Virus record (IMG/VR): IMGVR_UViG_3300031707_000026 | Location: 1 to 53,650 of that record | DNA: 53,650 nucleotides | Origin: a virus | Taxonomy: Duplodnaviria > Caudoviricetes | Strand: one strand, 5' to 3' | Part shown: piece after piece, positions 1-53,650 of the stretch | How the letters are laid out: the number at the start of each line of letters is the position of its first letter | How positions within the stretch are numbered: position 1 is the stretch's first letter | Program-made: the position numbers and the translations under genes | The notes under the pieces: generated by a model | Told to the model about the DNA's origin: nothing | The model's input: only the letters and a program-made list of their open reading frames with translations | The model's database searches: none

Positions 1-133
1 TGCTATAGCACATGGTATTATTCATCTTGCGGACGGGCAATATTCTAAGATTTTCTGTCACATCCAAATAACCGCTGGGGATGTAATTGGGTGTGCAGGC
101 CCTCTTATTCCAGAAGGCCCAGGATACGGAGCA
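1..133. repeat. Terminal direct repeat, copy 1 (probable circular-assembly overlap)
   Basis: Identical to 53518-53650 except C127 vs T53644 (synonymous TAC/TAT in the ORF that crosses the junction). Confidence 0.95.
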
Positions 134-379
134 AGCATTTGTCAGTGGGATTATTTCTATGCTGTCTCTTTTTCCGGCATCGTAGCGGGAGATCCTGATC
201 CTGTTCATAGTTGGGGTAGTTCGTGGCATGGTGGCGTAGCCCAAACTGCACTGCCAAACCCTTCTGTTCGAGGAGGTATTACTGTACATCAAGAAGGGGC
301 ACTACAGCTCATTGCGGGAACGGCTCAACCGTTCTCCGCAGGTCTTGGCCCTGTTAATATATATAACATTTGTGTCTAG
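1..379 (+). CDS. C-terminal end of the large minor tail protein starting at 50741 (wraps the circular junction)
   Basis: Frame 2 is open from base 2 (AIAHGIIHLADG...) to TAG 377-379, in frame with ATG 50741 through the overlap. Confidence 0.85.
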   Translation, partial: AIAHGIIHLADGQYSKIFCHIQITAGDVIGCAGPLIPEGPGYGASICQWDYFYAVSFSGIVAGDPDPVHSWGSSWHGGVAQTALPNPSVRGGITVHQEGALQLIAGTAQPFSAGLGPVNIYNICV

Positions 380-386
380 AACAGCT

Positions 387-2315
387 ATGAAGATAAAAGA
401 TGCTGTAACCAAGCGATTAGAGATTTACCAACAGAAGCCCAACGTTTTGTTTGGCGTTATTGGTAATCTCTCGACGGGTATCATAGAAGTACCAGGTAAG
501 ACGTCGATAATCTATGTAACACTTAAGACTGGGGTAGTCCTTGATAATGTTCTAAATGTTCGTGTTCCCAATCTATCAGGGCTAGAAGTCAAAATTGGTT
601 ATGATCCGGCTAGTAGCTATCCAGGTACCTTACAAGTTTTGGGAGTGCGAGATTCGTTCTATGGTGTTCCTGGTGTTGGTGTTGGTGTTGGTACTGGGGT
701 TGGTCCTGTCTGGCACCACAAACAACATGAGTGGCCGAGTGGAGATACTGTCTATGTTCGAGGCGAACAGTTCCTACCTTCGATGTATTACCCTGTTGTT
801 AGTACATTGACTGTAGATATCTACCCAAATGCTTACCGCACGACCACTGGTTGGAAGGTGTACTCTCAGATAACTAATGTCAGTCTAGCAGACAGTGTCA
901 CACCCATTACTACGGGTTATGCTAGGTTTGCTGTTATCGTTGTTGATGTAGATGGGGTCTTTGCAGTTCGAGATGGCGATCTTGTAGCGGAACAGGCGGA
1001 CCCATTCATCTCAGCATACATGATGCTAACAGAAACTGACATCCCAGAGTTGGAAGACGGAGACAGAGCTATCTGTGCGGCCAAGCTATACTATGGCCAA
1101 ACAGCACTACGCTGTACCGGCAACGTCAATGACTTCGTAGACTTACGATTTGTTTCTACAGGTAGTGGAGGTGGTGCTGGCGGGCACATCATCCAAGATG
1201 AAGGGACCCCATTAGCAGCACAACCAAACCTTAATTTCAAAGGTACTGGTGTCTTAGCCGAAAACGATCCAGCTAATACTGCCACGACAGTTACGATAGA
1301 AGGGGCACCAATAGCAACGCGTGCAGCTGTTTTTACCTTTGAAGGTAGGTTAACTGCTGTTAGTGGTACGATCCGGATATACAACAAACTAGGTGTAACG
1401 GCAACCATCTCTCAGGTTTATCTTACAGCTACTGTCGCGCCGACTGGGGCTGCGATTATTGTAGATGTTCATAAGAACGGAACAACTATCTTCACGAACC
1501 AGGCACATCGACCACAGATTGCCGATGGTGCACACACTGGTTTTTCAGTAACTGTGGACGATACTTCTTGGGCTGATGGCGACTACTTATCAGCTGATAT
1601 GGACCAAGTTGGAAGTACCTACGCAGGTGAAGACTTAACCGTTCACGTTATTGCTACATTTAACTCTCCTATGGGGGAGGTGGGGGATATGCTTAAGTCC
1701 ATCTATGACACTGATGATGATGGCATTGTAGATGACGCAGCCGCAATCGCTGGGACGACTGTTGATGCAGATATTACTCCAGGTGATGCACAAGTCTTAA
1801 CGTGGGTTGACGTAAACGACCAGTGGGAGGCAAAAGATCTCCCCGAAGCAGGTATAGAAGAAGCGCCTATAGATAGCACGCCCTACTCGAGACAAGATGC
1901 AGGCTGGGTGAGTTCACCTAGTGCAGGCGGCGATGTTTATGGTGATGCTGGTGCAACCGATGAACATCTAGCAGTATTCGATACAGATGGTTATCATATC
2001 AAGGATGGTGGTACAGTTCCTGCAGGCGGTGGCGATGTAGTAGGTCCAGCAGATGCTGTTGATGGGAACATGGCTGTTTTTGATACGACGACTGGGAAAC
2101 TTATAAGAGATGGTGGTGCGCCGGGTGCAGGCGGGGGTCACGTTATTCAAGATGAGGGAACGCCGCTTGCTGCCGAACCAAATCTTGACTTTGCAGGGGT
2201 GGGAGTTACTGTTACTGATGTTCCAGGTAGTTCAAAAACTCTCGTGACAATTCCTGGTGGTGGTGGCGTAGCTGCTCCCGCACTGGCTGTATACTTATAT
2301 TCTAATTTCACTTAG
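387..2315 (+). CDS. Tail fibre / minor tail protein with internal repeats
   Basis: ATG 387 follows the upstream stop at 379 (the 312 start in the track overlaps that gene); Gly/Ala/Asp-rich; duplicated GGHxIQDEGTPLAAxPNLxF and GGDVxGxAxAxDxxxAVFDT segments; distal tail position. Confidence 0.7.
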   Translation: MKIKDAVTKRLEIYQQKPNVLFGVIGNLSTGIIEVPGKTSIIYVTLKTGVVLDNVLNVRVPNLSGLEVKIGYDPASSYPGTLQVLGVRDSFYGVPGVGVGVGTGVGPVWHHKQHEWPSGDTVYVRGEQFLPSMYYPVVSTLTVDIYPNAYRTTTGWKVYSQITNVSLADSVTPITTGYARFAVIVVDVDGVFAVRDGDLVAEQADPFISAYMMLTETDIPELEDGDRAICAAKLYYGQTALRCTGNVNDFVDLRFVSTGSGGGAGGHIIQDEGTPLAAQPNLNFKGTGVLAENDPANTATTVTIEGAPIATRAAVFTFEGRLTAVSGTIRIYNKLGVTATISQVYLTATVAPTGAAIIVDVHKNGTTIFTNQAHRPQIADGAHTGFSVTVDDTSWADGDYLSADMDQVGSTYAGEDLTVHVIATFNSPMGEVGDMLKSIYDTDDDGIVDDAAAIAGTTVDADITPGDAQVLTWVDVNDQWEAKDLPEAGIEEAPIDSTPYSRQDAGWVSSPSAGGDVYGDAGATDEHLAVFDTDGYHIKDGGTVPAGGGDVVGPADAVDGNMAVFDTTTGKLIRDGGAPGAGGGHVIQDEGTPLAAEPNLDFAGVGVTVTDVPGSSKTLVTIPGGGGVAAPALAVYLYSNFT

Positions 2316-2324
2316 GAGTATGAA

Positions 2325-2720
2325 ATGACTGCAAACATAAGCCCTGTATTTGAACTCACTCCTGTAGACGCGGGTGTTACAATTGTTAACGCCGACAGCA
2401 CTAACTTAAAAACTATCTACACCGCAGGAGCCAACGGAGGACGCATTGACGGGATCCTTGTTTGCTCTAATGATACTGCTGCCGTGAATCTGGCGTTCTA
2501 CATTAACGATGGAGTGAATGATCTCTATATTGGGAACGTGAATATTCCCATTGGTAGTGGGTATACAACTGTTGTAAAGGTGGATGCCCTCGCTACGTTG
2601 AAACCAGCATATCAATCCTTCATTCAATTGCACGCCACCTACATTCTGAAATGCAATGCAGTCGCAGCAGTTACTGCCGCCAAGACCGTGACGGTAGTCG
2701 CGATAGGCGGGGACTTCTAA
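2325..2720 (+). CDS. Small virion/tail-associated beta-rich protein
   Basis: AGGAG RBS, 131 aa, tail module context. Confidence 0.55.
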   Translation: MTANISPVFELTPVDAGVTIVNADSTNLKTIYTAGANGGRIDGILVCSNDTAAVNLAFYINDGVNDLYIGNVNIPIGSGYTTVVKVDALATLKPAYQSFIQLHATYILKCNAVAAVTAAKTVTVVAIGGDF

Positions 2721-2721
2721 A

Positions 2722-3681
2722 ATGCCAGCATCGCAGGGCTTTTATGGCATCCCTCATTCCGAAACATTGGGACTCTGGTGGTTTCGCAAGCAAATAACTA
2801 TCGCTCCCACTAGCGATGGGGCTCTAACAAACTATGTGATGAGGCTATATATCAATCGCTCTGTTGGTGTAGATTCTGGAAACAATGTTTATGTAGGTAC
2901 AAAATGTCTCGCTAACTATAACGATATTCGCTTCACGACCTCAGATGGCAAAACCCCTCTCTGTTATTGGATAGAGACCTACAGTGACAGTCAGGCCATG
3001 GTTTGGGTTCGATTTGATTCTGTAAAAGCCTCCCCAGACAATACAATTTTCTACTTGTACTATGGGAATGTCAATGCCGCTGCCTATAGTAGTGGTGTCA
3101 AGACCTTTCTCGTGTTCGATGACTTCAACGGTCCAGCGTTGAATACAACCCTCTGGACTCAACGAGGTGGCGTTGCTACCTTCTCGGGCAGTACCCTTAT
3201 CTTAACAGGCAACAACACCACCGAATCGAAGTTGATGGCAAACCTTGGGGGCGCAAAAAACTTTGTTTTGAGAACAAGAGGAAAGATAAATGCACTTTAT
3301 CGGTTGGGAGTTGCTGTAGAGACAGATATTACTAATGGTAGAGGGTATTGTTACTTAATAAGGGACACTGAATTAAAATTCTACTTCTTAGATGATATGG
3401 TAGCCTGGGGAAGTACTTACGATGCAGCAGCAGTAGATACCTATTATCTTATGGAGATTTGGCATGATGGCACAAACATAAAAGCCACCATAAATGATGG
3501 AACAGTTCGTAGTTGGGCACGAACAGGTAGGAATGGGACTCTCGCTCTTTCTTCATCCCCGAACACAAGTGTCGCTACATTTGACTGGGCCTTTATTCGG
3601 TACTTGTCCCCAACTGAGCCAACTTGGAGCGCTTGGGGGAATGAGGATGCCTCGACTGCTGACTATCAGGAGACAACATGA
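2722..3681 (+). CDS. DUF2341-like domain plus lectin-like domain tail protein
   Basis: W-FRKQITI...DIRFT.SDG.T.L.YWIE...VWV...YLYYGN..A...FDDF pattern typical of DUF2341. Confidence 0.7.
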   Translation: MPASQGFYGIPHSETLGLWWFRKQITIAPTSDGALTNYVMRLYINRSVGVDSGNNVYVGTKCLANYNDIRFTTSDGKTPLCYWIETYSDSQAMVWVRFDSVKASPDNTIFYLYYGNVNAAAYSSGVKTFLVFDDFNGPALNTTLWTQRGGVATFSGSTLILTGNNTTESKLMANLGGAKNFVLRTRGKINALYRLGVAVETDITNGRGYCYLIRDTELKFYFLDDMVAWGSTYDAAAVDTYYLMEIWHDGTNIKATINDGTVRSWARTGRNGTLALSSSPNTSVATFDWAFIRYLSPTEPTWSAWGNEDASTADYQETT

Positions 3682-4703
3682 CTCGATTATTTACAGACGG
3701 TGCAGAAAGTGGCGATAAATTACGCACTAATGCCTCTTCTTCTAATATGTCTGCCACGACCTCACAAAAACGAACCGGCAATTATAGTTATTATCTCCCT
3801 AGTGGCACTCTTAACAGTTCTTATTACGGCGTGGATTTGGGAGTTAATTATACAGAATTCTATGCTCGGATTGCATATAGAATCGAAGGATTTACGGCAG
3901 GCGGCCATCTTTTTAATTGGAGGAATAGTGCCGGCACAACTATTGGATCTTTGCAAGTTAAATCTTTCGCCCCATTGGTAATTGCAATGTATGATAGTAC
4001 TACCGAACGGGTAGCCTCTGCAAATCTTAATGTATTGGTCAATGAATGGCATGTTTATGAAGTTTGGGTAAAAATTAACGGTGCCGGAGTAGGCAGATTT
4101 CGAGTAAAACTCGACGGATCATTAGTGTGTGACTTTACAGGGGTAACAAATACGGCTGGCGCGAATGTTTCTAAATTCTATTCTTTCGTCGTTGGTGTTT
4201 CAGCTGATGCCTTTATAGACGATATAGCTATTAATGATACCGTCGGTGCAATTGACAATTCTTGGTGTGGTGACGGCGGTGTGTTGGCGGCCCTAGTTCC
4301 GATTACTGGCGCTGCTGAATATGCTGACTTGATCGCTAGTGCTGGAGATGCCTGGGACTGCGTGAATGAGATTCCGGCCAATAGCACCGACTATGTTTAT
4401 GAATCTACTGTGGACAAGAAATCTACTTATCTCCTGTCCGACTTAGCCGGATTGCCAAGTGGTGCATCCATTGCACGAGTATGGGTAGAGGTAGATGCTC
4501 TGGAAACGGCAGCAGATGGAGATAAAATCGCCACACTCCTGCGTAGCGCCACAACAGATGCACAGGGCGCCGATCAAATTCTGACACTTGCCTATGCGCG
4601 CTATTTATCTGCCGAATATCTTGTAGATCCTGCAGGGGGCGAGGATCCTACTTGGACAGAAGCAAAAGTAAATGCCCTGCAAGCGGGAGCGGTTGTGAGA
4701 TAA
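3678..4703 (+). CDS. Putative receptor-binding / ConA-LamG-like tail protein
   Basis: FTDGAE start, WHVYEVWVK, VKLDG and FIDDIAIND beta-sandwich pattern; tail context. Confidence 0.55.
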   Translation: MTRLFTDGAESGDKLRTNASSSNMSATTSQKRTGNYSYYLPSGTLNSSYYGVDLGVNYTEFYARIAYRIEGFTAGGHLFNWRNSAGTTIGSLQVKSFAPLVIAMYDSTTERVASANLNVLVNEWHVYEVWVKINGAGVGRFRVKLDGSLVCDFTGVTNTAGANVSKFYSFVVGVSADAFIDDIAINDTVGAIDNSWCGDGGVLAALVPITGAAEYADLIASAGDAWDCVNEIPANSTDYVYESTVDKKSTYLLSDLAGLPSGASIARVWVEVDALETAADGDKIATLLRSATTDAQGADQILTLAYARYLSAEYLVDPAGGEDPTWTEAKVNALQAGAVVR

Positions 4704-4704
4704 T

Positions 4705-4911
4705 ATGGCTGATCGCAGAGTTACACAGGTTCTGACCGAAGTCGAATACGCAACCCCTACTAATGTTAGGCGTGTCACTCAAGTACTAGCAGGAGTCGAA
4801 TACGCAACCCCTACTAACTTTCGTAGAATTACTCAAGTGCTGATACAAGTTGAATATCGCGGATCGTGGCCGGTACCAGGTCGAAAAGGTCCCCCGGTGC
4901 AGGTCATCTAA
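4705..4911 (+). CDS. Small protein of three tandem RRVTQVLxxVEY repeats
   Basis: Three 19-aa units visible in translation; tightly packed after the previous gene. Confidence 0.6.
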   Translation: MADRRVTQVLTEVEYATPTNVRRVTQVLAGVEYATPTNFRRITQVLIQVEYRGSWPVPGRKGPPVQVI

Positions 4912-4921
4912 AGGAGACAAC

Positions 4922-5191
4922 ATGACTGAGCGAACAAATAATCGTTTTCGAGCTGGAGAGGTCGCCGCAGAGTTAAGGGCTATTAATTCCCGCTTAGATC
5001 AGATTGTGTCGAACCAAGAGAACATCGCTGGCTGGCAGTTAGATGTCGTCAAGTATATGGCAACATCTAATGAGCGCGTCGATACATTACGTCGAGATCT
5101 GGGACGTTCTGACCGGATAGTTGGAGCGATTGCCGTAATAATTTCAGCGGGGTTTTCAAGCATCGCTGGCTGGTTCGGGAGCCGACAATAA
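4922..5191 (+). CDS. Holin/spanin-like protein (coiled coil plus C-terminal TM)
   Basis: AAGGAG RBS before ATG 4922; C-terminal hydrophobic IVGAIAVIISAGFSSIAGWF; lysis-cassette position. Confidence 0.55.
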   Translation: MTERTNNRFRAGEVAAELRAINSRLDQIVSNQENIAGWQLDVVKYMATSNERVDTLRRDLGRSDRIVGAIAVIISAGFSSIAGWFGSRQ

Positions 5192-5192
5192 T

Positions 5193-5327
5193 ATGACTCG
5201 AGCACATGGTGTAGACTTATCTCATTGGGATGTCTCGTTTGACCCTACGAAAGCTACAGGGCAGACTAGCGGAGAGCCCGTAAGTTTCAGGTCATGGTTT
5301 CTGCGTAACGTGACTTTTGAGCCGTAA
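5193..5327 (+). pseudogene. Truncated GH25-muramidase-like endolysin remnant (44 aa)
   Basis: MTRAHGVDLSHWDVSFDPTKATGQ... matches the GH25 N-terminal G-[IV]-D-[VL]-S-x-W motif; lies between two membrane genes; ends after 44 aa. Confidence 0.6.
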
Positions 5328-5378
5328 CCGGTAACCCCGGCTTTGTCATTCAACAGAGCCGTTTGAAAGGAGCACCAA

Positions 5379-5729
5379 ATGTCAGTGTTAGATATGCTCG
5401 TGAAGCTCACTGTCCAGTTCGTCTCCCTATTGGGAGTCGCCGCTCTCGTGGCGGTCGTTGTGAACCTCCTGAAGGTCTTCGGCGTGATTAAGGAAGGCAC
5501 GTCAGCATACTGGGCCTCAGGCCTCGGCTTGGCAGCATTCATCACTGCCGCGGTTCTGGGTATCTTCAACCCAGACTTGACCCCCGCATTCCTAAACGAG
5601 GCCGCCCTTAAGATTGCTACCGTCCTGACGTTCGTCTTGGGCTTCATTACACAAATCGCCGCTGCTCCGCTATTTCATAAGGCGTTGAGCTCAGGCAGTA
5701 TTCCCCTACTCGGGAAGAAGCTCAGCTGA
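5379..5729 (+). CDS. Putative holin (about 3 TM segments)
   Basis: AAAGGAG RBS; three hydrophobic stretches; basic C-terminus; end of late operon. Confidence 0.65.
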   Translation: MSVLDMLVKLTVQFVSLLGVAALVAVVVNLLKVFGVIKEGTSAYWASGLGLAAFITAAVLGIFNPDLTPAFLNEAALKIATVLTFVLGFITQIAAAPLFHKALSSGSIPLLGKKLS

Positions 5730-5807
5730 TTTGTTGTTGTCGTACAGTTAGTTAGGTCGTCTGACTGACTCTCAGAATAACTCGACTAACCTGTCTTAAG
5801 CAGGAAT

Positions 5808-5864
5808 AGCATAGTTAGTTTGTCCCTTATTACATAAGGGACAAACTAACTAACTATGCTTTTT
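5808..5864. terminator. Long hairpin plus T-tract ending the late operon; arms related to the palindrome at 34301-34350
   Basis: AGCATAGTTAGTTTGTCCCTTAT-TAC-ATAAGGGACAAACTAACTAACTATGCT followed by TTTT. Confidence 0.6.
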
Positions 5865-5907
5865 CTAATCTGATTCTAATGCGTCTCTAATCTTGATATC
5901 TTATTAT
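5865..5907 (+). promoter_or_regulatory. Promoter with three 11-bp-phased CTAAT boxes and a TATTAT -10
   Basis: CTAAT at 5865, 5876, 5887; TATTAT starts 15 nt after the start of the last box; same layout at 11231, 32895(-) and 33424. Confidence 0.6.
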
Positions 5908-5945
5908 TAAGTATCAGACTTTAACACACTCTTTCGGGAGGCAGA

Positions 5946-6227
5946 ATGTCAAGATCAGTCCCAAGCACTACCCTCAAGCTACCAGATCTCCCAATCGACA
6001 TTCCTTGCGTATATGACAATCTCTGGTCTACTGATCTTTCAGGGGCGTCTCCGGGGGGATTCATTATGTGTTCTAACTGTGGCAAGATAGTCTCAGAAGA
6101 GGGAGCTAAGTTCGGGTCGTTTAAGATCTTGACTCCCCCTGAGCCGCACTGTCGCGAGTGCTCGAAGTTAGCTGGTTTCTTTGATCGATCTGCTTGGTCT
6201 CCGCATCAAGCAGAATCTGTGTTCTAA
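5946..6227 (+). CDS. Hypothetical Zn-ribbon protein
   Basis: GGGAGG RBS; CSNC...CREC pairs. Confidence 0.55.
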   Translation: MSRSVPSTTLKLPDLPIDIPCVYDNLWSTDLSGASPGGFIMCSNCGKIVSEEGAKFGSFKILTPPEPHCRECSKLAGFFDRSAWSPHQAESVF

Positions 6228-6238
6228 GGAGGCACATC

Positions 6239-7267
6239 ATGCACGACTTATTTGATGAACGTTTCTTTTCGACTCGTCCTGAGTGGCATGGGTTGGGGGA
6301 GATCTCAGAAATCCCAACGACAGCGACTGAAGCTTGGAGTCGAATGACTCCCTACTCAATTCGAATGGCAGATCTTCTCATATCTCGGCCTGGCAAAAAG
6401 CCCGTCCCTTCAAGGTATCGCGCTATCGCTCGCGAGCCTGTTCCCGATGATCCAATCGAACGCATCTTTGGAGTCATCGGCCCTGATTACATCTTGATTG
6501 AGCCTCAAGAGATCTGCGAAATCTTCGATGCAGCTGTTCAGACGCCTATTCAGACGTTAGGAGCTCTCGGAAAAGGAGAGACGCTGTTCATGTCAGTTCA
6601 TCTCCCTGATCTGAATATCCGAGGTGATCCAGTCGAGAACTACTTGGTCTTGATTTCGCCATACTTCGGGAATGCAGCTCTCAGGACGATGATTACTCCT
6701 GTTCGTCCTGTCTGTAGAAACACTCTTCGTATGGCTTCGTACGCTGCAACTGAAGTCTATCGCGTGACTCACGATCCTTCAGCACAGAAACACTTGTCTG
6801 CGTGGATGTCAGGGATGATGACTCGTGCTAAACAACGTACTGAAACCCTTCAGCAAGCCTTCGAGATGTTCGTATCGTACCAGCCTTCAACGAAGATCGT
6901 CCCGAACATCGTCGAGAGAGTCTACTCGTACCCTGAGGCTCCTGCTGGGGATGACGTCGATGTAGAGCTTGCAGCTCGTCGCATCGCGAACTACGAAGCA
7001 ACTGTCGTGACTCTTGATCGTTCTCGTGAGGCTGTTCAAGAACTCTTCGACGGACGAGGTACTGGCTTAGAAGTCCCAGCATGTCGCGGGACTGGTTGGG
7101 GCTTGTACAACGCAGTTGCTGAATGGGAGAACTGGCGTCACACAACGAATGATCAATCTCGTGGCGAGTCAGTTCTTGTTGGGGCTCGAGGTGCTGTGAT
7201 CGAGAAGGCGTACAAAGTCGTCTACGACTACGCTTCTCGTGCAGCTAAGCGTCAAGGAACTGACTGA
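6239..7267 (+). CDS. DUF932-family protein
   Basis: AAGGAGG RBS before ATG 6239; PEWHGLG, TPVRPVCRNTL and GTGWGLYNAVAEW motifs. Confidence 0.85.
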   Translation: MHDLFDERFFSTRPEWHGLGEISEIPTTATEAWSRMTPYSIRMADLLISRPGKKPVPSRYRAIAREPVPDDPIERIFGVIGPDYILIEPQEICEIFDAAVQTPIQTLGALGKGETLFMSVHLPDLNIRGDPVENYLVLISPYFGNAALRTMITPVRPVCRNTLRMASYAATEVYRVTHDPSAQKHLSAWMSGMMTRAKQRTETLQQAFEMFVSYQPSTKIVPNIVERVYSYPEAPAGDDVDVELAARRIANYEATVVTLDRSREAVQELFDGRGTGLEVPACRGTGWGLYNAVAEWENWRHTTNDQSRGESVLVGARGAVIEKAYKVVYDYASRAAKRQGTD

Positions 7268-7485
7268 TGATAGATATTGTTGTCGAGCGAAAAGCATCAG
7301 TACGAATTCTGACTGGTCAAGTCGTCTACTTCACTTGAATGGGAAACGTTCGTCCAGCTCGCCTGGATGGATCGATGACACCAGTTGGTGTTGCTGCGCA
7401 CGATATAGAGAAGGGTGATCTCATCGAGTATAACCCTCTTGAGAACACGAGAGATATCCTTATCGACTTAAAGGGAGACGATTAA
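7267..7485 (+). pseudogene. 72-codon ORF with one in-frame TGA (7336-7338); resembles the head-decoration paralogs at 40297/40733
   Basis: TGATG overlap with the upstream stop and TAATG overlap with the downstream start; translation ...ILTGQVVYFT*MGNVRPARLDGSMTPVGVAAHDIEKGD... Confidence 0.55.
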
Positions 7486-7886
7486 TGAGCAACACTTCTG
7501 TTCAAGTTATTCAGTTTGGATTCAAGAAGATCAATCTTCGCAGCGAAGGAGAGCAGTTCCTGACTGAAGAGGGTCATGTTCGTTTCTGGTCGTCAGAAGG
7601 GTATGCTCTCAAGTTCCTCAGAAAGACTGGGTATTCTTGGGTTGTGACGAAGCTTGACGGCTCGATCGAATATGTGAATTGTTTGTCCCTAGAAGACGAA
7701 GACAAGTATGGCCCTCATGATTGGGAAAAGAAGAATCTTGTGACACTCGTAGACGGCGCCGGGATGTATGATGTCATACGATGCTCACACTGTAACGAGG
7801 AGAGGAAATGCTACGGGTTGTATCGTCCCTCGGGAGGGACTTGTAAGCAGAACATCCTTGAGAAGGAGCTTGAAGTAGATGGCTGA
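7485..7886 (+). CDS. Hypothetical protein with C-terminal Cys cluster
   Basis: Coupled ORF, GGGAG RBS, CSHC...C...C. Confidence 0.55.
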   Translation: MSNTSVQVIQFGFKKINLRSEGEQFLTEEGHVRFWSSEGYALKFLRKTGYSWVVTKLDGSIEYVNCLSLEDEDKYGPHDWEKKNLVTLVDGAGMYDVIRCSHCNEERKCYGLYRPSGGTCKQNILEKELEVDG

Positions 7887-8259
7887 CATCACTCCAGGCA
7901 CCCCTGTTCAAACCCCTGATGGGGAAGGAATCGTTGACAAGTGTGTTTGGGCTGATCCTTCAATACCCGAGCCTGTATGGCTAGTTCGCTTAGTCAAGTC
8001 TAATGAGTTCCGATCGTTTCGACAAGGTGTCCTGACGGTCTTGTCTTCTCCTACGAAAGTAAAGACAAAGAAGGGAACAGACTCTATCTCATCAGATCTT
8101 ATCGGGAGTCGATGGCGAAATCGAAAGAATCAAAAGATCTGGAAGTACGTTAGTCTTAGTCTTGAAGGCGTTGTTCGATTAGATCTCGAGGGAACCCCCG
8201 GGTATTTTTATAACGTGTTGTCAAGAAATCTCGAGAGTCGATATGAGAGGGTCGCATGA
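7879..8259 (+). CDS. Hypothetical protein
   Basis: AAGGAG RBS; overlaps both neighbours. Confidence 0.55.
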   Translation: MADITPGTPVQTPDGEGIVDKCVWADPSIPEPVWLVRLVKSNEFRSFRQGVLTVLSSPTKVKTKKGTDSISSDLIGSRWRNRKNQKIWKYVSLSLEGVVRLDLEGTPGYFYNVLSRNLESRYERVA

Positions 8260-9839
8260 TAATCGTTCGAGAAGATCTCCAAGGACTCGTCGTTGAGGGT
8301 GTATCAACTTCAGCAGACAAGTCTGTTTTGAAGACCCTAGGAGCAAAGCAGATTGATCTCTCTCGATTTGTTCTTCCAGGAATTCGCGCTAGCTATCATC
8401 GACTAGTTCGTGCTTTTGGTCATCACATCCCTCTACAGCCCCCTCTTTGTTCTGGCGACAAGTTCTTTGATCTTTGTTCTCACTCGAAGTGGGAGGATCT
8501 GTATGATTTTCAACAAGATGCTGTTAGATTTCTCTGTAGGTCACAGCTTCGAGGATCAATGCTCTGTCTCTCTCCAGGATTGGGAAAGACTGCTGTAGCA
8601 ATTGTTGCTGCTCAAGGTCTTCACCTAGAGAAGATCCTTGTCGTTGCCCCTCTGACACTTCTTCGAACATGGAAGAGAGAGATCAAGGCTTGGGGAGGTG
8701 AGGATGCATTTCTTGTTCATGGGATCCCTCTCGACTTAGATCTCGACCATCGATGGGTTGTCACAAACTACGACTCTGTTTCTCGTCATTCTGAAGCGTT
8801 CTATCGAGAACGAGATCTAGTCATCATCGACGAGTCGATTCTAGTCAAGAGTCGAGGAGCAAAGCGTACAAAAGCTTTGAGGTCCGTGACTACTAAAGCC
8901 GAGAAGGTCTGGGCGTTGTCTGGGTCGCCAACTTCGAGATATCTCGACGATCTGTTCTCACAGTTTCAGATTCTTCTACCCAAGGCTTTTACAAGCTACT
9001 GGCGATTCAGCGAAGAATATTGTTACGTCCTACGAGATCAGTGGGGATGGAGTGTCACAGGGTCTCGTCAGAATATCAACATGCAGAAAGAGTTCGAAGA
9101 CATCATGTTCGTTCGAAGCATGAAAGATGTCATCGACCTCCCTGAGGAGCTTCAAGAAACGATCGAGCTTGATCTCCTTCCCGGGCAAAGAGTAGTGTAT
9201 GATCAGATCCTCAGAGAGTTCAAGACTGCTCTTGCTTGTGGGAAGATCTTGGATGTCCCGAATCGAATGGCACAGCTTGTTCGGCTGCAGCAAGTTACTT
9301 CTGGGCTTCGATCTCTTGATCTATCAGCAGATGACATCTCATCCAAGTTCGATGCCATCGAAGAGCTCCTCGAAGTTGGGAGAGCTGAGCCTCCTGTCTT
9401 GATCTGGACACATTGGATCGAGACTGGCAAAGCGCTTATAGAGAGGTTGCAAAGACATTGGAAAGTTGCTCGAATTTCTTCATCAACTTCTACTGAAGAG
9501 AGACAAGCTATTATTGATGCTTTTCAATCTGAGAAGCTTCAAGTACTCATCTTTTCGATTGGGACAGGCAAGTATGGACTGACGTTGACTCGAGCTAACT
9601 CGATCATCTATTGTGACAGATCTTGGGATGCAGACGCTGTCTTTCAAAGCTCGTTTAGAGTTCGTCGCATTGGGTTGAATCACTCTCCAGTAGTGATCTC
9701 GCTGCAATGTCCCGGAACTGTTGATGATCTTGTCACAGAAAATCTAGCTGGAAAGCTCCAAGACATCGCTCGTCTCACGAACACTGATCTACTTAGTCTT
9801 CTCTCAAGAATCGAGATATCTCATGACAATACTCAGTAA
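8256..9839 (+). CDS. SNF2-family (SF2) helicase
   Basis: LYDFQ Q-motif, PGLGKT Walker A, VIIDES Walker B, LSGSP, GKYGLTLT, RVRRIG. Confidence 0.9.
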   Translation: MIIVREDLQGLVVEGVSTSADKSVLKTLGAKQIDLSRFVLPGIRASYHRLVRAFGHHIPLQPPLCSGDKFFDLCSHSKWEDLYDFQQDAVRFLCRSQLRGSMLCLSPGLGKTAVAIVAAQGLHLEKILVVAPLTLLRTWKREIKAWGGEDAFLVHGIPLDLDLDHRWVVTNYDSVSRHSEAFYRERDLVIIDESILVKSRGAKRTKALRSVTTKAEKVWALSGSPTSRYLDDLFSQFQILLPKAFTSYWRFSEEYCYVLRDQWGWSVTGSRQNINMQKEFEDIMFVRSMKDVIDLPEELQETIELDLLPGQRVVYDQILREFKTALACGKILDVPNRMAQLVRLQQVTSGLRSLDLSADDISSKFDAIEELLEVGRAEPPVLIWTHWIETGKALIERLQRHWKVARISSSTSTEERQAIIDAFQSEKLQVLIFSIGTGKYGLTLTRANSIIYCDRSWDADAVFQSSFRVRRIGLNHSPVVISLQCPGTVDDLVTENLAGKLQDIARLTNTDLLSLLSRIEISHDNTQ

Positions 9840-10248
9840 CCTTTCGAAGTTCTTCGTAGGAATTGACCCTGGGATCACGACCGGGTATGCTATAGTTGAT
9901 GATCAAGGGACTCTCCTCGAGTCAGGGAATCTTCTACACGAGGATCTGAAAGAATCAATGATGTGTAGTGTTGTAGGTCTCCTAGGAGTTTCTGTCATCA
10001 TCGAAGATACTCCAATCCCTACACGATCTCAGATGAATCGAGAACTTCAAGAGATCATCTCAGATCTTCATCAAGTATTCCCAGCCGCTACGACAATCCC
10101 TTCTGGAGTCTGGAAGCAAGCTGAAATCTCAAAAAGATACCCGTTCCCTACAAAACGATTTCCTCACCCGACGCAGCATCAACGAGATGCATATCACCTC
10201 GTGATGTTCTTCATCAACTCTCAGAAAATCAAGGAGGCACATGAATAA
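9823..10248 (+). CDS. RuvC-like Holliday junction resolvase
   Basis: VGIDPGITTGYA, VIIE and HQRDA RNase H-fold catalytic motifs. Confidence 0.75.
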   Translation: MTILSNLSKFFVGIDPGITTGYAIVDDQGTLLESGNLLHEDLKESMMCSVVGLLGVSVIIEDTPIPTRSQMNRELQEIISDLHQVFPAATTIPSGVWKQAEISKRYPFPTKRFPHPTQHQRDAYHLVMFFINSQKIKEAHE

Positions 10249-11227
10249 CACAGTCTCTGTCACAGAACTTCGCGACTTCCTTGACTGTCGCAGAAAAAGC
10301 GTACTTCTCTCGAAGTGGAGACCGATCAAGCCAGAACCTGCTCTGTGGTTTGGGACGATCGTTCATGCAGGGCTTGCTGGGTACTACTCTCACGAACGAG
10401 ATCGAAATGCCGGGAGAGAAGCTCTGAAGAAGTGTGCTGAAGACTCGCTGTCGAAGATCTCTCGAGAGTTCAGTCAGATTTGGTTGAACATTCATCAAGA
10501 ATTCGACGACTACTGGGACACAGCTTGGAAGGTATATCAGAACTATGTTAACTATGATGCAGAAGAATCTCTTGTTGGAGACATCGTCGACGTTGAGAAA
10601 CGATACACTGTTAGGCTCCCCAACTCTGATGTTACTCTCACTGGTCAGATCGACTTAGTTCTAGATAGAGCTGATGGGCTTTGGGTTGTAGATCACAAGA
10701 CTGCAAGTCGACCCTTAGAGTCAGCTGCTCTCGAAGTTGATGAGCAGGTTACAGGGTACATATATCTCGTCTGGAAGAAGACAGGAAAGATCCCTCAAGG
10801 GTTCTTATTCAATACTCTAGTGAAGAGTGTCCCGATGCCCCCGGCTGTCTTGAAGGGCGGAGGCTTGTCAAGAGCTCAAGATCAACCTACAACAACTGCA
10901 TTGTATCTCGAAGAGATTCAGCGTCGCAGCTTGAATCTCGACGACTACAAAGACTATCTCACCCTCTTGAAAGCAAGAGGATGGAAGCGATACTTCATCA
11001 GAGAAGGAGGTCATCGTAACTTGTCAGAACTGCGTGCGTTCGAGAAGCGTACTATCACAAAAGCTGAAGATATCCAAAAAAGTATTTTGCATCCTGATAC
11101 TTATGCGTATCCTGCGCCGTCCGTATATCGTTGCGGGTATTGCCCGTTGATTGCAGTATGTAAGGCCAAGGATGATGGGGGTGATTTTCAAGCCTTACTA
11201 GATTCACAGTTCGCGAGGATAGCATGA
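10241..11227 (+). CDS. PD-(D/E)XK (RecB/Cas4-like) exonuclease
   Basis: GTIVH, GQIDLV, VDHKT; N-terminal C plus C-terminal CxxCP..C. Confidence 0.85.
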   Translation: MNNTVSVTELRDFLDCRRKSVLLSKWRPIKPEPALWFGTIVHAGLAGYYSHERDRNAGREALKKCAEDSLSKISREFSQIWLNIHQEFDDYWDTAWKVYQNYVNYDAEESLVGDIVDVEKRYTVRLPNSDVTLTGQIDLVLDRADGLWVVDHKTASRPLESAALEVDEQVTGYIYLVWKKTGKIPQGFLFNTLVKSVPMPPAVLKGGGLSRAQDQPTTTALYLEEIQRRSLNLDDYKDYLTLLKARGWKRYFIREGGHRNLSELRAFEKRTITKAEDIQKSILHPDTYAYPAPSVYRCGYCPLIAVCKAKDDGGDFQALLDSQFARIA

Positions 11228-11230
11228 ATT

Positions 11231-11273
11231 CTAATCTAACTTTAAGGCTCTCTTAATCTTGATCAAATAGACT
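11231..11273 (+). promoter_or_regulatory. Promoter with 11-bp-phased YTAA boxes and a TAGACT -10
   Basis: CTAAT 11231, TTAAG 11242, TTAAT 11253; TAGACT at +15. Confidence 0.55.
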
Positions 11274-11297
11274 TAAGTTCATTCGGAGGACAATCGT

Positions 11298-12062
11298 ATG
11301 GAAATCACTCAACCTGAAAGTAACCGTTTTCTCAAGTGTCTAATCTTCGCTCCCTCGGGGCAGGGAAAGACACGCTTCATCGCGACTGCAAATGATGACG
11401 AACGAACAGCCCCAATGCTCCTGCTCGACTACGAAGGAGGCACTCAATCCTTAGTCGGTCGTAAGATCGACATTGTTCGCATCACTTCGTGGGATGATTA
11501 CAATCAAGTGTATGCGATGTTAAGTGGGACTGAGCACCAGTTCAAGTCTGTCGGACTCGATTCGATCTCTGAGACACATCTGTTCGCTCTCTTGTCTCTA
11601 CTTACGCAGGGTGACAAAACCCGAAAAATCCCAGATCTGCTGGAGCAGGGAGATTACGGGATTGCTCTTGTTCAGATGCGACGCTTTCTCCGAACATTTC
11701 GTGACTTGCCGATGCATCTCTTTGCAACAGCAATGTCGAAGTCTGACATCGATCCTCGTGAAGGCACTGTCATCAAACCAGCATTAGTGGGAGCTCTAGC
11801 AGACGAAGTGCCTGGGATCTTCGATCTCGTCTCGTATCTCGCGACTACATCTATCTTGAATCCAGAGACTCAAGAAGACGAAATTCATCGCGTGATGGTC
11901 CTGCAGAACTATCCCAAGTTCCGTACAAAAGCTCGCATTCCTGAGGGTCTTGATGCTGAAGTACCTGATGAGATTGTCGACCCTACTGTTACATCCTTGA
12001 TGGATGTACTTCACTTCCCAAAAGCTACTGGGAAGACTTCTAAGAAGGAAGGAAGCAAATGA
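11298..12062 (+). CDS. Sak4-like AAA_24 ATPase / single-strand annealing protein
   Basis: APSGQGKT Walker A, LDYEGG, LDSISE, DYG; located between exonuclease and SSB. Confidence 0.8.
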   Translation: MEITQPESNRFLKCLIFAPSGQGKTRFIATANDDERTAPMLLLDYEGGTQSLVGRKIDIVRITSWDDYNQVYAMLSGTEHQFKSVGLDSISETHLFALLSLLTQGDKTRKIPDLLEQGDYGIALVQMRRFLRTFRDLPMHLFATAMSKSDIDPREGTVIKPALVGALADEVPGIFDLVSYLATTSILNPETQEDEIHRVMVLQNYPKFRTKARIPEGLDAEVPDEIVDPTVTSLMDVLHFPKATGKTSKKEGSK

Positions 12063-12559
12063 CCAAGCAAATCCAGATCGATTTCGGCGCAGTTGAAGAC
12101 TTCGCTGCCCTCCCTGATGGGAGCTATCCTGTCGCTGTCGATCACGTCGAGATGCGTGATTCGAAGTCCAGTGACATCCCCTATCTAAGTTGGGACTTGA
12201 TCGTGAGCGGCGACGAGTATGCAGGTCGTCATCTGTTCTTCACGACATCCCTCTCGGAGAAGAGCCTGTGGCGGTTGAAAGCTGTCCTGAACAACCTACA
12301 CATTCTCGAAGATCAGATGTCCTTCGAAGTTGATGAAGAGTCGAAGTACATCATCTCACCTGAGCTGGCTGGCTTGCCAGCTATTGCAATCGTCTCGACA
12401 GAGATCTATCAAGGACGTACTCAAAATCGTGTCGAAGATCTCGTGAGTGCAGAAGAAGCTCCTATTGTCAAGCCTGCACTAGTCAAGACTACCAAAGCTG
12501 CTGGTCCAACAGCTCCTCCTTCAACTACCAAGAAAGCTCCAGCTCTCAAGCTTCGATAA
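12059..12559 (+). CDS. DUF669-like ssDNA-binding protein
   Basis: DF.ALPDGSY, EYAGRHLF, SLWRLK, YQGRTQNRV pattern; follows Sak4-like gene. Confidence 0.7.
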   Translation: MTKQIQIDFGAVEDFAALPDGSYPVAVDHVEMRDSKSSDIPYLSWDLIVSGDEYAGRHLFFTTSLSEKSLWRLKAVLNNLHILEDQMSFEVDEESKYIISPELAGLPAIAIVSTEIYQGRTQNRVEDLVSAEEAPIVKPALVKTTKAAGPTAPPSTTKKAPALKLR

Positions 12560-12726
12560 TCTCTCGACTGTGCATCGGCTGTGAAACTGGTGTCGAAGTC
12601 GTCCCTTGTGTCCATCCAACCAAGGCTATTAGCCAGTCGACAAGTGAGACTCCAACGCAGCTTACGCTGTTGTAATGGCGCTCACAGGAAAAGGTAAGCC
12701 GAGCCGGACAGTGTAACCGGCATCGA

Positions 12727-12799
12727 TGCGGGGTGGAGCAGCGGTTAGCTCGCGTGGCTCATAACCACGAGGTCGCGGGTTCAAATCCCGCCCCCGCTA
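12727..12799 (+). tRNA. tRNA-Met(CAT), initiator (fMet)-like
   Basis: TGCGGGG/CCCCGCT acceptor with 1:72 mismatch, TGGAGCAGC D-arm, CTCATAA loop, GGTTCAAATCC T-arm; no encoded CCA. Confidence 0.92.
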
Positions 12800-12821
12800 C
12801 TTATTTGTAGAGAGGAGTGTT

Positions 12822-13010
12822 ATGCAGACTCAAGATAAGAGTTCAGGCACAAAATGGTGGCTAAAGATTGTAGGTCCTCCTGATCAGCTAGTTAAAGTCT
12901 CGAGAAGAGTTCACGAGCCAGTCAAGCCTGCATCGAACAATCAACCTGCACACGTTGATGTACCAGCGAGAAAAGTTGGCAGAATCCCGTTCTTTCAGAA
13001 GGAGGACTAG
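12822..13010 (+). CDS. Small hypothetical protein heading the deazaguanine cassette
   Basis: GAGGAG RBS; stop abuts the GNAT start. Confidence 0.5.
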   Translation: MQTQDKSSGTKWWLKIVGPPDQLVKVSRRVHEPVKPASNNQPAHVDVPARKVGRIPFFQKED

Positions 13011-13670
13011 ATGAGTAATTTCAGAATTCGATTTGCTACACTCAAGGATCTTGACGAGATCCAGAATCTCTTCAATCACCCAGACATCATTGCTGGGCTT
13101 GGTGGCTTCACAATGAGAGATCAAATTCGAGACTGCATCAAGGTCCGCCCATCTCTTTGGGTTGCAGATCTCGATGATAAGATTGTCGGGGCTCACATGT
13201 TCGGGGGTCGCCCACAAAGTCATATGATCAAGCTTGGACATGTTGGAGTTCTTCCCGAGTATCGCCGCCAGCGAATCGAGACATCATTGTACTTCACAGC
13301 AGTAGCACAAGCTGTCCTCGAGGGTCGTCGATTGATTGAAGATACTATCGTAGGCGACAACGAAGCTCAGAAGATTGCTCTGCCGACGATGGGATTTCGC
13401 CTTGCTGGAGAGCTCGTTCATCGAACTGGCTCAGAGAAGTCGATCTTCTTGTATCAGCTCTCTCTACTCTGGGACAAGGCTTGGAGTCTGATCTACTCGC
13501 GATGTCCCCCAGATCTCTGGATCGAACTTAAGACGAACTCATACACATCAGATCTTTGGGAGAAGAACATGACGCTCTATACTTCGAAGAACAGCAAAGC
13601 TTCAACAATTGTTGTATTGATACGCAAGTTTCTTGAAGGAAGCCCAAATGTTCAAATCTTCAGAGAATAG
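13011..13670 (+). CDS. GNAT-family N-acyltransferase
   Basis: IRFATLKDLDEI start, VADLDDKIVG, HVGVLPEYRRQRI (motif A-like), DNEAQ..LPTMGF (motif B-like). Confidence 0.8.
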   Translation: MSNFRIRFATLKDLDEIQNLFNHPDIIAGLGGFTMRDQIRDCIKVRPSLWVADLDDKIVGAHMFGGRPQSHMIKLGHVGVLPEYRRQRIETSLYFTAVAQAVLEGRRLIEDTIVGDNEAQKIALPTMGFRLAGELVHRTGSEKSIFLYQLSLLWDKAWSLIYSRCPPDLWIELKTNSYTSDLWEKNMTLYTSKNSKASTIVVLIRKFLEGSPNVQIFRE

Positions 13671-14082
13671 TTCTTTTGAAGCTCTAGGTAAGACAGTTCG
13701 GGGTGCTCGCAAGCAGCTTGAGACATTCCCAACACCCAAAGGTGTTACTCATGTAACCATGACGAGTCACGAATTTACTTCTGTTTGCCCGATTACAGGA
13801 CAACCAGACTTCGGGTCTGTCGAGATCTCTTATAACCCGCGCGACAAGTGTCTAGAGTCTAAGAGTTTGAAACTATACTTGATGACATTTCGTGAAGCAG
13901 GAACGTTTTGTGAGGCTCTAGCAGCAGAGATTGCTCGAGACGTTCAAGACGTTCTTGATGCGACGAGTGTGAAAGTTACAGTCACACAAGTCCCTCGAGG
14001 AGGGATTGAGATTAGAGCAGAAGCTGTTGCGTGGGCACCCAAGTTGAAAGGAGGTGGCTGTAACTTACCAATGCAGGGCTAG
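13648..14082 (+). CDS. queF: PreQ0 nitrile reductase QueF (unimodular)
   Basis: EFTSVCPITGQPDFG (catalytic C and D), QueF signature ESKSLKLYL, PRGGI. Confidence 0.92.
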   Translation: MFKSSENSSFEALGKTVRGARKQLETFPTPKGVTHVTMTSHEFTSVCPITGQPDFGSVEISYNPRDKCLESKSLKLYLMTFREAGTFCEALAAEIARDVQDVLDATSVKVTVTQVPRGGIEIRAEAVAWAPKLKGGGCNLPMQG

Positions 14083-14088
14083 TCCCCC

Positions 14089-14123
14089 AGATGGTCGAAG
14101 CAACCCATTTCAAACAAAAGGAG
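14089..14123 (+). ncRNA. preQ1-I riboswitch-like aptamer in the yhhQ leader
   Basis: AGATGG-TCGAAGCAAC-CCATTT stem-loop, then CAAACAAAA running into the SD GGAG; same layout as the T. tengcongensis-type preQ1-I aptamer. Confidence 0.5.
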
Positions 14124-14130
14124 TATCATA

Positions 14131-14769
14131 ATGTTTCGCAAACGCTTCTCATTCCTGTTCGTCGTCTTGGTCGCTCTGTCTTCAGTAGCCTTGATCGTGT
14201 CCAACATCATAGCTGGAAAGCTCTGGCAAGCACCTTTCGGGTTGATCTTTACTACAGCTGTCTGGCTGTTCCCGATCGTCTACATCCTGAACGATGTGAT
14301 CCCAGAATGTTATGGCTTGAAGACAGCTCAGAAAGTTATCTTCACAGCCTTTGGGTTGAATGCCCTGGCTGTTCTATTCTTCTACATCTGCTTGTGGCTT
14401 CCAGCTCCAGTCTTCTGGCAGAATCAAGCAGCCTTTCAGACAGTCTTGGGATTTACCGTTCGACTCTTGATTGCTTCGTTTGCTGGGTACCTGGCCGGCT
14501 CTAACTTGAACGTCTGGATCATGGTAACTATCAAGAAGCTAACTCACGAGAAGTACTTGTGGGTTCGAACGATTACTTCGACGATCTTCGGCGAGTACTT
14601 GGACACCTTGATCTTCGCATCCATCGCCTTCTATGGGACGATGCCACTTTCAGCTCTAGGATCCTTGATTCTCTCGATGGGAGCTTTCAAGATCCTCTAC
14701 GAAGTCTGTGCTACCCCATTGACATACATCGTTGTTAACTGGGTCAAGAAAGTCGAGAAAGAAACATGA
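14131..14769 (+). CDS. yhhQ: Queuosine-precursor (preQ0/preQ1) transporter, YhhQ/VUT family
   Basis: SNIIAGK, FPIVYILNDVIPECYG, ASFAGYLAG, LWVRTITST..GEYLDT.IF..IAFYG. Confidence 0.9.
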   Translation: MFRKRFSFLFVVLVALSSVALIVSNIIAGKLWQAPFGLIFTTAVWLFPIVYILNDVIPECYGLKTAQKVIFTAFGLNALAVLFFYICLWLPAPVFWQNQAAFQTVLGFTVRLLIASFAGYLAGSNLNVWIMVTIKKLTHEKYLWVRTITSTIFGEYLDTLIFASIAFYGTMPLSALGSLILSMGAFKILYEVCATPLTYIVVNWVKKVEKET

Positions 14770-15143
14770 TTGAGACACGAATCTGTAAAGAATTTACATT
14801 CGAAGCTTCTCATCAACTCCCCAATCACAAAGGGAAGTGCAAGAACCTTCATGGGCACTCGTATCGAGTTCAAGTCGAACTCTCAGGAGAGATCAACTTA
14901 GTAGAGGGAGCCTCTGATGAAGGGATGATCACAGACTTCGGAGATCTCTCAGAGATCGTCAAGACTGAAGTTCTCGATCGATTTGATCATCATCACTTGA
15001 ATGATCTGATCGTAGCTGTCCCGACAGTAGAGATTCTAGCAATGATCATCTTCAAGATCATCCGAAGAAAGACATCGAAAGTCTCCCGAGTTCGTATCTA
15101 TGAGACAGCTACATCGTATGCAGAGGTAGTTGATGTCGAATAG
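14766..15143 (+). CDS. queD: 6-carboxytetrahydropterin synthase QueD
   Basis: FEASHQL, CKNLHGHSY, DFGDL, DHHHLND, PTVE, ETATS. Confidence 0.93.
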   Translation: MIETRICKEFTFEASHQLPNHKGKCKNLHGHSYRVQVELSGEINLVEGASDEGMITDFGDLSEIVKTEVLDRFDHHHLNDLIVAVPTVEILAMIIFKIIRRKTSKVSRVRIYETATSYAEVVDVE

Positions 15144-15816
15144 CTTTCCTGTCGTCGAGATCTTTGGGCCTACTCTTCAAGGAGAAGGCCCTCAGATCGG
15201 CCTCAGATCAACATTTGTTCGATTTGCTGGCTGCGATCTTCGCTGTACATGGTGTGATTCGATGCATGCTGTCTCGTCTAATCCAAGAACGAAGATGCTC
15301 TCAATTGAAGAGATTCTATCGCGTATTCGATCTCTTCTTGAAGTCGAGTGGGTCGTCCTGACAGGAGGAAACCCTCTATTATATGACTTGAGTGATCTCG
15401 TGTCTCGTCTTCAATCGGGAGGGTATCGAGTAGCTGTTGAAACTCAAGGAACACTCTGGAAGCCTTGGATAACTTGGGTCGACTGTCTCGTTGTCTCTCC
15501 TAAACCCAAGTGGTCTCAGCCTGAAGCATATCAACAACGAACATGCGTAGATCATCGATTCGAACATCTTCGAAAAAGCGAGTTCTACAAGATCGTTGTC
15601 TTCGAAGAAAGAGATCTCGATTTTGCTGAACAGTTCTCTGAAGTCGGAGATCATCTCTATCTATCATGTGGGACTCTCCCAACAGACTCTTCAAGTGATG
15701 TTCTTCAGAGACTTCGAGATCTGACGAAGAGATCTTTTGATCGTCCTGCTCTTCGAAGTGCCTATTTTCTCCCACAGCTTCATGTTCTTCTGTGGGGACA
15801 CAAGCGAGGTGTGTAG
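15133..15816 (+). CDS. queE: 7-carboxy-7-deazaguanine synthase QueE (radical SAM)
   Basis: EIFGPTLQGEG, FVRFAGCDLRCTWCDS, LTGGNP, ETQG, SPKP, PQLH. Confidence 0.93.
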   Translation: MSNSFPVVEIFGPTLQGEGPQIGLRSTFVRFAGCDLRCTWCDSMHAVSSNPRTKMLSIEEILSRIRSLLEVEWVVLTGGNPLLYDLSDLVSRLQSGGYRVAVETQGTLWKPWITWVDCLVVSPKPKWSQPEAYQQRTCVDHRFEHLRKSEFYKIVVFEERDLDFAEQFSEVGDHLYLSCGTLPTDSSSDVLQRLRDLTKRSFDRPALRSAYFLPQLHVLLWGHKRGV

Positions 15817-15817
15817 A

Positions 15818-16375
15818 ATGTCTGATCGACTTGAGACTCTCATTGAGAGCCTTCTGATAGAATCTGGAGATGACTATACTCGAGAAGGGCTCAAAGATAC
15901 TCCTCGAAGAGTCGCTGCTGCCTATCGAGAGATGTGGGCAGGGTATGGTCAAGATCCTGCAGCAATCCTTCGAACTTTCGATTCTGAAGGACATCACGAC
16001 TTGATCTCAGTCACTCAGATTCCTTTCTATTCGACATGCGAGCATCATTTGTTGCCGTTCTTCGGAGTAGCTCATATTGGGTACATCCCTGAAGACAAGA
16101 TCATCGGGATCTCAAAAATTGCTCGAGTCGTCGAAATCTTTGCTAGACGACTTCAAGTCCAAGAGAGACTGACAGCGCAAGTTGCTGATACGTTGTTCGA
16201 AGAGCCTCTTGGGCCTCAAGGAGTCATTGTTGTGCTTCAAGCTGAACATCTGTGCATGGCAATGCGAGGCATTCTGAAGCCTGGGACGATTACAACAACA
16301 TCAGCAATTCGAGGAATCTTTGTCGATGATGTCGATCTTCGAGCTGAATTCTTATCTTTGATTCAAAAGAGGTGA
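15818..16375 (+). CDS. folE: GTP cyclohydrolase I
   Basis: REGLKDTPRRVA, STCEHHLLPFFG, GISKIAR, RRLQVQERLT, HLCMAMRG. Confidence 0.95.
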   Translation: MSDRLETLIESLLIESGDDYTREGLKDTPRRVAAAYREMWAGYGQDPAAILRTFDSEGHHDLISVTQIPFYSTCEHHLLPFFGVAHIGYIPEDKIIGISKIARVVEIFARRLQVQERLTAQVADTLFEEPLGPQGVIVVLQAEHLCMAMRGILKPGTITTTSAIRGIFVDDVDLRAEFLSLIQKR

Positions 16376-17040
16376 CTATGAGTGCTGTCTTACTACTTTC
16401 TGGAGGGCTCGACTCAGGAACTCTCTTGACGAAACTCTATCACGAAAGCATCGATGTCATCCCTCTATCTATCGACTATGGCCAGAGGCACAGAGGTGCT
16501 GAGGGAGAGGCTGCTCAACATCTATCAGACTTCTTCAGAGTACCCCTGAAAACTTTATCTCTCGAAGATGTCTTCTCTTTTATTCCCATGGGAGCTCTCT
16601 TGAGTACCACACCCATGCCTCATCTGTCGTATCAAGAACTGGCAGAAGAGGTTGGCCCTTCCCCGACGTATGTTCCCTTCCGGAATGCAGTCTTGATTTC
16701 AGCTGCAGTCTCGATAGCTCTTCAAATCGAAGCAGACTCAGTCTACATTGCTACTCATGCTGAAGATGCTCGTAATTGGGCCTACCCTGATTGTACCCCT
16801 GAGTTTAACGGCTCCATGGCGGCAGCAGTCTATGTTGGGACGTACTCGAAGGCCCGGCTGTTCACTCCCTTCCAGTGGATGATGAAGCGAGACATCGTTA
16901 AGCTCGGCCACGAGCTGAATGCTCCGTTCCACTTAATGTGGTCTTGCTACGAAGGAGATCTGACTCCTTGTAGAAAATGTCCCACATGCATAGAAAGAGC
17001 AGAAGCCTTTCGAGCAAATGGTCTTAAAGACCCTATGTAA
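16372..17040 (+). CDS. queC: 7-cyano-7-deazaguanine synthase QueC
   Basis: LSGGLDS, YGQRH, TYVPFRN, YPDC, WSCY...CRKCPTC; no glutamine amidotransferase fusion. Confidence 0.95.
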   Translation: MTMSAVLLLSGGLDSGTLLTKLYHESIDVIPLSIDYGQRHRGAEGEAAQHLSDFFRVPLKTLSLEDVFSFIPMGALLSTTPMPHLSYQELAEEVGPSPTYVPFRNAVLISAAVSIALQIEADSVYIATHAEDARNWAYPDCTPEFNGSMAAAVYVGTYSKARLFTPFQWMMKRDIVKLGHELNAPFHLMWSCYEGDLTPCRKCPTCIERAEAFRANGLKDPM

Positions 17041-17074
17041 GTAAATCGACTCGCAGGCTAGACCTGCGAGCCTC

Positions 17075-17150
17075 GGGCCCGTAGTTCAACTGGGAGAACC
17101 ACTTGTTGCCTCCCGGCAAGTGATAGAGTGTTCGAGTCCTCTCGGGTCCA
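17075..17150 (+). tRNA. Aberrant tRNA-like gene (pseudo-tRNA, anticodon not assignable)
   Basis: GGGCCCG/CGGGTCC-A acceptor, TAGTTC..GAAC D-arm, GTTCGAGTC T-loop; anticodon arm CACTTG/CAAGTG has an 11-nt loop and the T-stem has a bulge. Confidence 0.6.
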
Positions 17151-17237
17151 CTCAAAATTGCTCAAAATCTTAGGGTATAAAGATACCCTTCTCACTAAAT
17201 GGACATGTCCTAGACAGTCCTACAAGGAGATTCTACT

Positions 17238-17513
17238 ATGCCAAGCTTTGTTGAAGTGGTCCAAGAAGAAATTCAAGAGTGTCAAAAGATCATCCAGATT
17301 CACAGTGAAGCTGGAGAGAATGCTGTTGTTCCCATCGAGCAGATGTTTCCTCACGGGATTTCTGATGTAACCTACACGATCTTTATGAAGGCTGCTCGAG
17401 CAATCGGGTACGAGATCTCGGGAGACGAGGATCGAGTTCGTGAGGAAGTTCGCGACATAGTAAATTACTGTGGGTTTCTCTTGGCACTTCTGAGAAAGAG
17501 AGACTGGTCATGA
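17238..17513 (+). CDS. Nucleotide-modification-associated domain 1 (Nmad1/DUF1599)-like protein
   Basis: K..R...EEVRDIVNY helical motif; AAGGAG RBS; inside the modification locus. Confidence 0.55.
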   Translation: MPSFVEVVQEEIQECQKIIQIHSEAGENAVVPIEQMFPHGISDVTYTIFMKAARAIGYEISGDEDRVREEVRDIVNYCGFLLALLRKRDWS

Positions 17514-18196
17514 CGCTTTCAATTCCCTCAACTGTTATTCGAGAGCTCAAGCATCTTGTGCTACTCTCCCCCTCTCGATTTCCTGTTCGAGTCATCTTCG
17601 AAGAGGTACCCGAAGATCTCTTCCCGTCTAAAGCTGTCAAAGTAGGTCCCTCGATCTATCGCAAGTTCATCTGCGAAGATTTGTGTAGCGTATGTTGTCG
17701 ATCCTTCGGCCCTCTTACTCTAGACTATCTCCCGATAGAGTCTGAGTGGTTGAAGCTCGATCCACAAACTCAATCAATGTTCGAAGAAAAGTCTATTTGG
17801 GTTGACGAGACCAAGAAGGTATTCTACTCTCTCGTCAAATCTAAAGAGTACTGTCCTCTTGCATCGTCGAGAGGGTGTAGCGTGTGGCCTCGAAATCCCT
17901 TAGCATGCGCAGCCTCGGCACGTATTCAGATCTCGAAATACCTCGAGACGACGATGATCTTGAAGAAGGGATTCTCTCGAGAGTGGCGATGGGCTGAACG
18001 AGCTCAATGCGAGTATCTTGACATTCTCGAGTGGGATGCTTCAGAACTCGGGAAGGATCTTCAGATTCTTGATCGTTATGAAGCTTGGGCGAAGTACTTT
18101 AATATCCCTACAATCGTCTCTGAGATTTGTACGAACTTGACAGCATCGTACCTTCTCGAGAAGATCATACCGTTCCAGTGTAATTTTGAGGAGTAG
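17510..18196 (+). CDS. CxxxCxxCC Fe/Zn-chelating protein (YkgJ/FliB-like; candidate DpdM-like preQ1 methyltransferase)
   Basis: CEDLCSVCC...CPLASSRGCSVWPRNPLAC; immediately upstream of the dpdA-like gene. Confidence 0.55.
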   Translation: MTLSIPSTVIRELKHLVLLSPSRFPVRVIFEEVPEDLFPSKAVKVGPSIYRKFICEDLCSVCCRSFGPLTLDYLPIESEWLKLDPQTQSMFEEKSIWVDETKKVFYSLVKSKEYCPLASSRGCSVWPRNPLACAASARIQISKYLETTMILKKGFSREWRWAERAQCEYLDILEWDASELGKDLQILDRYEAWAKYFNIPTIVSEICTNLTASYLLEKIIPFQCNFEE

Positions 18197-18199
18197 TGC

Positions 18200-19084
18200 A
18201 TGAAACCAACAATCCTTCCCCCGATCCCAAATCTTAGCTTGGCTGTAGGTCGACAGCATCACTTGGTTCTATCTCACTTGCTTCAAAGCCCGAGATACGA
18301 AAACTTTTATATTACTGAATCTTGGAATGGTGCTTACATCATTCTAGACAACTCGGCACACGAGAAGAAGCATGGGGAGTCTCCAGAAATTCTCTTGCAG
18401 CAGGCTGAAGAGATCAGAGCTTCTGAGATCGTCTGTCCTGATCACTTATTCGATCGAGCAGACACTGTTCGTCGTACTCGAGAAGCTCTTCAATTCTTTC
18501 TTGTGAATGAAGCGAGGCTGCGACAGATGACTCCAATTCCTCGTCTGATGCTTGTACCTCAAGGATCTTCTCCTGCTGAGTTCTCGTCTTGTTTACAAGA
18601 GCTGGTTCTCGAGTTCCTTGCTATCCAAAAAAAGTCTGGAGAATCATCGACTTTCTTCCCTACAATTGGAGTCTCAAAAGACTACGAGATGTGGGAAGGA
18701 GGGTTGCATCATCTGCTGAGACATGTCATCTTTCCAGTAGCTGCAACGCTTTCTGATCCTGAGATTCATCTTCTTGGGTGGGGGAGAGATCTTTGGGCTC
18801 TCGAGTCGATCGTCGAAGATTTTGGAGATCTCATCAGATCAATCGACTCAGCTAAACCTATCGTCTATGGGATTGCAGGACTTCGTCTTGACCCAAACGT
18901 TCCTGCACCAGAGTATCCTAGGCGATCTAAGATCTACTTCACCACTTCTATCTCAAGCGAGAATCTCGAGATCGTTCGAGAGAACATCAAGGTGTTTGAT
19001 ACTATTGTCTCGGGAGGCGCTAGTGATACCCAACTACGAACCCTGCCTAAAATGTCCACTCAAGGATTGCCCTCCAGTCCCTAG
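18200..19084 (+). CDS. dpdA: DpdA/TGT-like DNA guanine transglycosylase
   Basis: TIM-barrel TGT motifs ILDNS, CPD, VPQG, IHLLG, SIDS; adjacent to a full preQ0/preQ1 pathway and the polymerase. Confidence 0.7.
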   Translation: MKPTILPPIPNLSLAVGRQHHLVLSHLLQSPRYENFYITESWNGAYIILDNSAHEKKHGESPEILLQQAEEIRASEIVCPDHLFDRADTVRRTREALQFFLVNEARLRQMTPIPRLMLVPQGSSPAEFSSCLQELVLEFLAIQKKSGESSTFFPTIGVSKDYEMWEGGLHHLLRHVIFPVAATLSDPEIHLLGWGRDLWALESIVEDFGDLIRSIDSAKPIVYGIAGLRLDPNVPAPEYPRRSKIYFTTSISSENLEIVRENIKVFDTIVSGGASDTQLRTLPKMSTQGLPSSP

Positions 19085-21449
19085 CATACTAGTCTCAGAG
19101 GGGGTTGCTGTTGTGGGAGAAGCTCCCGGGGCTGTCGAAGTTGTTCAGAAAAAGCCTTTTGTAGGAGTATCAGGCCAGCTTCTTCGCGAGACCTTAAAGG
19201 CTGCAGGAGTTGATCTCGAGAAAGTGAGCTTTCTCAATGCCTGTTCATGCAGACCGCCTGACAACAAAACCCCCTCACAGTCTGCGATAAACGCTTGCTC
19301 AGAACGACTGATGAGAGAGCTCGAACAAGTCTCTCCAACTAAAATCCTGACAGTTGGAGGAAGTGCAGCTTCGACGATGTTGTCTCCTGGGAAGACTACG
19401 GCGATCACGAAAGTTCATGGTCAGGGGATGATGTGGAGTCACTCTACGTCATCGAAGTCAATATATCTTGTTTCAACGTTTCACTCAGCTGCTGTAACTC
19501 GAAACCCTGATCTATTTCGGGACTTTTCAAAAGATATTTTGAAGTGGAGCTTGAGCTTCTCCCCCTACTCATCTCCCGAGATTACAACCCTAGTAGCCCA
19601 ATCTATCGAAGAAGCTCTCGAGTACTTGGGATATCTACAGGGTGCTTCTGTGGTCTCGTGTGACTTGGAGACATCTGGGTTCGACTTCTTGTCAGACGAG
19701 ATCTTCTCCGTTGGGTTTGGGGCAATTGATCAAGACGATTCTCTTCGAGGACTCGTTGTCATCATTCCATTTCAATATGCGAATACTACACAAGTGAGTC
19801 AGCGAATCATTGATTTGCTGATCGATGCAACAAAGACTATCGTGTTTCATAACTGTAAGTTCGATTTGCAGTTCCTTCAAACATGGCTCGACGAAGATTT
19901 CGAGCCCTCGAATATCGCAGATACGATGCTGATGCAGTATGCTCAGGATGAACGTGGATCGGGAGATGCTGTCACAGGTCGAGGGTATCGATCTCTAGGA
20001 TTGAAAGATCAAGCTCGACTTCGATATGATATCTCTGACTATCGTTTCGACTTCGAGTCGTTCTTGAAAACCCCATCTAGTGAACGATCTTGGGATGCTC
20101 TCTATCAATATCATGCAATGGATTGTTACTGTACTGTTCGTCTGTACTTTGATCTTCTCGAAGAACTCGACGAAGAATCACCAAAACTCATGCAGCTAGT
20201 CAATCGAATTCTAGTCCCAGGAGCTCGAGCCCTCGCTCAAGTCGAACGAACAGGAGTCCCGATCAATGTGGAATACTTCAAGACACAATCAGATCTCTTG
20301 ACTGGAGAATTGTTACAGCTCTCAGAAGTTCTTGCGAGTACTGCAAGAGCACATGGGATCGAAGATCTCAATCCTGCATCACCTTTGCAGATCAAGAAGG
20401 TAATGAAGGCAATGAAGATCAATCTCGTATCAACAGAACGTGATTTCGTAAGCTCATACCTCAAACATTACAAGCTTTCTGAGATCGCCAGGCTATTCCT
20501 GACAACCCTAATGGAGTACCGTCAGAAGTCAAAAGTCCTTCAGACATACATGACTGGGCTTCTCGAACGTTCTCGCAACGGTCGAGTTCATCCTGATTTC
20601 TTGCTGACAGGAGTAGATACTGGCAGATTAGCTTGTCGTGATCCAAACCTCCAGAACATCCCAATTCTAATGGGGAGGATCGTTCGAGATGGCTTCGAAG
20701 CCCCTGATGGGTACATGCTCATGGAGGGTGATTATTCGCAGCTCGAATTAAGAGTAGTTGCATGGTATTCTCGAGATATAAACATGGCTACAATCTTTAG
20801 GACTGGTCGAGACATCCATCGAGAAGTCGCGGCGACGATGTTCAGAAAGTCTACTAAAGACGTTACTGAGCTTGAGCGCTACATGGCTAAGTATGTTGAC
20901 TTTGGAATTATCTACGGGCGTGGAGCTAAATCTCTCTCAGAAGGGTGGGAGATGGACTATGTAGTCGAACATGGAGGAACTCCTTGGACATTCTGGGAAG
21001 CTGAGAAGTTTTTGAACGACTTCTTGAATGGTTTCCCGGGACTGCGTGATTGGATTGATCGACAGCATCGTCTAGTTCGAGCCCAACGATTCGTCGAAAC
21101 ACCGACTGGACGTCGTCGAAGATTCCCTCTGATGCTTCAGGATACTATCTATTTGATGGAGCGAAAGGGTGTAAACACCCCCATCCAATCCCTAGCGTCG
21201 GACATATGCCTCACGAACTTGATCTATTTGAAAGAACATGTTCTCCCCAAAGAGATTCGAATCATCTCGACAGTTCACGACTCAATTCTGTTTCTCGTTC
21301 CCGAAGAGATGATCGAAGAATGGGTCCCTACGATTGAATCGACTATGGAGGTTTGCAGAGCTCTTCCCGATGGAGTCGTTTTTGATATTCCTTTGAAAGT
21401 CGATGTTAAGATCGGAAAACGATGGGGTGACATGACGAAGGGATTTTAA
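19023..21449 (+). CDS. polA: Family A DNA polymerase with N-terminal family-4 uracil-DNA-glycosylase-like domain and 3'-5' exonuclease
   Basis: GGGAGG then GTG 19023; CLKCPL, GEAPG..E...KPFVG.SG, CRPP (UDG); DLETSG, HNCKFD, YHAMD (Exo I-III); DYSQLELR, RYMAKYVDFGIIYG, TVHDS (Pol motifs A/B/C). Confidence 0.92.
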   Translation: MIPNYEPCLKCPLKDCPPVPSILVSEGVAVVGEAPGAVEVVQKKPFVGVSGQLLRETLKAAGVDLEKVSFLNACSCRPPDNKTPSQSAINACSERLMRELEQVSPTKILTVGGSAASTMLSPGKTTAITKVHGQGMMWSHSTSSKSIYLVSTFHSAAVTRNPDLFRDFSKDILKWSLSFSPYSSPEITTLVAQSIEEALEYLGYLQGASVVSCDLETSGFDFLSDEIFSVGFGAIDQDDSLRGLVVIIPFQYANTTQVSQRIIDLLIDATKTIVFHNCKFDLQFLQTWLDEDFEPSNIADTMLMQYAQDERGSGDAVTGRGYRSLGLKDQARLRYDISDYRFDFESFLKTPSSERSWDALYQYHAMDCYCTVRLYFDLLEELDEESPKLMQLVNRILVPGARALAQVERTGVPINVEYFKTQSDLLTGELLQLSEVLASTARAHGIEDLNPASPLQIKKVMKAMKINLVSTERDFVSSYLKHYKLSEIARLFLTTLMEYRQKSKVLQTYMTGLLERSRNGRVHPDFLLTGVDTGRLACRDPNLQNIPILMGRIVRDGFEAPDGYMLMEGDYSQLELRVVAWYSRDINMATIFRTGRDIHREVAATMFRKSTKDVTELERYMAKYVDFGIIYGRGAKSLSEGWEMDYVVEHGGTPWTFWEAEKFLNDFLNGFPGLRDWIDRQHRLVRAQRFVETPTGRRRRFPLMLQDTIYLMERKGVNTPIQSLASDICLTNLIYLKEHVLPKEIRIISTVHDSILFLVPEEMIEEWVPTIESTMEVCRALPDGVVFDIPLKVDVKIGKRWGDMTKGF

Positions 21450-21946
21450 TGAAGATTTCTGGTGTCTATCAAATCACTTTCTCGTGTTCTGAGACGAGGT
21501 ATATTGGATCATCGAGTGACATGCTTTTTCGAAGAGACTGTCATCTATATGATCTAAGATGTAGAGTTCATGTTAACTCACATCTTCAGAATGCTTTCAA
21601 CAAGTATGGTGAAGGAGCTTTTAGGTTCAGGGTCCTCCTGTATTGTGATCCCTATAATTGTACTCTATACGAACAGAGACTCATAGACTTCTTGGGATTA
21701 GAGAAGCTTTATAACATTTGTCCGCAAGTTAACTCTGTAGCTCGAACTAGAGTAAGACCCTATCATCTGTCTTTCGATCATCGAGAAAAGATTAGTCGAG
21801 CTAACAGGGGTAAAACTCGTACTCAGAAGATGCGAGAAAGAAACAGTCTTACTCACAGAGGCAAGTACCCTTCACAAGAGACTCGAGAGAAACTCAGACA
21901 AGCTCAAAGAGCTCGAAGACTTAGGGAGAAGATGAATGACTGCTGA
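21449..21946 (+). CDS. Free-standing GIY-YIG homing endonuclease with NUMOD3-like tail
   Basis: SGVYQI...YIGSS, HLQNAFNKYG, E...YNI, SQETREKL. Confidence 0.85.
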   Translation: MKISGVYQITFSCSETRYIGSSSDMLFRRDCHLYDLRCRVHVNSHLQNAFNKYGEGAFRFRVLLYCDPYNCTLYEQRLIDFLGLEKLYNICPQVNSVARTRVRPYHLSFDHREKISRANRGKTRTQKMRERNSLTHRGKYPSQETREKLRQAQRARRLREKMNDC

Positions 21947-23795
21947 CAAGTCTCTTTCGTGGTGGCTCGAGCATCTCGAAGGAGTAGCCCCTTCGAGTAA
22001 CGGCTATACAGCTGTCTGCCCGGCACATGCTGACAAAGTCGCCTCGTTGTCGATAACTGAGACTCCTGAAGGGAAGGTCCTGATTCACGATTTTGCTGGG
22101 TGTAAATATCAAGATATCCTTGAAGCTATTGAAGGTCAGAGTGAGCCTCCAATCGTCACTATCGTCCCTTCAAGTACAGAGTCAGCGTCGTCTTGGTGGG
22201 AATCATACACAGGGATCAATGCGTCTGAATGGGAATCGTGGGGCGTCGCATTTAGTAAATCTACGATCAAGTTTACTTGGGAACGCTCTCAAGTCACAAA
22301 ACATAGAACTGCTGGGGGGAAGATGTACTCCTGGCACCCTCCAGGAGGAGCAACTCCTCCTCTGTGGCCAGATCCTCTAGAAACTCTTCCTTCTCGACTC
22401 TACTTAACAGAAGGAGAATCAGACTGTGGAGTCTTGCGACACTTGGGACTCCCTGCTTTTGGAGTTACGAAAGGAGCTCTTACTCCAAATCTAGATCGGA
22501 GCTTTGCTCGATTCAAAGCACTGGGGGTTCGAGAGCTCGTGATTCTATTCGACTACGATGAAGCTGGTCAGACATCTCAAGCATCGATTGCTGAGATATG
22601 TCTAGCTGAGGGGATTATCCCAATCTCGTGTGAGCTATCAAAGGTCCTCGATCCGTTCCGAGGAGAAAAAGATCTTCGAGATGTCTGGCTGCGAGTTCGA
22701 GATGTCGATGAGATGTCAAAGATGATCGAGCACTTGATCGAATCAGCGACAAGGAAGCGCTCTCGACGAGTCTCAAGAGCTACTTTGACTGATTTCCTCG
22801 AGTCGCCTGTTCGAGAGGGTCGATGGCTCGTTGATCATATTTTGCTCGCAGAATCTGTTGGGATGATCGTAGGAGCTCCCAAGATGGGGAAGTCTTGGCT
22901 AGCTCTAGATCTTGGAATCTCTGTTGCTTCAGGGAAGCCATTCCTTCAGAAGTTCGACATACCTCGAGCAGGCCCTGTCGTGATCATCACGAAAGAAGAT
23001 CCAGACTACCTTCTTCAAGATCGTTTTCAGAAGATCTTGATCTCGAAAGGGCTGGGTGGAAAAGTAAGTCTTCCAAGCGTATCTTTCCCGAAGGTAAAGC
23101 TTCCTTTGTATCTAGATCTGTCAAGGGAGTTCCTCTTTACAGCAAGAGATACTGCTGACTTGCTTACATGGCTTCGCGAGATCAAAGATCGTCACGGAGG
23201 CTTAGCTTTAGTAGTCTTTGACCCTACTTTGAGAATGCTCGAGGATGTCGACGAATTCAAAGCTTCTGAAGTAGGGAACAGTGTCTTCGCTACAGCTCAG
23301 ATCATTCAAACAGAGCTGAAATCGTCTGTTATCCTTGTGCATCACAGATCTAAAGGAGCAGGAGACTCGAAGTCATCCTATGGGAGTGTAGCTTTTCATG
23401 CATTTTCAGAAGGGACGTTGTACTTGAAAGGAGATCGACCAACCTCTGAAGGCTGGGTTTCAGTCGAGTCCGAATTCAAGTCTGCAGCAGGGTCATCGTG
23501 GTCGTTTCGGTTTCTGGATCTTGATCAACACTACGAGGTCGAAGTTTCTGAAGCAGAGATGACAAAAGGTCCCCAAAGTATAGATGTCTCTCTAAAGATT
23601 CTTCAGCTACTTGAAGCTGCACTCGAGGGATTAACCGTCATACAATTGTGCGAAGGTCTCCCCGAAGCCTCGGACTATATGATCCGAGCAGCTCTGAAAG
23701 CTCTCGAGGCCTCGAAGCATGCAAGACACGAGAAGGCGTCAGCCGAGGAGGGTAAACGTGGCGGCCCCAGATCTGAACGGTGGTATAGAGTATGA
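21936..23795 (+). CDS. Primase-helicase (Zn-binding, TOPRIM, RepA/AAA_25 helicase)
   Basis: CPAHAD..SLSI...HDFAGC; TEGESD and FDYDEAG TOPRIM; GAPKMGKS, VVFDP, LVHH. Confidence 0.88.
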   Translation: MTADKSLSWWLEHLEGVAPSSNGYTAVCPAHADKVASLSITETPEGKVLIHDFAGCKYQDILEAIEGQSEPPIVTIVPSSTESASSWWESYTGINASEWESWGVAFSKSTIKFTWERSQVTKHRTAGGKMYSWHPPGGATPPLWPDPLETLPSRLYLTEGESDCGVLRHLGLPAFGVTKGALTPNLDRSFARFKALGVRELVILFDYDEAGQTSQASIAEICLAEGIIPISCELSKVLDPFRGEKDLRDVWLRVRDVDEMSKMIEHLIESATRKRSRRVSRATLTDFLESPVREGRWLVDHILLAESVGMIVGAPKMGKSWLALDLGISVASGKPFLQKFDIPRAGPVVIITKEDPDYLLQDRFQKILISKGLGGKVSLPSVSFPKVKLPLYLDLSREFLFTARDTADLLTWLREIKDRHGGLALVVFDPTLRMLEDVDEFKASEVGNSVFATAQIIQTELKSSVILVHHRSKGAGDSKSSYGSVAFHAFSEGTLYLKGDRPTSEGWVSVESEFKSAAGSSWSFRFLDLDQHYEVEVSEAEMTKGPQSIDVSLKILQLLEAALEGLTVIQLCEGLPEASDYMIRAALKALEASKHARHEKASAEEGKRGGPRSERWYRV

Positions 23796-23840
23796 TCAAA
23801 GCAATTGAAGTTCGACGAAGGCAGAAGAAAGGATCAAGCT

Positions 23841-24116
23841 ATGAACAATAATGCAAAGCTTAGTCTAGAACAACTCAAGACTCGACGAAGTGCTCGACAG
23901 CTCAGACTTGCTGTAATAACGAATGTCTACAAACAAAATCTCTTGTCAGATTCTGAGGCGAAAGAACTACTTCAAGGGCCACTAGTTCCCGGTGATGATA
24001 GTACAATCATCGATGATTCTGAGCTGCTTGGAGATCTCGAAGGTCTTGAAAAGATCAACAAAGAGTACGAGATGATAATCATTGCGCAGTTGATGGGAAC
24101 AGAGTACAAGAAATGA
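23841..24116 (+). CDS. Hypothetical protein
   Basis: AAAGGA RBS before ATG 23841; ATGA overlap with the next gene. Confidence 0.5.
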   Translation: MNNNAKLSLEQLKTRRSARQLRLAVITNVYKQNLLSDSEAKELLQGPLVPGDDSTIIDDSELLGDLEGLEKINKEYEMIIIAQLMGTEYKK

Positions 24117-24697
24117 GTACTGCTTCGAGTCTTGATCAAAAGGTCATTCTAGGAAATGCGTGGGAGATCATTCGGGCTTCGACCTCAATCTTCGACTGCA
24201 TCATATCAGACCCTCCCTACGATGCTGTTGATTTCGATCTAGCAGAACTTCAGAGGGTGTGTAGAGGGAATATTCTAATTTTCTGCAAGCCTGAGCATCA
24301 GTTTTTCATTCCAGACGAGTTTTTGTTTTGGGTCAAAATGCCCAGCACAAAGAATTTTACGAGGAAATGCGGGCGTTTCGTAGAAATTATTCTCGTCAAA
24401 CGTCAAGGATCAACTTTCAATCTCCTCCACTGGTCACAGATGACAGGCATCTTTGATGATAGACTAGTGCTTCCTCCCATGCACCCCTTCGAGAAGCCAC
24501 TATCATTGATTGAGCGCCTTGTTAGGATCTACTCTAACCCAGGTGACTTAGTTCTCGATCCTTTCTGCGGGAGCGGAACTACACTCGTCGCGTGTCAAAA
24601 TCTAGGTCGTAGGGTCGTTGGGATCGAACAAGACCCGAAATATATCGAACTTGTGAAGTCAAAGCTCGACTTCGAGAAAATAGGAGATGAGAAATGA
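24113..24697 (+). CDS. N4-C/N6-A DNA methyltransferase (beta-class motif order, compact)
   Basis: SDPPY, HPFEKP, VLDPFCGSGTT. Confidence 0.88.
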   Translation: MSTASSLDQKVILGNAWEIIRASTSIFDCIISDPPYDAVDFDLAELQRVCRGNILIFCKPEHQFFIPDEFLFWVKMPSTKNFTRKCGRFVEIILVKRQGSTFNLLHWSQMTGIFDDRLVLPPMHPFEKPLSLIERLVRIYSNPGDLVLDPFCGSGTTLVACQNLGRRVVGIEQDPKYIELVKSKLDFEKIGDEK

Positions 24698-24927
24698 CGA
24701 CGCTGTACACTATCGACGATGTTGCTGAGATGATTCGTGCTCTTGCGCGCAAGACGGGAAGCGTGAACAACGCAGCCACAGCCATGTTCGTTACACCATC
24801 ATATCTCAGTCAAGTTCTTCATGGACATGTCCCTGGCCCTGCTATCCTTGAGTACTTTGGGCTTCGTAAAGTCTATGGCTTGAAAGAGAAGTACGAAATG
24901 ATCCCCATTGAAGGAGACAAGCTGTGA
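24694..24927 (+). CDS. Small helix-turn-helix protein
   Basis: GSVNNAATAMFVTPSYLSQVLHG..PGP XRE/Cro-like pattern. Confidence 0.65.
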   Translation: MTTLYTIDDVAEMIRALARKTGSVNNAATAMFVTPSYLSQVLHGHVPGPAILEYFGLRKVYGLKEKYEMIPIEGDKL

Positions 24928-25096
24928 TCAAGCGAAAGTATCGTTCTCTGTTTACTCTATGTCTCGCTGGCATATGGCTTTCGATATTTGCTCCTAAGCT
25001 TGTGAAACAGTACTACCCAACTGAATTTTGCGTAGACAATAGAATCGTGTGTTATGTCTTCGCTAAACATACTTGGTTGCTCAAAAGGAGACGAAG

Positions 25097-25342
25097 ATGA
25101 AACCTCTGACGACTTCTGAAAAAAGAGACTTGATAAATCTTCGACGAATCGTGAAGCTCTTAGACGAAGTCTTATCTCTAACAGGAGACGAGACGTTGTT
25201 TCTAACTGCTCGAGTCGGAACGATCGATCCTATTCAAGACAATGCTTTGAGAGCGCGTCTAGCAGCTGCAAATGTGCTGTGTGATTTTCATGACACTTCA
25301 GCAGTGATAACTAACCCGCCTCATCAGATTCGAAGAGTCTAA
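25097..25342 (+). CDS. Hypothetical protein
   Basis: AAAAGGAG RBS before ATG 25097. Confidence 0.5.
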   Translation: MKPLTTSEKRDLINLRRIVKLLDEVLSLTGDETLFLTARVGTIDPIQDNALRARLAAANVLCDFHDTSAVITNPPHQIRRV

Positions 25343-25447
25343 GCATGATTCGCTCAAACCTGAGACGAGCTCTGCAATTTTGGAAGACACAGTTCGCTCA
25401 AACCTAAAGCAAGCTCGACAGCTTCGAAAGCGCGAACGTGCGACAAC

Positions 25448-25485
25448 AAAAAACCCTCGAGAGCCCGAAAGCTCTCGAGGGTTCA
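25448..25485. terminator. Hairpin terminator at the convergence of the + and - operons
   Basis: AAAAAACCCTCGAGAGC-CCGAAA-GCTCTCGAGGGTT; the A-run is a U-tract for the - strand. Confidence 0.7.
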
Positions 25486-25700
25486 TGCGTTTTGCGGGGG
25501 GTACAGTTATACCCTACTCTGCAAACGAATGCGTCCTAGGCTGTCCTACACGTGAAGATCCTATAGAAATAGCGATGCAGTGCAAGAACCAACGATCGCG
25601 CTGGTAGGAGACAGGGAAGATGACAACCCTGCTCGCACTGCATCGCAGACGAGCGGACGAGAATCGAACTCGTCTACACAACCATGTCGCTCGTGACGTT

Positions 25701-26372
25701 CTAAAGCCCGCTCTCGCATCCCTGAATGTCGTTCAGGATGTCTTCCCAAGCAGACTCGATTCGAGTCTGAGCTTCGTTATCGAGCTCTTCTTGCCAAGCT
25801 TCGTGGCGCTTCTCAAGTTCTGTCCCGATCTCTTCTTTGTGCTCGTCAGCGTCGAACTCAGCATCCTCCTCGAGAGTCTGCTGTTCGAGCTCGTGAATAA
25901 TCTCGTCTCGAGCAGCATTCTCGTCCCACTCTTCGTACTCGTTCTTGACATCTTCTCGAATCTGATCTTCGTCGACTTCAAGATCAAACCCTTCGAGATC
26001 GCCAGCCCACGACTCTAGCCCATCAATACGCTCCTGAAGGAGTTGGCCTGCGTTCGACGATTCCTGGAGCTGCTCTGGCATGTTCGAGAGACTGTCTTCA
26101 CAAGTCGAACGAAGATCGTTGATTCGATCGACGAAGCTGGGGACTTCATCAGCGAGGGACTTGTCTGCAGAGAGAGCTCCAAGACCATCTTCGATCTCGT
26201 AGAGCTCTTGAAGGAATGAACTCTGCGTCAGCTGACCGCGAGTTGGAGGTGTCAGCTGCATGTGAAGCACACTATCGAAGCGAAATTGCCACCAGTAGTA
26301 CGAATCCCCTTTCTTAATTCCGTACTTCGGGTAATCTCTACGTGCATGTTTGACGTGCGTTACTTGAGGCAT
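25701..26372 (-). CDS. Phage hypothetical protein (basic N-terminus, acidic coiled coil)
   Basis: GGAG RBS; last gene of the - strand array. Confidence 0.7.
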   Translation of the reverse strand: MPQVTHVKHARRDYPKYGIKKGDSYYWWQFRFDSVLHMQLTPPTRGQLTQSSFLQELYEIEDGLGALSADKSLADEVPSFVDRINDLRSTCEDSLSNMPEQLQESSNAGQLLQERIDGLESWAGDLEGFDLEVDEDQIREDVKNEYEEWDENAARDEIIHELEQQTLEEDAEFDADEHKEEIGTELEKRHEAWQEELDNEAQTRIESAWEDILNDIQGCESGL

Positions 26373-26550
26373 ATTCTTCTCCCTTCATCTTCTCGACTTC
26401 ACGAATGACTTCAGTCAAGGTAACATCTGGTGTCTTGTCGAACAAGGCGACCAAGCGTACCCAATCTTCCCACCTGAAGACAACCAGGGCGTCATCAGTG
26501 ACGATACTTTTCTTGCTCTTAAGCTCTTCTTGAACAATGTGATGTGTCAT
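26338..26550 (-). CDS. Hypothetical protein
   Basis: AAAAGGAG RBS directly after a class II element. Confidence 0.6.
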   Translation of the reverse strand: MTHHIVQEELKSKKSIVTDDALVVFRWEDWVRLVALFDKTPDVTLTEVIREVEKMKGEEYASSNARQTCT

Positions 26551-26568
26551 ATGTTTTCTCCTTTTCTC

Positions 26569-26658
26569 TTGATCGTGCCGAATTACACGATCTCTTCAAG
26601 CTGACTAGACCTCGCTAGTCAGCTTGAAGAGATCAGGGAGATCGACTCCCCGATCAAC
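26569..26658 (-). ncRNA. Class II intergenic four-arm structured element
   Basis: Three hairpins sharing GATC at their bases; last loop TAATTCGG; precedes the SD. Confidence 0.55.
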
Positions 26659-26763
26659 TCACGATATGATGATAATGAGAGTGCACCCAGCGATGAGAAG
26701 CACGATGACAAGAAGGAGGGTCACTGAAATGATCACGAACACTCGAAGCATTCGAGCGATCAT
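26659..26763 (-). CDS. Small membrane peptide (34 aa)
   Basis: ATGA overlap with the upstream gene; one long hydrophobic stretch. Confidence 0.45.
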   Translation of the reverse strand: MIARMLRVFVIISVTLLLVIVLLIAGCTLIIIIS

Positions 26764-27104
26764 ACTTTGATCCTTGACGTAAGAATCAACCCATCTCCAA
26801 GCTCATGAATTCGCTTGTGTTGTCGATGAGCATCCTCGATCGACGACCACACACTAAGACGACGACCCTCAGCCTTCTCAGCAAGAAAGTCTCTCACAGC
26901 GACGACATGAGAACACCCACAAGGAGTGCCAGGCTCACGATACTTGCCCCACTCGCACGTACAGGTCACGTTCGCTGCTTCTGTGAACTTCACTGTGTAC
27001 AGCTCGCCGGAAGCTCCACTGACGACAAGATACTCGTCTTCACTTAGAGGGGTGACTTCATGAGAGCGACTTTTTACTTGCATCTCTTTCGGAAATCTGT
27101 TCAT
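26760..27104 (-). CDS. SWIM zinc-finger protein
   Basis: YTV...CTC...CSHVVAV. Confidence 0.7.
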   Translation of the reverse strand: MNRFPKEMQVKSRSHEVTPLSEDEYLVVSGASGELYTVKFTEAANVTCTCEWGKYREPGTPCGCSHVVAVRDFLAEKAEGRRLSVWSSIEDAHRQHKRIHELGDGLILTSRIKV

Positions 27105-27125
27105 AAGCTCCTCCCGAAGCTTTGC

Positions 27126-27512
27126 TTAGCCAGCACGATAGTTGCAGAGAACGATCCCTGCGTCACCTCCTGCAAGCAACTCGATACACGTCGACTTGCG
27201 GTGCTTGAGCCAAACATCTCCACCTTCGTCACCATGCGCAAACGCCGCAATCTTGCGAGCTTGTAGTTCAGTCGCCGCTCGAACTACGACCCCGTTGACG
27301 ACATCGTAGGCATCGCTCTCCTCCTTTGAGTGTAGAAGCCACAGCTTTATCGCATCTTCTGTCTTGATTATCTTGACGCTGCCGTTAAGATACGCAACGC
27401 GATCTGCAGCTTTCTCTCGATCAGTGTGATCACTGTCAGGATGCCAAACCCCCTTCGGGTCGTAGAAGCCGACTGTCCAGAGACCTGGCTCTGATTGAAT
27501 GTAGACATACAT
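27126..27512 (-). CDS. Hypothetical protein
   Basis: AAGGAG RBS before ATG 27512 (MYVYIQSEPGLWTVGFY). Confidence 0.6.
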   Translation of the reverse strand: MYVYIQSEPGLWTVGFYDPKGVWHPDSDHTDREKAADRVAYLNGSVKIIKTEDAIKLWLLHSKEESDAYDVVNGVVVRAATELQARKIAAFAHGDEGGDVWLKHRKSTCIELLAGGDAGIVLCNYRAG

Positions 27513-27525
27513 GGGATTCTCCTTC

Positions 27526-27777
27526 CTAGACGTTATAGTGAGGGATCGTATCAGCGATCGTCGAGAACAAGAGACGAGCAGCTTCGAAGGGAACTGTGTC
27601 TCCCTCAGCAGCAACACGATCATCACTCCAATCAGTCAGACCGCGATACGCAGTCCAAAAGTGATCTGAGTGAATGACTGCGATGACCTTGTAGCCGAAG
27701 AGATCTCTTGACTTGATTTCATTCCCTTGAACAACATAGGGATTCAGCGTCCCGTTCTCATTTGGATTTCGAGACAT
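27526..27777 (-). CDS. Hypothetical protein
   Basis: AGGTG RBS; packed in the - strand array. Confidence 0.55.
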   Translation of the reverse strand: MSRNPNENGTLNPYVVQGNEIKSRDLFGYKVIAVIHSDHFWTAYRGLTDWSDDRVAAEGDTVPFEAARLLFSTIADTIPHYNV

Positions 27778-28150
27778 GATTCACCTGCTCTCTAGCTGCT
27801 TTGACAAAAGCATTGAGCTCGCAATCAAACCGCTTGAGGAACTGAGCACGAGTCTTCGTTGAAGCATTCGTCTTGAGCCCAACCCAGCGCTTTATCTCGG
27901 TTGGTGTGAAGAAGACTGGTTCTCGATCAACGATCTTGCCCTTGTCGTCGAAGTCTCGGCCAATGCGAAAAGCACTACTCGTGATTTCGATGAGATGAAT
28001 TCGGGCATACACTTCAGGCCAGTTGCTCTTGGTGATCTCAGGGATCCCAGACGAGATTGATCCGAAGACCAGACATTCGCGTGCTGCACGATCATTATCG
28101 TCGATCGGTTTGGGAGGCACACACTTTGTTGAATCGACCTGTAGAGACAT
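27758..28150 (-). CDS. Hypothetical protein
   Basis: AAAGGAG RBS after a class I element. Confidence 0.6.
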   Translation of the reverse strand: MSLQVDSTKCVPPKPIDDNDRAARECLVFGSISSGIPEITKSNWPEVYARIHLIEITSSAFRIGRDFDDKGKIVDREPVFFTPTEIKRWVGLKTNASTKTRAQFLKRFDCELNAFVKAAREQVNHVSKSK

Positions 28151-28168
28151 CTTGTTTCTCCTTTCTCT

Positions 28169-28227
28169 GAGGCTGAACCGCCTCGTGCTACTCTCGAGTC
28201 GTATCGAGAGTAGCCAATGAAGGTTCA
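28169..28227 (-). ncRNA. Class I intergenic structured element
   Basis: TGAACC...hairpin...GAGGC-GGTTCA-GCCTC, then SD. Confidence 0.6.
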
Positions 28228-28455
28228 GCTTTTCTGAGCGTCGTGGATGATCACATTGATGGCGTCGTGGATGATCACATTGATGTGACCTGTGAGAGCA
28301 TAGAACACATTACCTTCAGCTTCGATCAGTCGAAGTGAAGCATCTCGATCTTGAGACTCAGGGATCTCTGCGACGAGCTGTTCGAGGAGCTCGTGAGCTC
28401 GAAGAAGAAGCTGTTGAGCTCGTATAACTTTGTCAAGCTGTTGCGATGAGATCAT
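28225..28455 (-). CDS. Hypothetical protein with a 24-bp in-frame tandem duplication
   Basis: INVIIHDA occurs twice. Confidence 0.55.
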   Translation of the reverse strand: MISSQQLDKVIRAQQLLLRAHELLEQLVAEIPESQDRDASLRLIEAEGNVFYALTGHINVIIHDAINVIIHDAQKS

Positions 28456-28456
28456 A

Positions 28457-28678
28457 CTACACCGAAGCCTTTCGCCCGAGATAGAGGTTCATCTTGAGCT
28501 GGCCAGGAACAGCTGTGAAGCCGCCAGTCGAAGCGATGCCAATCATCTTGCCTGAAGAGCTCGCTCCGATCTCTTTCGTCGTATCGACGACGATGATCAG
28601 CAAGTCGTCCTGTTTGACGATCTTTAAGTTCTCACCAACAGCCTTCGCGTCCTTGAGATTTACAGAGATTGTGTCCAT
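28457..28678 (-). CDS. Hypothetical small protein
   Basis: AAAAGGAG RBS; SSSGKMIGIASTGG motif. Confidence 0.6.
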   Translation of the reverse strand: MDTISVNLKDAKAVGENLKIVKQDDLLIIVVDTTKEIGASSSGKMIGIASTGGFTAVPGQLKMNLYLGRKASV

Positions 28679-28693
28679 TGCTTTTCTCCTTTT

Positions 28694-28996
28694 CTAGCTC
28701 TCGATCACATCGAGAAATCGAGAAACGAACTCACTTGCACTGAGCGTCTGAATCTTCTCTCGTTGTCGTCGCTCGATCTGTTGAGTCTCTCCCAAACAGA
28801 GACGCTCGCTCAGACGGCGATAGATAACACTCAGTGCTTTCAAGTCAGCATGGTACTCTTCTGACTGATTGGGCCCATGACGAATGACTACCTTGAACCA
28901 ACAGCGAGACCCGATCTTGCGAAATAGGTAGTCGTCTGGGCCTATGCCCCCAGACTTGAGGGTTAGATTCCCTCCTTCAAAAAACGTCGCTGTCAT
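28694..28996 (-). CDS. Hypothetical protein
   Basis: AGGAG RBS before ATG 28996, after a class I element. Confidence 0.55.
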   Translation of the reverse strand: MTATFFEGGNLTLKSGGIGPDDYLFRKIGSRCWFKVVIRHGPNQSEEYHADLKALSVIYRRLSERLCLGETQQIERRQREKIQTLSASEFVSRFLDVIES

Positions 28997-29013
28997 ACTT
29001 TTCTCTCCTATTT

Positions 29014-29073
29014 GGGACTGAACCGTCCCTGACCGAGTCTTAACATTTGTTAAGACTCGGATATGAAGGTTCA
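29014..29073 (-). ncRNA. Class I intergenic structured element
   Basis: TGAACC...hairpin...GGGAC-GGTTCA-GTCCC. Confidence 0.6.
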
Positions 29074-29913
29074 ATCTGTTAGCTGCTTGTTTCGACCACC
29101 CATACTCTTCTGTCCAATGTGTAGAGTGGCACCGACTTCAGAGCCCTTAGCGTAGCCGAGAGTGTTGAAATCATTACCCCCAGAGCTCACAGTGTTAAAG
29201 CCTTTCGAGAACAGCTTCCACTTAGCTGCGAGATTCTCGTCAAAGACAACAAGCGCTAACGAGACGTTCTTGGTGCGAGAATCTTCCTGCTCTTGCAGGG
29301 ACTTGCTGACAGCAGACAAGCATCCCTGCAACCAAGACTGGCGGAAGACGTTTGGGTGTTCACCCATCAACCCTGAGATGCGATATGCGCTGTTGACGCT
29401 GCGAATGCCTCGATTGAGCTCGTTGTACTCAGTGACGAGCTCTTTGCAATACACAGATGTCGCTTCTAACGCCATCAGCGTGAGCTTGTTCAACCACTCG
29501 ACGAACAGCTGAGAAGCAAGCTCTGCACTCGATTCCTTTCCGTAGAAGCCAATGGTCTTGCCCAACGAGCGTTCATAGCCGTACACAGTCTTCATTGGCT
29601 TGTCATCGTCTGTATACTTCCCTGTCGAGAAGTGCTTCGTGTGCGTGATGTGAGCGATGACGCGAGCAAGCTGCCAGTGCCAAGAGCGAATAACACCAAA
29701 CATGGCGTCTGCGTTCTTGGACTTGAATGCTTCGTCGATGACGACGTTGCCTGCTTCGTGCACTTCGGCCATCGAAATCGAATACTTATCCATCAGACGC
29801 TGCATCGCTGCTGATGCGTTCGCGATCTCGCCTTCGAAAGCACCGCTGTCTGGGTTCACGATCTCAGACAGCTTGCGAACTTGCTCGATGATTTTCTTAC
29901 GACTTTTTGTCAT
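29071..29913 (-). CDS. DUF2786-domain protein
   Basis: KIIEQVRKL...EGEIANA...QRLMDKYSIS N-terminal motif; ATG 29913 with AGGAG RBS. Confidence 0.75.
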   Translation of the reverse strand: MTKSRKKIIEQVRKLSEIVNPDSGAFEGEIANASAAMQRLMDKYSISMAEVHEAGNVVIDEAFKSKNADAMFGVIRSWHWQLARVIAHITHTKHFSTGKYTDDDKPMKTVYGYERSLGKTIGFYGKESSAELASQLFVEWLNKLTLMALEATSVYCKELVTEYNELNRGIRSVNSAYRISGLMGEHPNVFRQSWLQGCLSAVSKSLQEQEDSRTKNVSLALVVFDENLAAKWKLFSKGFNTVSSGGNDFNTLGYAKGSEVGATLHIGQKSMGGRNKQLTD

Positions 29914-29928
29914 CTTGAGTCTCCTTTT

Positions 29929-29987
29929 GGGATTGAACGATCCCAGTGTGCTCATCTCTTTTGAGATGAGCACTAGCGAGCGTTCAA
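29929..29987 (-). ncRNA. Class I intergenic structured element
   Basis: TTGAACGCTCG...hairpin...GGGAT-CGTTCA-ATCCC. Confidence 0.6.
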
Positions 29988-30302
29988 CTACTTGCTAAAC
30001 TCTTTCTTGAACAGTTGTTGGACTTTCTTCTCAACAAGGTCGAGCTGGATCGTCTCGAGATCGGCGACATTCTCGATGCAGCTTTCGCCGAGGATGCGAA
30101 GAGCTTCACCCACATCTGGGAATTCTTCTTCAGAGCTCTGCCGCATCTCATAACCGATCGAGATGAGTTGGGTTTTGTACTCGGAGACGAACTCATCAGC
30201 AAGGAACTCGTCTGAAGGGTAGCCACAAGCAGCACAAGCCTTCCGCTCGAGAGCGTTAAGCTCGGCTGTGCTCATAGCAGGGACTGAAACTCTCGTAGTC
30301 AT
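29988..30302 (-). CDS. Hypothetical protein
   Basis: AGGAGGT RBS; CAAC motif. Confidence 0.55.
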   Translation of the reverse strand: MTTRVSVPAMSTAELNALERKACAACGYPSDEFLADEFVSEYKTQLISIGYEMRQSSEEEFPDVGEALRILGESCIENVADLETIQLDLVEKKVQQLFKKEFSK

Positions 30303-30562
30303 TCTACACCTCCTAGAACAGAATTGCGATCAAGCGATACTGCTAGAATTGCTGGCGAGCCTTCTGTACAAGAAAGCATGAACCCCTTCTCGAACCTGTT
30401 GCCCATGCTTAGCTCCTCGAGGCGATGACGACTTGCGAGCGTGACATGGTTATATGATCGAGTAGCAGTGTCCGTCGATGTGCCAGGAATGTATTCTGTA
30501 ACGAGTGCACTACCACCGTCCCAGAAGGTCAAGCGCTTGTCGTTCTTTACTTTTGAAGCCAT
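30299..30562 (-). CDS. Hypothetical protein
   Basis: AAAAGGAG RBS before ATG 30562. Confidence 0.55.
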   Translation of the reverse strand: MASKVKNDKRLTFWDGGSALVTEYIPGTSTDTATRSYNHVTLASRHRLEELSMGNRFEKGFMLSCTEGSPAILAVSLDRNSVLGGVE

Positions 30563-30578
30563 TTTAACATCTCCTTTT

Positions 30579-30640
30579 GGGATTGAACGATCCCTTCCTA
30601 GCTTCCAGCGAATGCTGAAAGCTAGGCCACGAGCGTTCAA
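30579..30640 (-). ncRNA. Class I intergenic structured element
   Basis: TTGAACGCTCG...hairpin...GGGAT-CGTTCA-ATCCC. Confidence 0.6.
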
Positions 30641-30780
30641 TCTTCTCCTACCATCTTCACTATGCCCTTACTCGACTTTGTTCTCGAGCGTGGGGGAGCT
30701 TACAAGAGAAGGGGTTTTCGCTCAAAGACAAACTCGCTCTGAGCAACTTGGTAAGACTGACGATGCGCTGCAGACAAAGG

Positions 30781-31008
30781 CTACTCGACATTAACCCACT
30801 TCATGCAAGTTTGCAAAAGGTGATTGTAGTCGCCGCTTGTCGCTTCGCCCATGAAGGCATCGCAGTCTTCCTTCGAGACGTCGTTGCTCTTCAAGGCCTT
30901 GGAAACCTTGCCCAAAACGAAGAAGGCGTTGCCGTCTTCGCCAGAAAGTTGGACGGTGATCTCGGGGAACTTGACAGCACCTGCGGTCGTACTTTGATTT
31001 GTCGTCAT
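30781..31008 (-). CDS. Small phage hypothetical protein (GEDGNAF motif)
   Basis: AGGAG RBS; VQLSGEDGNAFFVLG...SGDYNHLL. Confidence 0.65.
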   Translation of the reverse strand: MTTNQSTTAGAVKFPEITVQLSGEDGNAFFVLGKVSKALKSNDVSKEDCDAFMGEATSGDYNHLLQTCMKWVNVE

Positions 31009-31021
31009 CTTGACATCTCCT

Positions 31022-31110
31022 AGATTGCATTGAATGATGCAACCTTAACAAATCATCTAACAAGGAGTTAGATGATTTGTTAAGGTTGAGCAACTGAGAA
31101 GTTGCTCAAC
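31022..31110 (-). ncRNA. Class II intergenic four-arm structured element
   Basis: Three hairpins sharing GTTG/CAAC; last loop CATTCA. Confidence 0.55.
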
Positions 31111-31120
31111 TTTGATCTTT

Positions 31121-31372
31121 CTAGAAGTCTAGCCAGAGAGGGAGCTTCTCGAACTCTCGACCCCACCACTCGATCATTGAGTCGCCTTGATCATACGCCT
31201 TCATTACTAGGCATCGAAGGTTGTTCGAGTGAAAGAGATCCATTGTTATCGTGCCGCGCTCGATTGCCAAGAATGTGTTGCTGAGTTCGATGTAGGCATC
31301 AGTTTGTGCAGCATTGTATAAGCGGGCAGCTTCCTGCTTGTCCCATTGTTGCCAAACGGGTAGCATAGTCAT
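31121..31372 (-). CDS. Hypothetical protein
   Basis: AAAGGAG RBS. Confidence 0.5.
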   Translation of the reverse strand: MTMLPVWQQWDKQEAARLYNAAQTDAYIELSNTFLAIERGTITMDLFHSNNLRCLVMKAYDQGDSMIEWWGREFEKLPLWLDF

Positions 31373-31385
31373 TTCATTTCTCCTT

Positions 31386-31580
31386 TCACAAATAGCCAAG
31401 CTGTCGAAGCGAGCGACTAGCCTTCATGAATTGACTCCAGCGCTTCACAGCCCACATCTCAGCAAGTTCGCGGTCAGTGAAGAAACGTTTCCCGACGAAC
31501 ACTTGCGAGTTCCCCTGCACGGCGCTTAGACGAATCGTGACGCCGTTTGGTGCATACTTTCGGTCGACTTTTACGTGCAT
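31386..31580 (-). CDS. Hypothetical protein
   Basis: AAAGGAG RBS before ATG 31580. Confidence 0.5.
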   Translation of the reverse strand: MHVKVDRKYAPNGVTIRLSAVQGNSQVFVGKRFFTDRELAEMWAVKRWSQFMKASRSLRQLGYL

Positions 31581-31594
31581 CTTGTTTCTCCTTT

Positions 31595-31655
31595 GGGATT
31601 GAACGATCCCTGACTCAACCTTAACATTTGTTAAGGTTGAGATGCGAGCGTTCAA
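31595..31655 (-). ncRNA. Class I intergenic structured element
   Basis: TTGAACGCTCG...CTCAACCTTAAC/GTTAAGGTTGAG hairpin...GGGAT-CGTTCA-ATCCC. Confidence 0.6.
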
Positions 31656-31661
31656 TTAGCT

Positions 31662-32087
31662 TTAGAGCATCAACTCATCGCGCAGGAACGGCGGCAAGTG
31701 AGAATTGTGGTAATAGTAGCTCGTCGCGATGAACGGCGCTACTTCTTCATACCACTTCTTGGTGCTGCGATATGCTTGCCGAATCTTGCCGTCGACAACT
31801 ACTGCATGCTCAATCGTCTCATCGCGTCCCCACTTGCTGATGCGAAAGATTGTGCCGACCGAGCCTTCCTGCTTGCCGTCTGCAGAGCTCATCAACGCTT
31901 CGAGATTGGTGCGAGCTTCACCAAGCGTCACAAAGTCTTCAGAGCGAGCTGTTTTGTGAAGCTTGTCGTCGTCGCCGATGACGCGCAGCGTTGCAAAGTA
32001 GCGAGTTGTCGTAGTGCCATGCTTGATCATGCGGGCTCGCCTTGCAGAAAACTTGCTCATCATCCTTTCGTCGAACATTGTAGCCAT
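31662..32087 (-). CDS. Hypothetical protein
   Basis: AAAAAGGAG RBS after a class II element. Confidence 0.6.
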   Translation of the reverse strand: MATMFDERMMSKFSARRARMIKHGTTTTRYFATLRVIGDDDKLHKTARSEDFVTLGEARTNLEALMSSADGKQEGSVGTIFRISKWGRDETIEHAVVVDGKIRQAYRSTKKWYEEVAPFIATSYYYHNSHLPPFLRDELML

Positions 32088-32112
32088 CTTTGCTCTCCTT
32101 TTTGCAAAAAAT

Positions 32113-32207
32113 AGATTGTAGCCGAATTGCTACAACCTTAACAAGTCGTCCAAACTAGTTGAACGACTTGTTAAGGTTGAGGAGCTCCTCCTCGAGCTCT
32201 TCAACCT
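32113..32207 (-). ncRNA. Class II intergenic four-arm structured element
   Basis: Three hairpins sharing GTTG/CAAC; last hairpin GTTGTAGC-AATTCG-GCTACAATC. Confidence 0.55.
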
Positions 32208-32213
32208 AAAACC

Positions 32214-32435
32214 TTACGCTGAGTGCCAGCCGAAGCGGTAGTAGAAGCGTCGCATCTTTGCTTCGCCTTCAACCTGCACTGTCGCGCGAACATAGACGCC
32301 GCTTGGGCCTAAGCCGCACGTCACAATTTTCGCTGACTTGCCAAGCTTGGCTGCAAGCTTAGCAACCTTGACTTCAAGCTCCCTGCGAGTCATTACAACA
32401 TATTTCGCGTTTTCCTTCTCGTCTTCTGTAGCCAT
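32214..32435 (-). CDS. Small basic protein, probable paralog of the 33541-33822 product
   Basis: KLGK...VQVEGEAKMRRFYYRFGW aligns by eye with KLGK...VKVVGEVGLRRWFWYGGRW. Confidence 0.6.
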   Translation of the reverse strand: MATEDEKENAKYVVMTRRELEVKVAKLAAKLGKSAKIVTCGLGPSGVYVRATVQVEGEAKMRRFYYRFGWHSA

Positions 32436-32458
32436 CTTTGCTCTCCTTTTGCAAAAAT

Positions 32459-32554
32459 AGATTGTAGCCGAATTGCTACAACCTTAACAAATCACTCAAA
32501 GGCAAACTTTGCTTTGAGAGATTTGTTAAGGTTGAGCAACTCTCGTTGCTCAAC
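32459..32554 (-). ncRNA. Class II intergenic four-arm structured element
   Basis: Same architecture; its 3' ~60 nt are nearly identical to the 32113 copy. Confidence 0.55.
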
Positions 32555-32894
32555 TTTTTCATCGGCGAGGTCGTCGCAAGCTTCAAATAGCTCGCTCATT
32601 CATTCGCGAGTCGTCGCAAGCTAAATATCTTTGCTCGCTCGTCACAAATTGTATCCGGTGCTATCTACGCGCATCAAAAGATGTCGCCCTACTTTCGCTT
32701 GGGTTTCGCGATTTTGGATTCTGTCGCTTCGCATCCCCACCTCCTAGCCTACTATTACCTTTTTGAGCCTTGTTAAGGTTAGTTTTCACTGCGCTTCTGC
32801 TTGCGTACCTGCCTTCGCAGCTACTTTCCTTAATGCTCGCGGATTGGAGGTGATGTGGTGAAAAGTTTGGTTGTTAAAGTGCTATCTTATATTT

Positions 32895-32937
32895 ATTATA
32901 GAGCCTAAAGATTAAGGGGCGATTAAGAGATAATAAG
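32895..32937 (-). promoter_or_regulatory. Promoter for the - strand early array (phased CTTAATC boxes plus TATAAT)
   Basis: Minus strand reads CTTATTATCT-CTTAATCGCCC-CTTAATCTTTAGGCTC-TATAAT. Confidence 0.65.
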
Positions 32938-32977
32938 AGTTTCGCGGACTGTTAGGAGGAGTAGTTGTGTAAAGTTT

Positions 32978-33410
32978 TGTTAAGGTTGTTAAGGTGGGGA
33001 GCGAGCGCGCGTGATTTGTTAAGATACTGCTCGCACGCTTTCAAGCCTGCGCGCAAAGCGACGCGCTCGTTAGGGTTGTTAAGATTGTTAAGGTTGTTAA
33101 GATTGTTAAGGTTGTTAAGACTCGCGCGCACACTCGCTCGCACTCACTCGCTCTCTCGCACGCACTCGCGCGGTCGCTCGCTCAAAGTTGAGCTTGCGCC
33201 GAGCGGAGTTGTGAAGCGCGAGTTGTTAAGGTTGTTAAGGTTGCGCGTATCTTAACAAATGTTAAGGTTGTTAAGGTTGCGCGTATCTTAACAACCTTAA
33301 CGGCTGCGCGTACCTTAACAACCTTAACAACTGCGCGGTGTTAAGGTTGCGAAGAGCTGCGATTTGTTAAGGTTGTTAAGGTTGCGCGTACCTTAACAAC
33401 CTTAACAAAT
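32978..33410. repeat. Array of 9-bp TTGTTAAGG / CCTTAACAA repeats interleaved with GCGC(G) tracts
   Basis: Dozens of direct and inverted copies, e.g. 33068-33120 and 33222-33410. Confidence 0.9.
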
Positions 33411-33423
33411 CGCACCAAATCCT

Positions 33424-33488
33424 CTAATCTTCTTCTTAGCGCCTTTTAATCTCCTCTTAATACTCTCTTAATCTTGGTAGCCTATAAT
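33424..33488 (+). promoter_or_regulatory. Promoter with five 11-bp-phased boxes plus TATAAT
   Basis: Boxes at 33424, 33435, 33446, 33457, 33468; TATAAT at 33483. Confidence 0.7.
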
Positions 33489-33540
33489 ATAGGTATAAAG
33501 GAAGCCGCCGGTTTCCTAAAAGAAGAAAAGGAGAAATGAA

Positions 33541-33822
33541 ATGAAAGAAAGAATTGAAAGGGAAATAGAAAGAGTAGGAAATGAGTATGGGGTGAGAGTT
33601 GGAGAGAGGTTGGAAGAGAGATTGTTAAGGTTGGAAAAGTTAGGAAAGGAGATTGAAAGTGTTAAGGCTTATGTTTTTGAAGGAAAGGAGAAGGAGATAG
33701 GTTATGCAGGAAGAAGGGGATATGGTAGGGGTTTTTGGAAAAGAGGAGTTGTTAAGGTTGTAGGAGAAGTAGGATTAAGGAGATGGTTTTGGTATGGAGG
33801 AAGGTGGTGTAATAGTAGATAA
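33541..33822 (+). CDS. Stand-alone 93-aa protein encoded almost without cytosine
   Basis: Own promoter, AAAAGGAG RBS and terminator; only C33668 and C33707, both in Ala codons; similar to the 32214-32435 product. Confidence 0.75.
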   Translation: MKERIEREIERVGNEYGVRVGERLEERLLRLEKLGKEIESVKAYVFEGKEKEIGYAGRRGYGRGFWKRGVVKVVGEVGLRRWFWYGGRWCNSR

Positions 33823-33835
33823 ATAGATAGGTAGG

Positions 33836-33872
33836 AAAAGGAACCTTAACAAATGTTAAGGTTCCTTTTTTT
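33836..33872 (+). terminator. Rho-independent terminator built from the GTTAAGG motif
   Basis: AAAAGGAACCTTAAC-AAAT-GTTAAGGTTCCTTTTTTT. Confidence 0.8.
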
Positions 33873-33917
33873 AAGATTGTTAAGATGCGTTAAGGTTGTT
33901 AAGGTTGCGCGGCTCGT

Positions 33918-33999
33918 GTTAAGGTTGTTAAGCTCGTTAAGGTTGTTAAGCTCGTTAAGGTTGTTAAGCTCGTTAAGGTTGTTAAGCTCGTTAAGGTTG
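33918..33999. repeat. 18-bp tandem repeat GTTAAGGTTGTTAAGCTC, four copies plus a partial
   Basis: Perfect units start at 33918, 33936, 33954 and 33972. Confidence 0.95.
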
Positions 34000-34234
34000 G
34001 CAACCCCCGGCGCGTGCGCGATGCGCGAGAGCCCGGGAGCTGTGTGCGACATCAGCGACAATCGCATCTCACATCTCTCACTACGCATCTACAACGCCCA
34101 GATCAAGTCACATCTCGCATCTCCCTACACTATGCAACCCCAAAAGGCCGCCAAACTTTAGGAAACAGCACGCTTAAAAAGCACGCTTGCAACGCCCCCT
34201 ACAACGCCAAGGTCTAGAGAACAGCACGTCTCGA

Positions 34235-34440
34235 AAGCATCGTTTGACATGTCAAACTAACTTCCCTGAATAACTTTACTAACCTATCCCGAGCAAAGTT
34301 AGCAAAGTTAGTTTGCCGCATATATACATATGCGGCAAACTAACTATGCCCAACTATGCTTTGTGGGGGAAAAACTGTCAAAATAACCGCAGTTCTTTTA
34401 AGTTATTTTGACAAAAACATGCGTGTCAAACGATGCTTTT
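34235..34440. repeat. Nested inverted repeats with a central palindrome (34301-34350)
   Basis: Outer pair AAAGCATCGTTTGACA / TGTCAAACGATGCTTT; AGTTAGTTTGCCGCATAT-ATAC-ATATGCGGCAAACTAACT; TGTCAAAATAAC / GTTATTTTGACA. Confidence 0.8.
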
Positions 34441-34519
34441 TGCAGAGATTTCAGCAAGACGACAAACTAACCACACATATTCTTCGTCGTATTCTTAGTT
34501 TCTACACGGCGGACACCCC

Positions 34520-34578
34520 TTGATTTCCTCCCGAGAACATTATATACTATTGTTAAGCTATTGTTAAGGTTGTTAAGA
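34520..34578 (+). promoter_or_regulatory. Sigma70-type promoter of the packaging/structural operon, with GTTAAG boxes over the start site
   Basis: TTGATT-17 nt-TATACT (34520-34548) followed by TGTTAAGCTATTGTTAAGGTTGTTAAG. Confidence 0.65.
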
Positions 34579-34580
34579 CT

Positions 34581-34829
34581 ATGGCTCTTAAATGGATTCA
34601 GCCCAGATTATTTTATCTCTTCTCTGACGGTCCCATTGTTCGCATTGGGACGGAGTACACAGAAGAAGCGAAGCGAAGACCCCGTCTAGCTCGTCTTGGG
34701 ACGAAGCACTCTGAAGAGACGAAGCGAAAGATTGGCTCGTACCACCTTGGGACGAAACACTCTCCCGAGACGATTCAAAAGATGCGCGATACCTACCAGA
34801 GGAACCATGGCCTTCGGCAGCAAAGCTAA
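34581..34829 (+). CDS. NUMOD3-repeat-only protein (homing endonuclease remnant or DNA-binding regulator)
   Basis: GTEYTEEAK, GTKHSEETKRKI and GTKHSPETIQKM repeats; no nuclease domain. Confidence 0.6.
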   Translation: MALKWIQPRLFYLFSDGPIVRIGTEYTEEAKRRPRLARLGTKHSEETKRKIGSYHLGTKHSPETIQKMRDTYQRNHGLRQQS

Positions 34830-35358
34830 CAATATTCCCAATAGTCCAGAACACGTCTCAGAAGCTCCTGCTGCTGGCAAGGCTCGACGTGCCTTGACGA
34901 CGATGCTTCAAGACGCTGGGGATCAAATCATTGCTGTCAAGCAGGGAGAGGGAGCTACAGCCGAAGAGATTCTTCGATCGAAGTCTCAGATCCTCTCAGA
35001 TCTTGTATGGGAGATGCTGCTTTACAGAACAGTTCACTTCCCCGACGGTACGACCCTCAAAATCAACTCAATCGCAGAATGGTTCGAAGCAGTCAAGTTC
35101 TTGTATCGTCAAGTGGATGGTGCGCCGCCTGCTGAAGTTGGCTTGACTTTGAATCCGAACTTCGACCCGAAGGCTTGGGCAGAAGAGCGTCGGCAGCGTC
35201 TCGAGTCTACAGTCGCAGAACTTCCTGACGAGTCTGTGCTAGCAGTCCCTACTCCGCAATCTCAAGAAACTTCGTCGACAGATGACCTTGAAGCTGCTCT
35301 CGAAAACGCGGAGCCAGTTACAGGTACTGTATTTGATATGAATCGAGATGTAGCATGA
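34807..35358 (+). CDS. Probable terminase small subunit
   Basis: Position upstream of TerL; AVKFLYRQVDG helix motif; GAGGA RBS before ATG 34807. Confidence 0.55.
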   Translation: MAFGSKANNIPNSPEHVSEAPAAGKARRALTTMLQDAGDQIIAVKQGEGATAEEILRSKSQILSDLVWEMLLYRTVHFPDGTTLKINSIAEWFEAVKFLYRQVDGAPPAEVGLTLNPNFDPKAWAEERRQRLESTVAELPDESVLAVPTPQSQETSSTDDLEAALENAEPVTGTVFDMNRDVA

Positions 35359-36035
35359 TTGCTGGCGTCTACGAGATTAGAAATGTTTTGAACGGACATA
35401 GATATGTGGGGAGTTCGAGTGACGTGCGCTGGCGATTTCTATGCCATCAAGATGATTTGCAAAAGGGCCTACATCATAGTCGTTATCTACAGAGAGCTTG
35501 GAACAAGTATAGCGCTGAGAATTTCGTGTTTCGTGTTCTCCTCAGATGTGATCCCGATATGCTCATCTTCTTCGAGCAGAGACTCATGAACGTCATCAAG
35601 CCTGAGTATAACATTTCACCGACCGCTGGGAGTCCTCTAGGATGCAAGCATTCTGAAGAAACGAAGTTGAGATTGAGTATAATCAATCGAGGAATCAAGC
35701 GTACTGAAGACCAGAATCGAGCGAGGAGTCTTGCTCGTCAAGGGTGCAGACACTCTGAAGAGACGATCTCGAAGATGAAGATCAGTCATCGACGGGAGAA
35801 TCTATCAAAAGAGACACTTCAAAAGATGAGTCTAGCCAGTCGAGGACGAAAGTGGTCTAAAGAAACGAGAACGAAGCATCAAGGGATTAGACCTTCAGAT
35901 GAGACTAGACAGAAGATGCGAATAGCTAAATTGGGACGAAAGCAGTCTAGGGAAACAATTCAGAAGAGATGCAATACTCGAGCTTACAATCATCGACGCC
36001 TTGCTCTTCTTGCTTCGCTGGGGGGTTGGGTATGA
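35355..36035 (+). CDS. Free-standing GIY-YIG/NUMOD3 homing endonuclease
   Basis: AGVYEIRN...YVGSS, LQRAWNKY, PEYNI, multiple HSEETK repeats. Confidence 0.9.
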   Translation: MIAGVYEIRNVLNGHRYVGSSSDVRWRFLCHQDDLQKGLHHSRYLQRAWNKYSAENFVFRVLLRCDPDMLIFFEQRLMNVIKPEYNISPTAGSPLGCKHSEETKLRLSIINRGIKRTEDQNRARSLARQGCRHSEETISKMKISHRRENLSKETLQKMSLASRGRKWSKETRTKHQGIRPSDETRQKMRIAKLGRKQSRETIQKRCNTRAYNHRRLALLASLGGWV

Positions 36036-37486
36036 ATACCCCCCTATCGTTGAAAGCACAATGGGCCCTGGAGTTTGTGGATTTACCAGCGGCAGCTCAG
36101 ATCGATGGTGCTCGTTGGGAAGCGTTTCAAATGCGAGAGCTCGGGAATACTAGTCGCTATGGCCTGACTGTGAAAGCACGTCAAGTAGGGTTTTCCTTTA
36201 CTAGTGCCCTAGATGCGTTTTGTGATAGTCGATTGAACCCAGGCTGGCCATATGTGTTTGTATCGATAAACTTGGAGGAAGCTACCGAAAAAATCCGGTA
36301 TTTGAGAAACATCATGGCTGCCACAGACTTGCCAGTAAGACCTCAAAAGTTTATTACAGATTCTCAAACTGAATTAGAATTTAGTGACCACAGCCGATTT
36401 TTGAGCCACCCCTGCAAAGTGGTTCGAGGGAAGGCGGGAGCTCGTGTGTATTTGGATGAACTCTCTCACTACCCCGAAGGATTAGATCGCGAAATTTATA
36501 CTGCCGCGCTACCTGCTACTACGAAGGGAGGAGGATATCTTCGTATTGGGAGCTCTCCCCTCGGTGCACGAGGGTTGTTTTGGGAAATCGCCTCCGAAGC
36601 TATTAGAAGCTGGCCTGGGTTTACTAGGACTTGGGTTCCTTGGTGGTCAACTTTTGCGTTGTGTAATGATGTGTTGTTAGCATCAGCTCTAGCTCCTCAC
36701 ATGGCTCCCGAGGATCGAGTCGAGAAGTTTGGGACAGAGATTTTGAAAGAAATCTTCTCGAATATGTTTTTGGACGATTTTGAACAGGAGTACTCGTGCC
36801 AATGGATTGATGAAGCCTCTTCTTGGCTCCCTTGGGATATCATCATTCGCAATCAACGGCCTTCGCTCTTGACCTTCAGATACAAGAACGTATCAGAAGT
36901 ATTCGCGGGTATCGACGACATCAAGGAAGCGATTCAATCAAGTAGAATCGAGGGAGTTCTCGCTGGTGGGCTTGATGTGGGTCGCAAACATGATTTGACT
37001 GAGTTCGTCGCGGTCGGCAAGTCGACTTCTGGCGAGTCTCCCCTGCGTATCTCAGTATCATTGGACAGAGTAGAGTTCGATCAGCAGGAAGCGTGCTTAA
37101 CTAAGTTGATCGAAGAGCTGCCCTTTACTTCAGTACTAGTAGACAAGAATGGAATAGGCTCTCAGCTCTCAGAAGCTCTCGAACGCACTTGGAAAACAAC
37201 AGGCGTCGATTTTACAAACCCAAACAAAGAATTGTGGGCTGTGAATGCTAGAATTGCTATGCAGAGGAACCTAACGCCGATCCCCGAAGATCGAGAGCTC
37301 GCCTATCAGATTCATTCAGTTCGAAAGCAGGTGACGAGTGCTAAGAATAACGTCTTTGACACTGAACGAAATGCGAAGCACCACGCTGACAAGTTTTGGG
37401 CCTGGGCCCTAGCGTTGTATGCAGCTAATTCAGAAGGCGCTGAAGCTGAGTATTCAGAATCAGTTGCTGTAGATTATCGAGGTTGA
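36032..37486 (+). CDS. terL: Terminase large subunit
   Basis: KARQVGFS Walker A, VYLDE Walker B, SSP, GLDVGRKHD, VDKNGIG, HADKFWA nuclease motifs. Confidence 0.9.
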   Translation: MNTPLSLKAQWALEFVDLPAAAQIDGARWEAFQMRELGNTSRYGLTVKARQVGFSFTSALDAFCDSRLNPGWPYVFVSINLEEATEKIRYLRNIMAATDLPVRPQKFITDSQTELEFSDHSRFLSHPCKVVRGKAGARVYLDELSHYPEGLDREIYTAALPATTKGGGYLRIGSSPLGARGLFWEIASEAIRSWPGFTRTWVPWWSTFALCNDVLLASALAPHMAPEDRVEKFGTEILKEIFSNMFLDDFEQEYSCQWIDEASSWLPWDIIIRNQRPSLLTFRYKNVSEVFAGIDDIKEAIQSSRIEGVLAGGLDVGRKHDLTEFVAVGKSTSGESPLRISVSLDRVEFDQQEACLTKLIEELPFTSVLVDKNGIGSQLSEALERTWKTTGVDFTNPNKELWAVNARIAMQRNLTPIPEDRELAYQIHSVRKQVTSAKNNVFDTERNAKHHADKFWAWALALYAANSEGAEAEYSESVAVDYRG

Positions 37487-37489
37487 GAG

Positions 37490-37738
37490 ATGACGTTAAT
37501 TGAGCTGATACGACAAGAGTACAACGATTGTAGCTTTTCGGCAGGGAAGGTTACAGATCATCCCTACGATACGTTGTATCTGAAGCTCGATCGTCCTTCT
37601 GACGGAGAACCGTTAGTGGTTGTTCTTCGTCCCGATGAAGCTGCTATTATTGCATGGTGCCTGTCTGGTGTTTTATGGTCCGATCACATGGAGAGTCGAT
37701 TCGAAGGATTGCGAAAAGTCATCAACATGTCTATCTAG
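37490..37738 (+). CDS. Hypothetical protein
   Basis: Packed between terL and the next ORF. Confidence 0.5.
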   Translation: MTLIELIRQEYNDCSFSAGKVTDHPYDTLYLKLDRPSDGEPLVVVLRPDEAAIIAWCLSGVLWSDHMESRFEGLRKVINMSI

Positions 37739-37748
37739 GAGACGTAGA

Positions 37749-37901
37749 GTGCCGTATTCTGTTAGGAGACTGAAAGGTGGTAGGGTTCGAGCAAGGAATA
37801 AGCGAACTGGCAAGGCCCGCACGTTCCGCAGTATGGCATCGTTTAATCGATGGAGGCGTGTTGCAGAAGCAGTTCGTCATGGTTTTAAGCCGAGACGTTA
37901 G
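37749..37901 (+). CDS. Small very basic protein (50 aa)
   Basis: AGGAG RBS before GTG 37749; Arg/Lys-rich. Confidence 0.5.
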   Translation: MPYSVRRLKGGRVRARNKRTGKARTFRSMASFNRWRRVAEAVRHGFKPRR

Positions 37902-37910
37902 GGTGACGCA

Positions 37911-39509
37911 ATGTCATTTTGGAGTAGAATGAGTGCAGCTGTCAAAGCATTTCGTGAACAGTATGTAGCTTCTGATTTCATCGATCCTGATGATTTTGAA
38001 GACTATCCGGCTCGTCTGATTCGCTATCAGATCCTCTGGGCTTGGTATGAGAATACAGCCTTTAGGGATATTCACTCGTGGGCTCCGTTGTACCGCAAGC
38101 AGTATGGGTTGTACAAGTACATTCGAAATATATATAACCCGTCGTATCGTCTAGCTGAGTTTTGGAAGATGATGATTTGGGGAGGGTTGTTAGACCCAGA
38201 TGCTTTAGATGTTGGAGCTATCCCGATTACTACGACGAAAGAAAATCTTCGACCTGCGTTGGCAGCTCTCTGGCTCGCGTCTGGCTGGGGTTCTAACAAG
38301 GACCTCATCACGCTCTGGGGTGCTTGTCTTGGAGATGTTGGCATCCGAATTGTTGATGATATTACTCGTAAGGAAGTTAGGCTCGAGCCTATTCATCCCT
38401 CCTCGATTAAAGATCTCGAGACTGACAAGAGGGGGTATATCAGAGGGTACGTTCTCGAAGAGACTAGAGAGTTGAACGGAAAGGATGTTACATATACAGA
38501 GAAAGTCTCGAGAGGGGAAGGAGATGTCGTAACGTTCGAGACTCTCGCGAATGGAAAGCCCTACGCATGGAATGGTGTAGCAGAATCGTGGAGTGAATCT
38601 TATGGCTTTATCCCGTTTGTAGCGATTCAGCACAACAACGTCGGGTTTAATTACGGGTGGGCAGAAATTCACCCGCTGCGATCTAAAGTCAACGAAATCG
38701 AAGATCTTGCTTCGAAGTTACACGACTACATCCGAAAAGCTGTTGATCCTGTTTGGCTGTTTAACTTCAAGAAGCCTAGAGGAGAAGTAGCTTCACCAGG
38801 GTCGTCTACTCCTTCAGCTGGGAGAGACGAGACTCCAGCAATTTACGTTCCTGATCCAAATGCAAAAGCTCAAGCCTTGATTACCGATCAGCTCGACATC
38901 CAGAAGACTGCCGAAGAAATTGGACATCTTCTGAAGGAGACAGAGCGTGATTATCCAGAATTGCAGATGGATATTTGGACCGCTGGAGAAGATACTTCTG
39001 GTAGAGCTCTCCGTCAAGCTCGTCAGCGTGTTGAAACGAAAGTGATCCAGCGTAGAGCAAGTTACGACGGAGCGTTAGTCAGGGCCCATCAGATGGCTGT
39101 CGCTATCGGGGGTTTTAGAAAATATGATGGGTACGACGGGTTTGATTTGACGAGTTACAAGAAGGGAGATCTTGATCATACGATAACCCCTTCTCGTCCT
39201 ATCTTTGAGACGGACCCAAGAGAAGAAGCTGACATCAAGAAGCTGTTTTGGGATGCTGTTCGAGCTGCTACTGATTCGGGAGTCCCTGTCGAGATTGTTT
39301 TAGCAGACATGGGATGGGATGAGAAGAAAATTACCGCGTTGAAAGCAGCCCTCGCAGTCGCTGAAGCAAAGAAAGCTGCAGAAGAAGCGAAGAAGGCTGA
39401 AGAGGAGACAAAAAGACTAGAGCAGGTTCGGCTTTCTGCTAAGCCTGAAGAAAGTCCGTCACCTTTGTTGAAAGCTGGCTCAAGAGGAGCCTCATTGACG
39501 AAGGTTTAG
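37911..39509 (+). CDS. Portal protein
   Basis: 532 aa after terL; IYNP, YGFIPFV, SGRALR motifs typical of SPP1-like portals. Confidence 0.8.
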   Translation: MSFWSRMSAAVKAFREQYVASDFIDPDDFEDYPARLIRYQILWAWYENTAFRDIHSWAPLYRKQYGLYKYIRNIYNPSYRLAEFWKMMIWGGLLDPDALDVGAIPITTTKENLRPALAALWLASGWGSNKDLITLWGACLGDVGIRIVDDITRKEVRLEPIHPSSIKDLETDKRGYIRGYVLEETRELNGKDVTYTEKVSRGEGDVVTFETLANGKPYAWNGVAESWSESYGFIPFVAIQHNNVGFNYGWAEIHPLRSKVNEIEDLASKLHDYIRKAVDPVWLFNFKKPRGEVASPGSSTPSAGRDETPAIYVPDPNAKAQALITDQLDIQKTAEEIGHLLKETERDYPELQMDIWTAGEDTSGRALRQARQRVETKVIQRRASYDGALVRAHQMAVAIGGFRKYDGYDGFDLTSYKKGDLDHTITPSRPIFETDPREEADIKKLFWDAVRAATDSGVPVEIVLADMGWDEKKITALKAALAVAEAKKAAEEAKKAEEETKRLEQVRLSAKPEESPSPLLKAGSRGASLTKV

Positions 39510-39543
39510 TAAATTAGGCAAGATGCCTAGAAGGAGTATTGAA

Positions 39544-40281
39544 ATGCCTACGCCAGAAGAACTTGCTGCCGCTGCTGAGAAAGCTGTTGCGGACGCGAAG
39601 AGAGTAGCTGATGAGAAGAAGACAGCTGAGGATGCGGCGATTGCTGCAGCTAAAGCTAAAGCTGATGCAGCTGCTGCCGCTGCGGAGGAAGGCGAAGAAG
39701 AGGATGAAGAGATCCCCGAGGACGAGATCCCTGAGTTCCTAGCAAAGGCGACACCTGAAGTGAAAAAAGCATACCTTGCTCACAACAAGGGTCTGTTGTC
39801 AGCACTTCGGAAAGAACGCGAGTTTCGTAAGACGAACAAGGATGTCGTGAAGGAAGCTGCTGCTCTTAAAGCAGCTGAGACGAAGCGTCAAGAAGTTGAG
39901 ACGAAGCGTAAAGAAGCCGAAATGACCGAGACGGAAAAGCTTCGCACGCAAGTCTTGAAGGCTGAGACTGAACGAGACTCTCTAAAACAGAAGCTTGCTG
40001 AGACTCTCAAAAAAGCTGTTGTAGCTAGAGTCGCGACGAAGCTGGAGTTCATCGATCCTGATGATGCTTTCATTTTAGTCGAAGCTGAGATGAAAGACAT
40101 CGATGCTACGAATAAAGATGGCATCACAGAAATTGCAGAAATCCTGCTGGCTTTGGCTAAGGCTAAGCCCTACCTTATCAAGGTTGATAAGGGTGATGGG
40201 GTTGGGTCTCCTTTGAGCAAGTCAAAGAAGAAGAAAAAAGAAGATCAAGTAAAATCGACGCGACCCTTGATCAGATTCTAG
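39544..40281 (+). CDS. Capsid scaffolding protein
   Basis: Charged coiled coil; ALRKER, FIDPDDA, KPYL; between portal and capsid. Confidence 0.75.
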   Translation: MPTPEELAAAAEKAVADAKRVADEKKTAEDAAIAAAKAKADAAAAAAEEGEEEDEEIPEDEIPEFLAKATPEVKKAYLAHNKGLLSALRKEREFRKTNKDVVKEAAALKAAETKRQEVETKRKEAEMTETEKLRTQVLKAETERDSLKQKLAETLKKAVVARVATKLEFIDPDDAFILVEAEMKDIDATNKDGITEIAEILLALAKAKPYLIKVDKGDGVGSPLSKSKKKKKEDQVKSTRPLIRF

Positions 40282-40296
40282 AAAGGAGAAATACCT

Positions 40297-40722
40297 ATGA
40301 CTAACGAAGTTGTTGTAACTGCTGCTCAAGTTGGTCTAGTGGACCCGCTGAAGGCGACAGTCAAATCTTACATTGCCGGCGTGACTATCACGAAAGGTGA
40401 GGCAGTGTATATTATCGCTGCATCCGGCAAGTTGGGGCTGTGTACGGCTGCGGCTGCGAATCAAGCAGCTCAGTTCCGTGGCGTCGCTCTGACTGGCGGT
40501 GCTGCAGGTCAGGCGATTGACGTGTGCGAAGATGGAGAGCTTTACGGGTTCACCTTAGCCGGGAACTACGACACGATCATCCATGCACACGACACTGCAG
40601 GAGTTCTGTCCACGGCGACTGGTTCGGTCCAAGTCCATGTTGGACGAGTCGTCCCAATGGCGAACGCAGCTCTCACGAAAGTCCTGCGAATCTTCACGTC
40701 TCGATATGCTGATTGGGCCTAA
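40297..40722 (+). CDS. Head decoration/cement protein, paralog 1
   Basis: ITKGEAVY...GVAL beta-clip-like pattern; clearly similar to the next gene. Confidence 0.6.
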   Translation: MTNEVVVTAAQVGLVDPLKATVKSYIAGVTITKGEAVYIIAASGKLGLCTAAAANQAAQFRGVALTGGAAGQAIDVCEDGELYGFTLAGNYDTIIHAHDTAGVLSTATGSVQVHVGRVVPMANAALTKVLRIFTSRYADWA

Positions 40723-40732
40723 GAGGTGAGAT

Positions 40733-41140
40733 ATGACTACTATTGCTGTAACCGCTGCTCAAGTTGGACTCGTCGATCCCTTGAAAGCGACTGTGAAGTC
40801 GTACATTGCATTAGAGGCTATCCTCAAGGGCCAGGCTGTGTATATTGCTACCACCGGGAAGGTTGGTCTAGCTGATGAAAACGGCTCTGGCACTCTTCAA
40901 TTCCGCGGGATTGCTCTCTGTGGTGGAGGGATTGGTCAAGCAATCGACGTAGTCGAAGACGGCGAAGTCTATGGCTTCACGCTAGCAGGAGATTACGATG
41001 TTCTCGTATATCTTTCTGCTACACCCGGGGCTCTTGATACGGCAGGAAGTGTTGTTGTAGGTCGTATCGCTCCAATGTCAAACGCTGCTCTTACGAAAGT
41101 GCTGCGCGTCTTCACTTTGCGTCATGTAGATCAGACGTAA
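40733..41140 (+). CDS. Head decoration/cement protein, paralog 2
   Basis: Shares VTAAQVGLVDPLKATVKSYIA and NAALTKVLR with paralog 1. Confidence 0.6.
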   Translation: MTTIAVTAAQVGLVDPLKATVKSYIALEAILKGQAVYIATTGKVGLADENGSGTLQFRGIALCGGGIGQAIDVVEDGEVYGFTLAGDYDVLVYLSATPGALDTAGSVVVGRIAPMSNAALTKVLRVFTLRHVDQT

Positions 41141-41161
41141 TTCTTAGAAAGGAGATATGCA

Positions 41162-42241
41162 ATGGCAGGAATGTTTGGCCATCTCAATGTTTCGGACTCG
41201 GACCGCAATTTCATTAATACTGTCGGTCAGAGTGTTGTTTGGGAAGCTGTACAGGAGTATCTAGATCGTGTGAATGCCGAGCTAGAAGCTGCAGTCGCAG
41301 TTTTCGTCGAAGAGACGACTGAGGACTTCAAGCGTCGATTCAAGCTTCCTGGTGGTGGGACCTTACAGCGTCGTGGTGCTGATGGGCGCTACGGAGCTGT
41401 GAAGGCTATTGGCGAGTGGGATGTTGCCTTCCCTCTGGAAGACTTCGGTGCCCAGATCGCTTGGAACGATGTTGATATGGCGTACATGACTCCAGTGGAG
41501 TTGGAACGTCACTTCAAGACCATCGTTACGCAGAACGTGAACACCGTCCGACTCGAGATGATGAAGGCAATGTTCCGTGCTACAGCGCTTACATTCGTCG
41601 ATCCTCGGTCGAGTTCAGGGACCCTGACGATTGAAGGCTTAGCGAACGGCGATGCTGTTCTCTATCCTCCAGTTTTGGGTTCAGATACCGAAGCGATTGA
41701 AGATCACATTCTGTCTTCGGGGTATGCTGTTTCTGCAATCTCGGACGTGAATAATCCGTTCGAGACGATCAAAGCTGAGCTCGAAGAGCACTTCGGTGCT
41801 CCATCAGGAGGTAGCAACATCGTAACCTTCATCGATCCCCTGACGACCCCATACGCTGAAGCTCTGACAGACTTCGATGCTGTCGATGATCGTTTCGTCA
41901 ATCCTGGAGCTGACACAGATCGTCTGATGGGTCTGCCTGAAGGCGTTCCTGGCCGGATTGTTGGTCGCACTAACGGCAACTGGGTAGTCGAGTGGCGTCA
42001 GATTCCTGCGACGTATGCTCTGTCTATTCATTTGGATGCTCCGAAGCCGTTGATCAAGCGTCGTGATCCTCTTGATACTGGTTTGGGTGAAGGCCTCCAG
42101 CTTGTTGCTGAAAACGAAGCATTCCCGTTCAAGGGAAGCTTCTGGCGTCATCGCTTTGGCTTTGGCGTCGGCAATCGCTTGAACGGCATTGCGATGATCA
42201 TCTCAGCATCGGGCTATTCAGTGCCTGCGGCATTCGCATAA
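41162..42241 (+). CDS. Major capsid protein
   Basis: 359 aa, strong RBS, follows scaffold and decoration genes, RHRFGFGVGNR C-terminal motif. Confidence 0.75.
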   Translation: MAGMFGHLNVSDSDRNFINTVGQSVVWEAVQEYLDRVNAELEAAVAVFVEETTEDFKRRFKLPGGGTLQRRGADGRYGAVKAIGEWDVAFPLEDFGAQIAWNDVDMAYMTPVELERHFKTIVTQNVNTVRLEMMKAMFRATALTFVDPRSSSGTLTIEGLANGDAVLYPPVLGSDTEAIEDHILSSGYAVSAISDVNNPFETIKAELEEHFGAPSGGSNIVTFIDPLTTPYAEALTDFDAVDDRFVNPGADTDRLMGLPEGVPGRIVGRTNGNWVVEWRQIPATYALSIHLDAPKPLIKRRDPLDTGLGEGLQLVAENEAFPFKGSFWRHRFGFGVGNRLNGIAMIISASGYSVPAAFA

Positions 42242-42256
42242 TTCAAGGAGGTCCTA

Positions 42257-42484
42257 ATGGCTAAGGCTTCAAGAGTTGCCTCAAAGTCGGCAAAAGCTCT
42301 AGTAGCTATCGAAGCTCGTCTCGAGGTTATCGAAGCGATGCTTCGCGAAACTCTTACGCTTCAAGGGAAGCCAGACAAGGCTCTTCAGTATGCTGAAGCT
42401 ACTCTCAGAGCAAAAGCCGGAGAACGTACTGCTCCGCTTGAGCCTCCGCTAAAGGTCAAACCTACCTTGAAAAAGAAAGTTTAG
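42257..42484 (+). CDS. Small basic hypothetical protein
   Basis: AAGGAGG RBS. Confidence 0.55.
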   Translation: MAKASRVASKSAKALVAIEARLEVIEAMLRETLTLQGKPDKALQYAEATLRAKAGERTAPLEPPLKVKPTLKKKV

Positions 42485-42546
42485 AAGAGAATCGGGAGGG
42501 GTCAAAACAGAGACTCTTCCTCGATTCTCAAAGGAGGTACTTTAAT

Positions 42547-44532
42547 ATGGCTAAGACACCTCGTCACGATGATGTCATCTTCGTGAAGGTCCTAGATGTC
42601 TTGAAATCGCTGAAGGTTAAGGGAGTAGAAATCTCGACAGAGCTAGCTACTCTCGCTGGGCTTACGTCGTCAGTAGCAGAACTCAATCTTAATGATGGTG
42701 CTGCTCCTGGTGTAGTTCTAGCATCGAAGGCGGCAATTTACGACGCTGTTGGGAAGCTGTTTCGATCCAGTCTCTCACCAGCTGCCGCAGGCTCTTCTAT
42801 TACTGATGCTACTACTTTGACAGCAGAACTAAATGCTGTTACAGGAGCTAACGACGCTAAGGGCGTGAAGCTCCCAGTGGCTGCTGCTGACGAGATCGTG
42901 ATTGTTATCAACACAGACACTACCCATGCTCTACTCGTCTACCCAGTAGCTAGCTCGCAGATCAATGCTCTAGGAGCAAGCAATCCTGTTACTCTCCCTG
43001 CTAGTCAGTCAGCGATCTTCATCGGTCGTTCAGCTACTCTCTGGTACTGTGATGTTCGAAGTGTTACAGATCTTTTGTACATTTACGGCATTACAGCTTC
43101 AGCAGCTGAACTCAATCTTGTCGATACTGCTGTAGCCGGTACAGTCGTAGCATCGAAAGCAGCAGTCTATGATGCTGCAGGAAAACTGTTTCGATCCAGT
43201 CTTTCACCGATTGCTGCAGGTTCGAGTATTACTGATGCTACTGCTTTGACTGCAGAAGTAAATGCAGTTACTGGGGCTAACGATGCTAAGGGGGTAAAGC
43301 TCCCTATTGCTGCAGCTGACGAGATCGTGATTGTCATCAACACAGATCCTGCTGGAGCCCTGCTTGTTTACCCTGTATCAGGTTCTCAGATCAATGCTCT
43401 GGGTGCGAGCAATCCTGTGACACTCCCTGCAAGTCAGATGGCGATCTTTGTTGGTCGATCAACAACGCTGTGGTACTGCAATGTTCGGAGTGATTCCGAG
43501 CTTCTAGAGGTTTTTGGTATCACATCCTCGGCTGCTGAGTTGAATTTGGTTGACACTGCTGTAGCCGGCACAGTTGTGGCGTCGAAGACAGCAATCTACG
43601 ACGCAGCTGGTAAGCTCTATCGATCTAGCGCTTCACCCGCAGCGGCAGGAGGGAGCATTTCTGATGCTACCGAGATGACAGCAGAGGTAAATGCTGTCAT
43701 TGGGGCTGATGATGCGAAAGGCGTCAAGCTTCCTATAGCAGCTGCTGATGAGATTGTGATCGTTGTCAACACTGACACTTCTCACAACCTGCTGGTGTAT
43801 CCTGTTGCCAGTTCTCAAATCAATGCCCTTGGTGCAAGCAACCCAGTTACCATCCCAGCCAGTCAAATGGGAATCTTCGTCGGGCGCTCTGCCACGCTGT
43901 GGTACTGTAACGTTCAAAGCGTAACTGATCTTCTAGAGATCTACGGCATCACAGCAAGTGCAGCGGAACTCAACGTCCTAGATGCTGATGTAGCTGGCGT
44001 CATGACTGCTGGGAAGCCTGCCATCCCTACTACAGGTGGTGTCATCGATCAGCTCGATATCACAGCCCTCAAGATCGGGGGCGTGTCTGCTACCCCAAGT
44101 GTAGTGCAGCAGACTGAACAGATGGTAGAACGCACCTTTGTTGAGACAGCAGGAGCGGGAACTTATACCGCCACTGTCGTGATCCCTCTAGGGGCAACTG
44201 TTGAAGACGTGATGTGGAAGAACACAGTTGTTTGGGACAACGCTGGTACATGTGTTCTCAACGTTGGAGATGACGATGATGCTGATGGTTACTTCGATGA
44301 TGTTGATGTGAAGACGGTTCCAGCGGCTGACGTTGTTGGATATGGTGGTGCGAGTACCAAGCTGTCCGATACCGGCGCTGGTGTCTACAAAGGCAAAGCT
44401 GGCAAGTACTGTGCTGCCGAGAAGACCATCACAGCAACTGTTGTAACCAGTTCTACTGGTGGTGGTGCTGGTCGTTCTCGTTTGCTCGTCAAGTACTCCC
44501 TGCCTACTACAGCAGCAGCTAGCAAAGTGTAA
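42547..44532 (+). CDS. Virion protein with three tandem 143-aa repeats (head fibre-like)
   Basis: AELN units start at 42676, 43105, 43534 and 43963 (429-nt period). Confidence 0.75.
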   Translation: MAKTPRHDDVIFVKVLDVLKSLKVKGVEISTELATLAGLTSSVAELNLNDGAAPGVVLASKAAIYDAVGKLFRSSLSPAAAGSSITDATTLTAELNAVTGANDAKGVKLPVAAADEIVIVINTDTTHALLVYPVASSQINALGASNPVTLPASQSAIFIGRSATLWYCDVRSVTDLLYIYGITASAAELNLVDTAVAGTVVASKAAVYDAAGKLFRSSLSPIAAGSSITDATALTAEVNAVTGANDAKGVKLPIAAADEIVIVINTDPAGALLVYPVSGSQINALGASNPVTLPASQMAIFVGRSTTLWYCNVRSDSELLEVFGITSSAAELNLVDTAVAGTVVASKTAIYDAAGKLYRSSASPAAAGGSISDATEMTAEVNAVIGADDAKGVKLPIAAADEIVIVVNTDTSHNLLVYPVASSQINALGASNPVTIPASQMGIFVGRSATLWYCNVQSVTDLLEIYGITASAAELNVLDADVAGVMTAGKPAIPTTGGVIDQLDITALKIGGVSATPSVVQQTEQMVERTFVETAGAGTYTATVVIPLGATVEDVMWKNTVVWDNAGTCVLNVGDDDDADGYFDDVDVKTVPAADVVGYGGASTKLSDTGAGVYKGKAGKYCAAEKTITATVVTSSTGGGAGRSRLLVKYSLPTTAAASKV

Positions 44533-44546
44533 CCAAGAGGTCCTAG

Positions 44547-45404
44547 ATGATCAGGCTAGACTCGTCAACACTCAGCAATCAGAATCTATCAGCTCCTCTT
44601 CTTAGTCACACATATACTGTGACTGTAGATGGTGATCTAGTAGTCTCTATATTCCTCGCTCAGATCGCAGGGAATGGGGATTACTCTGCTTACTTAACGA
44701 TCCAACGACAAGGAGTAGGAGATGCTTTTCAGACTGATCCTGTCATTAGATCTGTTGCTGCAGGTGTCACGAGTGTTCCTCTTCTGATCAAGAACGTTCC
44801 TCCAGTAAAGACCGACGACATCATCAAGGTGTATGTCGTCGGTCTGCCTGCTGATACGACGACTCCTGATGTCATCACAGAGATTTGGGAAGAGTCGCTG
44901 ACACTTACAGAGACCATCGTAGTCTCGACTGAGGCATACTATGGGAGTGCAACAGAAGTAGCTGCTCTTGCTCAGATTTGGACGAGAGAAGGCTCTTGGG
45001 TTAATGCTTCTCCTGGGGTTGATGCTACTATCCCGAGTCTGTCGCAAGTTGCAGCTTGGTTAGTCACTGTCTCGGCGATGATTGATCTTGCTCTAGTCGG
45101 AGCTGGATTTACTACCCCAGTTGTAGTCTCGACAGTCCTCAGCGCAGCAGGAATGTTCGTTTCAATCCTTGTTGCAGATCTGTGTCATGCAGCTAATTCG
45201 AGTGGACGTTTTTACACTAGCAAAGTTCTTGAACGAGGAGGTGCAACAATCATCTGGGATGAGATCTTGAAGTGGGTTGAACTGTATGCTGATGGTTTCG
45301 AGTCTGCTGGAGTGCCTCGATCTGCAACCCCAAATCTCGCGTACATTGGGTATCGAAGTTCTGATCTCGAAGAGAGAATCTTCGGGATTTGGGATAGTCA
45401 ATAA
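44547..45404 (+). CDS. Head-tail connector-like protein with N-terminal extension
   Basis: Position; YYGSATEVAAL...IDLALVGAGF adaptor-like C-terminal half. Confidence 0.5.
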   Translation: MIRLDSSTLSNQNLSAPLLSHTYTVTVDGDLVVSIFLAQIAGNGDYSAYLTIQRQGVGDAFQTDPVIRSVAAGVTSVPLLIKNVPPVKTDDIIKVYVVGLPADTTTPDVITEIWEESLTLTETIVVSTEAYYGSATEVAALAQIWTREGSWVNASPGVDATIPSLSQVAAWLVTVSAMIDLALVGAGFTTPVVVSTVLSAAGMFVSILVADLCHAANSSGRFYTSKVLERGGATIIWDEILKWVELYADGFESAGVPRSATPNLAYIGYRSSDLEERIFGIWDSQ

Positions 45405-45904
45405 TGCCTCAACTCACATTTCGATCTAATGCAAGGATCGTGCGTCAAGGTCTCGAACAGCTTCGAGCAGCTCTCCCAATGATTGGTCGAAAGCGTCTGT
45501 ATGATGCAGCTGTTGATCTTCGAGATCGAATGGCAGTCCCTGGCAGTCAACCTGTATACCCAATCAGCTGGGATAGTTCCCGACAGAAACGAGCGTTCTT
45601 TGCATCAGATGGCTTCGGAGGAGGGATTCCCACAGTTCGCAGCGATCGATACGTCGAAGGATGGAAGGTTGAACGCGCTGATGCAGGGTACAGGATCAAG
45701 AACACAGCCCCAGGAGCTAAGTATATTGGAGGCTCGGCTCGAGGAACATATCAATCTAGTATTCACGTTGGGCGATGGCGATTGTTCAGAGATCAAGCAG
45801 ATCTTGTGATGAGATCGCTTCCCAAACTCGTTGTTGAGAATCTTCGCGAGTTTGTGAAACGAACTTTTGCGTCGACCAAAGAAAGTCGGTTCATGGGAAG
45901 ATGA
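45404..45904 (+). CDS. Neck/tail-completion protein
   Basis: Basic; R.D.Y..GW, NTAPGAKY and H.GRW motifs; position. Confidence 0.55.
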   Translation: MPQLTFRSNARIVRQGLEQLRAALPMIGRKRLYDAAVDLRDRMAVPGSQPVYPISWDSSRQKRAFFASDGFGGGIPTVRSDRYVEGWKVERADAGYRIKNTAPGAKYIGGSARGTYQSSIHVGRWRLFRDQADLVMRSLPKLVVENLREFVKRTFASTKESRFMGR

Positions 45905-45905
45905 G

Positions 45906-46370
45906 ATGACAGATTACTACTCAGAGTGTGAGGACGGGTTCGTTGCATTGCTCCAGACCTTGTCGACATTCTTCAAACATGATTGGCAAGTGTCAAACGA
46001 TGACTCTAATCTAGCTCGAGGAGCAGAATATTTCGTTATCGTCAGACCTGGAGCCCTTCCTCACACGATAGTTTCAGATCAGCAACGTGAGTTCCATTGG
46101 GAGATTATTTTCGATCTCGATGTCAAGTTTACCGAATATAAGACTTCTTGGAACAAGTTCAAAGAAGTGCGATCTGCTATTATCAATCTAGTCTTCTCGA
46201 ACCCAACGATGCTAGATACCCCGGGAGTCTTCAGTGTCAATATAGACTCCTCAGAACGAGCTCAGTATTTGAAGTTCTCTGAGGGTCCTAAAGCTATAGC
46301 TGCATTCATCATCCAAACTATGCGAGCTACTATTACTCAGCTTGTGAAGTTCGAAGGTGGTGAGTTTTGA
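45906..46370 (+). CDS. Tail terminator-like protein
   Basis: Position before the tail tube; acidic, about 154 aa. Confidence 0.5.
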   Translation: MTDYYSECEDGFVALLQTLSTFFKHDWQVSNDDSNLARGAEYFVIVRPGALPHTIVSDQQREFHWEIIFDLDVKFTEYKTSWNKFKEVRSAIINLVFSNPTMLDTPGVFSVNIDSSERAQYLKFSEGPKAIAAFIIQTMRATITQLVKFEGGEF

Positions 46371-46558
46371 AAGGAGATACTCGTGAGTGATAAAGTGAAA
46401 TGTCCCATGTGTGGTGCAAATCTTGATCTTGTGCCACACCCGTCTGAAGCCAATCGACAGGTTGCTTACTGTACTTGTCGTGGTGCTAAAGTCCCAGTGA
46501 TTAGTGTCTTGAAATCTCACATCACTCGGACACCTCCTGAGAAGAAAGAAGGTGAAAA

Positions 46559-47368
46559 ATGACTGAAGTTTCTGGTGAGATGTATGCTGTTGGTGCACGT
46601 CGTGCAATACTGTTCGAGTTGGATGCTGAAGGATATCCTGCAGCCATTGCGCCCGCTACCACTCCGTACGAAGGTATTGAGCTTCTAGGCATTAAAAGCT
46701 TTGATCTCAATATCCCTGCTGTTCGCAAGATCGTTCATTCAGGCAACGATCGTGTACTGGCCCATGACTTCCTGCCTGCTCTTGAGGGTGCTGGTGGGAC
46801 GTTGACGGTCGCAGGACGCAGCTTGGCGTTGGATGCTATGATAGCTGGCATCAACGTAGTGACTTTGGGTGAGAGTCAGTTTATCCCTCAGGATACTGAC
46901 CAGCAAGGCTCCGAGCCTGATGTAGCACTGTTCATTGCTCAACAGGCTAAAGATGCTACTAGTCGCAGTCGTCGATATCGCTATCAGATTGTCCCGAAAT
47001 GCGTCGTCTCTGCAGCTCCCCCTGGCATGAACGAGAACCCAGCTGAGTCAAAGTACGAGATTGCGATTAGTCCAACAACCAAGCATTTGTGGGGCTTGGA
47101 GTTCACAATCGCTGATGACGGCTGTCTTGAGGCTGGCGTGATCGAAGGTATGGCCGAAAATCGACCGAACATTGTAGCTTGGTTGGCAGATGCTAGCGAG
47201 GATGAGTTCTTGTTCCCAGTTGCCAAGCCGGCAGTGTCTGTAGACAAGATTCACGCTACATACGTGAATGGTGTTCTGACTGTCCCGGATACTATTGCTG
47301 TTGACAGTCTCAGTTTTACTGCGCCTCCAGCAGACGATGCAATCATCGTCTGCTTCTACGAGTACTAG
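46559..47368 (+). CDS. Major tail (tube) protein
   Basis: 269 aa, acidic, precedes chaperone and tape-measure genes. Confidence 0.65.
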   Translation: MTEVSGEMYAVGARRAILFELDAEGYPAAIAPATTPYEGIELLGIKSFDLNIPAVRKIVHSGNDRVLAHDFLPALEGAGGTLTVAGRSLALDAMIAGINVVTLGESQFIPQDTDQQGSEPDVALFIAQQAKDATSRSRRYRYQIVPKCVVSAAPPGMNENPAESKYEIAISPTTKHLWGLEFTIADDGCLEAGVIEGMAENRPNIVAWLADASEDEFLFPVAKPAVSVDKIHATYVNGVLTVPDTIAVDSLSFTAPPADDAIIVCFYEY

Positions 47369-47369
47369 A

Positions 47370-47756
47370 ATGGACCTCAAGAAAGAAGTTGTTGAGTTCC
47401 GTGATGGCTCGAAGGTAACTGTAGCTGAAGCTACTTGGTCGGTCTCGATTCGACTACAAGAGCTCGAAGAACAAGCTAGCAAAGCCCCACGAGAAGATCC
47501 ATCAGAGCAGATCTTTCATCTTCTCGTGTACCCCAAGCTCCTAGCTTGTTCTTCGGGAGACGTCCCTGATTTGGAGACAGCACTGATGATGCCATCGTCA
47601 GAGATCGATAGGTGGTACTTCGCTGTCAAACGAATCAACCCTGATTGGTTTGTTGCTCTCGAACAGGCTGCGAAGCTGGCTGAAAGCAAAGAGCTCGAAT
47701 CGGAGACCATCTCAAAAAAAGGGAAGAAGCCGATAGGATCTACTCCAAGCTCATAG
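47370..47756 (+). CDS. Tail assembly chaperone (gpG-like)
   Basis: ATG 47370; slippery A-AAA-AAA-G at 47714-47721. Confidence 0.7.
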   Translation: MDLKKEVVEFRDGSKVTVAEATWSVSIRLQELEEQASKAPREDPSEQIFHLLVYPKLLACSSGDVPDLETALMMPSSEIDRWYFAVKRINPDWFVALEQAAKLAESKELESETISKKGKKPIGSTPSS

Positions 47757-48004
47757 CTCTCGTCGAGAGTGATAGAGGTGGAGATCTACCAGACTATCTC
47801 GATCTTCCTGAAGGCGAGATCCTCAAAGCTTGGCCACAGTGGGTCCTGTGGAGAGCTACTGGTAGACGGCTCGACTTCTTGTCGGCACAAGACCTGCCTT
47901 CGAGGATCCTTGATGTCATCTTGCTCTTAGATGATCTATACGGGCGACTAGAATTGCAGCAAGCTTCGAAGAAGCGACTTAACAGAGGAGAAGAAAATGC
48001 CTAG
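47714..48004 (+). CDS. -1 frameshift extension of the tail chaperone (gpGT-like)
   Basis: The -1 frame from 47720 (REEADRIYSKL...WVLWRATG...) is open to TAG 48002-48004 and fills the gap before the tape measure gene. Confidence 0.7.
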   Translation, partial: KKREEADRIYSKLIALVESDRGGDLPDYLDLPEGEILKAWPQWVLWRATGRRLDFLSAQDLPSRILDVILLLDDLYGRLELQQASKKRLNRGEENA

Positions 48005-50333
48005 GACTGTTACAGCTGGTGAAGCTGAAGCTCGACTTTGGTTACAACTGCTTCTCGATAACGAGTCTCTGGATAAGACCCAGCAGGGTCTTAAAGATCT
48101 GGCTGCAGGGATTGCGGGGATGGAGCAGGCTTCAGCTGCAGCATCAAAAGCTTCTGGGACAGCATCAGATCAAAATCTGAAAAGACTGAGGGCTGAAGAG
48201 GTCCAGACTGTACATACTCAGTCTCAGTATCGACGTCTTCAGTTTGCTGCTCGATCTATGGGAGAAGTATTCACGATTACAGCTGTAGCTTCTACAGCGA
48301 TATTCGCAGGAGCTGCCGCCTGGGCCAACAAGTACATCACTGATGCTAAAGCCTCGACAGCTGTTGTTCAAGGGTGGCGAGTCAAGGTTGATCAGCTGAA
48401 GACTTCACAGAGTCGAGTGGGAGCAGTCTTAGCTGCAGAGCTGCTACCTCTTCTAGAGAAAGCCGCAGAGCTGGCAGACAAGGGAGCGGCTTTCGTAGAA
48501 GCACATCCTGACATCATCAAAGCTGTTCTTACTACAGCAGGTGCTGTAGCTGCGATTTCTGCGATTGGCTTAGCAGTAACTAAAGGGTTCAAGATCTATG
48601 CTGATATTGGGTACATAGCAGCAACATATCGTCAAGTTCAAGCTTCAGCTGCGTATGCCTCAGCAACAGCTGTAGGTCTAGAAGCTGCAAAGATTCAGAT
48701 GGCAGCTGCTACTATGCAGGTTACTGGTGTCCCAGCTGCAGCAGTAGCAGGAGCTGCCATGGGTCCTGCTGGTGCTGCTGCAGCTGGTTTTGCATGGAAT
48801 GCGGCAGCCGGTCGATACATCAGTACGACAACTGGTCGATTTGTTACAGCAGGGGCAGCAACAGCAGTCGCTACGGGAGTCCCAATAACTATAGGAACTG
48901 CTGCACTGACGATAGGTGCTCTCATTCTCGGAGCTGAAGCTGGGTTGATTGTAGGCAATGCAATCGCTAAGTTGATATATGGAGCGGGATATGAAAAGCA
49001 AGGCTGGGGAGATCTATTAACTACTCTTGTAGGAGGTTGGACAAGTATTGGTGGGGCTGCTATTCTTGCTCTGGAGAAAATAGGGTTATCTGAGACTGCC
49101 GCTAAGTCTGCGTGGGAAGTTCTAAGTAGAACAGCTGAAGCACGTTATACAGAAAAGGCTGCAGTCGCTCCAGCTGTTGGTTCTATCGAATACGTGAGCT
49201 TATTCGTCAAGCAAAATCTTCAACTATGGGTAGATTATAACAAACAGATAACTGCTGCTACAGAATCCTATGCTAAGCAGCGAGTAGCTTTGGAGACTAA
49301 CTATGAGAAGCAACGTAATGCTACTGTAGCTAGTTATGCTAAACAACGGGCGGCATCGGAAGCGAGTTACAATCTTGGTGTTTCTAGAGACTGGCGTGCC
49401 TATTTGCAAAGCGAAGGGGATGCTCAACGTCAGTACTATGCTAATAGAATACAAGCTGTTAGAGACAACACTGAGCAAGTTCGTAGGATAGAGCAAGATC
49501 ATCAGATCGAGATGACTCGTGATCTAGAAGATCACGAGATTAAACAGAGAGACCTACTCGAAGCTCGTGATGGTCTAGCAATGATCCGCGAGGACGAACA
49601 GTACGAGCTGGAACGGCGACGTAAAGAGGAGGACTACATTCTAGAGCTTGGTCGCATTCGTTCTGAGACCGCTGCTCGACTAGGCGAAATGGAGAGTCAG
49701 TTCGCACAAGAACGTGCTTTACGTCGTCGTGATTTCATGCAACGACTGGCCGATAATGCTCTCAACCACAAGATCGAGATGGAGCAGATGGCGGCTAATT
49801 ATGCAGAGTCCTTGAAACAAGAGGAGGCCGACTACAACGAGCAGGTTAGAGCGCTAGAGGAGTCGTACCGCGAGCAAATCTCTATGCTGGAGAAAGCTTT
49901 TAGAGAGAGGCTGATAAGTCTGGATAACGCTATCCTAGGTGACCTTGCAGCTGTTCAAGCTGCTACGGCTAAAATGGTCGCGAGCTTTCGAGCGTGGTTG
50001 ATTAAGGCCGCTCAGTTAAACTTACCAGCTCCTACCGGCACCAAAGCAGCTGGTGGGTACGCCGATTACGGTCTTTACTGGTTAGGAGAGGGACGGAAAA
50101 GAGAGTTCGTTCTGAACAACCGCTCTACGCAAATAGCAGAACGTGCTATTGGAGGCCAGCTATCTCAAGAACGGATTCTTGCTGCTATGATGGGTGGAGG
50201 CGGCCGTGGCGGCAGGTATGTAGACCAACGTACCATACAGTTTACTGGCGTAACCGAAGCTGATCGTGCAGCCATTAGACGCGACATGTACGAAGTCTCA
50301 TATGAGGTGGTTGCGGAGGCGATGAAACAATGA
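47997..50333 (+). CDS. Tape measure protein
   Basis: 778 aa, Ala/Gly-rich helical, hydrophobic middle, long coiled coil, AAGG...GEG..EFVL C-terminal motif. Confidence 0.85.
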   Translation: MPRTVTAGEAEARLWLQLLLDNESLDKTQQGLKDLAAGIAGMEQASAAASKASGTASDQNLKRLRAEEVQTVHTQSQYRRLQFAARSMGEVFTITAVASTAIFAGAAAWANKYITDAKASTAVVQGWRVKVDQLKTSQSRVGAVLAAELLPLLEKAAELADKGAAFVEAHPDIIKAVLTTAGAVAAISAIGLAVTKGFKIYADIGYIAATYRQVQASAAYASATAVGLEAAKIQMAAATMQVTGVPAAAVAGAAMGPAGAAAAGFAWNAAAGRYISTTTGRFVTAGAATAVATGVPITIGTAALTIGALILGAEAGLIVGNAIAKLIYGAGYEKQGWGDLLTTLVGGWTSIGGAAILALEKIGLSETAAKSAWEVLSRTAEARYTEKAAVAPAVGSIEYVSLFVKQNLQLWVDYNKQITAATESYAKQRVALETNYEKQRNATVASYAKQRAASEASYNLGVSRDWRAYLQSEGDAQRQYYANRIQAVRDNTEQVRRIEQDHQIEMTRDLEDHEIKQRDLLEARDGLAMIREDEQYELERRRKEEDYILELGRIRSETAARLGEMESQFAQERALRRRDFMQRLADNALNHKIEMEQMAANYAESLKQEEADYNEQVRALEESYREQISMLEKAFRERLISLDNAILGDLAAVQAATAKMVASFRAWLIKAAQLNLPAPTGTKAAGGYADYGLYWLGEGRKREFVLNNRSTQIAERAIGGQLSQERILAAMMGGGGRGGRYVDQRTIQFTGVTEADRAAIRRDMYEVSYEVVAEAMKQ

Positions 50334-50734
50334 CCACTCGATATCTCTTTATGATCGGCACTACTATGACGGGAGGGGCAGACCCGATAACCAACTTAGA
50401 GGAACTTGCGGTCCCTATCATTCCACCTAAGTCTACGTTCTCGTTGTACTCATCAATAGTAGAATTAGCTGACGGGAGCAAACGAGGTATTGGTGCTCCT
50501 GTTGCATCATGGCACTGGGGTTTCCTCCCAAGGAACATGAGAGACAAACTACGTGAATTCTGCCCGGGAGTATCATCGGCAGTATACATACGTACATATA
50601 CCAAGGACAACGCCGGAGCTCCCAAGTACTTTTTGTGTCAGATGATATGGCCATCGATTGACGAGGAAACTGACAACACCAAGGCTCTCGACTTCACCCT
50701 TGAATTCAGGCAGTTGGAACTACAAGGAGGCTGA
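50330..50734 (+). CDS. Distal tail-like protein
   Basis: Follows the tape measure gene with an ATGA overlap. Confidence 0.55.
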   Translation: MTTRYLFMIGTTMTGGADPITNLEELAVPIIPPKSTFSLYSSIVELADGSKRGIGAPVASWHWGFLPRNMRDKLREFCPGVSSAVYIRTYTKDNAGAPKYFLCQMIWPSIDEETDNTKALDFTLEFRQLELQGG

Positions 50735-50740
50735 TCCCCA

Positions 50741-53650
50741 ATGGCCCTTCGAGACGCTTCTACTGACGAGAAAGCGTACTTGAGAACCGACGGGCAACAC
50801 AGTCGGTTGTATTTAGCTTTCCCTCAACCTGCGATAGTGTTCAAGGCTCTAGTCAACAACGCTAGCATTAACAACGACATGATTGCTAGTATAGAGTACG
50901 ATACCATCGATGAACCTGGCTCTTGGGCTAACATACTTCCTGATATGACCTTGTTAGTAGGATCTAACGAAGGCGAATGTGATTTGGGAATAGCACGAAT
51001 GCGTAAGGACGGTGTAGCTGACGCCCCTGCCACTGACGCATTGCTCTACATCGGCGAAACATCTGAAGTGAAATTCGCCGATGACATGCATCTGACTGTT
51101 ATCGACGAGTATGGACTATGGCCTCGTCACAAGTATGTTCAGTCCGGCGACGAGCACATTGACTACATGGATAGAAACGTTGTGTACACTGATCAGCACG
51201 AACTACTAGACCCTGTGCCAGTGCTGGGGCCAGACCGTGTGTTGTTTTATAAAGGTGTTTTGGCTGCGCATCCAGGTAACAGTGTTTCCACCCAAATGGA
51301 CGCGTCCGAATCCTACTGCCTTAGTTCATCCGACGGAAAAGCCTATTTGTGGACAGCTGCAACTGGTACAATTGATGACGATTCTATAGCCAATCCAACC
51401 ATTCACTTCCACGCACCCGGGACACACCGAGTTTCTTGTGAAGTAACAATCGGTGGTAAGAGCTTTACAGGACGTCGTGTTATAGTAGTGTATGACGATA
51501 CATCGCTACCAGTTAGCGACTTCAAACTCGCATCCTGCCGCGGCGATTATCAGGGCGGCGGCTGGGACTTCAAAGTGACTATGTACGGCCACGCCGACCT
51601 GGACTTAGTTCGTGACCGAGCACAGGTGATTTTGTTTGCACGAGACTGGTATGGAGATGTAACTAGTCACCTAACTTCTGCAGCGATATCATTTGAGGCC
51701 TCCTCACACAAGATAAAGAAGTCTTCAGGACTAGATATATTCCCTGCAGGATCAACTATTCAAGTAAGTGGGTCAGCCCACAACCGTGGTACTTTTACTG
51801 TCCTCTCCGGCAGCGGCTCGTCCTACCTCATCGTTACAGAAACTATAGTAGACGAATCAGCTGGTGCCTCTGTAACCATCCAAATACTGAATGGCCATAC
51901 AGAGCTTAGCATCGGGCAGATCCCCGGATGCGAGAACATTATAGCCAGTGGCTGGATAGACAAAGAGGACTTGAAGCTAGATGTCGACGGCGGGACTGCT
52001 TCATTCACTGCTCACGGCCCTAACTACTGGCTCAACCAAATGGAGGGCTTCATATCCGGTCTACGACATAGTGAGACTGCCCCAACAGAGTGGAACTACG
52101 TACTAGACCTGACAGTAGACAAGGGCTTGTGGGATCTGCTTCATTGGCGCTCTACTGCTACTGTGGTAATAGATGTTAAACTGACGGGGAGTACTCAGTT
52201 GATACCCACTATGGAGTCGGTGTCAGTAGGCTCTTTATGGGAACAAATAACAGGCCAAGCGTACAGCACGATGTTAGCTACGGCGTGTTGTGACCGGTAC
52301 GGACGATTGTTTATAGAAGTTAACGGCCAGTACGTCCCACTTGGCGAAAGAAACTTCATCAGCGTGATGACCATTGAAGCATATGATCGTATAGGCGAGA
52401 TAGAAGTTGAGCGCTCGACTGTCGACCCAACTAGCACGATTGACCTCTCAGGTGTTTGGTTTGACGGTGTGACAGGATATGCAGTACATGCACTAGCTTA
52501 TGGTCATGTTATGGGTAGGTATGGCAGGACAGAGGGGATAGACAAAGTAATCGTAGAAGACCAAGAGCATTGCAACGAATTAGCCGCACTCATTCTAGCC
52601 CAACGTAACAACGAATATCCCAACATGCGTATCGAGTTGGCCAGCAATATGCGGCTGGTAGACGTGTGTCCGCAGCAACAACTGTTTGTGGTAACAGATA
52701 CTGACATGAATCCCCGAGAGATCACTATCAGCAACAACATATTTGTAAGAGGAATGACCATTGCATTCAACGACAAGGCTAAAAGCATATCAATCGAGGT
52801 CGATGGAGAACCTGAGACTGTTGAAGTAGTCAACGTGGTTACAGGTGGTATCCCCATCATCGTTGAACCACCTGATGACATTACGCCTATTGAGTACCCA
52901 ATCCCTATATTCCCCCCAATTATTCCGATTATTGTGACACCGCCACCGCCGCCTCCTCCTCCTCCACCGCCGCCAGAAAATTGCCTAGATGATTCTCCGG
53001 CAAACGGTCCATTCTTTGCTAATTGGGATAGACCGTGGATAGATGGGAACTCCTCGACACCCGGGACTCATAGCACATACTTGTGGCATACAAGTACTCT
53101 CCGCTCAGGAGCGGCGACTAATCGAACAGTTCTCATATTCAACATCACTAACAGAGGAAGTTCTTACTCGCACTTACATCTTTATGGTATCGATGCAAGC
53201 GGGGCACGAATTGCTGTTGGCAACTTATATGTACTCTCAATTAATGGCAATGTCTATACCATGGAAGGTACTTTCGCTCAGTCTGCGGCTACTTCTATAG
53301 CTGGGTACGAACTAGTGATGGATGAGGGGTTTGATGCAGGTATGGGACCAGACTTAAATCTGGATGAGTCAACCGCTTATGCTGACATATATGAGTACGG
53401 CAGTTCTCATGCCGAAATTACACATCAGGAATTATATTTTCCCGGTACGAACCAAATACTATTCTATTGGGGAGCCGACACTACTGGTTATGGGTTGTGG
53501 TGGTACTATGCAGCATATGCTATAGCACATGGTATTATTCATCTTGCGGACGGGCAATATTCTAAGATTTTCTGTCACATCCAAATAACCGCTGGGGATG
53601 TAATTGGGTGTGCAGGCCCTCTTATTCCAGAAGGCCCAGGATATGGAGCA
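50741..53650 (+). CDS. Large minor tail/baseplate hub protein (continues to 379 via the circular junction; about 1051 aa)
   Basis: AAGGAGG RBS, ATG 50741, frame reads open to the window end and joins frame 2 at the window start; 12-Pro hinge at 52940-52975. Confidence 0.8.
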   Translation, partial: MALRDASTDEKAYLRTDGQHSRLYLAFPQPAIVFKALVNNASINNDMIASIEYDTIDEPGSWANILPDMTLLVGSNEGECDLGIARMRKDGVADAPATDALLYIGETSEVKFADDMHLTVIDEYGLWPRHKYVQSGDEHIDYMDRNVVYTDQHELLDPVPVLGPDRVLFYKGVLAAHPGNSVSTQMDASESYCLSSSDGKAYLWTAATGTIDDDSIANPTIHFHAPGTHRVSCEVTIGGKSFTGRRVIVVYDDTSLPVSDFKLASCRGDYQGGGWDFKVTMYGHADLDLVRDRAQVILFARDWYGDVTSHLTSAAISFEASSHKIKKSSGLDIFPAGSTIQVSGSAHNRGTFTVLSGSGSSYLIVTETIVDESAGASVTIQILNGHTELSIGQIPGCENIIASGWIDKEDLKLDVDGGTASFTAHGPNYWLNQMEGFISGLRHSETAPTEWNYVLDLTVDKGLWDLLHWRSTATVVIDVKLTGSTQLIPTMESVSVGSLWEQITGQAYSTMLATACCDRYGRLFIEVNGQYVPLGERNFISVMTIEAYDRIGEIEVERSTVDPTSTIDLSGVWFDGVTGYAVHALAYGHVMGRYGRTEGIDKVIVEDQEHCNELAALILAQRNNEYPNMRIELASNMRLVDVCPQQQLFVVTDTDMNPREITISNNIFVRGMTIAFNDKAKSISIEVDGEPETVEVVNVVTGGIPIIVEPPDDITPIEYPIPIFPPIIPIIVTPPPPPPPPPPPPENCLDDSPANGPFFANWDRPWIDGNSSTPGTHSTYLWHTSTLRSGAATNRTVLIFNITNRGSSYSHLHLYGIDASGARIAVGNLYVLSINGNVYTMEGTFAQSAATSIAGYELVMDEGFDAGMGPDLNLDESTAYADIYEYGSSHAEITHQELYFPGTNQILFYWGADTTGYGLWWYYAAYAIAHGIIHLADGQYSKIFCHIQITAGDVIGCAGPLIPEGPGYGA
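53518..53650. repeat. Terminal direct repeat, copy 2
   Basis: Matches 1-133 with one mismatch. Confidence 0.95.

Follow-up and report, generated by a model that had tools for sequence, protein, structure and literature searches.

A GNAT-fold protein family linked to QueF in phage 7-deazaguanine loci as a candidate N-acyltransferase acting on preQ1

The window analysed was the whole 53,650-nt Caudoviricetes virus record IMGVR_UViG_3300031707_000026; the locus under study spans positions 13011–19084, with all genes described below on the + strand. The first gene (13011–13670, its ATG preceded by AAGGAGG) encodes a 219-residue GNAT-fold acyltransferase-like protein, which matched Pfam Acetyltransf_1 (PF00583) with 29 bits (cut-off 20.7) and E = 1.4e-6. 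It is followed by queF (13648–14082), the product of which, a unimodular NADPH-dependent reductase converting preQ0 to preQ1, scored 105.3 bits against TIGR03139 (QueF-II; cut-off 86.9) and E = 4.6e-21 against PF14489; ESKSLKLYL and the cysteine motif SVCPITGQPDF are visible in its translation. The two genes overlap by 23 nt (GNAT stop codon TAG at 13668–13670, queF ATG at 13648, preceded by GAAGGAAG). Downstream lie genes for a YhhQ/Vut_1 queuosine-precursor transporter (14131–14769; PF02592, E = 1.7e-44; TIGR00697, 109.7 bits, cut-off 50.95), the CPH4 synthase QueD (14766–15143; PF01242, E = 1.1e-33; TIGR03367, 100.8 bits, cut-off 89.25), the radical-SAM CDG synthase QueE (15130–15816; TIGR03365, E = 1.8e-59 and 201.2 bits, slightly below the cut-off of 206.1; PF04055, E = 8.9e-11), the GTP cyclohydrolase I FolE (open reading frame 15737–16375; PF01227, E = 3.9e-69; NF006826, 239 bits, cut-off 162) and the preQ0 synthase QueC (16372–17040; PF06508, E = 7.7e-50; TIGR00364, 144.9 bits, slightly below the cut-off of 150.3). 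FolE probably starts at the ATG at 15818, one base past the queE stop. QueC consists of one domain of 222 residues and is therefore not Gat-QueC; ArcS (PF17884) and a DpdN-type formyltransferase (PF00551) gave no match in the window. The gene set from the GNAT to the DpdA-like gene, the QueF signature, the overlap and the absence of ArcS and Gat-QueC had all been claimed in a first-pass annotation and were confirmed here.

Two further genes, absent from that annotation, lie between queC and the last gene of the locus. The first, orf91 (17238–17513), encodes a small protein conserved in the window clade (60–67% identical in L001, L003 and L027), three of four members of which weakly matched DUF1599, 'nucleotide modification associated domain 1' (E = 0.033). 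The second, orf228 (17510–18196), encodes a CxxxCxxCC metal-binding protein which, judged by sequence comparison, is a DpdM homologue: BLASTP against gp53 of Cellulophaga phage phiSM gave E = 8e-7 over 191 residues, all eight metal-binding cysteines (C55, C59, C62, C63, C115, C123, C133 and C167) are invariant, its homologues match PF03692 and the gene lies directly upstream of the transglycosylase gene, as it does in phiSM. DpdM is presented by Cui et al. (2023; PMC10516641) as a DUF3109/YkgJ-like dPreQ1 methyltransferase with a CxxxCxxCC motif.

The product of the last gene (18200–19084) lies outside the Pfam TGT model and had no match in Pfam or NCBIfam. Its AlphaFold model (pLDDT 92.4) was matched by Foldseek to bacterial TGT (E = 4.6e-8) and, at rank 38, to DpdA 7ui4 (E = 8.4e-7), and on the strength of this model it is a candidate DpdA-like DNA transglycosylase with a TGT fold. 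In viral contigs, 59 of 62 loci of this window-type DpdA family lie no more than 8 kb from a Que or YhhQ gene.

The GNAT comprises a core (approximately residues 1–152) and a family-specific C-terminal extension (approximately residues 155–219) bearing a conserved YTxDLWEKN motif. The AlphaFold model (pLDDT 94.2) is confidently a canonical GNAT fold, and the best Foldseek matches were CoA-dependent N-acetyltransferases (E about 1e-9). The generic N-acetyltransferases PA2578, PA4794, Ard1 and SpeG share this predicted fold (Foldseek E about 2e-9 to 4e-8, target TM-score 0.7–0.88) but are only 12–22% identical to the window protein, which differs from them further in the conserved extension of about 65 residues, in an EGRRLxEDTIVGDN signature and in belonging to a small family of its own. 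The family alignment (A1) contains 22 invariant columns. Motif A had been read as RRQRIE in the first-pass annotation, correctly, and from this an unusual acyl donor had been suggested. The motif does depart from the canonical Q/RxxGxG/A, at two positions; it is, however, a trait of the window clade, and other family members keep the canonical G and A/G positions, so that RRQRIE is weak evidence for such a donor.

A profile built from 24 members was searched against 1.84 billion cluster representatives and returned 121 sequences at E ≤ 1e-3, of which 94 reached E ≤ 1e-10 and 42 reached E ≤ 1e-30, leaving ordinary GNATs out; by this sequence criterion the window GNAT is a member of a small dedicated family distinct from general GNATs. 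The family had no match in 50,697 GenBank phage records, 37 of which, for scale, matched the window QueF. It was seen in 14 divergent lineages, no more than 47% identical pairwise where measured (12 of the 14). Linkage of the GNAT to the pathway, which the first-pass annotation had proposed to examine, was found on the same contig or genome in 12 of the 14 lineages for 7-deazaguanine synthesis genes and in ten for QueF. Within the window clade (ten loci, GNATs 75–94% identical) the gene overlaps queF. Elsewhere the order is GNAT-QueF-QueC (L031 and L111), QueE-QueD-FolE-GNAT-QueC-DpdM-QueF (L005), DpdM-GNAT-QueC-QueF-DpdA (L033) or FolE-QueC-GNAT (L035); L009 and L080 were also counted as linked. 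QueF lies 5–7 kb from the GNAT in L041/L042 and L044, and QueD, QueE and FolE lie about 5 kb away in L043, a 61% complete record without a QueF match. The GNAT of group C lies 5–7 kb off, with unrelated genes between (dCMP deaminase, ThyX-like, FEN), and a complete 236-kb jumbo phage carries GNAT, QueF, QueC and DpdM-like genes at separate sites, the GNAT being about 27 kb or more from the others. No Que gene is present on the short contigs of the two unlinked lineages (L032, 5.4 kb; L034, 2.3 kb).

A reading of the GNAT as an accessory with no part in DNA modification, such as an anti-defence or host-takeover acetyltransferase lying in the early replication module by descent, would agree with the many stand-alone GNATs of phage genomes and with the jumbo phage, L032 and L034, where the gene has no Que neighbours. 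We consider it quite improbable, since the linked lineages have varied gene orders and phage backbones down to 24–36% PolA identity, besides the jumbo phage, since the family is small and distinct, and since the gene persists where four neighbouring biosynthesis genes have been lost. This loss is seen in relatives L001–L004, which are without folE, queD, queE and queC and have kept the GNAT, QueF, YhhQ, orf91, DpdM and DpdA; the retained GNAT is therefore placed downstream of preQ0.

Among the 62 viral loci with window-type DpdA the GNAT occurs in five, all with QueF, and is thus dispensable for base exchange; four complete clusters without QueF in this set (L099, L103, L104 and L106) have neither a GNAT nor a DpdM-like gene. 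The GNAT partners two sequence-unrelated types of DpdA, the window type and a phiSM-like DSGAF type (L033 and L005), and none of 294 DpdA alignment columns sets the three GNAT-bearing lineages apart from the rest. As a control, the same column method found 13 columns separating loci with and without QueF, one of them D161, conserved in 43 of the 44 loci with QueF. Because two unrelated DpdA types partner it and no GNAT-specific DpdA column was found, the GNAT probably acts on DNA, after preQ1 insertion, a placement which rests on negative evidence from three lineages.

Lineage L080 carries, between QueC and DpdA, the GNAT and directly after it a carrier protein resembling DltC (NF003464, E = 2.4e-6, below cut-off) and an adenylating enzyme resembling DltA (PF00501, E = 1.2e-50; NF003417, E = 2.8e-99, again below cut-off). 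By their annotation this pair fits an acyl-activation module feeding the transferase and would be compatible with acyl or aminoacyl transfer. An alternative, which we regard as unlikely though deserving of some weight, is that the GNAT, though part of the 7-deazaguanine system, does not acylate the base and instead acetylates a protein or small molecule controlling the pathway. Its target might then be QueF, DpdA, a host TGT or queuosine enzyme, or else preQ1 in free form, as a means of managing the precursor pool. The linkage data indicate functional association rather than substrate, the nearest solved structures (Ard1, PA4794 and SpeG) are protein or small-molecule N-acetyltransferases, and the GNAT is missing from most phages that share the window type of DpdA; yet the GNAT tracks QueF, the amine-creating step, and not one DpdA type, it is kept in relatives dependent on host preQ0, and the neighbours in L080 suggest the building of an acyl adduct more than regulation.

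A DpdM-like gene accompanies the GNAT in five of the 14 lineages (the window clade, L005, L009, L033 and the jumbo phage), and in L033 the two genes overlap. Such an association would also fit a reading in which the GNAT-fold and DpdM-like proteins together carry out chemistry beyond simple acyl transfer, for instance transfer of a carboxymethyl or carbamoylmethyl group derived from acetyl-CoA. Elp3, a radical-SAM plus GNAT protein, offers an analogy, as does Mom of phage Mu, a GNAT-related protein that modifies DNA adenine to N6-carbamoylmethyl-adenine in anti-restriction. Mom thus resembles the proposed enzyme as a GNAT-fold phage protein with a DNA base amine as its substrate, but differs in base, in chemistry and in having no 7-deazaguanine context; its modification is named 6-NcmdA in the account at 10.1101/2025.10.29.685425. 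The CxxxCxxC part of DpdM is described as resembling an Fe4S4/SAM motif, with the methyl donor given as unknown (Cui et al., PMC10516641). Nevertheless, we give this explanation little credence: tblastn, the one method applied to L080 and L111, detected no DpdM-like gene accompanying the GNAT there, the four records of group C (49–63% complete) likewise yielded none, and DpdM works without a GNAT in phiSM-type and Vibrio phages, the GNAT family being unmatched in the phage records searched.

The account that we favour, with slightly better than even confidence, is that the GNAT, as an N-acyltransferase, modifies the aminomethyl group of preQ1, probably once the base has been inserted into DNA. 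In this scheme the phage would replace guanine in its own DNA by hypermodified preQ1. FolE, QueD, QueE and QueC would convert GTP to preQ0, with possible precursor import via YhhQ; QueF would reduce preQ0 to preQ1, bearing the primary aminomethyl group; and the TGT-fold DpdA-like enzyme would exchange guanine in DNA for preQ1. The amine, as presumed acceptor, would be N-methylated by the DpdM homologue, by homology to the tested enzyme, and N-acylated by the GNAT from an acyl-pantetheine donor, which would presumably be acetyl-CoA unless, as in the L080 relative, a loaded carrier protein takes its place; the order of these two tailoring steps is likewise presumptive.

The closest parallel is DpdN, which is proposed from genomic context to formylate the preQ1 aminomethyl group, giving fdPreQ1 (PMC10516641). 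As presented there, it is a tailoring gene beside FolE to QueF and DpdA with a proposed N-acylation of the same amine; DpdN is, however, a PurN-like, folate-dependent formyltransferase (PF00551), whereas the window encodes a GNAT (PF00583) and has no PF00551 match, so that donor and expected adduct differ. DpdM, as far as that source describes it, shares with the proposed role of the GNAT the nitrogen modified, the dependence on QueF and a position adjoining DpdA, but its fold is unrelated and methyl is the group transferred. Relative to it the GNAT would be a second, additional tailoring enzyme, present in four of the 30 DpdM-like loci among the 62 with window-type DpdA.

A literature search found no paper linking a GNAT to QueF or dPreQ1, in agreement with the first-pass annotation, which knew of no described acetyl-dPreQ1. 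As the family travels with QueF in many unrelated phages, it probably builds an undescribed DNA base. The earlier proposal of a preQ1-amine acylator is partly supported, by the linkage to QueF, but plain acetyl-dPreQ1 is not the sole product to be expected, since a DpdM homologue is also present. As this homologue targets the same nitrogen, the GNAT might be an alternative to it or might act on a different substrate. The product may therefore be N-acetyl-dPreQ1 or N-methyl-N-acetyl-dPreQ1, with calculated mass shifts over dPreQ1 of +42.01 and +56.03 Da, respectively.

The record is viral, linear and 59% complete according to CheckV (53,650 bases), and ten genes of one orientation are tightly packed at 13011–19084 on the plus strand. 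The first encodes the 219-residue GNAT (13011–13670), which matched PF00583 above the curated threshold (29 bits against a cut-off of 20.7, E = 1.4e-6); it is followed by queF (from the ATG at 13648 to 14082; TIGR03139, 105.3 bits against 86.9), yhhQ (14131–14769; Vut_1 and TIGR00697), queD (14766–15143), queE (15130–15816), folE (ORF 15737–16375), a single-domain queC (16372–17040), the conserved orf91 (17238–17513), the dpdM homolog orf228 (17510–18196) and a gene for a DpdA-like protein of the TGT fold (18200–19084). The stop codon of the GNAT (TAG, 13668–13670) falls 23 nt inside queF, the ATG of which is preceded by the Shine–Dalgarno-like sequence GAAGGAAG; AAGGAGG precedes the ATG of the GNAT. 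Translated QueF contains ESKSLKLYL and the catalytic-cysteine stretch VCPITGQPD, and thus both elements of the unimodular QueF signature, E(S/L)K(S/A)hK(L/Y)(Y/F/W) plus a catalytic Cys. ArcS (PF17884) was not found in the window. Apart from orf91 and orf228, the gene content had been described in the first-pass annotation, as had the 23 nt overlap and the lack of ArcS and Gat-QueC; that annotation was borne out in every particular. A nucleotide search with the locus returned a sole match, a 350 bp stretch of folE in Streptococcus phage Dp-1. Upstream of the locus a tRNA-Met (CAT; 12727–12800) lies just 5' of a conserved 62-residue ORF (12822–13010), which is followed by the GNAT.

GNAT loci were drawn from viral, metagenome and genome contigs, and their neighbours were scored by tblastn searches for Que, DpdM and DpdA genes, by Pfam and by searches of whole records; contigs were scanned with narrow alignments, the broad ones (A6, A7) being too diverse. 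The homologs fell into 14 lineages, 12 of which were compared directly and share at most 47% identity with one another. A link to the 7-deazaguanine pathway was present in 12 of the 14 and a link to QueF in ten; as a rough base rate, the QueF of the window matched 37 of 50,697 GenBank phage records. The co-occurrence of GNAT homologs with queF and dpdA in other phages, which had been named as the check on a proposed acylation of the preQ1 amine, is therefore clearly positive.

The arrangements differ between lineages. In the window clade, comprising L024 (94% GNAT identity), L001–L004 and L025–L028 (75–77%), the GNAT overlaps queF. The order is GNAT-QueF-QueC in L031, FolE-QueD-GNAT-QueC-DpdM-QueF in L009, QueE-QueD-FolE-GNAT-QueC-DpdM-QueF in L005 (the same as L012), QueD-QueE-FolE-orf65-DpdM-GNAT-QueC-QueF-DpdA-PolA in L033 and L010, FolE-QueC-GNAT in L035 and GNAT-QueF-QueC-QueD-QueE-FolE, with a DpdA-like gene further on, in L111 and L097. 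QueF lies ∼7 kb downstream of the GNAT in L041 and L042, with a YhhQ homolog at ∼9 kb, and ∼5.5 kb downstream in L044; in L043 QueD, QueE and FolE lie ∼5 kb downstream and QueF was not found in the 61%-complete record. In L080 the GNAT is located between QueC and a DpdA-like gene, together with DltC-like and DltA-like genes. The contigs of the last two lineages, L032 (5.4 kb) and L034 (2.3 kb), carry no Que genes. One lineage is represented by a complete jumbo phage (L011; 236,368 bases with direct terminal repeats), in which the genes are scattered over ∼55 kb: the GNAT at ∼95 kb, QueF at 122.7 kb, QueC at 125.8 kb and a DpdM-like gene at 150.5 kb. Its QueF is a 413-residue frame with two QueF-domain matches, and neither the window type of DpdA nor a Pfam TGT-type DpdA was detected in it. 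Within the window clade, L001–L004, L025, L026 and L028 have lost folE, queD, queE and queC and have kept yhhQ, queF, the GNAT, orf91, dpdM and dpdA, while L027 has kept queC alone of the four; because the preQ0 genes are lost and yhhQ and queF are retained, the former seven phages presumably depend on host or imported preQ0.

A search of 5.8 billion proteins with the GNAT gave 24 clusters, the alignment of which has 22 invariant columns, among them GGRPQSH, EGRRLxEDTIVGDN and, near the C-terminus, YTxDLWEKN, the last being missing from ordinary GNATs. With the profile, 121 of 1.84 billion representatives were matched at E ≤ 1e-3, 94 at E ≤ 1e-10 and 42 at E ≤ 1e-30; by these counts the family is small and stays separate from the GNAT superfamily at large. 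The modelled structure (pLDDT 94.2) has the GNAT α/β fold, with an additional helical and strand extension past residue 155, and was matched by Foldseek to many GNAT structures with probability 1.00, the closest being CoA-dependent N-acetyltransferases. Against viral structures Foldseek returned generic shorter GNATs only, none with the C-terminal extension, and structure and feature matches in the ESM Atlas were confined to generic GNAT clusters. The pyrophosphate-binding loop of GNAT motif A reads Q/R-x-x-G-x-G/A; the R-R-Q-R-I-E noted earlier for the window was confirmed. Across the family R, K, H and G alternate at the fourth position, and A, G and S predominate at the sixth (QRKGIA, RRQGIS, RMQGVA and RRQGIG are examples). 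Because relatives have G in position four and A, G or S in position six, the loop in the window is judged to be homologous but degenerate, and RRQRIE to be a peculiarity of the window clade. Isoelectric points in the family (6.4–9.5) do not separate DNA-binding from non-DNA-binding proteins.

Directly upstream of the DpdA-like gene lies orf228, which was absent from the first-pass list. It carries CEDLCSVCC, a CxxxCxxCC motif, and shares this motif, four further cysteines and the co-occurrence with QueF and DpdA with DpdM, the validated dPreQ1 methyltransferase, a DUF3109/YkgJ-like protein in which CxxxCxxCC and four further cysteines form two metal sites (Cui et al., 2023; PMC10516641). In an alignment of eight sequences from five phage lineages, including gp53 of the Cellulophaga phage phiSM, C55, C59, C62, C63, C115, C123, C133 and C167 (orf228 numbering) are invariant. 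By BLASTP orf228 matched gp53 with E = 8e-7 (24% identity over 191 residues); gp53 has the CxxxCxxCC motif and is flanked by QueF (gp54) and DpdA (gp52), and it was identified as DpdM on the basis of this location and of where its cysteines lie, not via an accession in PMC10516641. No Pfam family matched orf228 even at E ≤ 10, and its homologs P0028, L005 (E = 3.2e-8) and L033 (E = 1.7e-5) matched PF03692 (CxxCxxCC). QueF was present in 24 of 30 DpdM-like loci, the other six ending at a contig edge upstream. The locus thus appears, from these sequence features, to encode already one enzyme for the preQ1 amine, with the GNAT as a putative second. Prediction of a complex between the GNAT (alignment A1) and the DpdM-like protein (A4) scored 0.00 in two runs, which speaks neither for nor against binding. 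An obligate pairing of the two was ruled out, since L080 and L111 are without a DpdM-like gene by tblastn and none was found in four group C records. Neither the GNAT nor DpdM of the orf228 type gave a match by tblastn in the 50,697 GenBank phage records, and there is therefore no cultured phage to serve as a model.

The DpdA-like protein (294 residues) has no Pfam or NCBIfam match, and the TGT profile PF01702 matched nothing in the window. Its profile gave nothing meaningful against PDB sequences (best E = 1.2), and fold comparison alone succeeded: the model (pLDDT 92.4, from a 42-member alignment) was matched by Foldseek to bacterial TGT (E = 4.6e-8) and to DpdA (PDB entry 7ui4; E = 8.4e-7), placing it in the TGT-type TIM-barrel fold. 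D50, D81, D161 and D216 are invariant in the family and are placed at strand ends in the model. In their spacing, D50, D81 and D216 resemble Asp95, Asp130 and Asp256, described in PMC10164549 as the three invariant aspartates of the Salmonella DpdA active site. Membership of the TGT family or of a known phage DpdA subfamily (DpdA1–4) was rejected on the lack of PF01702 and on hhalign probabilities below 4% against the DpdAs of phiSM, L033 and L005; tblastn against GenBank phages gave only four weak matches. The protein is thus best regarded as DpdA-like, by modelled fold and genomic context, and is not assigned to any of the named subfamilies.

The family numbers 303 proteins at E ≤ 1e-3 and was found in 62 loci on viral contigs. 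In 59 of these one or more Que or YhhQ genes lie within 8 kb (the remaining three are truncated upstream), and in 59 a PolA gene lies 3' of the DpdA-like gene. These DpdA-like transglycosylases form a new sequence family, which marks a large uncultured phage group (the window and L048–L109) with a conserved module of PD-(D/E)XK nuclease, SSB-like, que, DpdA-like and PolA genes. QueF accompanies this type of DpdA in 46 of the 62 loci, a DpdM-like gene in 30 and the GNAT in five; a sixth GNAT locus is L097, which ends within its GNAT, retrieved as L111. In L099, L103, L104 and L106, whose clusters are complete but lack QueF, both the GNAT and a DpdM-like gene are missing.

The distribution of DpdA bears on the stage at which the GNAT would act. 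Two sequence-unrelated types accompany it, that of the window and a phiSM-like DSGAF type in L033 and L005 (L033 against phiSM, 34% identity, E = 1e-24). In a comparison of 60 DpdA-like sequences (294 columns), no column with at least 70% conservation in GNAT-less loci was changed in each of the three lineages that have the GNAT. Applied as a control to QueF-positive and QueF-negative loci, this method found 13 separating columns, but the QueF-negative sequences are the more divergent overall (20–38% identity), which confounds the control. One of the 13 is D161, present in 43 of 44 QueF-positive loci, lost from five of six QueF-negative loci and retained in the GNAT-bearing lineages. An acidic residue that tracks QueF would be expected for binding of a free, charged aminomethyl group, and because of this tracking D161 may be a determinant of specificity for preQ1 over preQ0. 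Taken together, the two DpdA types, the absence of altered columns and the retention of D161 alongside the GNAT lean towards action of the GNAT after insertion of preQ1 into DNA, a reading given only moderate weight.

Independent support for acyl transfer comes from L080, an IMG/VR contig (L110 is the same contig). Its GNAT (5340–6107), between QueC and the DpdA-like gene, is separated from the latter by three ORFs: a DltC-like carrier protein of 89 residues, whose serine motif is LDSLD (NF003464, E = 2.4e-6, short of the curated cut-off), a DltA-like amino-acid adenylating enzyme of 438 residues (PF00501, E = 1.2e-50; NF003417, E = 2.8e-99, 333 bits, below the cut-off of 476) and a 116-residue ORF (7654–8004) without a Pfam match. 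An activating enzyme and a pantetheinyl carrier beside a pantetheine-dependent transferase form the arrangement that would be expected for acyl or aminoacyl transfer by the GNAT. The pair was seen in none of the other loci retrieved. The que cluster of L080 also contains an N6/N4 DNA methylase gene (3772–4467). In L043, where the GNAT homolog is distant, the region between it and QueD, QueE and FolE (12545–15939) encodes a LuxE-type acyl-protein synthetase (PF04443, borderline at 24.5 bits against 24.9), a 351-residue protein and a class-III aminotransferase (E = 5.4e-77).

The interpretation of the GNAT as a candidate acyltransferase tied to preQ1 DNA modification is thus partly supported: the comparative linkage and the context in L080 favour the putative acylation of preQ1 that was originally proposed, and because of the co-encoded DpdM homolog the final base of the window may be an N-methyl-N-acyl rather than a plain N-acetyl dPreQ1. 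Formylation by a DpdN is a different matter, as DpdN is a PF00551 formyltransferase (PMC10516641) and the GNAT belongs to PF00583; PF00551 has no match anywhere in the window, and the GNAT is therefore not a DpdN. The system would represent a variant, with putative acyl tailoring, of the known 7-deazaguanine DNA hypermodification. It is conceivable, though on balance rather unlikely, that the family defines a series of N-acyl and N-aminoacyl dPreQ1 bases, in which acetyl-CoA would be the donor in window-like phages, possibly atop methylation by DpdM to give a tertiary amide, and a DltA-like-activated amino acid would be transferred from the DltC-like carrier in phages of the L080 type. If true, carrier-protein (NRPS-like) chemistry would be acting on a base already within phage DNA.

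Eight 7-deazaguanine derivatives are known from phage DNA, and methyl and formyl are so far the only groups known on the preQ1 amine (PMC10516641). In the literature searched, no GNAT or other acetyltransferase was connected with QueF, preQ1 or dPreQ1; 'acetyl' and 'GNAT' are absent from the main text of Hutinet 2019 (PMC6884629) and Cui 2023 (PMC10516641), the supplementary tables of which might list such neighbours. From a dedicated, QueF-linked family of putative acyltransferases one or more additional natural DNA bases would be predicted, perhaps including an aminoacylated one. Defence glycosylases are described as attacking some 7-deazaguanine derivatives and sparing others (10.1101/2025.10.29.685425), and because host defences discriminate in this way a new adduct would bear on the evasion of restriction and glycosylases. 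DNA labelling, too, could make use of an enzyme that adds acyl groups to one particular base.

In FolE of L033 (8282–9199) the N-terminal domain resembles phosphoribosyltransferases (PF00156, E = 2.3e-6), and a weak PRTase match was found in L005 (7778–8170); QueC of L033 (10716–11768; 350 residues) has an N-terminal extension of ∼130 residues. In the window, the DpdA-like gene is overlapped at its 3' end by the PolA ORF as listed (18774–21449), whose extended N-terminal region, with GEAPG, seems to resemble a family-4 uracil-DNA-glycosylase-like domain. Between PolA and the primase-helicase lies a 165-residue ORF (21449–21946), by motif presumably similar to a GIY-YIG homing endonuclease; it has no counterpart in L001–L004, in which PolA and the primase-helicase are 20 nt apart.

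Follow-up and report, generated by a model that had tools for sequence, protein, structure and literature searches.

The question raised by this locus is whether a phage governs its queuosine-precursor genes with a preQ1-I riboswitch, and whether the copy seen here could still work. The window analyzed is the whole stretch of 53,650 nucleotides, a virus contig with a completeness rating of 59%. An earlier note, made without database searches, had described a preQ1-I riboswitch-like leader at positions 14089–14123, directly upstream of yhhQ in what it called a phage DNA-modification operon. Reading the sequence confirmed the letters and coordinates of this element: a preQ1-I-like hairpin (14089–14110) is followed by an A-rich tail and GGAG, and then by the ATG of yhhQ (14131–14133). 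After the queF stop codon (14080–14082), the order in the spacer is UCCCCC, A-GATGG, TCGAAGCAAC, CCATT-T, CAAACAAAA, and GGAG. The parts of the element, the surrounding genes, and a group of comparable phage leaders are listed in Table 1.

Table 1. Coordinates of the yhhQ leader element, its gene block, and same-build leaders in other phages (positions of the window unless a record is named)
Feature	Coordinates	Strand	Basis or remark
GNAT acetyltransferase gene	13011–13670	+	Pfam
queF	13648..14082 (ORF 13633–14082)	+	Probable start ATG 13648; QueF Pfam 75 bits
P1 5' strand AGAUGG	14089..14094	+	Core AUGG invariant in L097 and L196–L199
10-nt loop UCGAAGCAAC	14095..14104	+	Sequence reading; type II criterion; R1 alignment
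Loop residues U6; C7; P2 5' strand G8–G11; A14–C15	14095; 14096; 14097–14100; 14103–14104	+	
P1 3' strand CCAUUU	14105..14110	+	Sequence reading, folding
A-rich tail CAAACAAAA, counterpart of L3	14111..14119	+	P2 3' strand, expected next, is absent
Shine-Dalgarno GGAGU of yhhQ	14120..14124	+	7 nt ahead of ATG
yhhQ (Vut_1, queuosine-precursor transporter family), led by the element	14131..14769	+	Pfam 152 bits
UGUUUCG, complement of loop CGAAGCA (14096–14102)	14132..14138	+	Possible, weakly supported displaced P2 3' strand
queD, queE, folE, queC	14766..17040	+	Pfam; overlapping or at most 2 nt apart, also relative to yhhQ
Leader in L475	1426–1457 of record		
Leader in L476	1453–1489 of record		
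Leader in L478	1422–1456 of record		
Leader in L480	1421–1456 of record		
Leader in L483	1424–1457 of record		

The genes that the element would control are of the queuosine-precursor type, with yhhQ directly downstream and queD, queE, folE, and queC behind it. The translation of queF contains the stretches CPITGQPDF and ESKSLKLY. The cistrons are tightly packed: the GNAT gene and queF overlap, yhhQ and queD share an ATGA, queD and queE overlap, and queE/folE and folE/queC are 1–2 nt apart. Among the junctions from queF through queC, only that of queF and yhhQ, with its 48-nt spacer, leaves more than 2 nt between cistrons. Because the reading frames overlap or nearly abut, translation of queD-queE-folE-queC could be coupled to that of yhhQ. 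No convincing promoter or terminator was found near the spacer; there were six promoter-like sites where 5.0 were expected, and none on the + strand of the spacer itself. The block sits in the replication module of the phage, with a helicase, an exonuclease, a Sak4-like protein, a DNA polymerase, and a primase. The description of the element as a yhhQ leader in a preQ0/preQ1 block thus holds. Support for the term DNA-modification operon was not found: a search with PF01702 gave no TGT/DpdA protein in the window or in the records of five relatives, two of which are rated complete.

Several other features of the block were recorded. The GNAT gene overlaps the start of queF, its product had no PHROG match, and its synteny with queF and yhhQ is kept in the relatives described below (L097 and L196–L199). 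Acylation of preQ1 or of a related base at the aminomethyl group is a possible activity of the enzyme, on which a literature search found nothing. Two + strand ORFs between queC and the DNA polymerase gene (17510–18196, 228 aa; 18200–19084, 294 aa) had no Pfam, PHROG, or PDB-sequence match. Directly past the queC stop codon is a GC-rich hairpin of 11 pairs (17049–17072), which is terminator-like on the minus strand only. Also just past queC is a tRNA-like sequence (17075–17150, +) that scored 30.8 bits on RF00005, where the gathering score is 29; it was seen only in the local E-value scan and was missed by the whole-window gathering scan and by ARAGORN. Its anticodon loop is about 10 nt long, compared with 6 in the model, and its acceptor stem and T-loop look normal. 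A megablast search of 12800–17100 against the phage collection gave zero matches.

The hairpin was compared with the aptamer of T. tengcongensis, whose sequence had been quoted correctly in the earlier note; it is given in PMC10639078 (in excerpt) and is also present in one of our loci (L393). The window P1 has 6 bp when A14089-U14110 is counted, one of them a G.U pair, and its top pairs, G14094-C14105 and G14093-C14106, provide the G-C closure. U6, C7, and G11 are all present in the loop, and A14–C15, with C15 the specificity cytosine, form the "AC" ahead of the P1 3' strand that defines type II preQ1-I riboswitches (PMC11625349, in excerpt). The three loop bases that had been singled out before, U6, G11, and C15, were found at 14095, 14100, and 14104. 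Overall, the loop is the same as that of T. tengcongensis at eight of ten positions, and P1 is followed by an A-rich L3. P2 is what the window lacks: 14111–14123 contains neither a complement of GAAG nor a C two nucleotides before the GG. The tail is indeed without a CAA before the Shine-Dalgarno sequence, as had been noted, and leaves the G11-C30 pair without a partner at the canonical place.

Standard searches did not pick out the window element. RF00522 gave no match at the gathering threshold and none at E ≤ 10 in the 301 nt from 13950 to 14250. A search of all 53,650 bases at E ≤ 10, in which three candidates were scored, was likewise negative. The gathering score of this family is 39 bits, and by that score the window element falls outside it. 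Neither preQ1-II (RF01054) nor preQ1-III (RF02680) appeared in whole-Rfam scans of the window and of 13950–14250 at E ≤ 10. The aptamers of both of these classes are longer than the 48-nt spacer. The predicted fold of the leader was no more stable than those of shuffled sequences (z = +0.44; 133 of 200 shuffles were equally stable), and the hairpin alone, at −3.0 kcal/mol, was equaled by 48 of 200. These results are what would be expected if the likeness to preQ1-I were due to chance, that is, if the element were an ordinary weak hairpin followed by an A-rich ribosome-binding region: a hairpin of 5–6 bp is expected in a 48-nt spacer, its stability is no better than that of shuffles, and an A-rich run before GGAG is common. 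A descriptor of the hairpin (stem of at least 4 bp and a TCGNAG-N(1–4)-AC loop) gave a different result, matching only about four independent other places on both strands of 1.28 Mb of loci, a count that excludes the loci collected with that same motif. The element is therefore more than chance by descriptor and by conservation (see below), and not by thermodynamics or Rfam.

The Rfam threshold was also examined with bacterial sequences. RF00522 at E ≤ 0.001 matched 14 of the 151 genomes sampled, and only 1 of the 14 passed the 39-bit gathering score. The matched loci are L310, L311, and 12 others from Clostridia. The Tte-like aptamers L310 and L311, at 31.2 and 30.4 bits, were below 39, and clear gene-leading aptamers score 28–33 bits. 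Therefore, the threshold misses many short members of preQ1-I.

A pattern derived from the loop recovered at least 120 loci from genome contigs, at least 62 of them with a P1 of 4 bp or more and at least 52 distinct ones with a P1 of 5 bp or more; among the matches listed, the aptamers came from Thermoanaerobacter, Moorella, Syntrophomonadaceae, and others. At loop position 9 the 52 distinct aptamers among the matches listed had C (46), A (4), or T (2), so that the A of the window and the U of its relative L097 both occur in natural aptamers. A covariance model, R1, was made from 20 bacterial Tte-like aptamers of equal length among the matches listed. This model, whose loop columns favor the window by construction because the training pattern was taken from the window's own loop letters, matched 14088–14123 over its full length with 20.4 bits (E 1.4e-4), at the price of a 2-nt deletion in the tail, and matched L097 with 19.6 bits. 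The next match in the same 87 kb had 9.3 bits. In a further 790 kb the best non-riboswitch matches had 12.9 and 14.4 bits, the latter being the top across about 875 kb and the level reached by tail-only background matches, since the tail columns of R1 resemble any A-rich leader with AAGGAG. Five whole bacterial genomes gave a handful of 17- to 19-bit matches per 12 Mb. Held-out natural aptamers scored 35–58 bits, and by comparison the window is an outlier.

A second model, R2, was made from phage leaders with no loop pattern; at E ≤ 10 it found neither the window element nor that of L097, so that R2 and RF00522 both miss the window, as the chance explanation would have it. R2 did match 30891–30925 (+) with 16.4 bits (E 0.35), an AAGG/CCUU hairpin with an AAAC tail in a region without long ORFs. 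Because no que gene is nearby, this match is probably due to chance.

Other leaders of bacterial origin came to light in these searches. A Paracoccaceae MAG (L458:750–785) has AAUGG-UCGCAGCCUAC-CCAUU-AAAAA-CAAGGAA ahead of queF; its P1 matches that of L097, and its L3 is just 5 nt long. Second preQ1-I-like hairpins with the loop UAGCAGGAAAC and the tail ...AAAACUGUGG were found at L334:3308–3338, L421:312–342, and L347:5648–5700. These hairpins are built differently; the same genomes also hold a Tte-like aptamer, and in L347 the two are in tandem.

The strongest evidence came from relatives with the same arrangement of GNAT gene, queF, spacer, and yhhQ. Searches with YhhQ identified one close metagenome contig, L097 (YhhQ 97%, QueF 90%, and GNAT 94% identical), and a search with the GNAT protein identified four viral contigs, L196–L199, with the same gene order (GNAT 77%, QueF 70%, and YhhQ 63% identical). 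The four are two near-identical pairs and thus represent two distinct sequences. Their spacer reads UAUGG-UCGUAGACAAC-CCAU-CCAAAA-CUAC-UUAAAGGAG and forms a complete H-type pseudoknot, in which AUGG and CCAU make P1 and the loop GUAG pairs with the CUAC that stands right after the A-tract. RF00522 gave a single match in each of the four records, at exactly that hairpin, with 11.9 bits (E 0.13–0.23). Applied to five other phage yhhQ records, it gave one unrelated match of 11.2 bits, elsewhere and on the opposite strand; the score of 11.9 bits alone is therefore at chance level, a point in favor of the chance explanation, and it is the position of the matches that counts. The earlier note had proposed to judge the element by an RF00522 match at relaxed thresholds and by conservation upstream of related yhhQ genes. 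RF00522 at E ≤ 10 misses the window, but related yhhQ genes do have the element conserved upstream of them, and in L196–L199 the match lies there.

Conservation of the hairpin was compared with that of the flanking genes. In the hairpin core, ATGGTCG.AG..CAACCCAT, the window and L196 were identical at 17 of 18 positions, with one 1-nt indel (an inserted A), whereas only 81 of the 193 four-fold sites of the flanking genes (42%) were identical; the binomial probability of this difference is 4e-6. The comparison with L097 was not significant (4 changes in 20 hairpin positions vs 30% four-fold divergence; P 0.23). Those changes converted the G.U pair at the base of P1 to A-U and affected loop positions 9, 12, and 13. 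At 15 hairpin positions (the P1 core, U6, C7, G8, A10, G11, A14, and C15), chosen partly post hoc, L097 does not differ from the window (P 0.005 at the four-fold divergence), which hints at continued selection. The clade is known from three independent sequences, and because the P1 core is invariant across these three lineages, there is zero covariation of P1 within the clade.

A protein or RNase site would account equally well for conservation of this kind, which is of sequence and not of pairing, so that the hairpin could have another function, as a site of RNA processing or stability or as a site for a phage protein, and its aptamer likeness could be convergent or vestigial. Its place in a spacer inside an operon, where no convincing promoter or terminator is nearby, would suit such a role. 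Nothing positive points to it, however, and in solved preQ1-I structures the bases conserved here are the ones that touch the ligand or form its pocket (PMC11625349, in excerpt); we regard this explanation as very unlikely.

Rfam found nothing at E ≤ 10 in the L097 spacer, in a test that is blunt because E is multiplied by 4227 families, and nothing relevant at the other relatives' loci (L001–L015 at gathering; L007, L001, L014, L013, and L016 at E ≤ 10). A tblastn search with YhhQ against phages gave 18 records, every one below 60% identity; among phages, Streptococcus virus MS1 has yhhQ within a que operon, with no annotation of an element in the spacer. Motif patterns gave 19 unrelated coding matches in viral contigs, and a stricter pattern gave only the four contigs already known; in genome contigs the stricter pattern had 26 matches, 25 by chance and 1 at the bacterial queF leader L458. 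A scan with the GNAT alignment added only two loci, both without que genes. A hairpin of this kind is absent at the phage yhhQ loci L208, L212/213, L216, L217, L218, and L220.

Two leaders of other build were seen at other yhhQ genes. The leader of a yhhQ-queF-queC block in L215 (640–712), identical in sequence in L221, reads GCGCGG-UCACCGAAC-CCGCGC-CCAUUCCAAAAC-GGAGG; its loop CCG could pair with a CGG over the ribosome-binding site, and it had no RF00522, R1, or R2 match. Upstream of yhhQ in L007/L008 (about 2900–3000) is a hairpin, AGAGAG...CUCUCU, with a 20-nt loop containing CCUUU. Past a long A-rich tract, the ribosome-binding site contains AAAGG, the complement of this CCUUU, and the whole may be a pseudoknot leader; Rfam had nothing for it at E ≤ 10.

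A scan with the QueF alignment identified low-GC phage contigs with a queF-queC-queD-queE operon and leaders of the same build (Table 1). In this L475 group, P1 is AAAG/CUUU or AAG/CUU, the loop is U-N-(CUAG or CAAG)-..-AAC, and an A-tract leads to CUAG or CUUG abutting GGAGG. Two of the records are rated 100% complete. RF00522 touched the motif in two of the five, at 12–13 bits, and all five are below the Rfam threshold. These five distinct leaders, L196, and one metagenome example (A9) were aligned for analysis of covariation. Over P1 and P2, 98% of the cells were paired and four of the seven pairs changed on both sides. The covariation score was 0.367, compared with 0.101 in shuffled alignments (none of 500 reached it) and at most 0.156 in slid controls. 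Seven sequences make a small alignment, but it is enough to show that covarying pseudoknots of the preQ1-I type exist in phages and that the L196 element is one of them.

Taken together, these results make it very unlikely that the resemblance of the window element to preQ1-I is accidental. Its core is kept at 17 of 18 positions over near-saturated divergence, the pseudoknot at the same place in L196 belongs to a covarying set and is the sole RF00522 match in its record, the loop agrees with T. tengcongensis at eight of ten positions, and the gene context is that expected for such a riboswitch. The proposed relation to aptamers of the T. tengcongensis kind is thus supported. Observed here are the sequence and its conservation, together with the complete pseudoknot of the relatives and the covariation in other phage leaders; from these we conclude that the element is very probably a diverged homologue of the preQ1-I type II aptamer that has been kept in a phage clade as a leader of yhhQ.

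The remaining question was what the missing strand means for the window copy. P2 is present in L196–L199 (GUAG/CUAC) and, with covariation, in the L475 group; in L097 (CAAGG) it is arguable. The tails end in AAAA-CUAC- in L196, AAAA-CUAG-GAGG in the L475 group, …ACA-CAAGGAG in L097, and …AAAA-CAAGG in the bacterial set. In the window the A-tract runs directly into GGAG, and 3–4 nt of the P2 3' strand are gone. A slip of assembly as the source of the short tail was ruled out, because 14012–14250 recurs without a difference in X3, a contig from another study's run. Contigs from four sediment runs were compared in all: X3 is identical, X4 begins only at 14132, X2 contributes a divergent piece of 35 nt, and X5 contributes nothing; no population variants were seen at the leader in these contigs.

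The mechanism that we infer for an intact leader involves ligand binding, a direction of regulation, and translational coupling. As in the rest of the family, preQ1 or preQ0 would pair with the cytosine just ahead of the P1 3' strand, the A-rich tail would occupy the P1 groove, and the 5' half of the loop would pair with a strand abutting or overlapping the Shine-Dalgarno sequence. The closed H-type pseudoknot would lower initiation of yhhQ translation, and the repression would probably spread to queD-queE-folE-queC via the overlapping frames. The outcome would be end-product feedback on the import and synthesis of preQ0. Absence of the P2 3' strand removes both the partner of G11 and the strand that would tie the ribosome-binding site into the pseudoknot. 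Because this strand is gone and GGAG follows the A-tract without a break, we tentatively favor a weakened or constitutively "on" leader, or a relic, as the state of the window copy.

Alternatively, the window copy could still be an OFF switch that senses preQ1 or preQ0 through a non-canonical P2. We consider this possible but somewhat doubtful. The lack of change in L097 at the 15 hairpin positions named above (P 0.005, with the same post hoc element of choice) speaks for it, and it could take two forms. In the first, loop C7–A13 (14096–14102) would pair with UGUUUCG (14132–14138) and bury the start codon, with the Shine-Dalgarno sequence inside a long L3. Folding predicts these 7 bp for the window leader in both the MFE and the centroid structure. 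L097 keeps six of the seven pairs (A-U has become U-A, G.U has become G-C, and C-G has become U.G), and the resulting CGUAGU/GCUACG is its MFE. However, when the downstream 60 nt were shuffled, 1192 of 20,000 sequences gave at least 7 bp and 11,730 of 20,000 reached the 6 bp of L097. By our reasoning, a Leu/Phe codon followed by a C-initial codon supplies three of the pairs for free, and most of the apparent covariation follows from this; compatibility at one informative site in three lineages has a probability by chance of about 0.25 by hand estimate. Covariation between codon 2 and loop position 9 was likewise largely rejected, since most of it can be put down to constraints on Leu/Phe codons. 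We know of no preQ1-I riboswitch with an L3 of 21–25 nt.

In the second form, G11 would pair with C14115 after an L3 of 5 nt, and P2 would be irregular and purine-rich, as in T. tengcongensis. The bacterial queF leader L458 does have a 5-nt L3, and an A at position 9, with which the C9-G33 pair cannot form, occurs in the natural aptamers L384 and L394. Against this form, it needs two extra A's between the C and the GG, and its L3 is shorter than that of all 52 pattern-found natural aptamers among the matches listed.

If the displaced helix of the first form is taken at face value, the clade would hold three arrangements: a P2 of Watson-Crick pairs immediately before the ribosome-binding site in L196, a Tte-like P2 over the ribosome-binding site in L097, and a P2 3' strand on the start codon and codons 2–3 in the window. 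We think this series unlikely to be real. The same low probability applies to its third member, in which the ribosome-binding site would be looped out in an L3 of about 21 nt. To our knowledge, a P2 on the start codon with a looped-out ribosome-binding site is an architecture without precedent in the preQ1-I class. The broader proposal, that phages own a lineage of miniature preQ1-I riboswitches that quickly evolve new expression platforms, is speculative and, in our judgment, improbable. Were the displaced P2 real, the supply of bases for DNA hypermodification would be under direct metabolite feedback during infection.

At least two phage groups have preQ1-I-type pseudoknots, one before queF-queC-queD-queE and the other between queF and yhhQ. 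Should preQ1 bind to these RNAs, phages would be using an RNA of about 35 nt, one that lies under the Rfam threshold, to sense a modified base and so adjust its supply. The window, L097, and L196 form a natural series on how much P2 an aptamer requires. How the riboswitch class works is understood no differently as a result, and the window copy may be dead. In a literature search of main texts, no phage 7-deazaguanine gene cluster was reported to contain a preQ1 riboswitch, and the word riboswitch does not occur in the main text of PMC6884629 (Hutinet et al. 2019), whose supplements may list contexts of phage yhhQ and queF.

The closest known system is the translational preQ1-I type II riboswitch of T. 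tengcongensis (PDB 3Q50, cited in PMC11625349, in excerpt), which has a 5-bp, G-C-closed P1. The window element shares with it the 10-nt loop UCG-N-AG-NN-AC, the "AC" with the specificity C before the P1 3' strand, an A/C-rich L3, and a ribosome-binding site directly downstream. In T. tengcongensis the ceiling of the pocket is the C7.G11-C30 triple, and only two bases of the Shine-Dalgarno sequence are buried (PMC11625349, in excerpt). In contrast, the window is without C30-A31-A32 and therefore has no counterpart of this ceiling or of the burial of the first two Shine-Dalgarno bases. Its P1 is AU-rich and weak (−3.0 vs −5.9 kcal/mol), and the element lies between two phage cistrons rather than in a bacterial 5' leader.

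The preQ1-I type II riboswitches of the B. subtilis type (queCDEF) belong to the same family, and in Bacillaceae such leaders control the pair queF and yhhQ. As a positive control, Bacillaceae queF-yhhQ loci were scanned with RF00522, which gave 39–42 bits in 11 of 20, with the aptamer upstream of queF. Unlike the window element, these aptamers pass the Rfam threshold and have a regular Watson-Crick P2 (CAUAG/CUAUG); L196–L199 and the L475 group are closer to them in this respect than the window is. In 45 loci of the Bacillaceae type, the queF-yhhQ spacer is usually about 15–20 nt and contains only a ribosome-binding site, and proteins of the window are 35–51% identical to those of Bacillaceae loci. 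The suggestion that the phage element is host-derived was not borne out: it is common to diverged phages of one clade, and the Bacillaceae riboswitch stands upstream of queF. Because the phage element is absent from that bacterial position, a recent capture of the operon is unsupported.

Phage genomes seldom contain riboswitches, according to a 2017 survey that, in excerpt, names no preQ1 example (PMC5473149). Like the reported phage riboswitches, the c-di-GMP-I riboswitches of C. difficile prophages and the glutamine aptamers of cyanophages, the element described here would be a metabolite-sensing RNA carried by a virus, and it differs from them in class and ligand.

Follow-up and report, generated by a model that had tools for sequence, protein, structure and literature searches.

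A structured RNA element of about 60 bases recurs between small genes of a 53.6-kb viral contig (the window, meaning the whole 53,650-nucleotide stretch of DNA analysed), and we conclude with high confidence that it is a cis-acting component of a polycistronic early transcript, structured at the RNA level by three selected helices, here called P1, P2 and P3. The window holds five strong covariance-model copies, all on the - strand within 28157-31655 and all between small genes of the same orientation. They lie where an initial annotation of this DNA had placed them (28169, 29014, 29929, 30579 and 31595), and the layout proposed there, a 5' segment followed by a long hairpin (P2), a 5-bp hairpin with a hexaloop (P3) and an SD, was borne out.

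A script search of both strands of the window for perfect 5-bp stems closed by an SGTTCA hexaloop returned five on the - strand and none on the + strand. TTGAACG, TTGAACC or CTGAACC was found 42-46 nt upstream of each P3, with the long hairpin (11-13 bp across the five copies) intervening, and every copy is followed by an AAAGGAG-type SD and an ATG downstream of P3. The P3 stem variants described earlier are all present (GGGAT/ATCCC three times, GGGAC/GTCCC and GAGGC/GCCTC once each), as is the correspondence noticed between loop and 5' segment, TGAACG occurring with CGTTCA in three copies and TGAACC with GGTTCA in two. With filters off, the covariance model gave five sense matches in the whole window, at 50.7-91.1 bits, the best other match on the - strand scoring 18.8 bits. 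Fold z-scores of the five elements against dinucleotide shuffles range from -6.25 to -8.89, and for every copy 0/200 shuffles equalled the real fold. The bare GGTTCA hexamer is not enriched in the window (19 found versus 23 expected), so the signal resides in the composite element and not in the word. Rfam 15 yielded only a tRNA-Met across the whole window at gathering thresholds and, in E-value mode over 28100-32600, two chance-level miRNA matches at another element; the earlier statement that this is not a known family thus holds for Rfam 15, and also for a full-text search with the P3 16-mer.

Copy A (31595..31655; like the other four copies, on the - strand) scores highest with the covariance model, at 91.1 bits (MFE -28.4, z -8.89). 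The 5' strand of its P1 (31655-31646, TTGAACGCTC) begins 9 nt after the TAA stop of the upstream gene, its P2 (31641-31614) comprises 12 bp and a tetraloop with arms containing CCTTAACA, and its P3 (31610-31595) reads GGGAT CGTTCA ATCCC, followed by GGAG at 31591-31588 and the ATG at 31580. The same P3 is found in copy B (30579..30640; P3 30594-30579; ATG 30562; 71.4 bits, MFE -35.7, z -6.66), below a P2 of unrelated sequence with 13 bp and a tetraloop (30626-30597) and after a P1 5' strand at 30640-30631. This is the only copy lacking an adjacent upstream gene stop (offset -143), and a 5-codon mini-ORF (30654-30637) terminates there at the TGA in P1. Copy C (29929..29987; 58.9 bits, z -7.36) again carries GGGAT CGTTCA ATCCC (29944-29929), with a P1 5' strand at 29987-29978 and a P2 of 11 bp and a tetraloop, unrelated in sequence, at 29973-29948; the gene downstream of it (ATG 29913) encodes a DUF7168/DUF2786 protein. 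In copy D (29014..29074; 87.3 bits, z -6.97) the P1 5' strand at 29074-29065 (TTGAACCTTC) is followed by a P2 of 12 bp and a tetraloop with CTTAACA in its arms (29060-29033), by the P3 GGGAC GGTTCA GTCCC (29029-29014) and by an ATG at 28996. Copy E (28169..28228; 50.7 bits, z -6.25) combines a P1 5' strand at 28228-28219 (CTGAACCTTC), a P2 of unrelated sequence with 11 bp and a 6-nt loop (28214-28187), the P3 GAGGC GGTTCA GCCTC (28184-28169) and an ATG at 28150. Ahead of the homologous gene in a related contig (L016), P3 is identical to that of copy E and P2 is different.

We aligned 30 distinct copies, taken from the window and from roughly four lineages of related phages, and this larger alignment supports all three helices. 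The covariation reported for the P3 stem and for the loop with the 5' segment proved to be real and far broader than the window alone had shown. P1, in which the 5' segment pairs with the P3 loop, is 98.5% paired and P2 96.1%, values that 0/500 shuffles matched, while slid controls for the two helices were only 21-51% paired. Both sides changed in 7/9 pairs of P1 and, across the 30 copies, in 11/12 pairs of P2, counts that gene conversion among copies can inflate, the relatives amounting to about four lineages. P3 is 100% paired with both sides changed in 5/5 pairs, a result for the 27 of 30 copies that were chosen by a scanner requiring 5/5 P3 pairs, TGAAC and NNTTCA and hence subject to ascertainment bias; the remaining three copies were found by the covariance model, which itself includes P3. 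The geometry of P2 is kept (tetraloop in 23/30 copies, 12 bp in 15/30), and at least nine unrelated sequences form it. P1 occurs as two alleles, TTGAAC/GTTCAA and TAGAGC/GCUCUA, the second of which was missed by the motif scanner and found by the covariance model, and at 1:62 and 7:56 all four combinations of pair are present. In three relatives every copy lies in a single block on one strand; the relatives G001 and G002 have 8-11 sense-strand matches. Elements of the window are 64-75% identical to those at corresponding positions in L011, while the DUF7168 gene beside them has only 49% identity at third codon positions between the two. The closest terminase of a cultured phage is at most 33% identical.

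P1 and P3 are mutually exclusive because P1 reaches into the P3 stem: its pairs 1:62, 9:54 and 10:53 use P3-stem nucleotides, and both partnerships covary. Column 62 covaries with column 1 and also with column 55, and in one copy column 53 co-changes with columns 10 and 64. Folded in isolation, 29 of the 30 elements have P1+P2 as their MFE structure, as do all five window copies, and RNAalifold independently gives extended P1 plus P2 as the consensus. In the predicted ground state these form a long hairpin of ~22 bp, with P1 (7 bp, one mismatch, 2 bp) as the lower part below P2 (11-13 bp), interrupted by a conserved, asymmetric internal loop whose 5' side has 4-6 nt (often xATC) and whose 3' side has ~5 nt (UCA + GG). 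For copy C with its flanks, the P1 and P3 states are predicted to be iso-energetic at -36.3. Of the two structures suggested in the initial annotation, a pseudoknot or a two-state switch, the second is favoured by the mutual exclusion of P1 and P3, by the covariation of both and by the P1+P2 ground state. A full H-type pseudoknot is contradicted by the three P1 pairs named above, which share their nucleotides with the P3 stem; in reduced form, with the 6 loop pairs only, a static pseudoknot may exist. To our knowledge, mutually exclusive helix pairs backed by covariation are rare outside riboswitches and attenuators.

Judging from anatomy, we rank first, at a probability of roughly 0.42, that the elements are RNase III-type intercistronic processing sites, which would split and stabilise the early transcript by leaving hairpin caps, P2 at the 3' end and a refolded P3 at the 5' end. 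The cut, made by host RNase III or some other endonuclease specific for double strands, would fall in or beside the P1/P2 internal loop and separate the cistrons. The upstream mRNA would then end in the P2 hairpin, a barrier to 3' exonucleases, and the downstream fragment, having lost its pairing partner, would refold its first ~16 nt into P3, a 5'-terminal hairpin 3-7 nt ahead of the SD that could shield the message from decay dependent on the 5' end. Selection would then act on both P1 and P3, because they would be used sequentially on the same nucleotides. P1 and P2 together have the usual size and shape of a bacterial RNase III substrate, about two helical turns (~20-22 bp), and every copy sits in the interval between a stop and an SD, flanked by ORFs of the same orientation. 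The elements probably belong to a single transcript, as they contain no promoter- or terminator-like sites. According to one study, E. coli RNase III substrates typically span two helical turns, for which coaxial stacking of short helices suffices; an internal loop restricts the enzyme to a single bond, so that a hairpin remains to protect the 3' end, and the upper stem-loop product of T7 R1.1 is 28 long (PMC1540722). A P2 of 12 bp with a tetraloop is 28 nt. Neither the window nor three related fragments yielded an RNase III gene, so a host enzyme must be assumed. A plain RNase III site needs no P3, which counts against processing, and no T7 site is known to us in which an alternative hairpin covaries.

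The stop codons are placed so tightly that a role of the ribosome would fit them at least as well as processing does. The initial annotation had remarked on a TGA within the pairing segment in copies D and E and a TAG abutting it in copy C, and these stops of the upstream genes are there. Across the 27 copies preceded by a frame 40 or more codons long, the upstream stop falls at -9 to +1 of P1 in 26; in 11 copies it is a TGA inside P1, and the second P1 allele has a TAG stop, at positions 1-3 of the helix. As in ermC and atpHA, the end of the upstream ORF therefore overlaps one strand of a competing helix in these 26/27 copies. These stop positions make ribosome-triggered switching plausible, and a ribosome-actuated switch for translational coupling or gating is the main rival reading, though a less probable one than processing. 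A terminating ribosome would cover the 5' strand of P1 and melt the helix, whereupon the freed 3' strand would snap into P3, changing access to the SD or sparing the translated mRNA from cleavage; once the ribosome had gone, the P3 loop would offer a toehold by which the 5' segment restores P1. With similar probability, the elements may be toggles at cistron junctions, each terminating ribosome flipping P1+P2 to P2+P3 and the hexaloop toehold letting the 5' segment displace the P3 stem as a reset, such that the state of an element would report upstream translation and gate cleavage or initiation at the next gene. Such switching could coexist with processing.

Besides the stop offsets, a ribosome switch would account for the covariation in both of two mutually exclusive helices, and copy B, which has no adjacent gene, still offers a 5-codon ORF stopping at the TGA of P1, although this could be chance. 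Every P3 stem seen has its G-rich strand 5' and its C/U-rich strand 3', and the P1 state frees the UCC of P3, for which folding of most copies predicts a pairing with the SD's GGA; this predicted sequestration (UCC:GGA), however, amounts to only 2-3 bp, and neither SD nor AUG lies in a stable helix in either state. Masking the 5' segment increases predicted SD openness in copies A, C and D, but has about zero effect in copy B and the reverse effect in copy E. Moreover, two T7 intergenic hairpins that we folded likewise have stops inside or next to the lower stem, and tight packing alone may explain the placement.

Two further explanations are less probable still. It is improbable that P3, with or without the 5' segment, is a protein-binding site for a phage translational repressor of early genes, on the model of T4 RegA, gp43 or the MS2 coat operator, or for an antitermination factor, on that of lambda nut (boxA + boxB). 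Such a role would suit P3, which is small and G-C-rich, has a conserved loop and precedes the SD of many early genes by 3-7 nt, and the order of a conserved single-stranded box followed by a 5-bp hairpin recalls boxA and boxB. The loop is not fixed, however, but varies together with the 5' segment (CGUUCA, GGUUCA, GCUCU), as expected of RNA-RNA pairing and not of recognition by a single protein, and 5-10 copies per operon are unlike nut or put sites. A lambda-type nut site does not agree with the variable loop and the copy number (5 in the window, 8-11 in G001 and G002). Among the ~40 window ORFs scanned against Pfam and/or PHROGs, a part of the total, no RNA-binding protein was recognised.

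Action at the DNA level, as promoter/terminator cassettes that would mediate shuffling (PeSL-like), operators for a CTTAACA-binding protein or N4-type hairpin promoters, is the least likely reading. CTTAACA occurs 53 times in the window against 5.35 expected; 47 of the 53 fall within 29039-34577, those in the P2 arms of copies A and D among them, and the repeat recurs dozens of times in the non-coding region adjoining the elements and frequently in P2 arms. The palindrome is present in every P2 of the L011 group, and CTTAACA in P2 arms hints at an additional DNA-level role. Among the window genes that lie between elements, several lack a homologue in the relatives, which gives them a cassette-like look. 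Yet P2 of the same geometry is built from unrelated sequences in 3/5 window copies and several relatives, and the copies are strictly in sense orientation. Tolerance of G.U pairs also points to RNA, with 14 G.U versus 0 A.C appositions in per-sequence P2 folds, 12 versus 3 cells in P1, and 21 versus 10 alignment-wide, some of these 10 being misaligned P2 rows. The 15 sigma-70 promoter-like and 7 terminator-like sites found in 25500-34800 all lie outside the five elements, which speaks against a PeSL cassette. No T7-type RNA polymerase gene was found, a search that says little because its control gave no match in any genome.

In this group of uncultivated phages, an operon holds 5-10 copies of an element with two mutually exclusive, covarying helices. 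Should processing with refolding end-caps be correct, the element would provide a compact natural way of cutting polycistronic mRNA into independently stable messages, a principle that has been rebuilt by hand in synthetic biology. Flipped by the ribosome, it would represent a new kind of translation sensor; a true toggle would be self-resetting, free of protein and repeated along a phage operon, and would constitute a class of cis-regulatory RNA so far undescribed. The family is small (~60 nt) and absent from Rfam, and compensatory mutants are clear.

Among known systems, the PeSLs of T4-like phages combine an early promoter with a terminator stem-loop (PMC4122927). PeSLs resemble the present elements as short conserved intergenic motifs between small variable early genes and as possible recombination points; they differ in that the present elements carry no promoter- or terminator-like site. 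Ribosome-dependent switches include ermC-type translational attenuation and the atpHA coupling switch, which share with our elements competing helices 1:2 and 2:3 and a ribosome at the upstream ORF end over segment 1. Here, in contrast, no stable helix is predicted to hide the SD, and a full gene takes the place of the leader peptide as upstream ORF, copy B being a possible exception. mRNA ends are protected by 5'-terminal stem-loops (ompA, papA, aprE) and by 3' hairpins; if the internal loop were cut, P3 would likewise come to lie a few nt from the resulting 5' end and P2 at the resulting 3' end, but the known protectors are single elements of primary transcripts, whereas here the 5' hairpin would arise only after refolding. 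Bs-RNase III sites in early mRNA of the Bacillus phage SP82 were reportedly described by Panganiban and Whiteley in 1983, and Hue et al. are said to have found in 1995 that the SP82 sequences also serve as 5' stabilisers; the likeness lies in repeated, conserved hairpins of an early phage transcript, which in SP82 are reportedly processed by the host RNase III.

The early RNase III signals of T7 are named R0.3, R0.5, R1, R1.1 and R1.3. The T7 early precursor (~7000 nt) carries five RNase III signals (PMC3867540). When folded, T7 intergenic regions show a lower stem that an internal loop separates from an upper stem of 9-10 bp, closed by a loop of 4-5 nt; genes 0.4 and 0.7 have their stop codons within the lower stem or adjoining it. 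Both systems place several copies of a conserved 50-70 nt intercistronic hairpin in an early polycistronic transcript, with the same succession of lower stem, internal loop and upper stem with a 4-5 nt loop over about two turns, a stop within or adjoining the lower stem and, just downstream, the next SD. The present elements differ from the T7 signals in that they share no sequence similarity with them, match no Rfam model, are putative and not established cleavage sites, and add a covarying P3 that competes with the lower stem.

The five ~60-nt elements (copies A-E; - strand, 28157-31655) lie where the initial annotation had placed them, and inspection of the sequence together with a script confirmed a perfect 5-bp stem with an SGTTCA hexaloop in each, a combination of which the script found zero instances on the + strand of the window. 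The order of parts is the same in every copy: a 5' segment (TTGAACGCTCG or [TC]TGAACCTTCAT), a spacer of 4-6 nt, the long P2 hairpin, a second spacer of 2-3 nt, the short P3 hairpin and, 3-7 nt further on, the Shine-Dalgarno sequence (SD) and ATG, with P1 denoting the pairing of the 5' segment with the P3 loop and into the P3 stem. From 27 copies we built a covariance model which, run on the entire window with filters off, returned five sense matches (50.7-91.1 bits), while the opposite strand at the same five places scored 14-35 bits; the top - strand match outside the five copies (18.8 bits) was a P2-like palindrome at 33841-33864. Compared with shuffled sequences, the five elements folded far better (z -6.25 to -8.89). 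A likeness of P3 to a tRNA T-arm was dropped, reasoning from the sequence only, for its 6-nt loop and unsuited pairing register.

The IMG/VR record is the window in full (53,650 bases; completeness estimate 59%). Its genes specify a family A DNA polymerase, helicase, primase, exonuclease, large terminase and major head protein, as well as GTP cyclohydrolase I and QueC. No close cultured relative was found, as the DNA of 27000-33000 gave no match among cultured phages, tblastn of the DUF7168 protein against phages gave none either, and the terminase shares no more than 33% identity with that of any cultured phage. The elements reside among small genes that form a - strand block running from ~32435 down to 25701, with strong AAAGGAG-type SDs and almost without family matches; recognised were only DUF7168/DUF2786 (29913-29071), which neighbours copy C downstream, and two PHROGs of unknown function. 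Family searches found no RNase III in the window (PF14622) or in the three related fragments G001-G003 (PF00636), and no Sigma70_r4. A search for a T7-type RNA polymerase also gave no match, but its control matched nowhere, making it uninformative. Elsewhere in the record, the sole Rfam match at gathering thresholds is a tRNA-Met (CAT) at 12727-12800 (+ strand); genes for a Vut_1 transporter-like protein, GTP cyclohydrolase I and QueC lie at 14131-17040 (+ strand), and these 7-deazaguanine synthesis genes suggest that the phage may modify its own DNA; and a GIY-YIG/NUMOD3 homing-endonuclease-like ORF (35355-36035, + strand) runs into the start of the large terminase ORF (35969-37486). Other classes of intergenic element precede SDs of the same - strand block at 32556-32440, 32200-32100, 31120-31010 and 26660-26550. 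They consist of two or three hairpins in tandem: a first one, a very long one (arms CTTAACAAATC...GATTTGTTAAG in the first three of these elements) and then a short one with loop AATTCGG or CATTCA. Two of the four also include a promoter-like site (TTGTTA-18-TACAAT) together with a terminator-like hairpin.

Scanning viral contigs for the exact P3 16-mer, we obtained 20 loci, of which three were real (L011, L016 and L020) and the other 17 were chance matches within unrelated genes. The same three were the real ones among 16 loci from a P2 palindrome scan and the only ones kept by a stricter filter over 263 loci, matches in nine other loci being judged chance because P2 and SD were absent. With two loosely defined gapped patterns, viral contigs gave single matches, nearly all chance among the matches listed. 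One metagenome scan with a P3+SD pattern gave 30 loci, including L265, L273, L276, L281, L287 and L291 with 2-8 copies each, and L268 and L274, with one match each among the metagenome matches listed, also hold real copies; the 7 matches of this pattern on genome contigs were single ones from unrelated MAGs and are taken as probable chance. By their neighbouring DUF7168 protein, the loci represent about four lineages: that of the window, the L011 group (identity 68-71%), L287 (63-64%) and L268/L274 (55-56%). When the DUF7168 alignment served as the query of a protein-level search, only the two known viral contigs came back, and nothing in genomes. Whole-record searches of three relatives placed every copy on a single strand, within a single block of 6-7 kb. 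L287 has tandem-hairpin elements of the kind seen in the window. Two copies without a downstream SD (L287:5732-5891 and L011:6461-6620, - strand) are followed by ~130 nt of non-coding sequence with stretches conserved between both phages (e.g. GACGGCACGGACG), which may be another RNA.

We aligned 27 distinct copies chosen by a scanner that required 5/5 P3 pairs, TGAAC and NNTTCA, which biases this set towards P3 pairing and those words, and 30 copies when three found by the covariance model alone were added. The covariation of the loop with the 5' segment claimed from the window held across the 30 copies, with P1 98.5% paired and changed on both sides in 7/9 pairs, as did that of the P3 stem in the scanner-biased 27-copy set (both-side changes in 5/5 pairs). 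P2 was 96.1% paired over the 30 copies, with both-side changes in 11/12 pairs. All these covariation counts derive from only about four related lineages and may be inflated by gene conversion among copies. No shuffle out of 500 reached any observed measure of the 30-copy alignment, and sliding the partners by 1-3 columns lowered pairing to 21-51%. One model-only copy has a 4-bp P3 (GGGT/ACCC) and a 5' segment altered such that the extended P1 is preserved; the other two carry another P1 allele, TAGAGC with GCUCUA, plus a P3 of GGGGU/ACCCC. All four combinations of pair types occur at alignment columns 1:62 and 7:56, so both positions covary independently. At least nine unrelated P2 sequences have been swapped in with size preserved, and by a rough per-sequence fold, whose values of at least 14 bp include flanking pairs, P2 has 12 bp in 15/30 copies and a tetraloop in 23/30.

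The pairing of P1 exceeds the loop. The partner of column 1 is column 62, where the 3' strand of P3 begins (UA 15, CG 10, UG 1, other 2), and the partners of columns 9 and 10 are columns 54 and 53, respectively, both in the P3 5' strand. These shared columns also covary with their P3 partners (55:62, UA 16, CG 9, UG 2; 54:63, AU 19, GC 8; 27-copy set), and in one copy columns 10, 53 and 64 changed jointly. Since P1 and P3 covary on shared columns, full P1 and full P3 are mutually exclusive, though both are maintained; of the pseudoknot or two-state switch proposed at the outset, the data thus favour the two states over a single knot. The RNAalifold consensus is extended P1 plus P2, the fold that single-sequence prediction also gave for 29/30 elements. 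With flanks included, the P3 state was predicted to lie 2.0-5.6 kcal/mol above the P1 state in four of the window copies, and in copy C the two had the same energy; P3 by itself folds at -4.9 to -8.1 kcal/mol.

Four lines of evidence point to the elements acting as sense-strand RNA. All copies are sense-oriented and placed between stop and SD. The helices tolerate G.U pairs: per-sequence folds of P2 contain 14 G.U and zero A.C, and P1 has 12 G.U versus 3 A.C cells (alignment-wide, 21 versus 10, some of the 10 stemming from misaligned P2 rows). The sequence of P2 is free to vary, and promoter and terminator prediction found no promoter-like or terminator-like site in any of the five elements. 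A sigma-70 promoter using TTGAAC as -35 or TTCAAT as -10 was dropped, as A at -10 position 2 is missing and prediction called nothing. Speaking against a purely RNA view, P2 may in some copies double as a protein-binding DNA palindrome: many P2 hairpins have CTTAACA in their arms (those of copies A and D as well as every one in the L011 group), and the window holds 53 CTTAACA against 5.35 expected, 47/53 of them within 29039-34577 and most of the 47 in non-coding sequence full of repeats at 32.1-34.6 kb. That region (32100-34600, both strands) is packed with direct and inverted (C)CTTAACA(A) and looks like an iteron or operator array, i.e. an origin or regulatory region; the top sigma-70-like promoter match in this part of the window (34567-34539, - strand; TTAACA, 17 nt, TATAAT; 11/12 positions) has a -35 hexamer belonging to a CTTAACA repeat. 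We consider it less likely that the elements themselves work at the DNA level or as protein operators, and less likely, too, that they serve antitermination.

The main rival to a processing role is a switch flipped by ribosomes, with which it could be combined. In a survey of 29 copies (L265:1612-1684 was omitted because its position is identical to that of an L011 copy), 27 were preceded by an open frame of 40 codons or more, the remaining two running off their locus, and in 26/27 the stop fell at -9 to +1 from the first P1 base: 11 as TGA inside P1, 1 as TAG of the other allele, 9 abutting P1 at -3, 3 at -5, 1 at -4 and 1 at -9. From the known ribosome footprint, a terminating ribosome would be expected to cover the P1 5' strand and not P2; the change in SD openness predicted by partition function is inconsistent across copies. 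The exception is window copy B (stop at -143), the sole copy without an adjoining gene end. A 5-codon ORF (ATG ... TGA; 30654-30637, - strand) stops at the TGA within P1 of copy B and could be a leader peptide or chance.

Our first-ranked reading is a module for processing and stabilisation, suggested by the likeness of the element to RNase III substrates and to T7 sites. In both size and shape, the predicted long hairpin resembles the substrates of bacterial RNase III; for the steps beyond the RNA fold, we infer that a cut in the P1/P2 internal loop would leave P2 as a 3' cap and allow P3 to refold into a 5' cap adjoining the SD. Passages of PMC1540722 describe RNase III substrates as two helical turns with coaxial stacking of short helices, internal loops as confining cutting to one bond, and 3' hairpins as protective; 5'-terminal stem-loops are known stabilisers (works cited in PMC3997798). 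The upper stem-loop product of T7 R1.1 is 28 long in the PMC1540722 passages, and a P2 of 12 bp with a tetraloop is likewise 28 nt. The T7 early precursor carries five RNase III signals, as stated in a passage of PMC3867540. T7 intergenic intervals, picked with the gene table since the T7 record has no RNase III features, folded into a lower stem that an internal loop separates from a 9-10 bp upper stem with a 4-5 nt loop; the stop codons of genes 0.4 and 0.7 lie in or beside the lower stem, with the next SD just downstream.

The elements match no Rfam 15 family, in line with the initial annotation, which had recognised none; in the full text of the papers searched, the P3 16-mer was absent and an 11-mer of the 5' segment occurred in unrelated papers only. 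The family and its covarying alternative hairpin appear to be undescribed. As a kind, phage intercistronic processing hairpins are already known, and SP82 RNase III sites are cited in PMC4838370. PeSLs (PMC4122927) are likewise intergenic motifs that recur between variable early genes, yet they differ from the elements in being promoter-terminator composites.

Follow-up and report, generated by a model that had tools for sequence, protein, structure and literature searches.

Why a phage would write one of its genes almost without cytosine is the question raised by a locus of an uncultured sediment phage in a linear IMG/VR virus sequence of 53,650 bp (~59% complete according to CheckV), the whole of which was analysed in this study and is referred to below as the window. 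One stretch of it, which encloses an ORF of 93 codons (ORF93), has almost no C on the sense strand. Here we consider whether ORF93 is a real gene, whether C itself has been selected against, and whether such selection would act on the message, on the template or on the DNA.

Base composition of the stretch

The stretch at 33517-33843 is composed of A130, G121, T74 and C2. Its two C, at 33668 (GCT, Ala43) and 33707 (GCA, Ala56), are both the middle letters of Ala codons, as a first-pass annotation of this DNA had claimed, and C is absent from the 151 nt before them (33517-33667) and from the 136 nt after them (33708-33843); runs free of A, G or T reach at most 35 nt in the whole window. Segments of 327 nt contain 75.2 C on average (sd 10.6) over the 53,650 bp, and by a sliding-window base count the lowest value in any other segment is 46, which puts the extreme C scarcity noted in that annotation far past chance. 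A likelihood scan that sought segments poor in one base, in the window as well as at 66 loci from terminase relatives, gave the stretch a score of 72.7, with the background tail stopping at ~18-20. The sense strand of all 32 large ORFs has 18.9-26.7% C, as compared to 0.7% in the stretch. T is not enriched (22.6% vs 26% genome-wide), G+C is 40%, and the 77% of purines is owed to the amino-acid set. The GC skew is +0.87, immediately 3' of a promoter. The flanking non-coding DNA has an ordinary C content, and the C-poor zone is bordered on one side by the last C of a predicted 5' stem (33516), on the other by the first C of a terminator stem (33844). The features of the locus are collected in Table 1.

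An assembly artefact was considered and is ruled out, as the identical sequence is carried by three metagenome DNA runs. A 683-bp unitig (33265-33947) is identical in two sediment metagenome runs, one of which may have supplied the record, and a third run has an unchanged 435-bp piece; no sequence differences in the gene were seen among the contigs of these three runs.

Table 1. Features of the ORF93 locus and of the 7-deazaguanine gene region in the window
Feature	Position	Strand	Details
YhhQ-like preQ0 transporter	14131-14769		
QueE	15130-15816		
GTP cyclohydrolase I (FolE)	15737-16375		
QueC	16372-17040		
DpdA-like lead ORF	18200-19084		Atlas feature score 0.96; TM 0.74/0.84
ORF73, paralog of ORF93	32214..32435	-	ordinary composition (49/222 nt C), strong Shine-Dalgarno sequence
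Promoter P_L	32894..32929	-	inverted second copy of the 36-nt element of P_R; faces leftward early genes including ORF73
Left repeat field	32979..33406	both orientations	between divergent promoters; 22 GTTAAG-family 9-mers
G-poor C/T-rich stretch	33413..33475	+	CTTAAT-type repeats, 5' of P_R
Promoter P_R	33454..33489	+	CTCTTAAT..CTTAATCTT..TATAATA; -10 TATAAT 33483-33488
Predicted 5' stem-loop	33499..33517	+	8 bp, -10.2 kcal/mol; holds all six leader C
C-poor stretch	33517..33843	+	2 C per 327 nt; covers Shine-Dalgarno sequence and ORF93 with ~22 nt margins
Shine-Dalgarno sequence AAGGAG	33528..33533	+	7 nt ahead of ATG 33541
ORF93	33541..33822	+	93 codons and stop; small alpha/beta protein, 15-residue alphabet plus 2 Ala
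GTTAAGGTT copy in ORF93	33624..33632	+	codons LLRLE; within 20-nt repeat 33614-33633
GTTAAGGTT variant GTTAAGGCT in ORF93	33661-33669	+	holds one of the two C of the gene
GTTAAGGTT copy in ORF93	33751..33759	+	codons VVKVV; within 20-nt repeat 33741-33760
Terminator hairpin	33832..33873	+	19-bp stem, loop AAAT, U-run within 3' arm, -24.2 kcal/mol
Right repeat field	33879..33998	+	8 GTTAAG-family 9-mers, direct; 4.6 copies of an 18-nt unit

Coding capacity, cassette and protein family of ORF93

The frame of ORF93 is open for 100 codons from stop to stop. By comparison, 11 and 12 stops interrupt the two alternative frames on that strand, as is expected of a C-free sequence, in which about 10% of the triplets are stops. 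No shuffled version of the sequence reached a 100-codon frame, neither among 20,000 mononucleotide shuffles (maximum 98) nor among 5,000 dinucleotide shuffles (maximum 91). The first-pass annotation had described a stand-alone gene with its own TATAAT promoter, strong Shine-Dalgarno sequence and terminator, and all three elements are present, in part outside 33517-33843; the open frame, the shuffles and the cassette elements agree with a real gene of this kind. With its recurring -10 element, correctly spaced ribosome-binding site and hairpin with a U-run, the cassette is of bacterial type, albeit a simple consensus scan listed neither P_R nor the terminator of ORF93. The core of this terminator, AACCTTAACAAATGTTAAGGTT, is identical to a hairpin at 31617-31638. 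A pattern scan of IMG/VR for the P_R type of promoter returned eight loci, and one related record, G001, has at least four such promoters, each ahead of a small cassette of Shine-Dalgarno sequence and ORF. From this recurrence, and from the inverted copy P_L ahead of the leftward early genes, we infer that the P_R type serves as the early promoter of the phage group, which would make early expression of ORF93 plausible.

The protein family of ORF93 is very small. A HMMER search of 1.84 billion representative proteins yielded a single true homolog, P0003 (E=2e-5, 48% identity over the full length), a protein of 82 aa encoded on a 1,159-bp metagenome contig. A third match, P0004, is a repetitive protein of 1713 aa aligned to query residues 30-67 and was dismissed as compositional. 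Searching all six frames of the window with a profile added a second member within the genome, ORF73, whose similarity to ORF93 (BLASTP E=5e-4) and to P0003 (E=8e-6) lies in both cases in the C-terminal ~20 residues; the earlier proposal of a paralog of ordinary composition at 32214-32435 is thereby backed over that segment. These three proteins make up the family. Word-indexed searches of 5.8 billion proteins returned only the query itself for ORF93 (1 of 17 candidates) and for ORF73 (1 of 2), and a profile built from the three family rows found only the three known members among 66 candidates. At the DNA level, the pattern matches obtained for the sequence encoding P0003 in IMG/VR (7), in JGI metagenome contigs (594) and in GTDB genomes (146) gave no confirmed case, nor did the 45 matches of ORF93 in IMG/VR. 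Among 50,697 phage records, none matched 32900-34100 by blastn, and a 24-nt string spanning the ribosome-binding site and start was found in a single unrelated phage.

AlphaFold2 with the three-sequence alignment predicts for ORF93 a fold of two helices (residues 3-33, a helical hairpin) followed by four strands, with mean pLDDT 78.6 and pTM 0.69. The loop 49-64, predicted as disordered, is an insertion missing from P0003 and ORF73. For ORF73, a helix-plus-four-strand order like that of ORF93 was predicted with mean pLDDT 77.4, although the two models were built on one shared alignment and are not independent; the single-sequence ESM Atlas model of ORF93 is poor (pLDDT 0.42). Foldseek searches of the fold models against PDB and BFVD gave nothing at E<=0.001, and the best VIA-align Z of 5.9 falls inside the stated noise range of that tool.

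Neither ORF93 nor ORF73 matched any family in PHROGs, Pfam or NCBIfam, and the counterpart stretch in record G001 contains no ORF. Both facts would suit a non-coding RNA or a spacer whose frame is open only accidentally. We consider this very improbable, given that none of the 25,000 shuffles reached the frame length, that the Shine-Dalgarno sequence is correctly spaced, and that the ORF has a full-length homolog, an in-genome paralog and a confident fold prediction. A search of Rfam also speaks against it, with only sub-threshold hairpin matches and no family at gathering score.

Selection against cytosine

From the ORF93 protein and the codon usage of the 32 large ORFs of the window, 30.5 codons with an avoidable C would be expected; none of the 92 codons has one (P=10^-20.4). 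C is thus avoided at synonymous sites, as had been claimed. Ser is encoded by AGT (twice), Arg by AGA (eight) and AGG (seven), and Leu by TTA and TTG (three each), and Pro, Thr, Gln and His are absent. The rest of the genome, in keeping with the first-pass annotation, is rich in the corresponding C-containing codons: CGA accounts for 31% of Arg, CTC for 23% of Leu and TCG for 19% of Ser, and CGN makes up 69% of all Arg codons, whereas Arg in ORF93 is exclusively AGA or AGG. In the codon families that can be written without C, the third letters of ORF93 (A38 G24 T11) match genome usage (expected 32.9/27.2/12.9; chi-square p=0.48), and therefore only C is avoided, with no general purine loading.

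The avoidance extends to the protein. Residues whose codons require C (Ala, Pro, Thr, His and Gln) account for 25% genome-wide and for only 2 of the 93 residues of ORF93 (P~1e-9). P0003 has none among its 82 residues (P~5e-11), and ORF73 has 16 among 73. ORF93 and P0003 differ at 43 aligned positions, for which 11.9 changes to one of these five residues would be expected from BLOSUM62; P0003 has none (P=10^-6.1) and ORF93 has one. Considering that no such replacement was found in P0003 against 11.9 expected, the constraint on C has probably been kept since the two proteins diverged. C avoidance in homologs, which had been put forward as a check on the idea, is thus probably conserved in the one homolog, P0003, as read solely from its residue set. 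ORF73, with 22% C in its gene and the same predicted topology, indicates that the fold is not tied to the restricted alphabet.

A lack of C could also be a by-product, if the gene originated in C-free GTTAAGGTT repeat DNA, or if it is subject to a mutation bias of one strand, and C has not yet been acquired. The repeat unit is indeed free of C, its arrays yield 52-nt C-free runs nearby, two 20-nt repeat-bearing segments lie in the gene, and a protein family of three members is tiny. Outside the two 20-nt segments, however, the gene has no similarity to the repeats, and at 48% identity C-requiring residues have been gained at one position only (P=10^-6.1). Deamination of C to T is unable to turn CGN into AGA or AGG and would have left T enriched, which it is not; moreover, the flanking non-coding DNA is normal in C. 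We therefore regard a by-product as rather unlikely. Overall, ORF93 is very likely a genuine early protein gene on its own cassette, from which C has been excluded by selection on the nucleotide, with both codons and alphabet constrained as a consequence.

The message of ORF93

The predicted transcript runs from ~33495 to 33873 and contains six C in the 5' hairpin, five in the terminator and those of the two Ala codons. Between the hairpins, the RNA folds exceptionally weakly: the minimum free energy of the interior is -14.6 kcal/mol per 300 nt, as compared to -86.8 +/- 11.7 for 234 control windows, the weakest of which reaches -45.1. This near-structureless interior had been overlooked in the first-pass annotation. 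Seven AGGAG and 22 GGA motifs are unpaired in the C-poor stretch.

Our best guess, to which we would give about one chance in three, is that the exclusion of C acts at the RNA level and makes the message independent of C. C would be kept only where the end hairpins need clamping, plus in two Ala codons. The translated part, having no G-C pairs and being unable to fold, would require almost no CTP for its synthesis and would offer almost no unpaired C, so that the message might still be synthesised, stable and translated while C-dependent steps are limited or attacked. Candidate pressures would be a shortage of CTP, chain terminators of the ddhCTP type, and single-strand endoribonucleases with C in their site. 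ORF93 could then be an "insurance" version of ORF73 that does not depend on C, ORF73 itself being written with the usual letters and transcribed from P_L. Three observations favour this RNA-level reading, namely the coincidence of the limits of the C-poor zone with two RNA hairpins, the restriction of the remaining C to G-C clamps or Ala codons, and the position of the ordinary paralog behind P_L, as might be expected if ORF93 were an insurance copy.

Against it stand the 11 hairpin C of the transcript, which leave only a ~7-fold reduction of C and, being six in the 5' hairpin and five in the terminator, exclude absolute independence of CTP. In addition, to dodge one sequence-specific RNase requires the loss of a motif, not of all C, and we know of no such C-directed attack in the host of this phage. 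The surrounding repeat field could also function in replication, as an origin, in packaging, or as an operator array, and a C-less RNA, a G-less template and a property of the DNA would look the same in the letters themselves. The earlier proposal of a C-less mRNA that escapes CTP depletion, ddhCTP or C-dependent RNases therefore survives as the most economical reading, whereas a strictly C-free message does not, because of the ~11 C in the end hairpins.

Going one step further, the exclusion of a whole nucleotide might be an evolved counter-defence. The phage would maintain a version of an early gene written without C that remains transcribed, intact and translated while the host is attacking or starving steps that need C, and its protein, forced into a 15-residue alphabet, would still fold. 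This is possible but should be read as tentative. With the same reserve, the pressures behind it might include viperin-made ddhCTP, depletion of CTP or dCTP, C-requiring mRNA interferases and cytosine deaminases.

Alternatively, absent G-C pairing rather than absent C as such may have been selected. A structure-free message could be translated immediately, could display GUUAAGGUU and SD-like motifs, or could be invisible to enzymes and sensors directed against double-stranded RNA. The interior is more than 6 sd weaker in folding energy than the 234 control windows, and all the 7 AGGAG and 22 GGA motifs are unpaired. A relative provides a further point. Relatives of the terminase large subunit (TerL) were found at 66 loci with 35-63% identity and share almost nothing else with the window; the ORF93 family was found in none of 44 of their records. 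One of these loci, L012 in record G001 (TerL 59% identical), has a 344-nt stretch of T183, A130, G27 and C4, with no ORF longer than 37 codons. It is located directly 3' of a P_R-type promoter that points in the opposite direction, and because of this orientation its RNA (A183 U130 C27 G4) would be poor in G, not in C. As this RNA would likewise be unable to form G-C pairs and would be short of G instead, it favours "no G-C pairing" over "no C". The stretch is a possible analogue of the C-poor gene, but with 91% A+T it may be merely an unrelated AT-rich element, and a comparable one-base-poor stretch was found in just one of 13 whole relatives (G001) and at one of the 66 TerL loci. Furthermore, weak folding is achievable without removing every C or narrowing the alphabet of the protein. 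Selection for a structure-free message thus appears unlikely.

Possible modified bases in the template

The first-pass annotation had also placed the gene in a 7-deazaguanine setting, and preQ0 genes are indeed present: the synthesis genes for QueE, FolE and QueC, together with a gene for a YhhQ-like transporter, lie at 14131-17040, and a DpdA-like candidate is encoded at 18200-19084. The latter resembles DpdA-containing clusters, with an Atlas feature score of 0.96 to a cluster in which 17% of the members carry PF23859 DpdA. It was from this setting that a G-free template had been proposed, on which no 7-deazaguanine base would stand in the way of RNA polymerase. Several observations weaken this proposal. 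The 5' UTR and the terminator of the very same transcript place G in the template, and other early genes, ORF73 included, have an ordinary composition and yet would be read from modified DNA. To our knowledge, phages with 7-deazaguanine in their DNA transcribe every gene from templates that carry the modification. In addition, the TGT domain PF01702 was not found in a six-frame search of the window, the DpdA candidate was given no name by sequence searches of Pfam, NCBIfam and PDB, which gave no match, and record G001, despite its comparable stretch, has no QueC or DpdA-like match. An unhindered polymerase on a G-free template is thus an improbable cause of the missing C.

The repeat field and possible explanations at the DNA level

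All 34 exact copies of GTTAAGGTT in the window lie within 31041-34571, where 0.29 would be expected. Their setting resembles that of iterons, with 22 family copies on the left of ORF93, 8 on the right and 2 perfect copies inside; the inverted repeat pairs are hairpins between early genes. Neither the repeat-field setting nor the two perfect internal copies had been mentioned in the first-pass annotation. The residues encoded by the internal copies, LLRLE and VVKVV, are conserved in P0003. A search with the GTTAAGGTT dimer returned 13 IMG/VR stretches, none from a relative. The position of ORF93 inside the repeat field suggests that its product may bind nucleic acid. On its 3' side come a candidate gene for the small terminase subunit, one for a GIY-YIG homing endonuclease, and TerL; among the ten leftward early ORFs examined, none matched Pfam and one matched PHROGs, in a family of unknown function.

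Given this neighbourhood, the strand asymmetry may serve the DNA itself. The repeat field could act as an operator array, as a packaging site, or as an origin that works through strand-specific priming or an R-loop. The ori of phage lambda is located inside gene O. The concentration of GTTAAGGTT copies around and inside the gene, the GC skew of +0.87 right after the promoter, and the small-terminase candidate and TerL 0.9-2.1 kb downstream are all in line with such an element. On the other hand, the limits of the C-poor zone fit a translation unit and RNA hairpins, and selection on a protein is indicated by the open frame as well as by the two related proteins, P0003 and ORF73. An iteron replicon would bring a Rep-type gene and an AT-rich unwinding element, and ORF93, with its 93 residues, matched no Rep-type or initiator family, nor was an AT-rich element found (40% G+C). 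GC skew is unusable as evidence of an origin since it tracks gene direction; its local minimum falls where the genes change direction and so is not independent. A DNA-level element thus seems an unlikely reason for the lack of C.

Another proposal at the level of DNA was that a C-less strand escapes DNA-targeting defence, as it holds no site that requires both G and C. While this is a direct consequence of the composition, palindromes of G and C occur in the promoter, the leader or 5' UTR and the immediate flanks (CCGG at ~33508, GCGCGC in the repeat field and CCCGGG at ~34032), contrary to what would be found in a site-free first-entry region of the T5 FST type, and a cut elsewhere in the other 53 kb would be just as fatal. 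Site avoidance is therefore a weak explanation, and we hold it to be very doubtful. The RNA-level reading, that is, a message independent of C, stays our preferred one.

Comparison with known systems

In the literature searched, no natural gene without cytosine, or without any other single nucleotide, was found. A passage in one paper (PMC12323599) concerns cytosine methylation and is irrelevant to C-free genes. As far as our comparison goes, none of the nearest concepts appears to unite a natural gene for a protein with the total absence of one base.

Engineered ACA-less genes are used in MazF-based single-protein production, where the message survives the mRNA interferase and the others are destroyed. 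They share with ORF93 a coding sequence recast through synonymous changes. Unlike ORF93, which is natural and lacks a whole nucleotide with its alphabet restricted, they are man-made and lack one triplet; furthermore, the MazF system has its interferase, and none is known alongside ORF93. G-less cassettes are artificial, non-coding laboratory templates for transcription, and share with ORF93 a transcribed stretch of a few hundred nt that does without one of the four NTPs. ORF93, in contrast, is a natural translated gene, and the letter missing from its RNA is C.

Biases of composition are also known from eukaryotic viruses, such as the depletion of CpG in response to ZAP, the depletion of C under APOBEC, and the purine-rich mRNA of the EBNA1 Gly-Ala repeat. 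These resemble the present case as selection, independent of the protein, on the nucleotide content of a coding RNA. However, they are statistical and either genome-wide or based on repeats, whereas ORF93 is a single gene with complete exclusion of a base. Unlike the purine loading of the EBNA1 Gly-Ala repeat, its C-free synonymous usage is otherwise normal (p=0.48).

Among phages, the first-step-transfer DNA of T5 and gene 0.3 of T7 represent early regions that enter first, are poor in sites and carry anti-restriction genes. The likeness lies in an early cassette without targets for host defence. In ORF93, by contrast, site avoidance stops short of the promoter and flanks, and no similarity of its protein to Ocr of T7 or to other known anti-restriction proteins was found. 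Replicons of the P1/F type have replication genes flanked by iterons, and these iterons and the lambda ori are similar to the ORF93 locus in that arrays of short repeats bracket a gene and have copies inside it. ORF93 differs from the P1/F and lambda systems in having only 93 residues, no initiator match and no AT-rich region, and base exclusion is not known from those systems.

Implications

If the selection on C proposed here is real, it would represent a pressure in the conflict between phage and host that has not been described so far, one that bears on just one nucleotide within one particular message. ORF93 would also be a natural experiment in a reduced alphabet, in which 15 residue types are predicted to give a fold like that of ORF73 with its ordinary composition. 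Scanning viral metagenomes by composition for ORFs that lack one base would be a cheap new route to such genes, and the one-base-free genes found in this way may point to the defence that they answer.

Results and Discussion

Among the 66 loci of TerL relatives, one (L012, part of phage record G001) contains a 344-nt stretch with an A+T content of 91%, in which one of G and C is almost missing (TerL-strand counts T183, A130, G27 and C4). No ORF in this stretch is longer than 37 codons. A CTTAAT-repeat/TATAAT promoter, a type also present in the window, immediately precedes it, and ACATTAAGA/GATTAAGA repeats lie on its flanks. It may represent a non-coding counterpart of the C-poor gene ORF93 or a transcription-activated origin. 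Separately, an A-poor stretch of 192 nt (positions 5031-5222; five A's, including a 114-nt A-free run) lies in L039, a relative of 67% G+C, within the divergent intergenic region ahead of the small terminase gene; its scan score, 19.9, is at the edge of background.

When contigs of the three sediment metagenome runs (X1-X3) were compared with window positions 32400-34700, other contigs of the same samples were found to share the hairpin at 32463-32534, differing from it at 6-9 positions. In X1, loose ends at positions 33527 and 33863 point to a contig with the same gene body and other flanks. Co-occurring phages probably carry related cassettes, and possibly include the source of P0003, the sole ORF93 homologue found (82 aa, on a 1,159-bp contig).

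The region's best sigma-70 consensus match (11/12; 34539-34567, minus strand) is directed leftward, towards the back of the ORF93 terminator, and has three TTAAC repeats ahead of it. Since no convincing ORF was found between this match and the downstream palindrome, a small RNA is possible.

Other features are listed in the table. The 82-codon ORF looks like a remnant. A precursor transporter, as encoded in the 7-deazaguanine cluster, is unusual in phage. QueC is followed there by two unnamed ORFs, the second of which (18200-19084) showed likeness to DpdA-containing clusters in the Atlas search only.

Features of the window and of TerL relatives
Feature	Position	Remarks
tRNA-Met (anticodon CAT)	12727-12800	single gene
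7-deazaguanine cluster	14131-19084	YhhQ-like preQ0 transporter, QueE, GTP cyclohydrolase I, QueC
GIY-YIG/NUMOD3 homing endonuclease gene	21449-21946	between DNA polymerase and primase-helicase
Perfect palindrome, 22-nt arms	34302-34349	downstream of leftward sigma-70 match
82-codon ORF	34581-34829	NUMOD3-like repeats (GTKHSEETKRKIG)
GIY-YIG/NUMOD3 homing endonuclease gene	35355-36035	between small-terminase candidate and TerL
A+T-rich, one-base-poor stretch, 344 nt	L012 1428-1771 (= G001 25489-25832 = L129 10282-10625)	

The window contains 34 copies of GTTAAGGTT against 0.29 expected, all confined to a 3.5-kb region (31041-34571). Between early genes, inverted pairs such as 31617/31630 and 32480/32525 form hairpins; direct arrays lie between the divergent promoters and beside them. 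Candidate roles of this field are operator, origin, packaging site and RNA processing.

Several TerL relatives (L045, L048, L050, L054 and L043/L044) have 8-mers of their own scattered densely through them. L045 has 47 copies of AACGGCCG over its 13 kb, L048 has 28 of CGACCGCG and L050 has 17 of TCACTCAA, and a tight GGGACGCA array lies directly upstream of TerL in both L043 and L044. Lineage-specific repeat motifs appear to be characteristic of the group.
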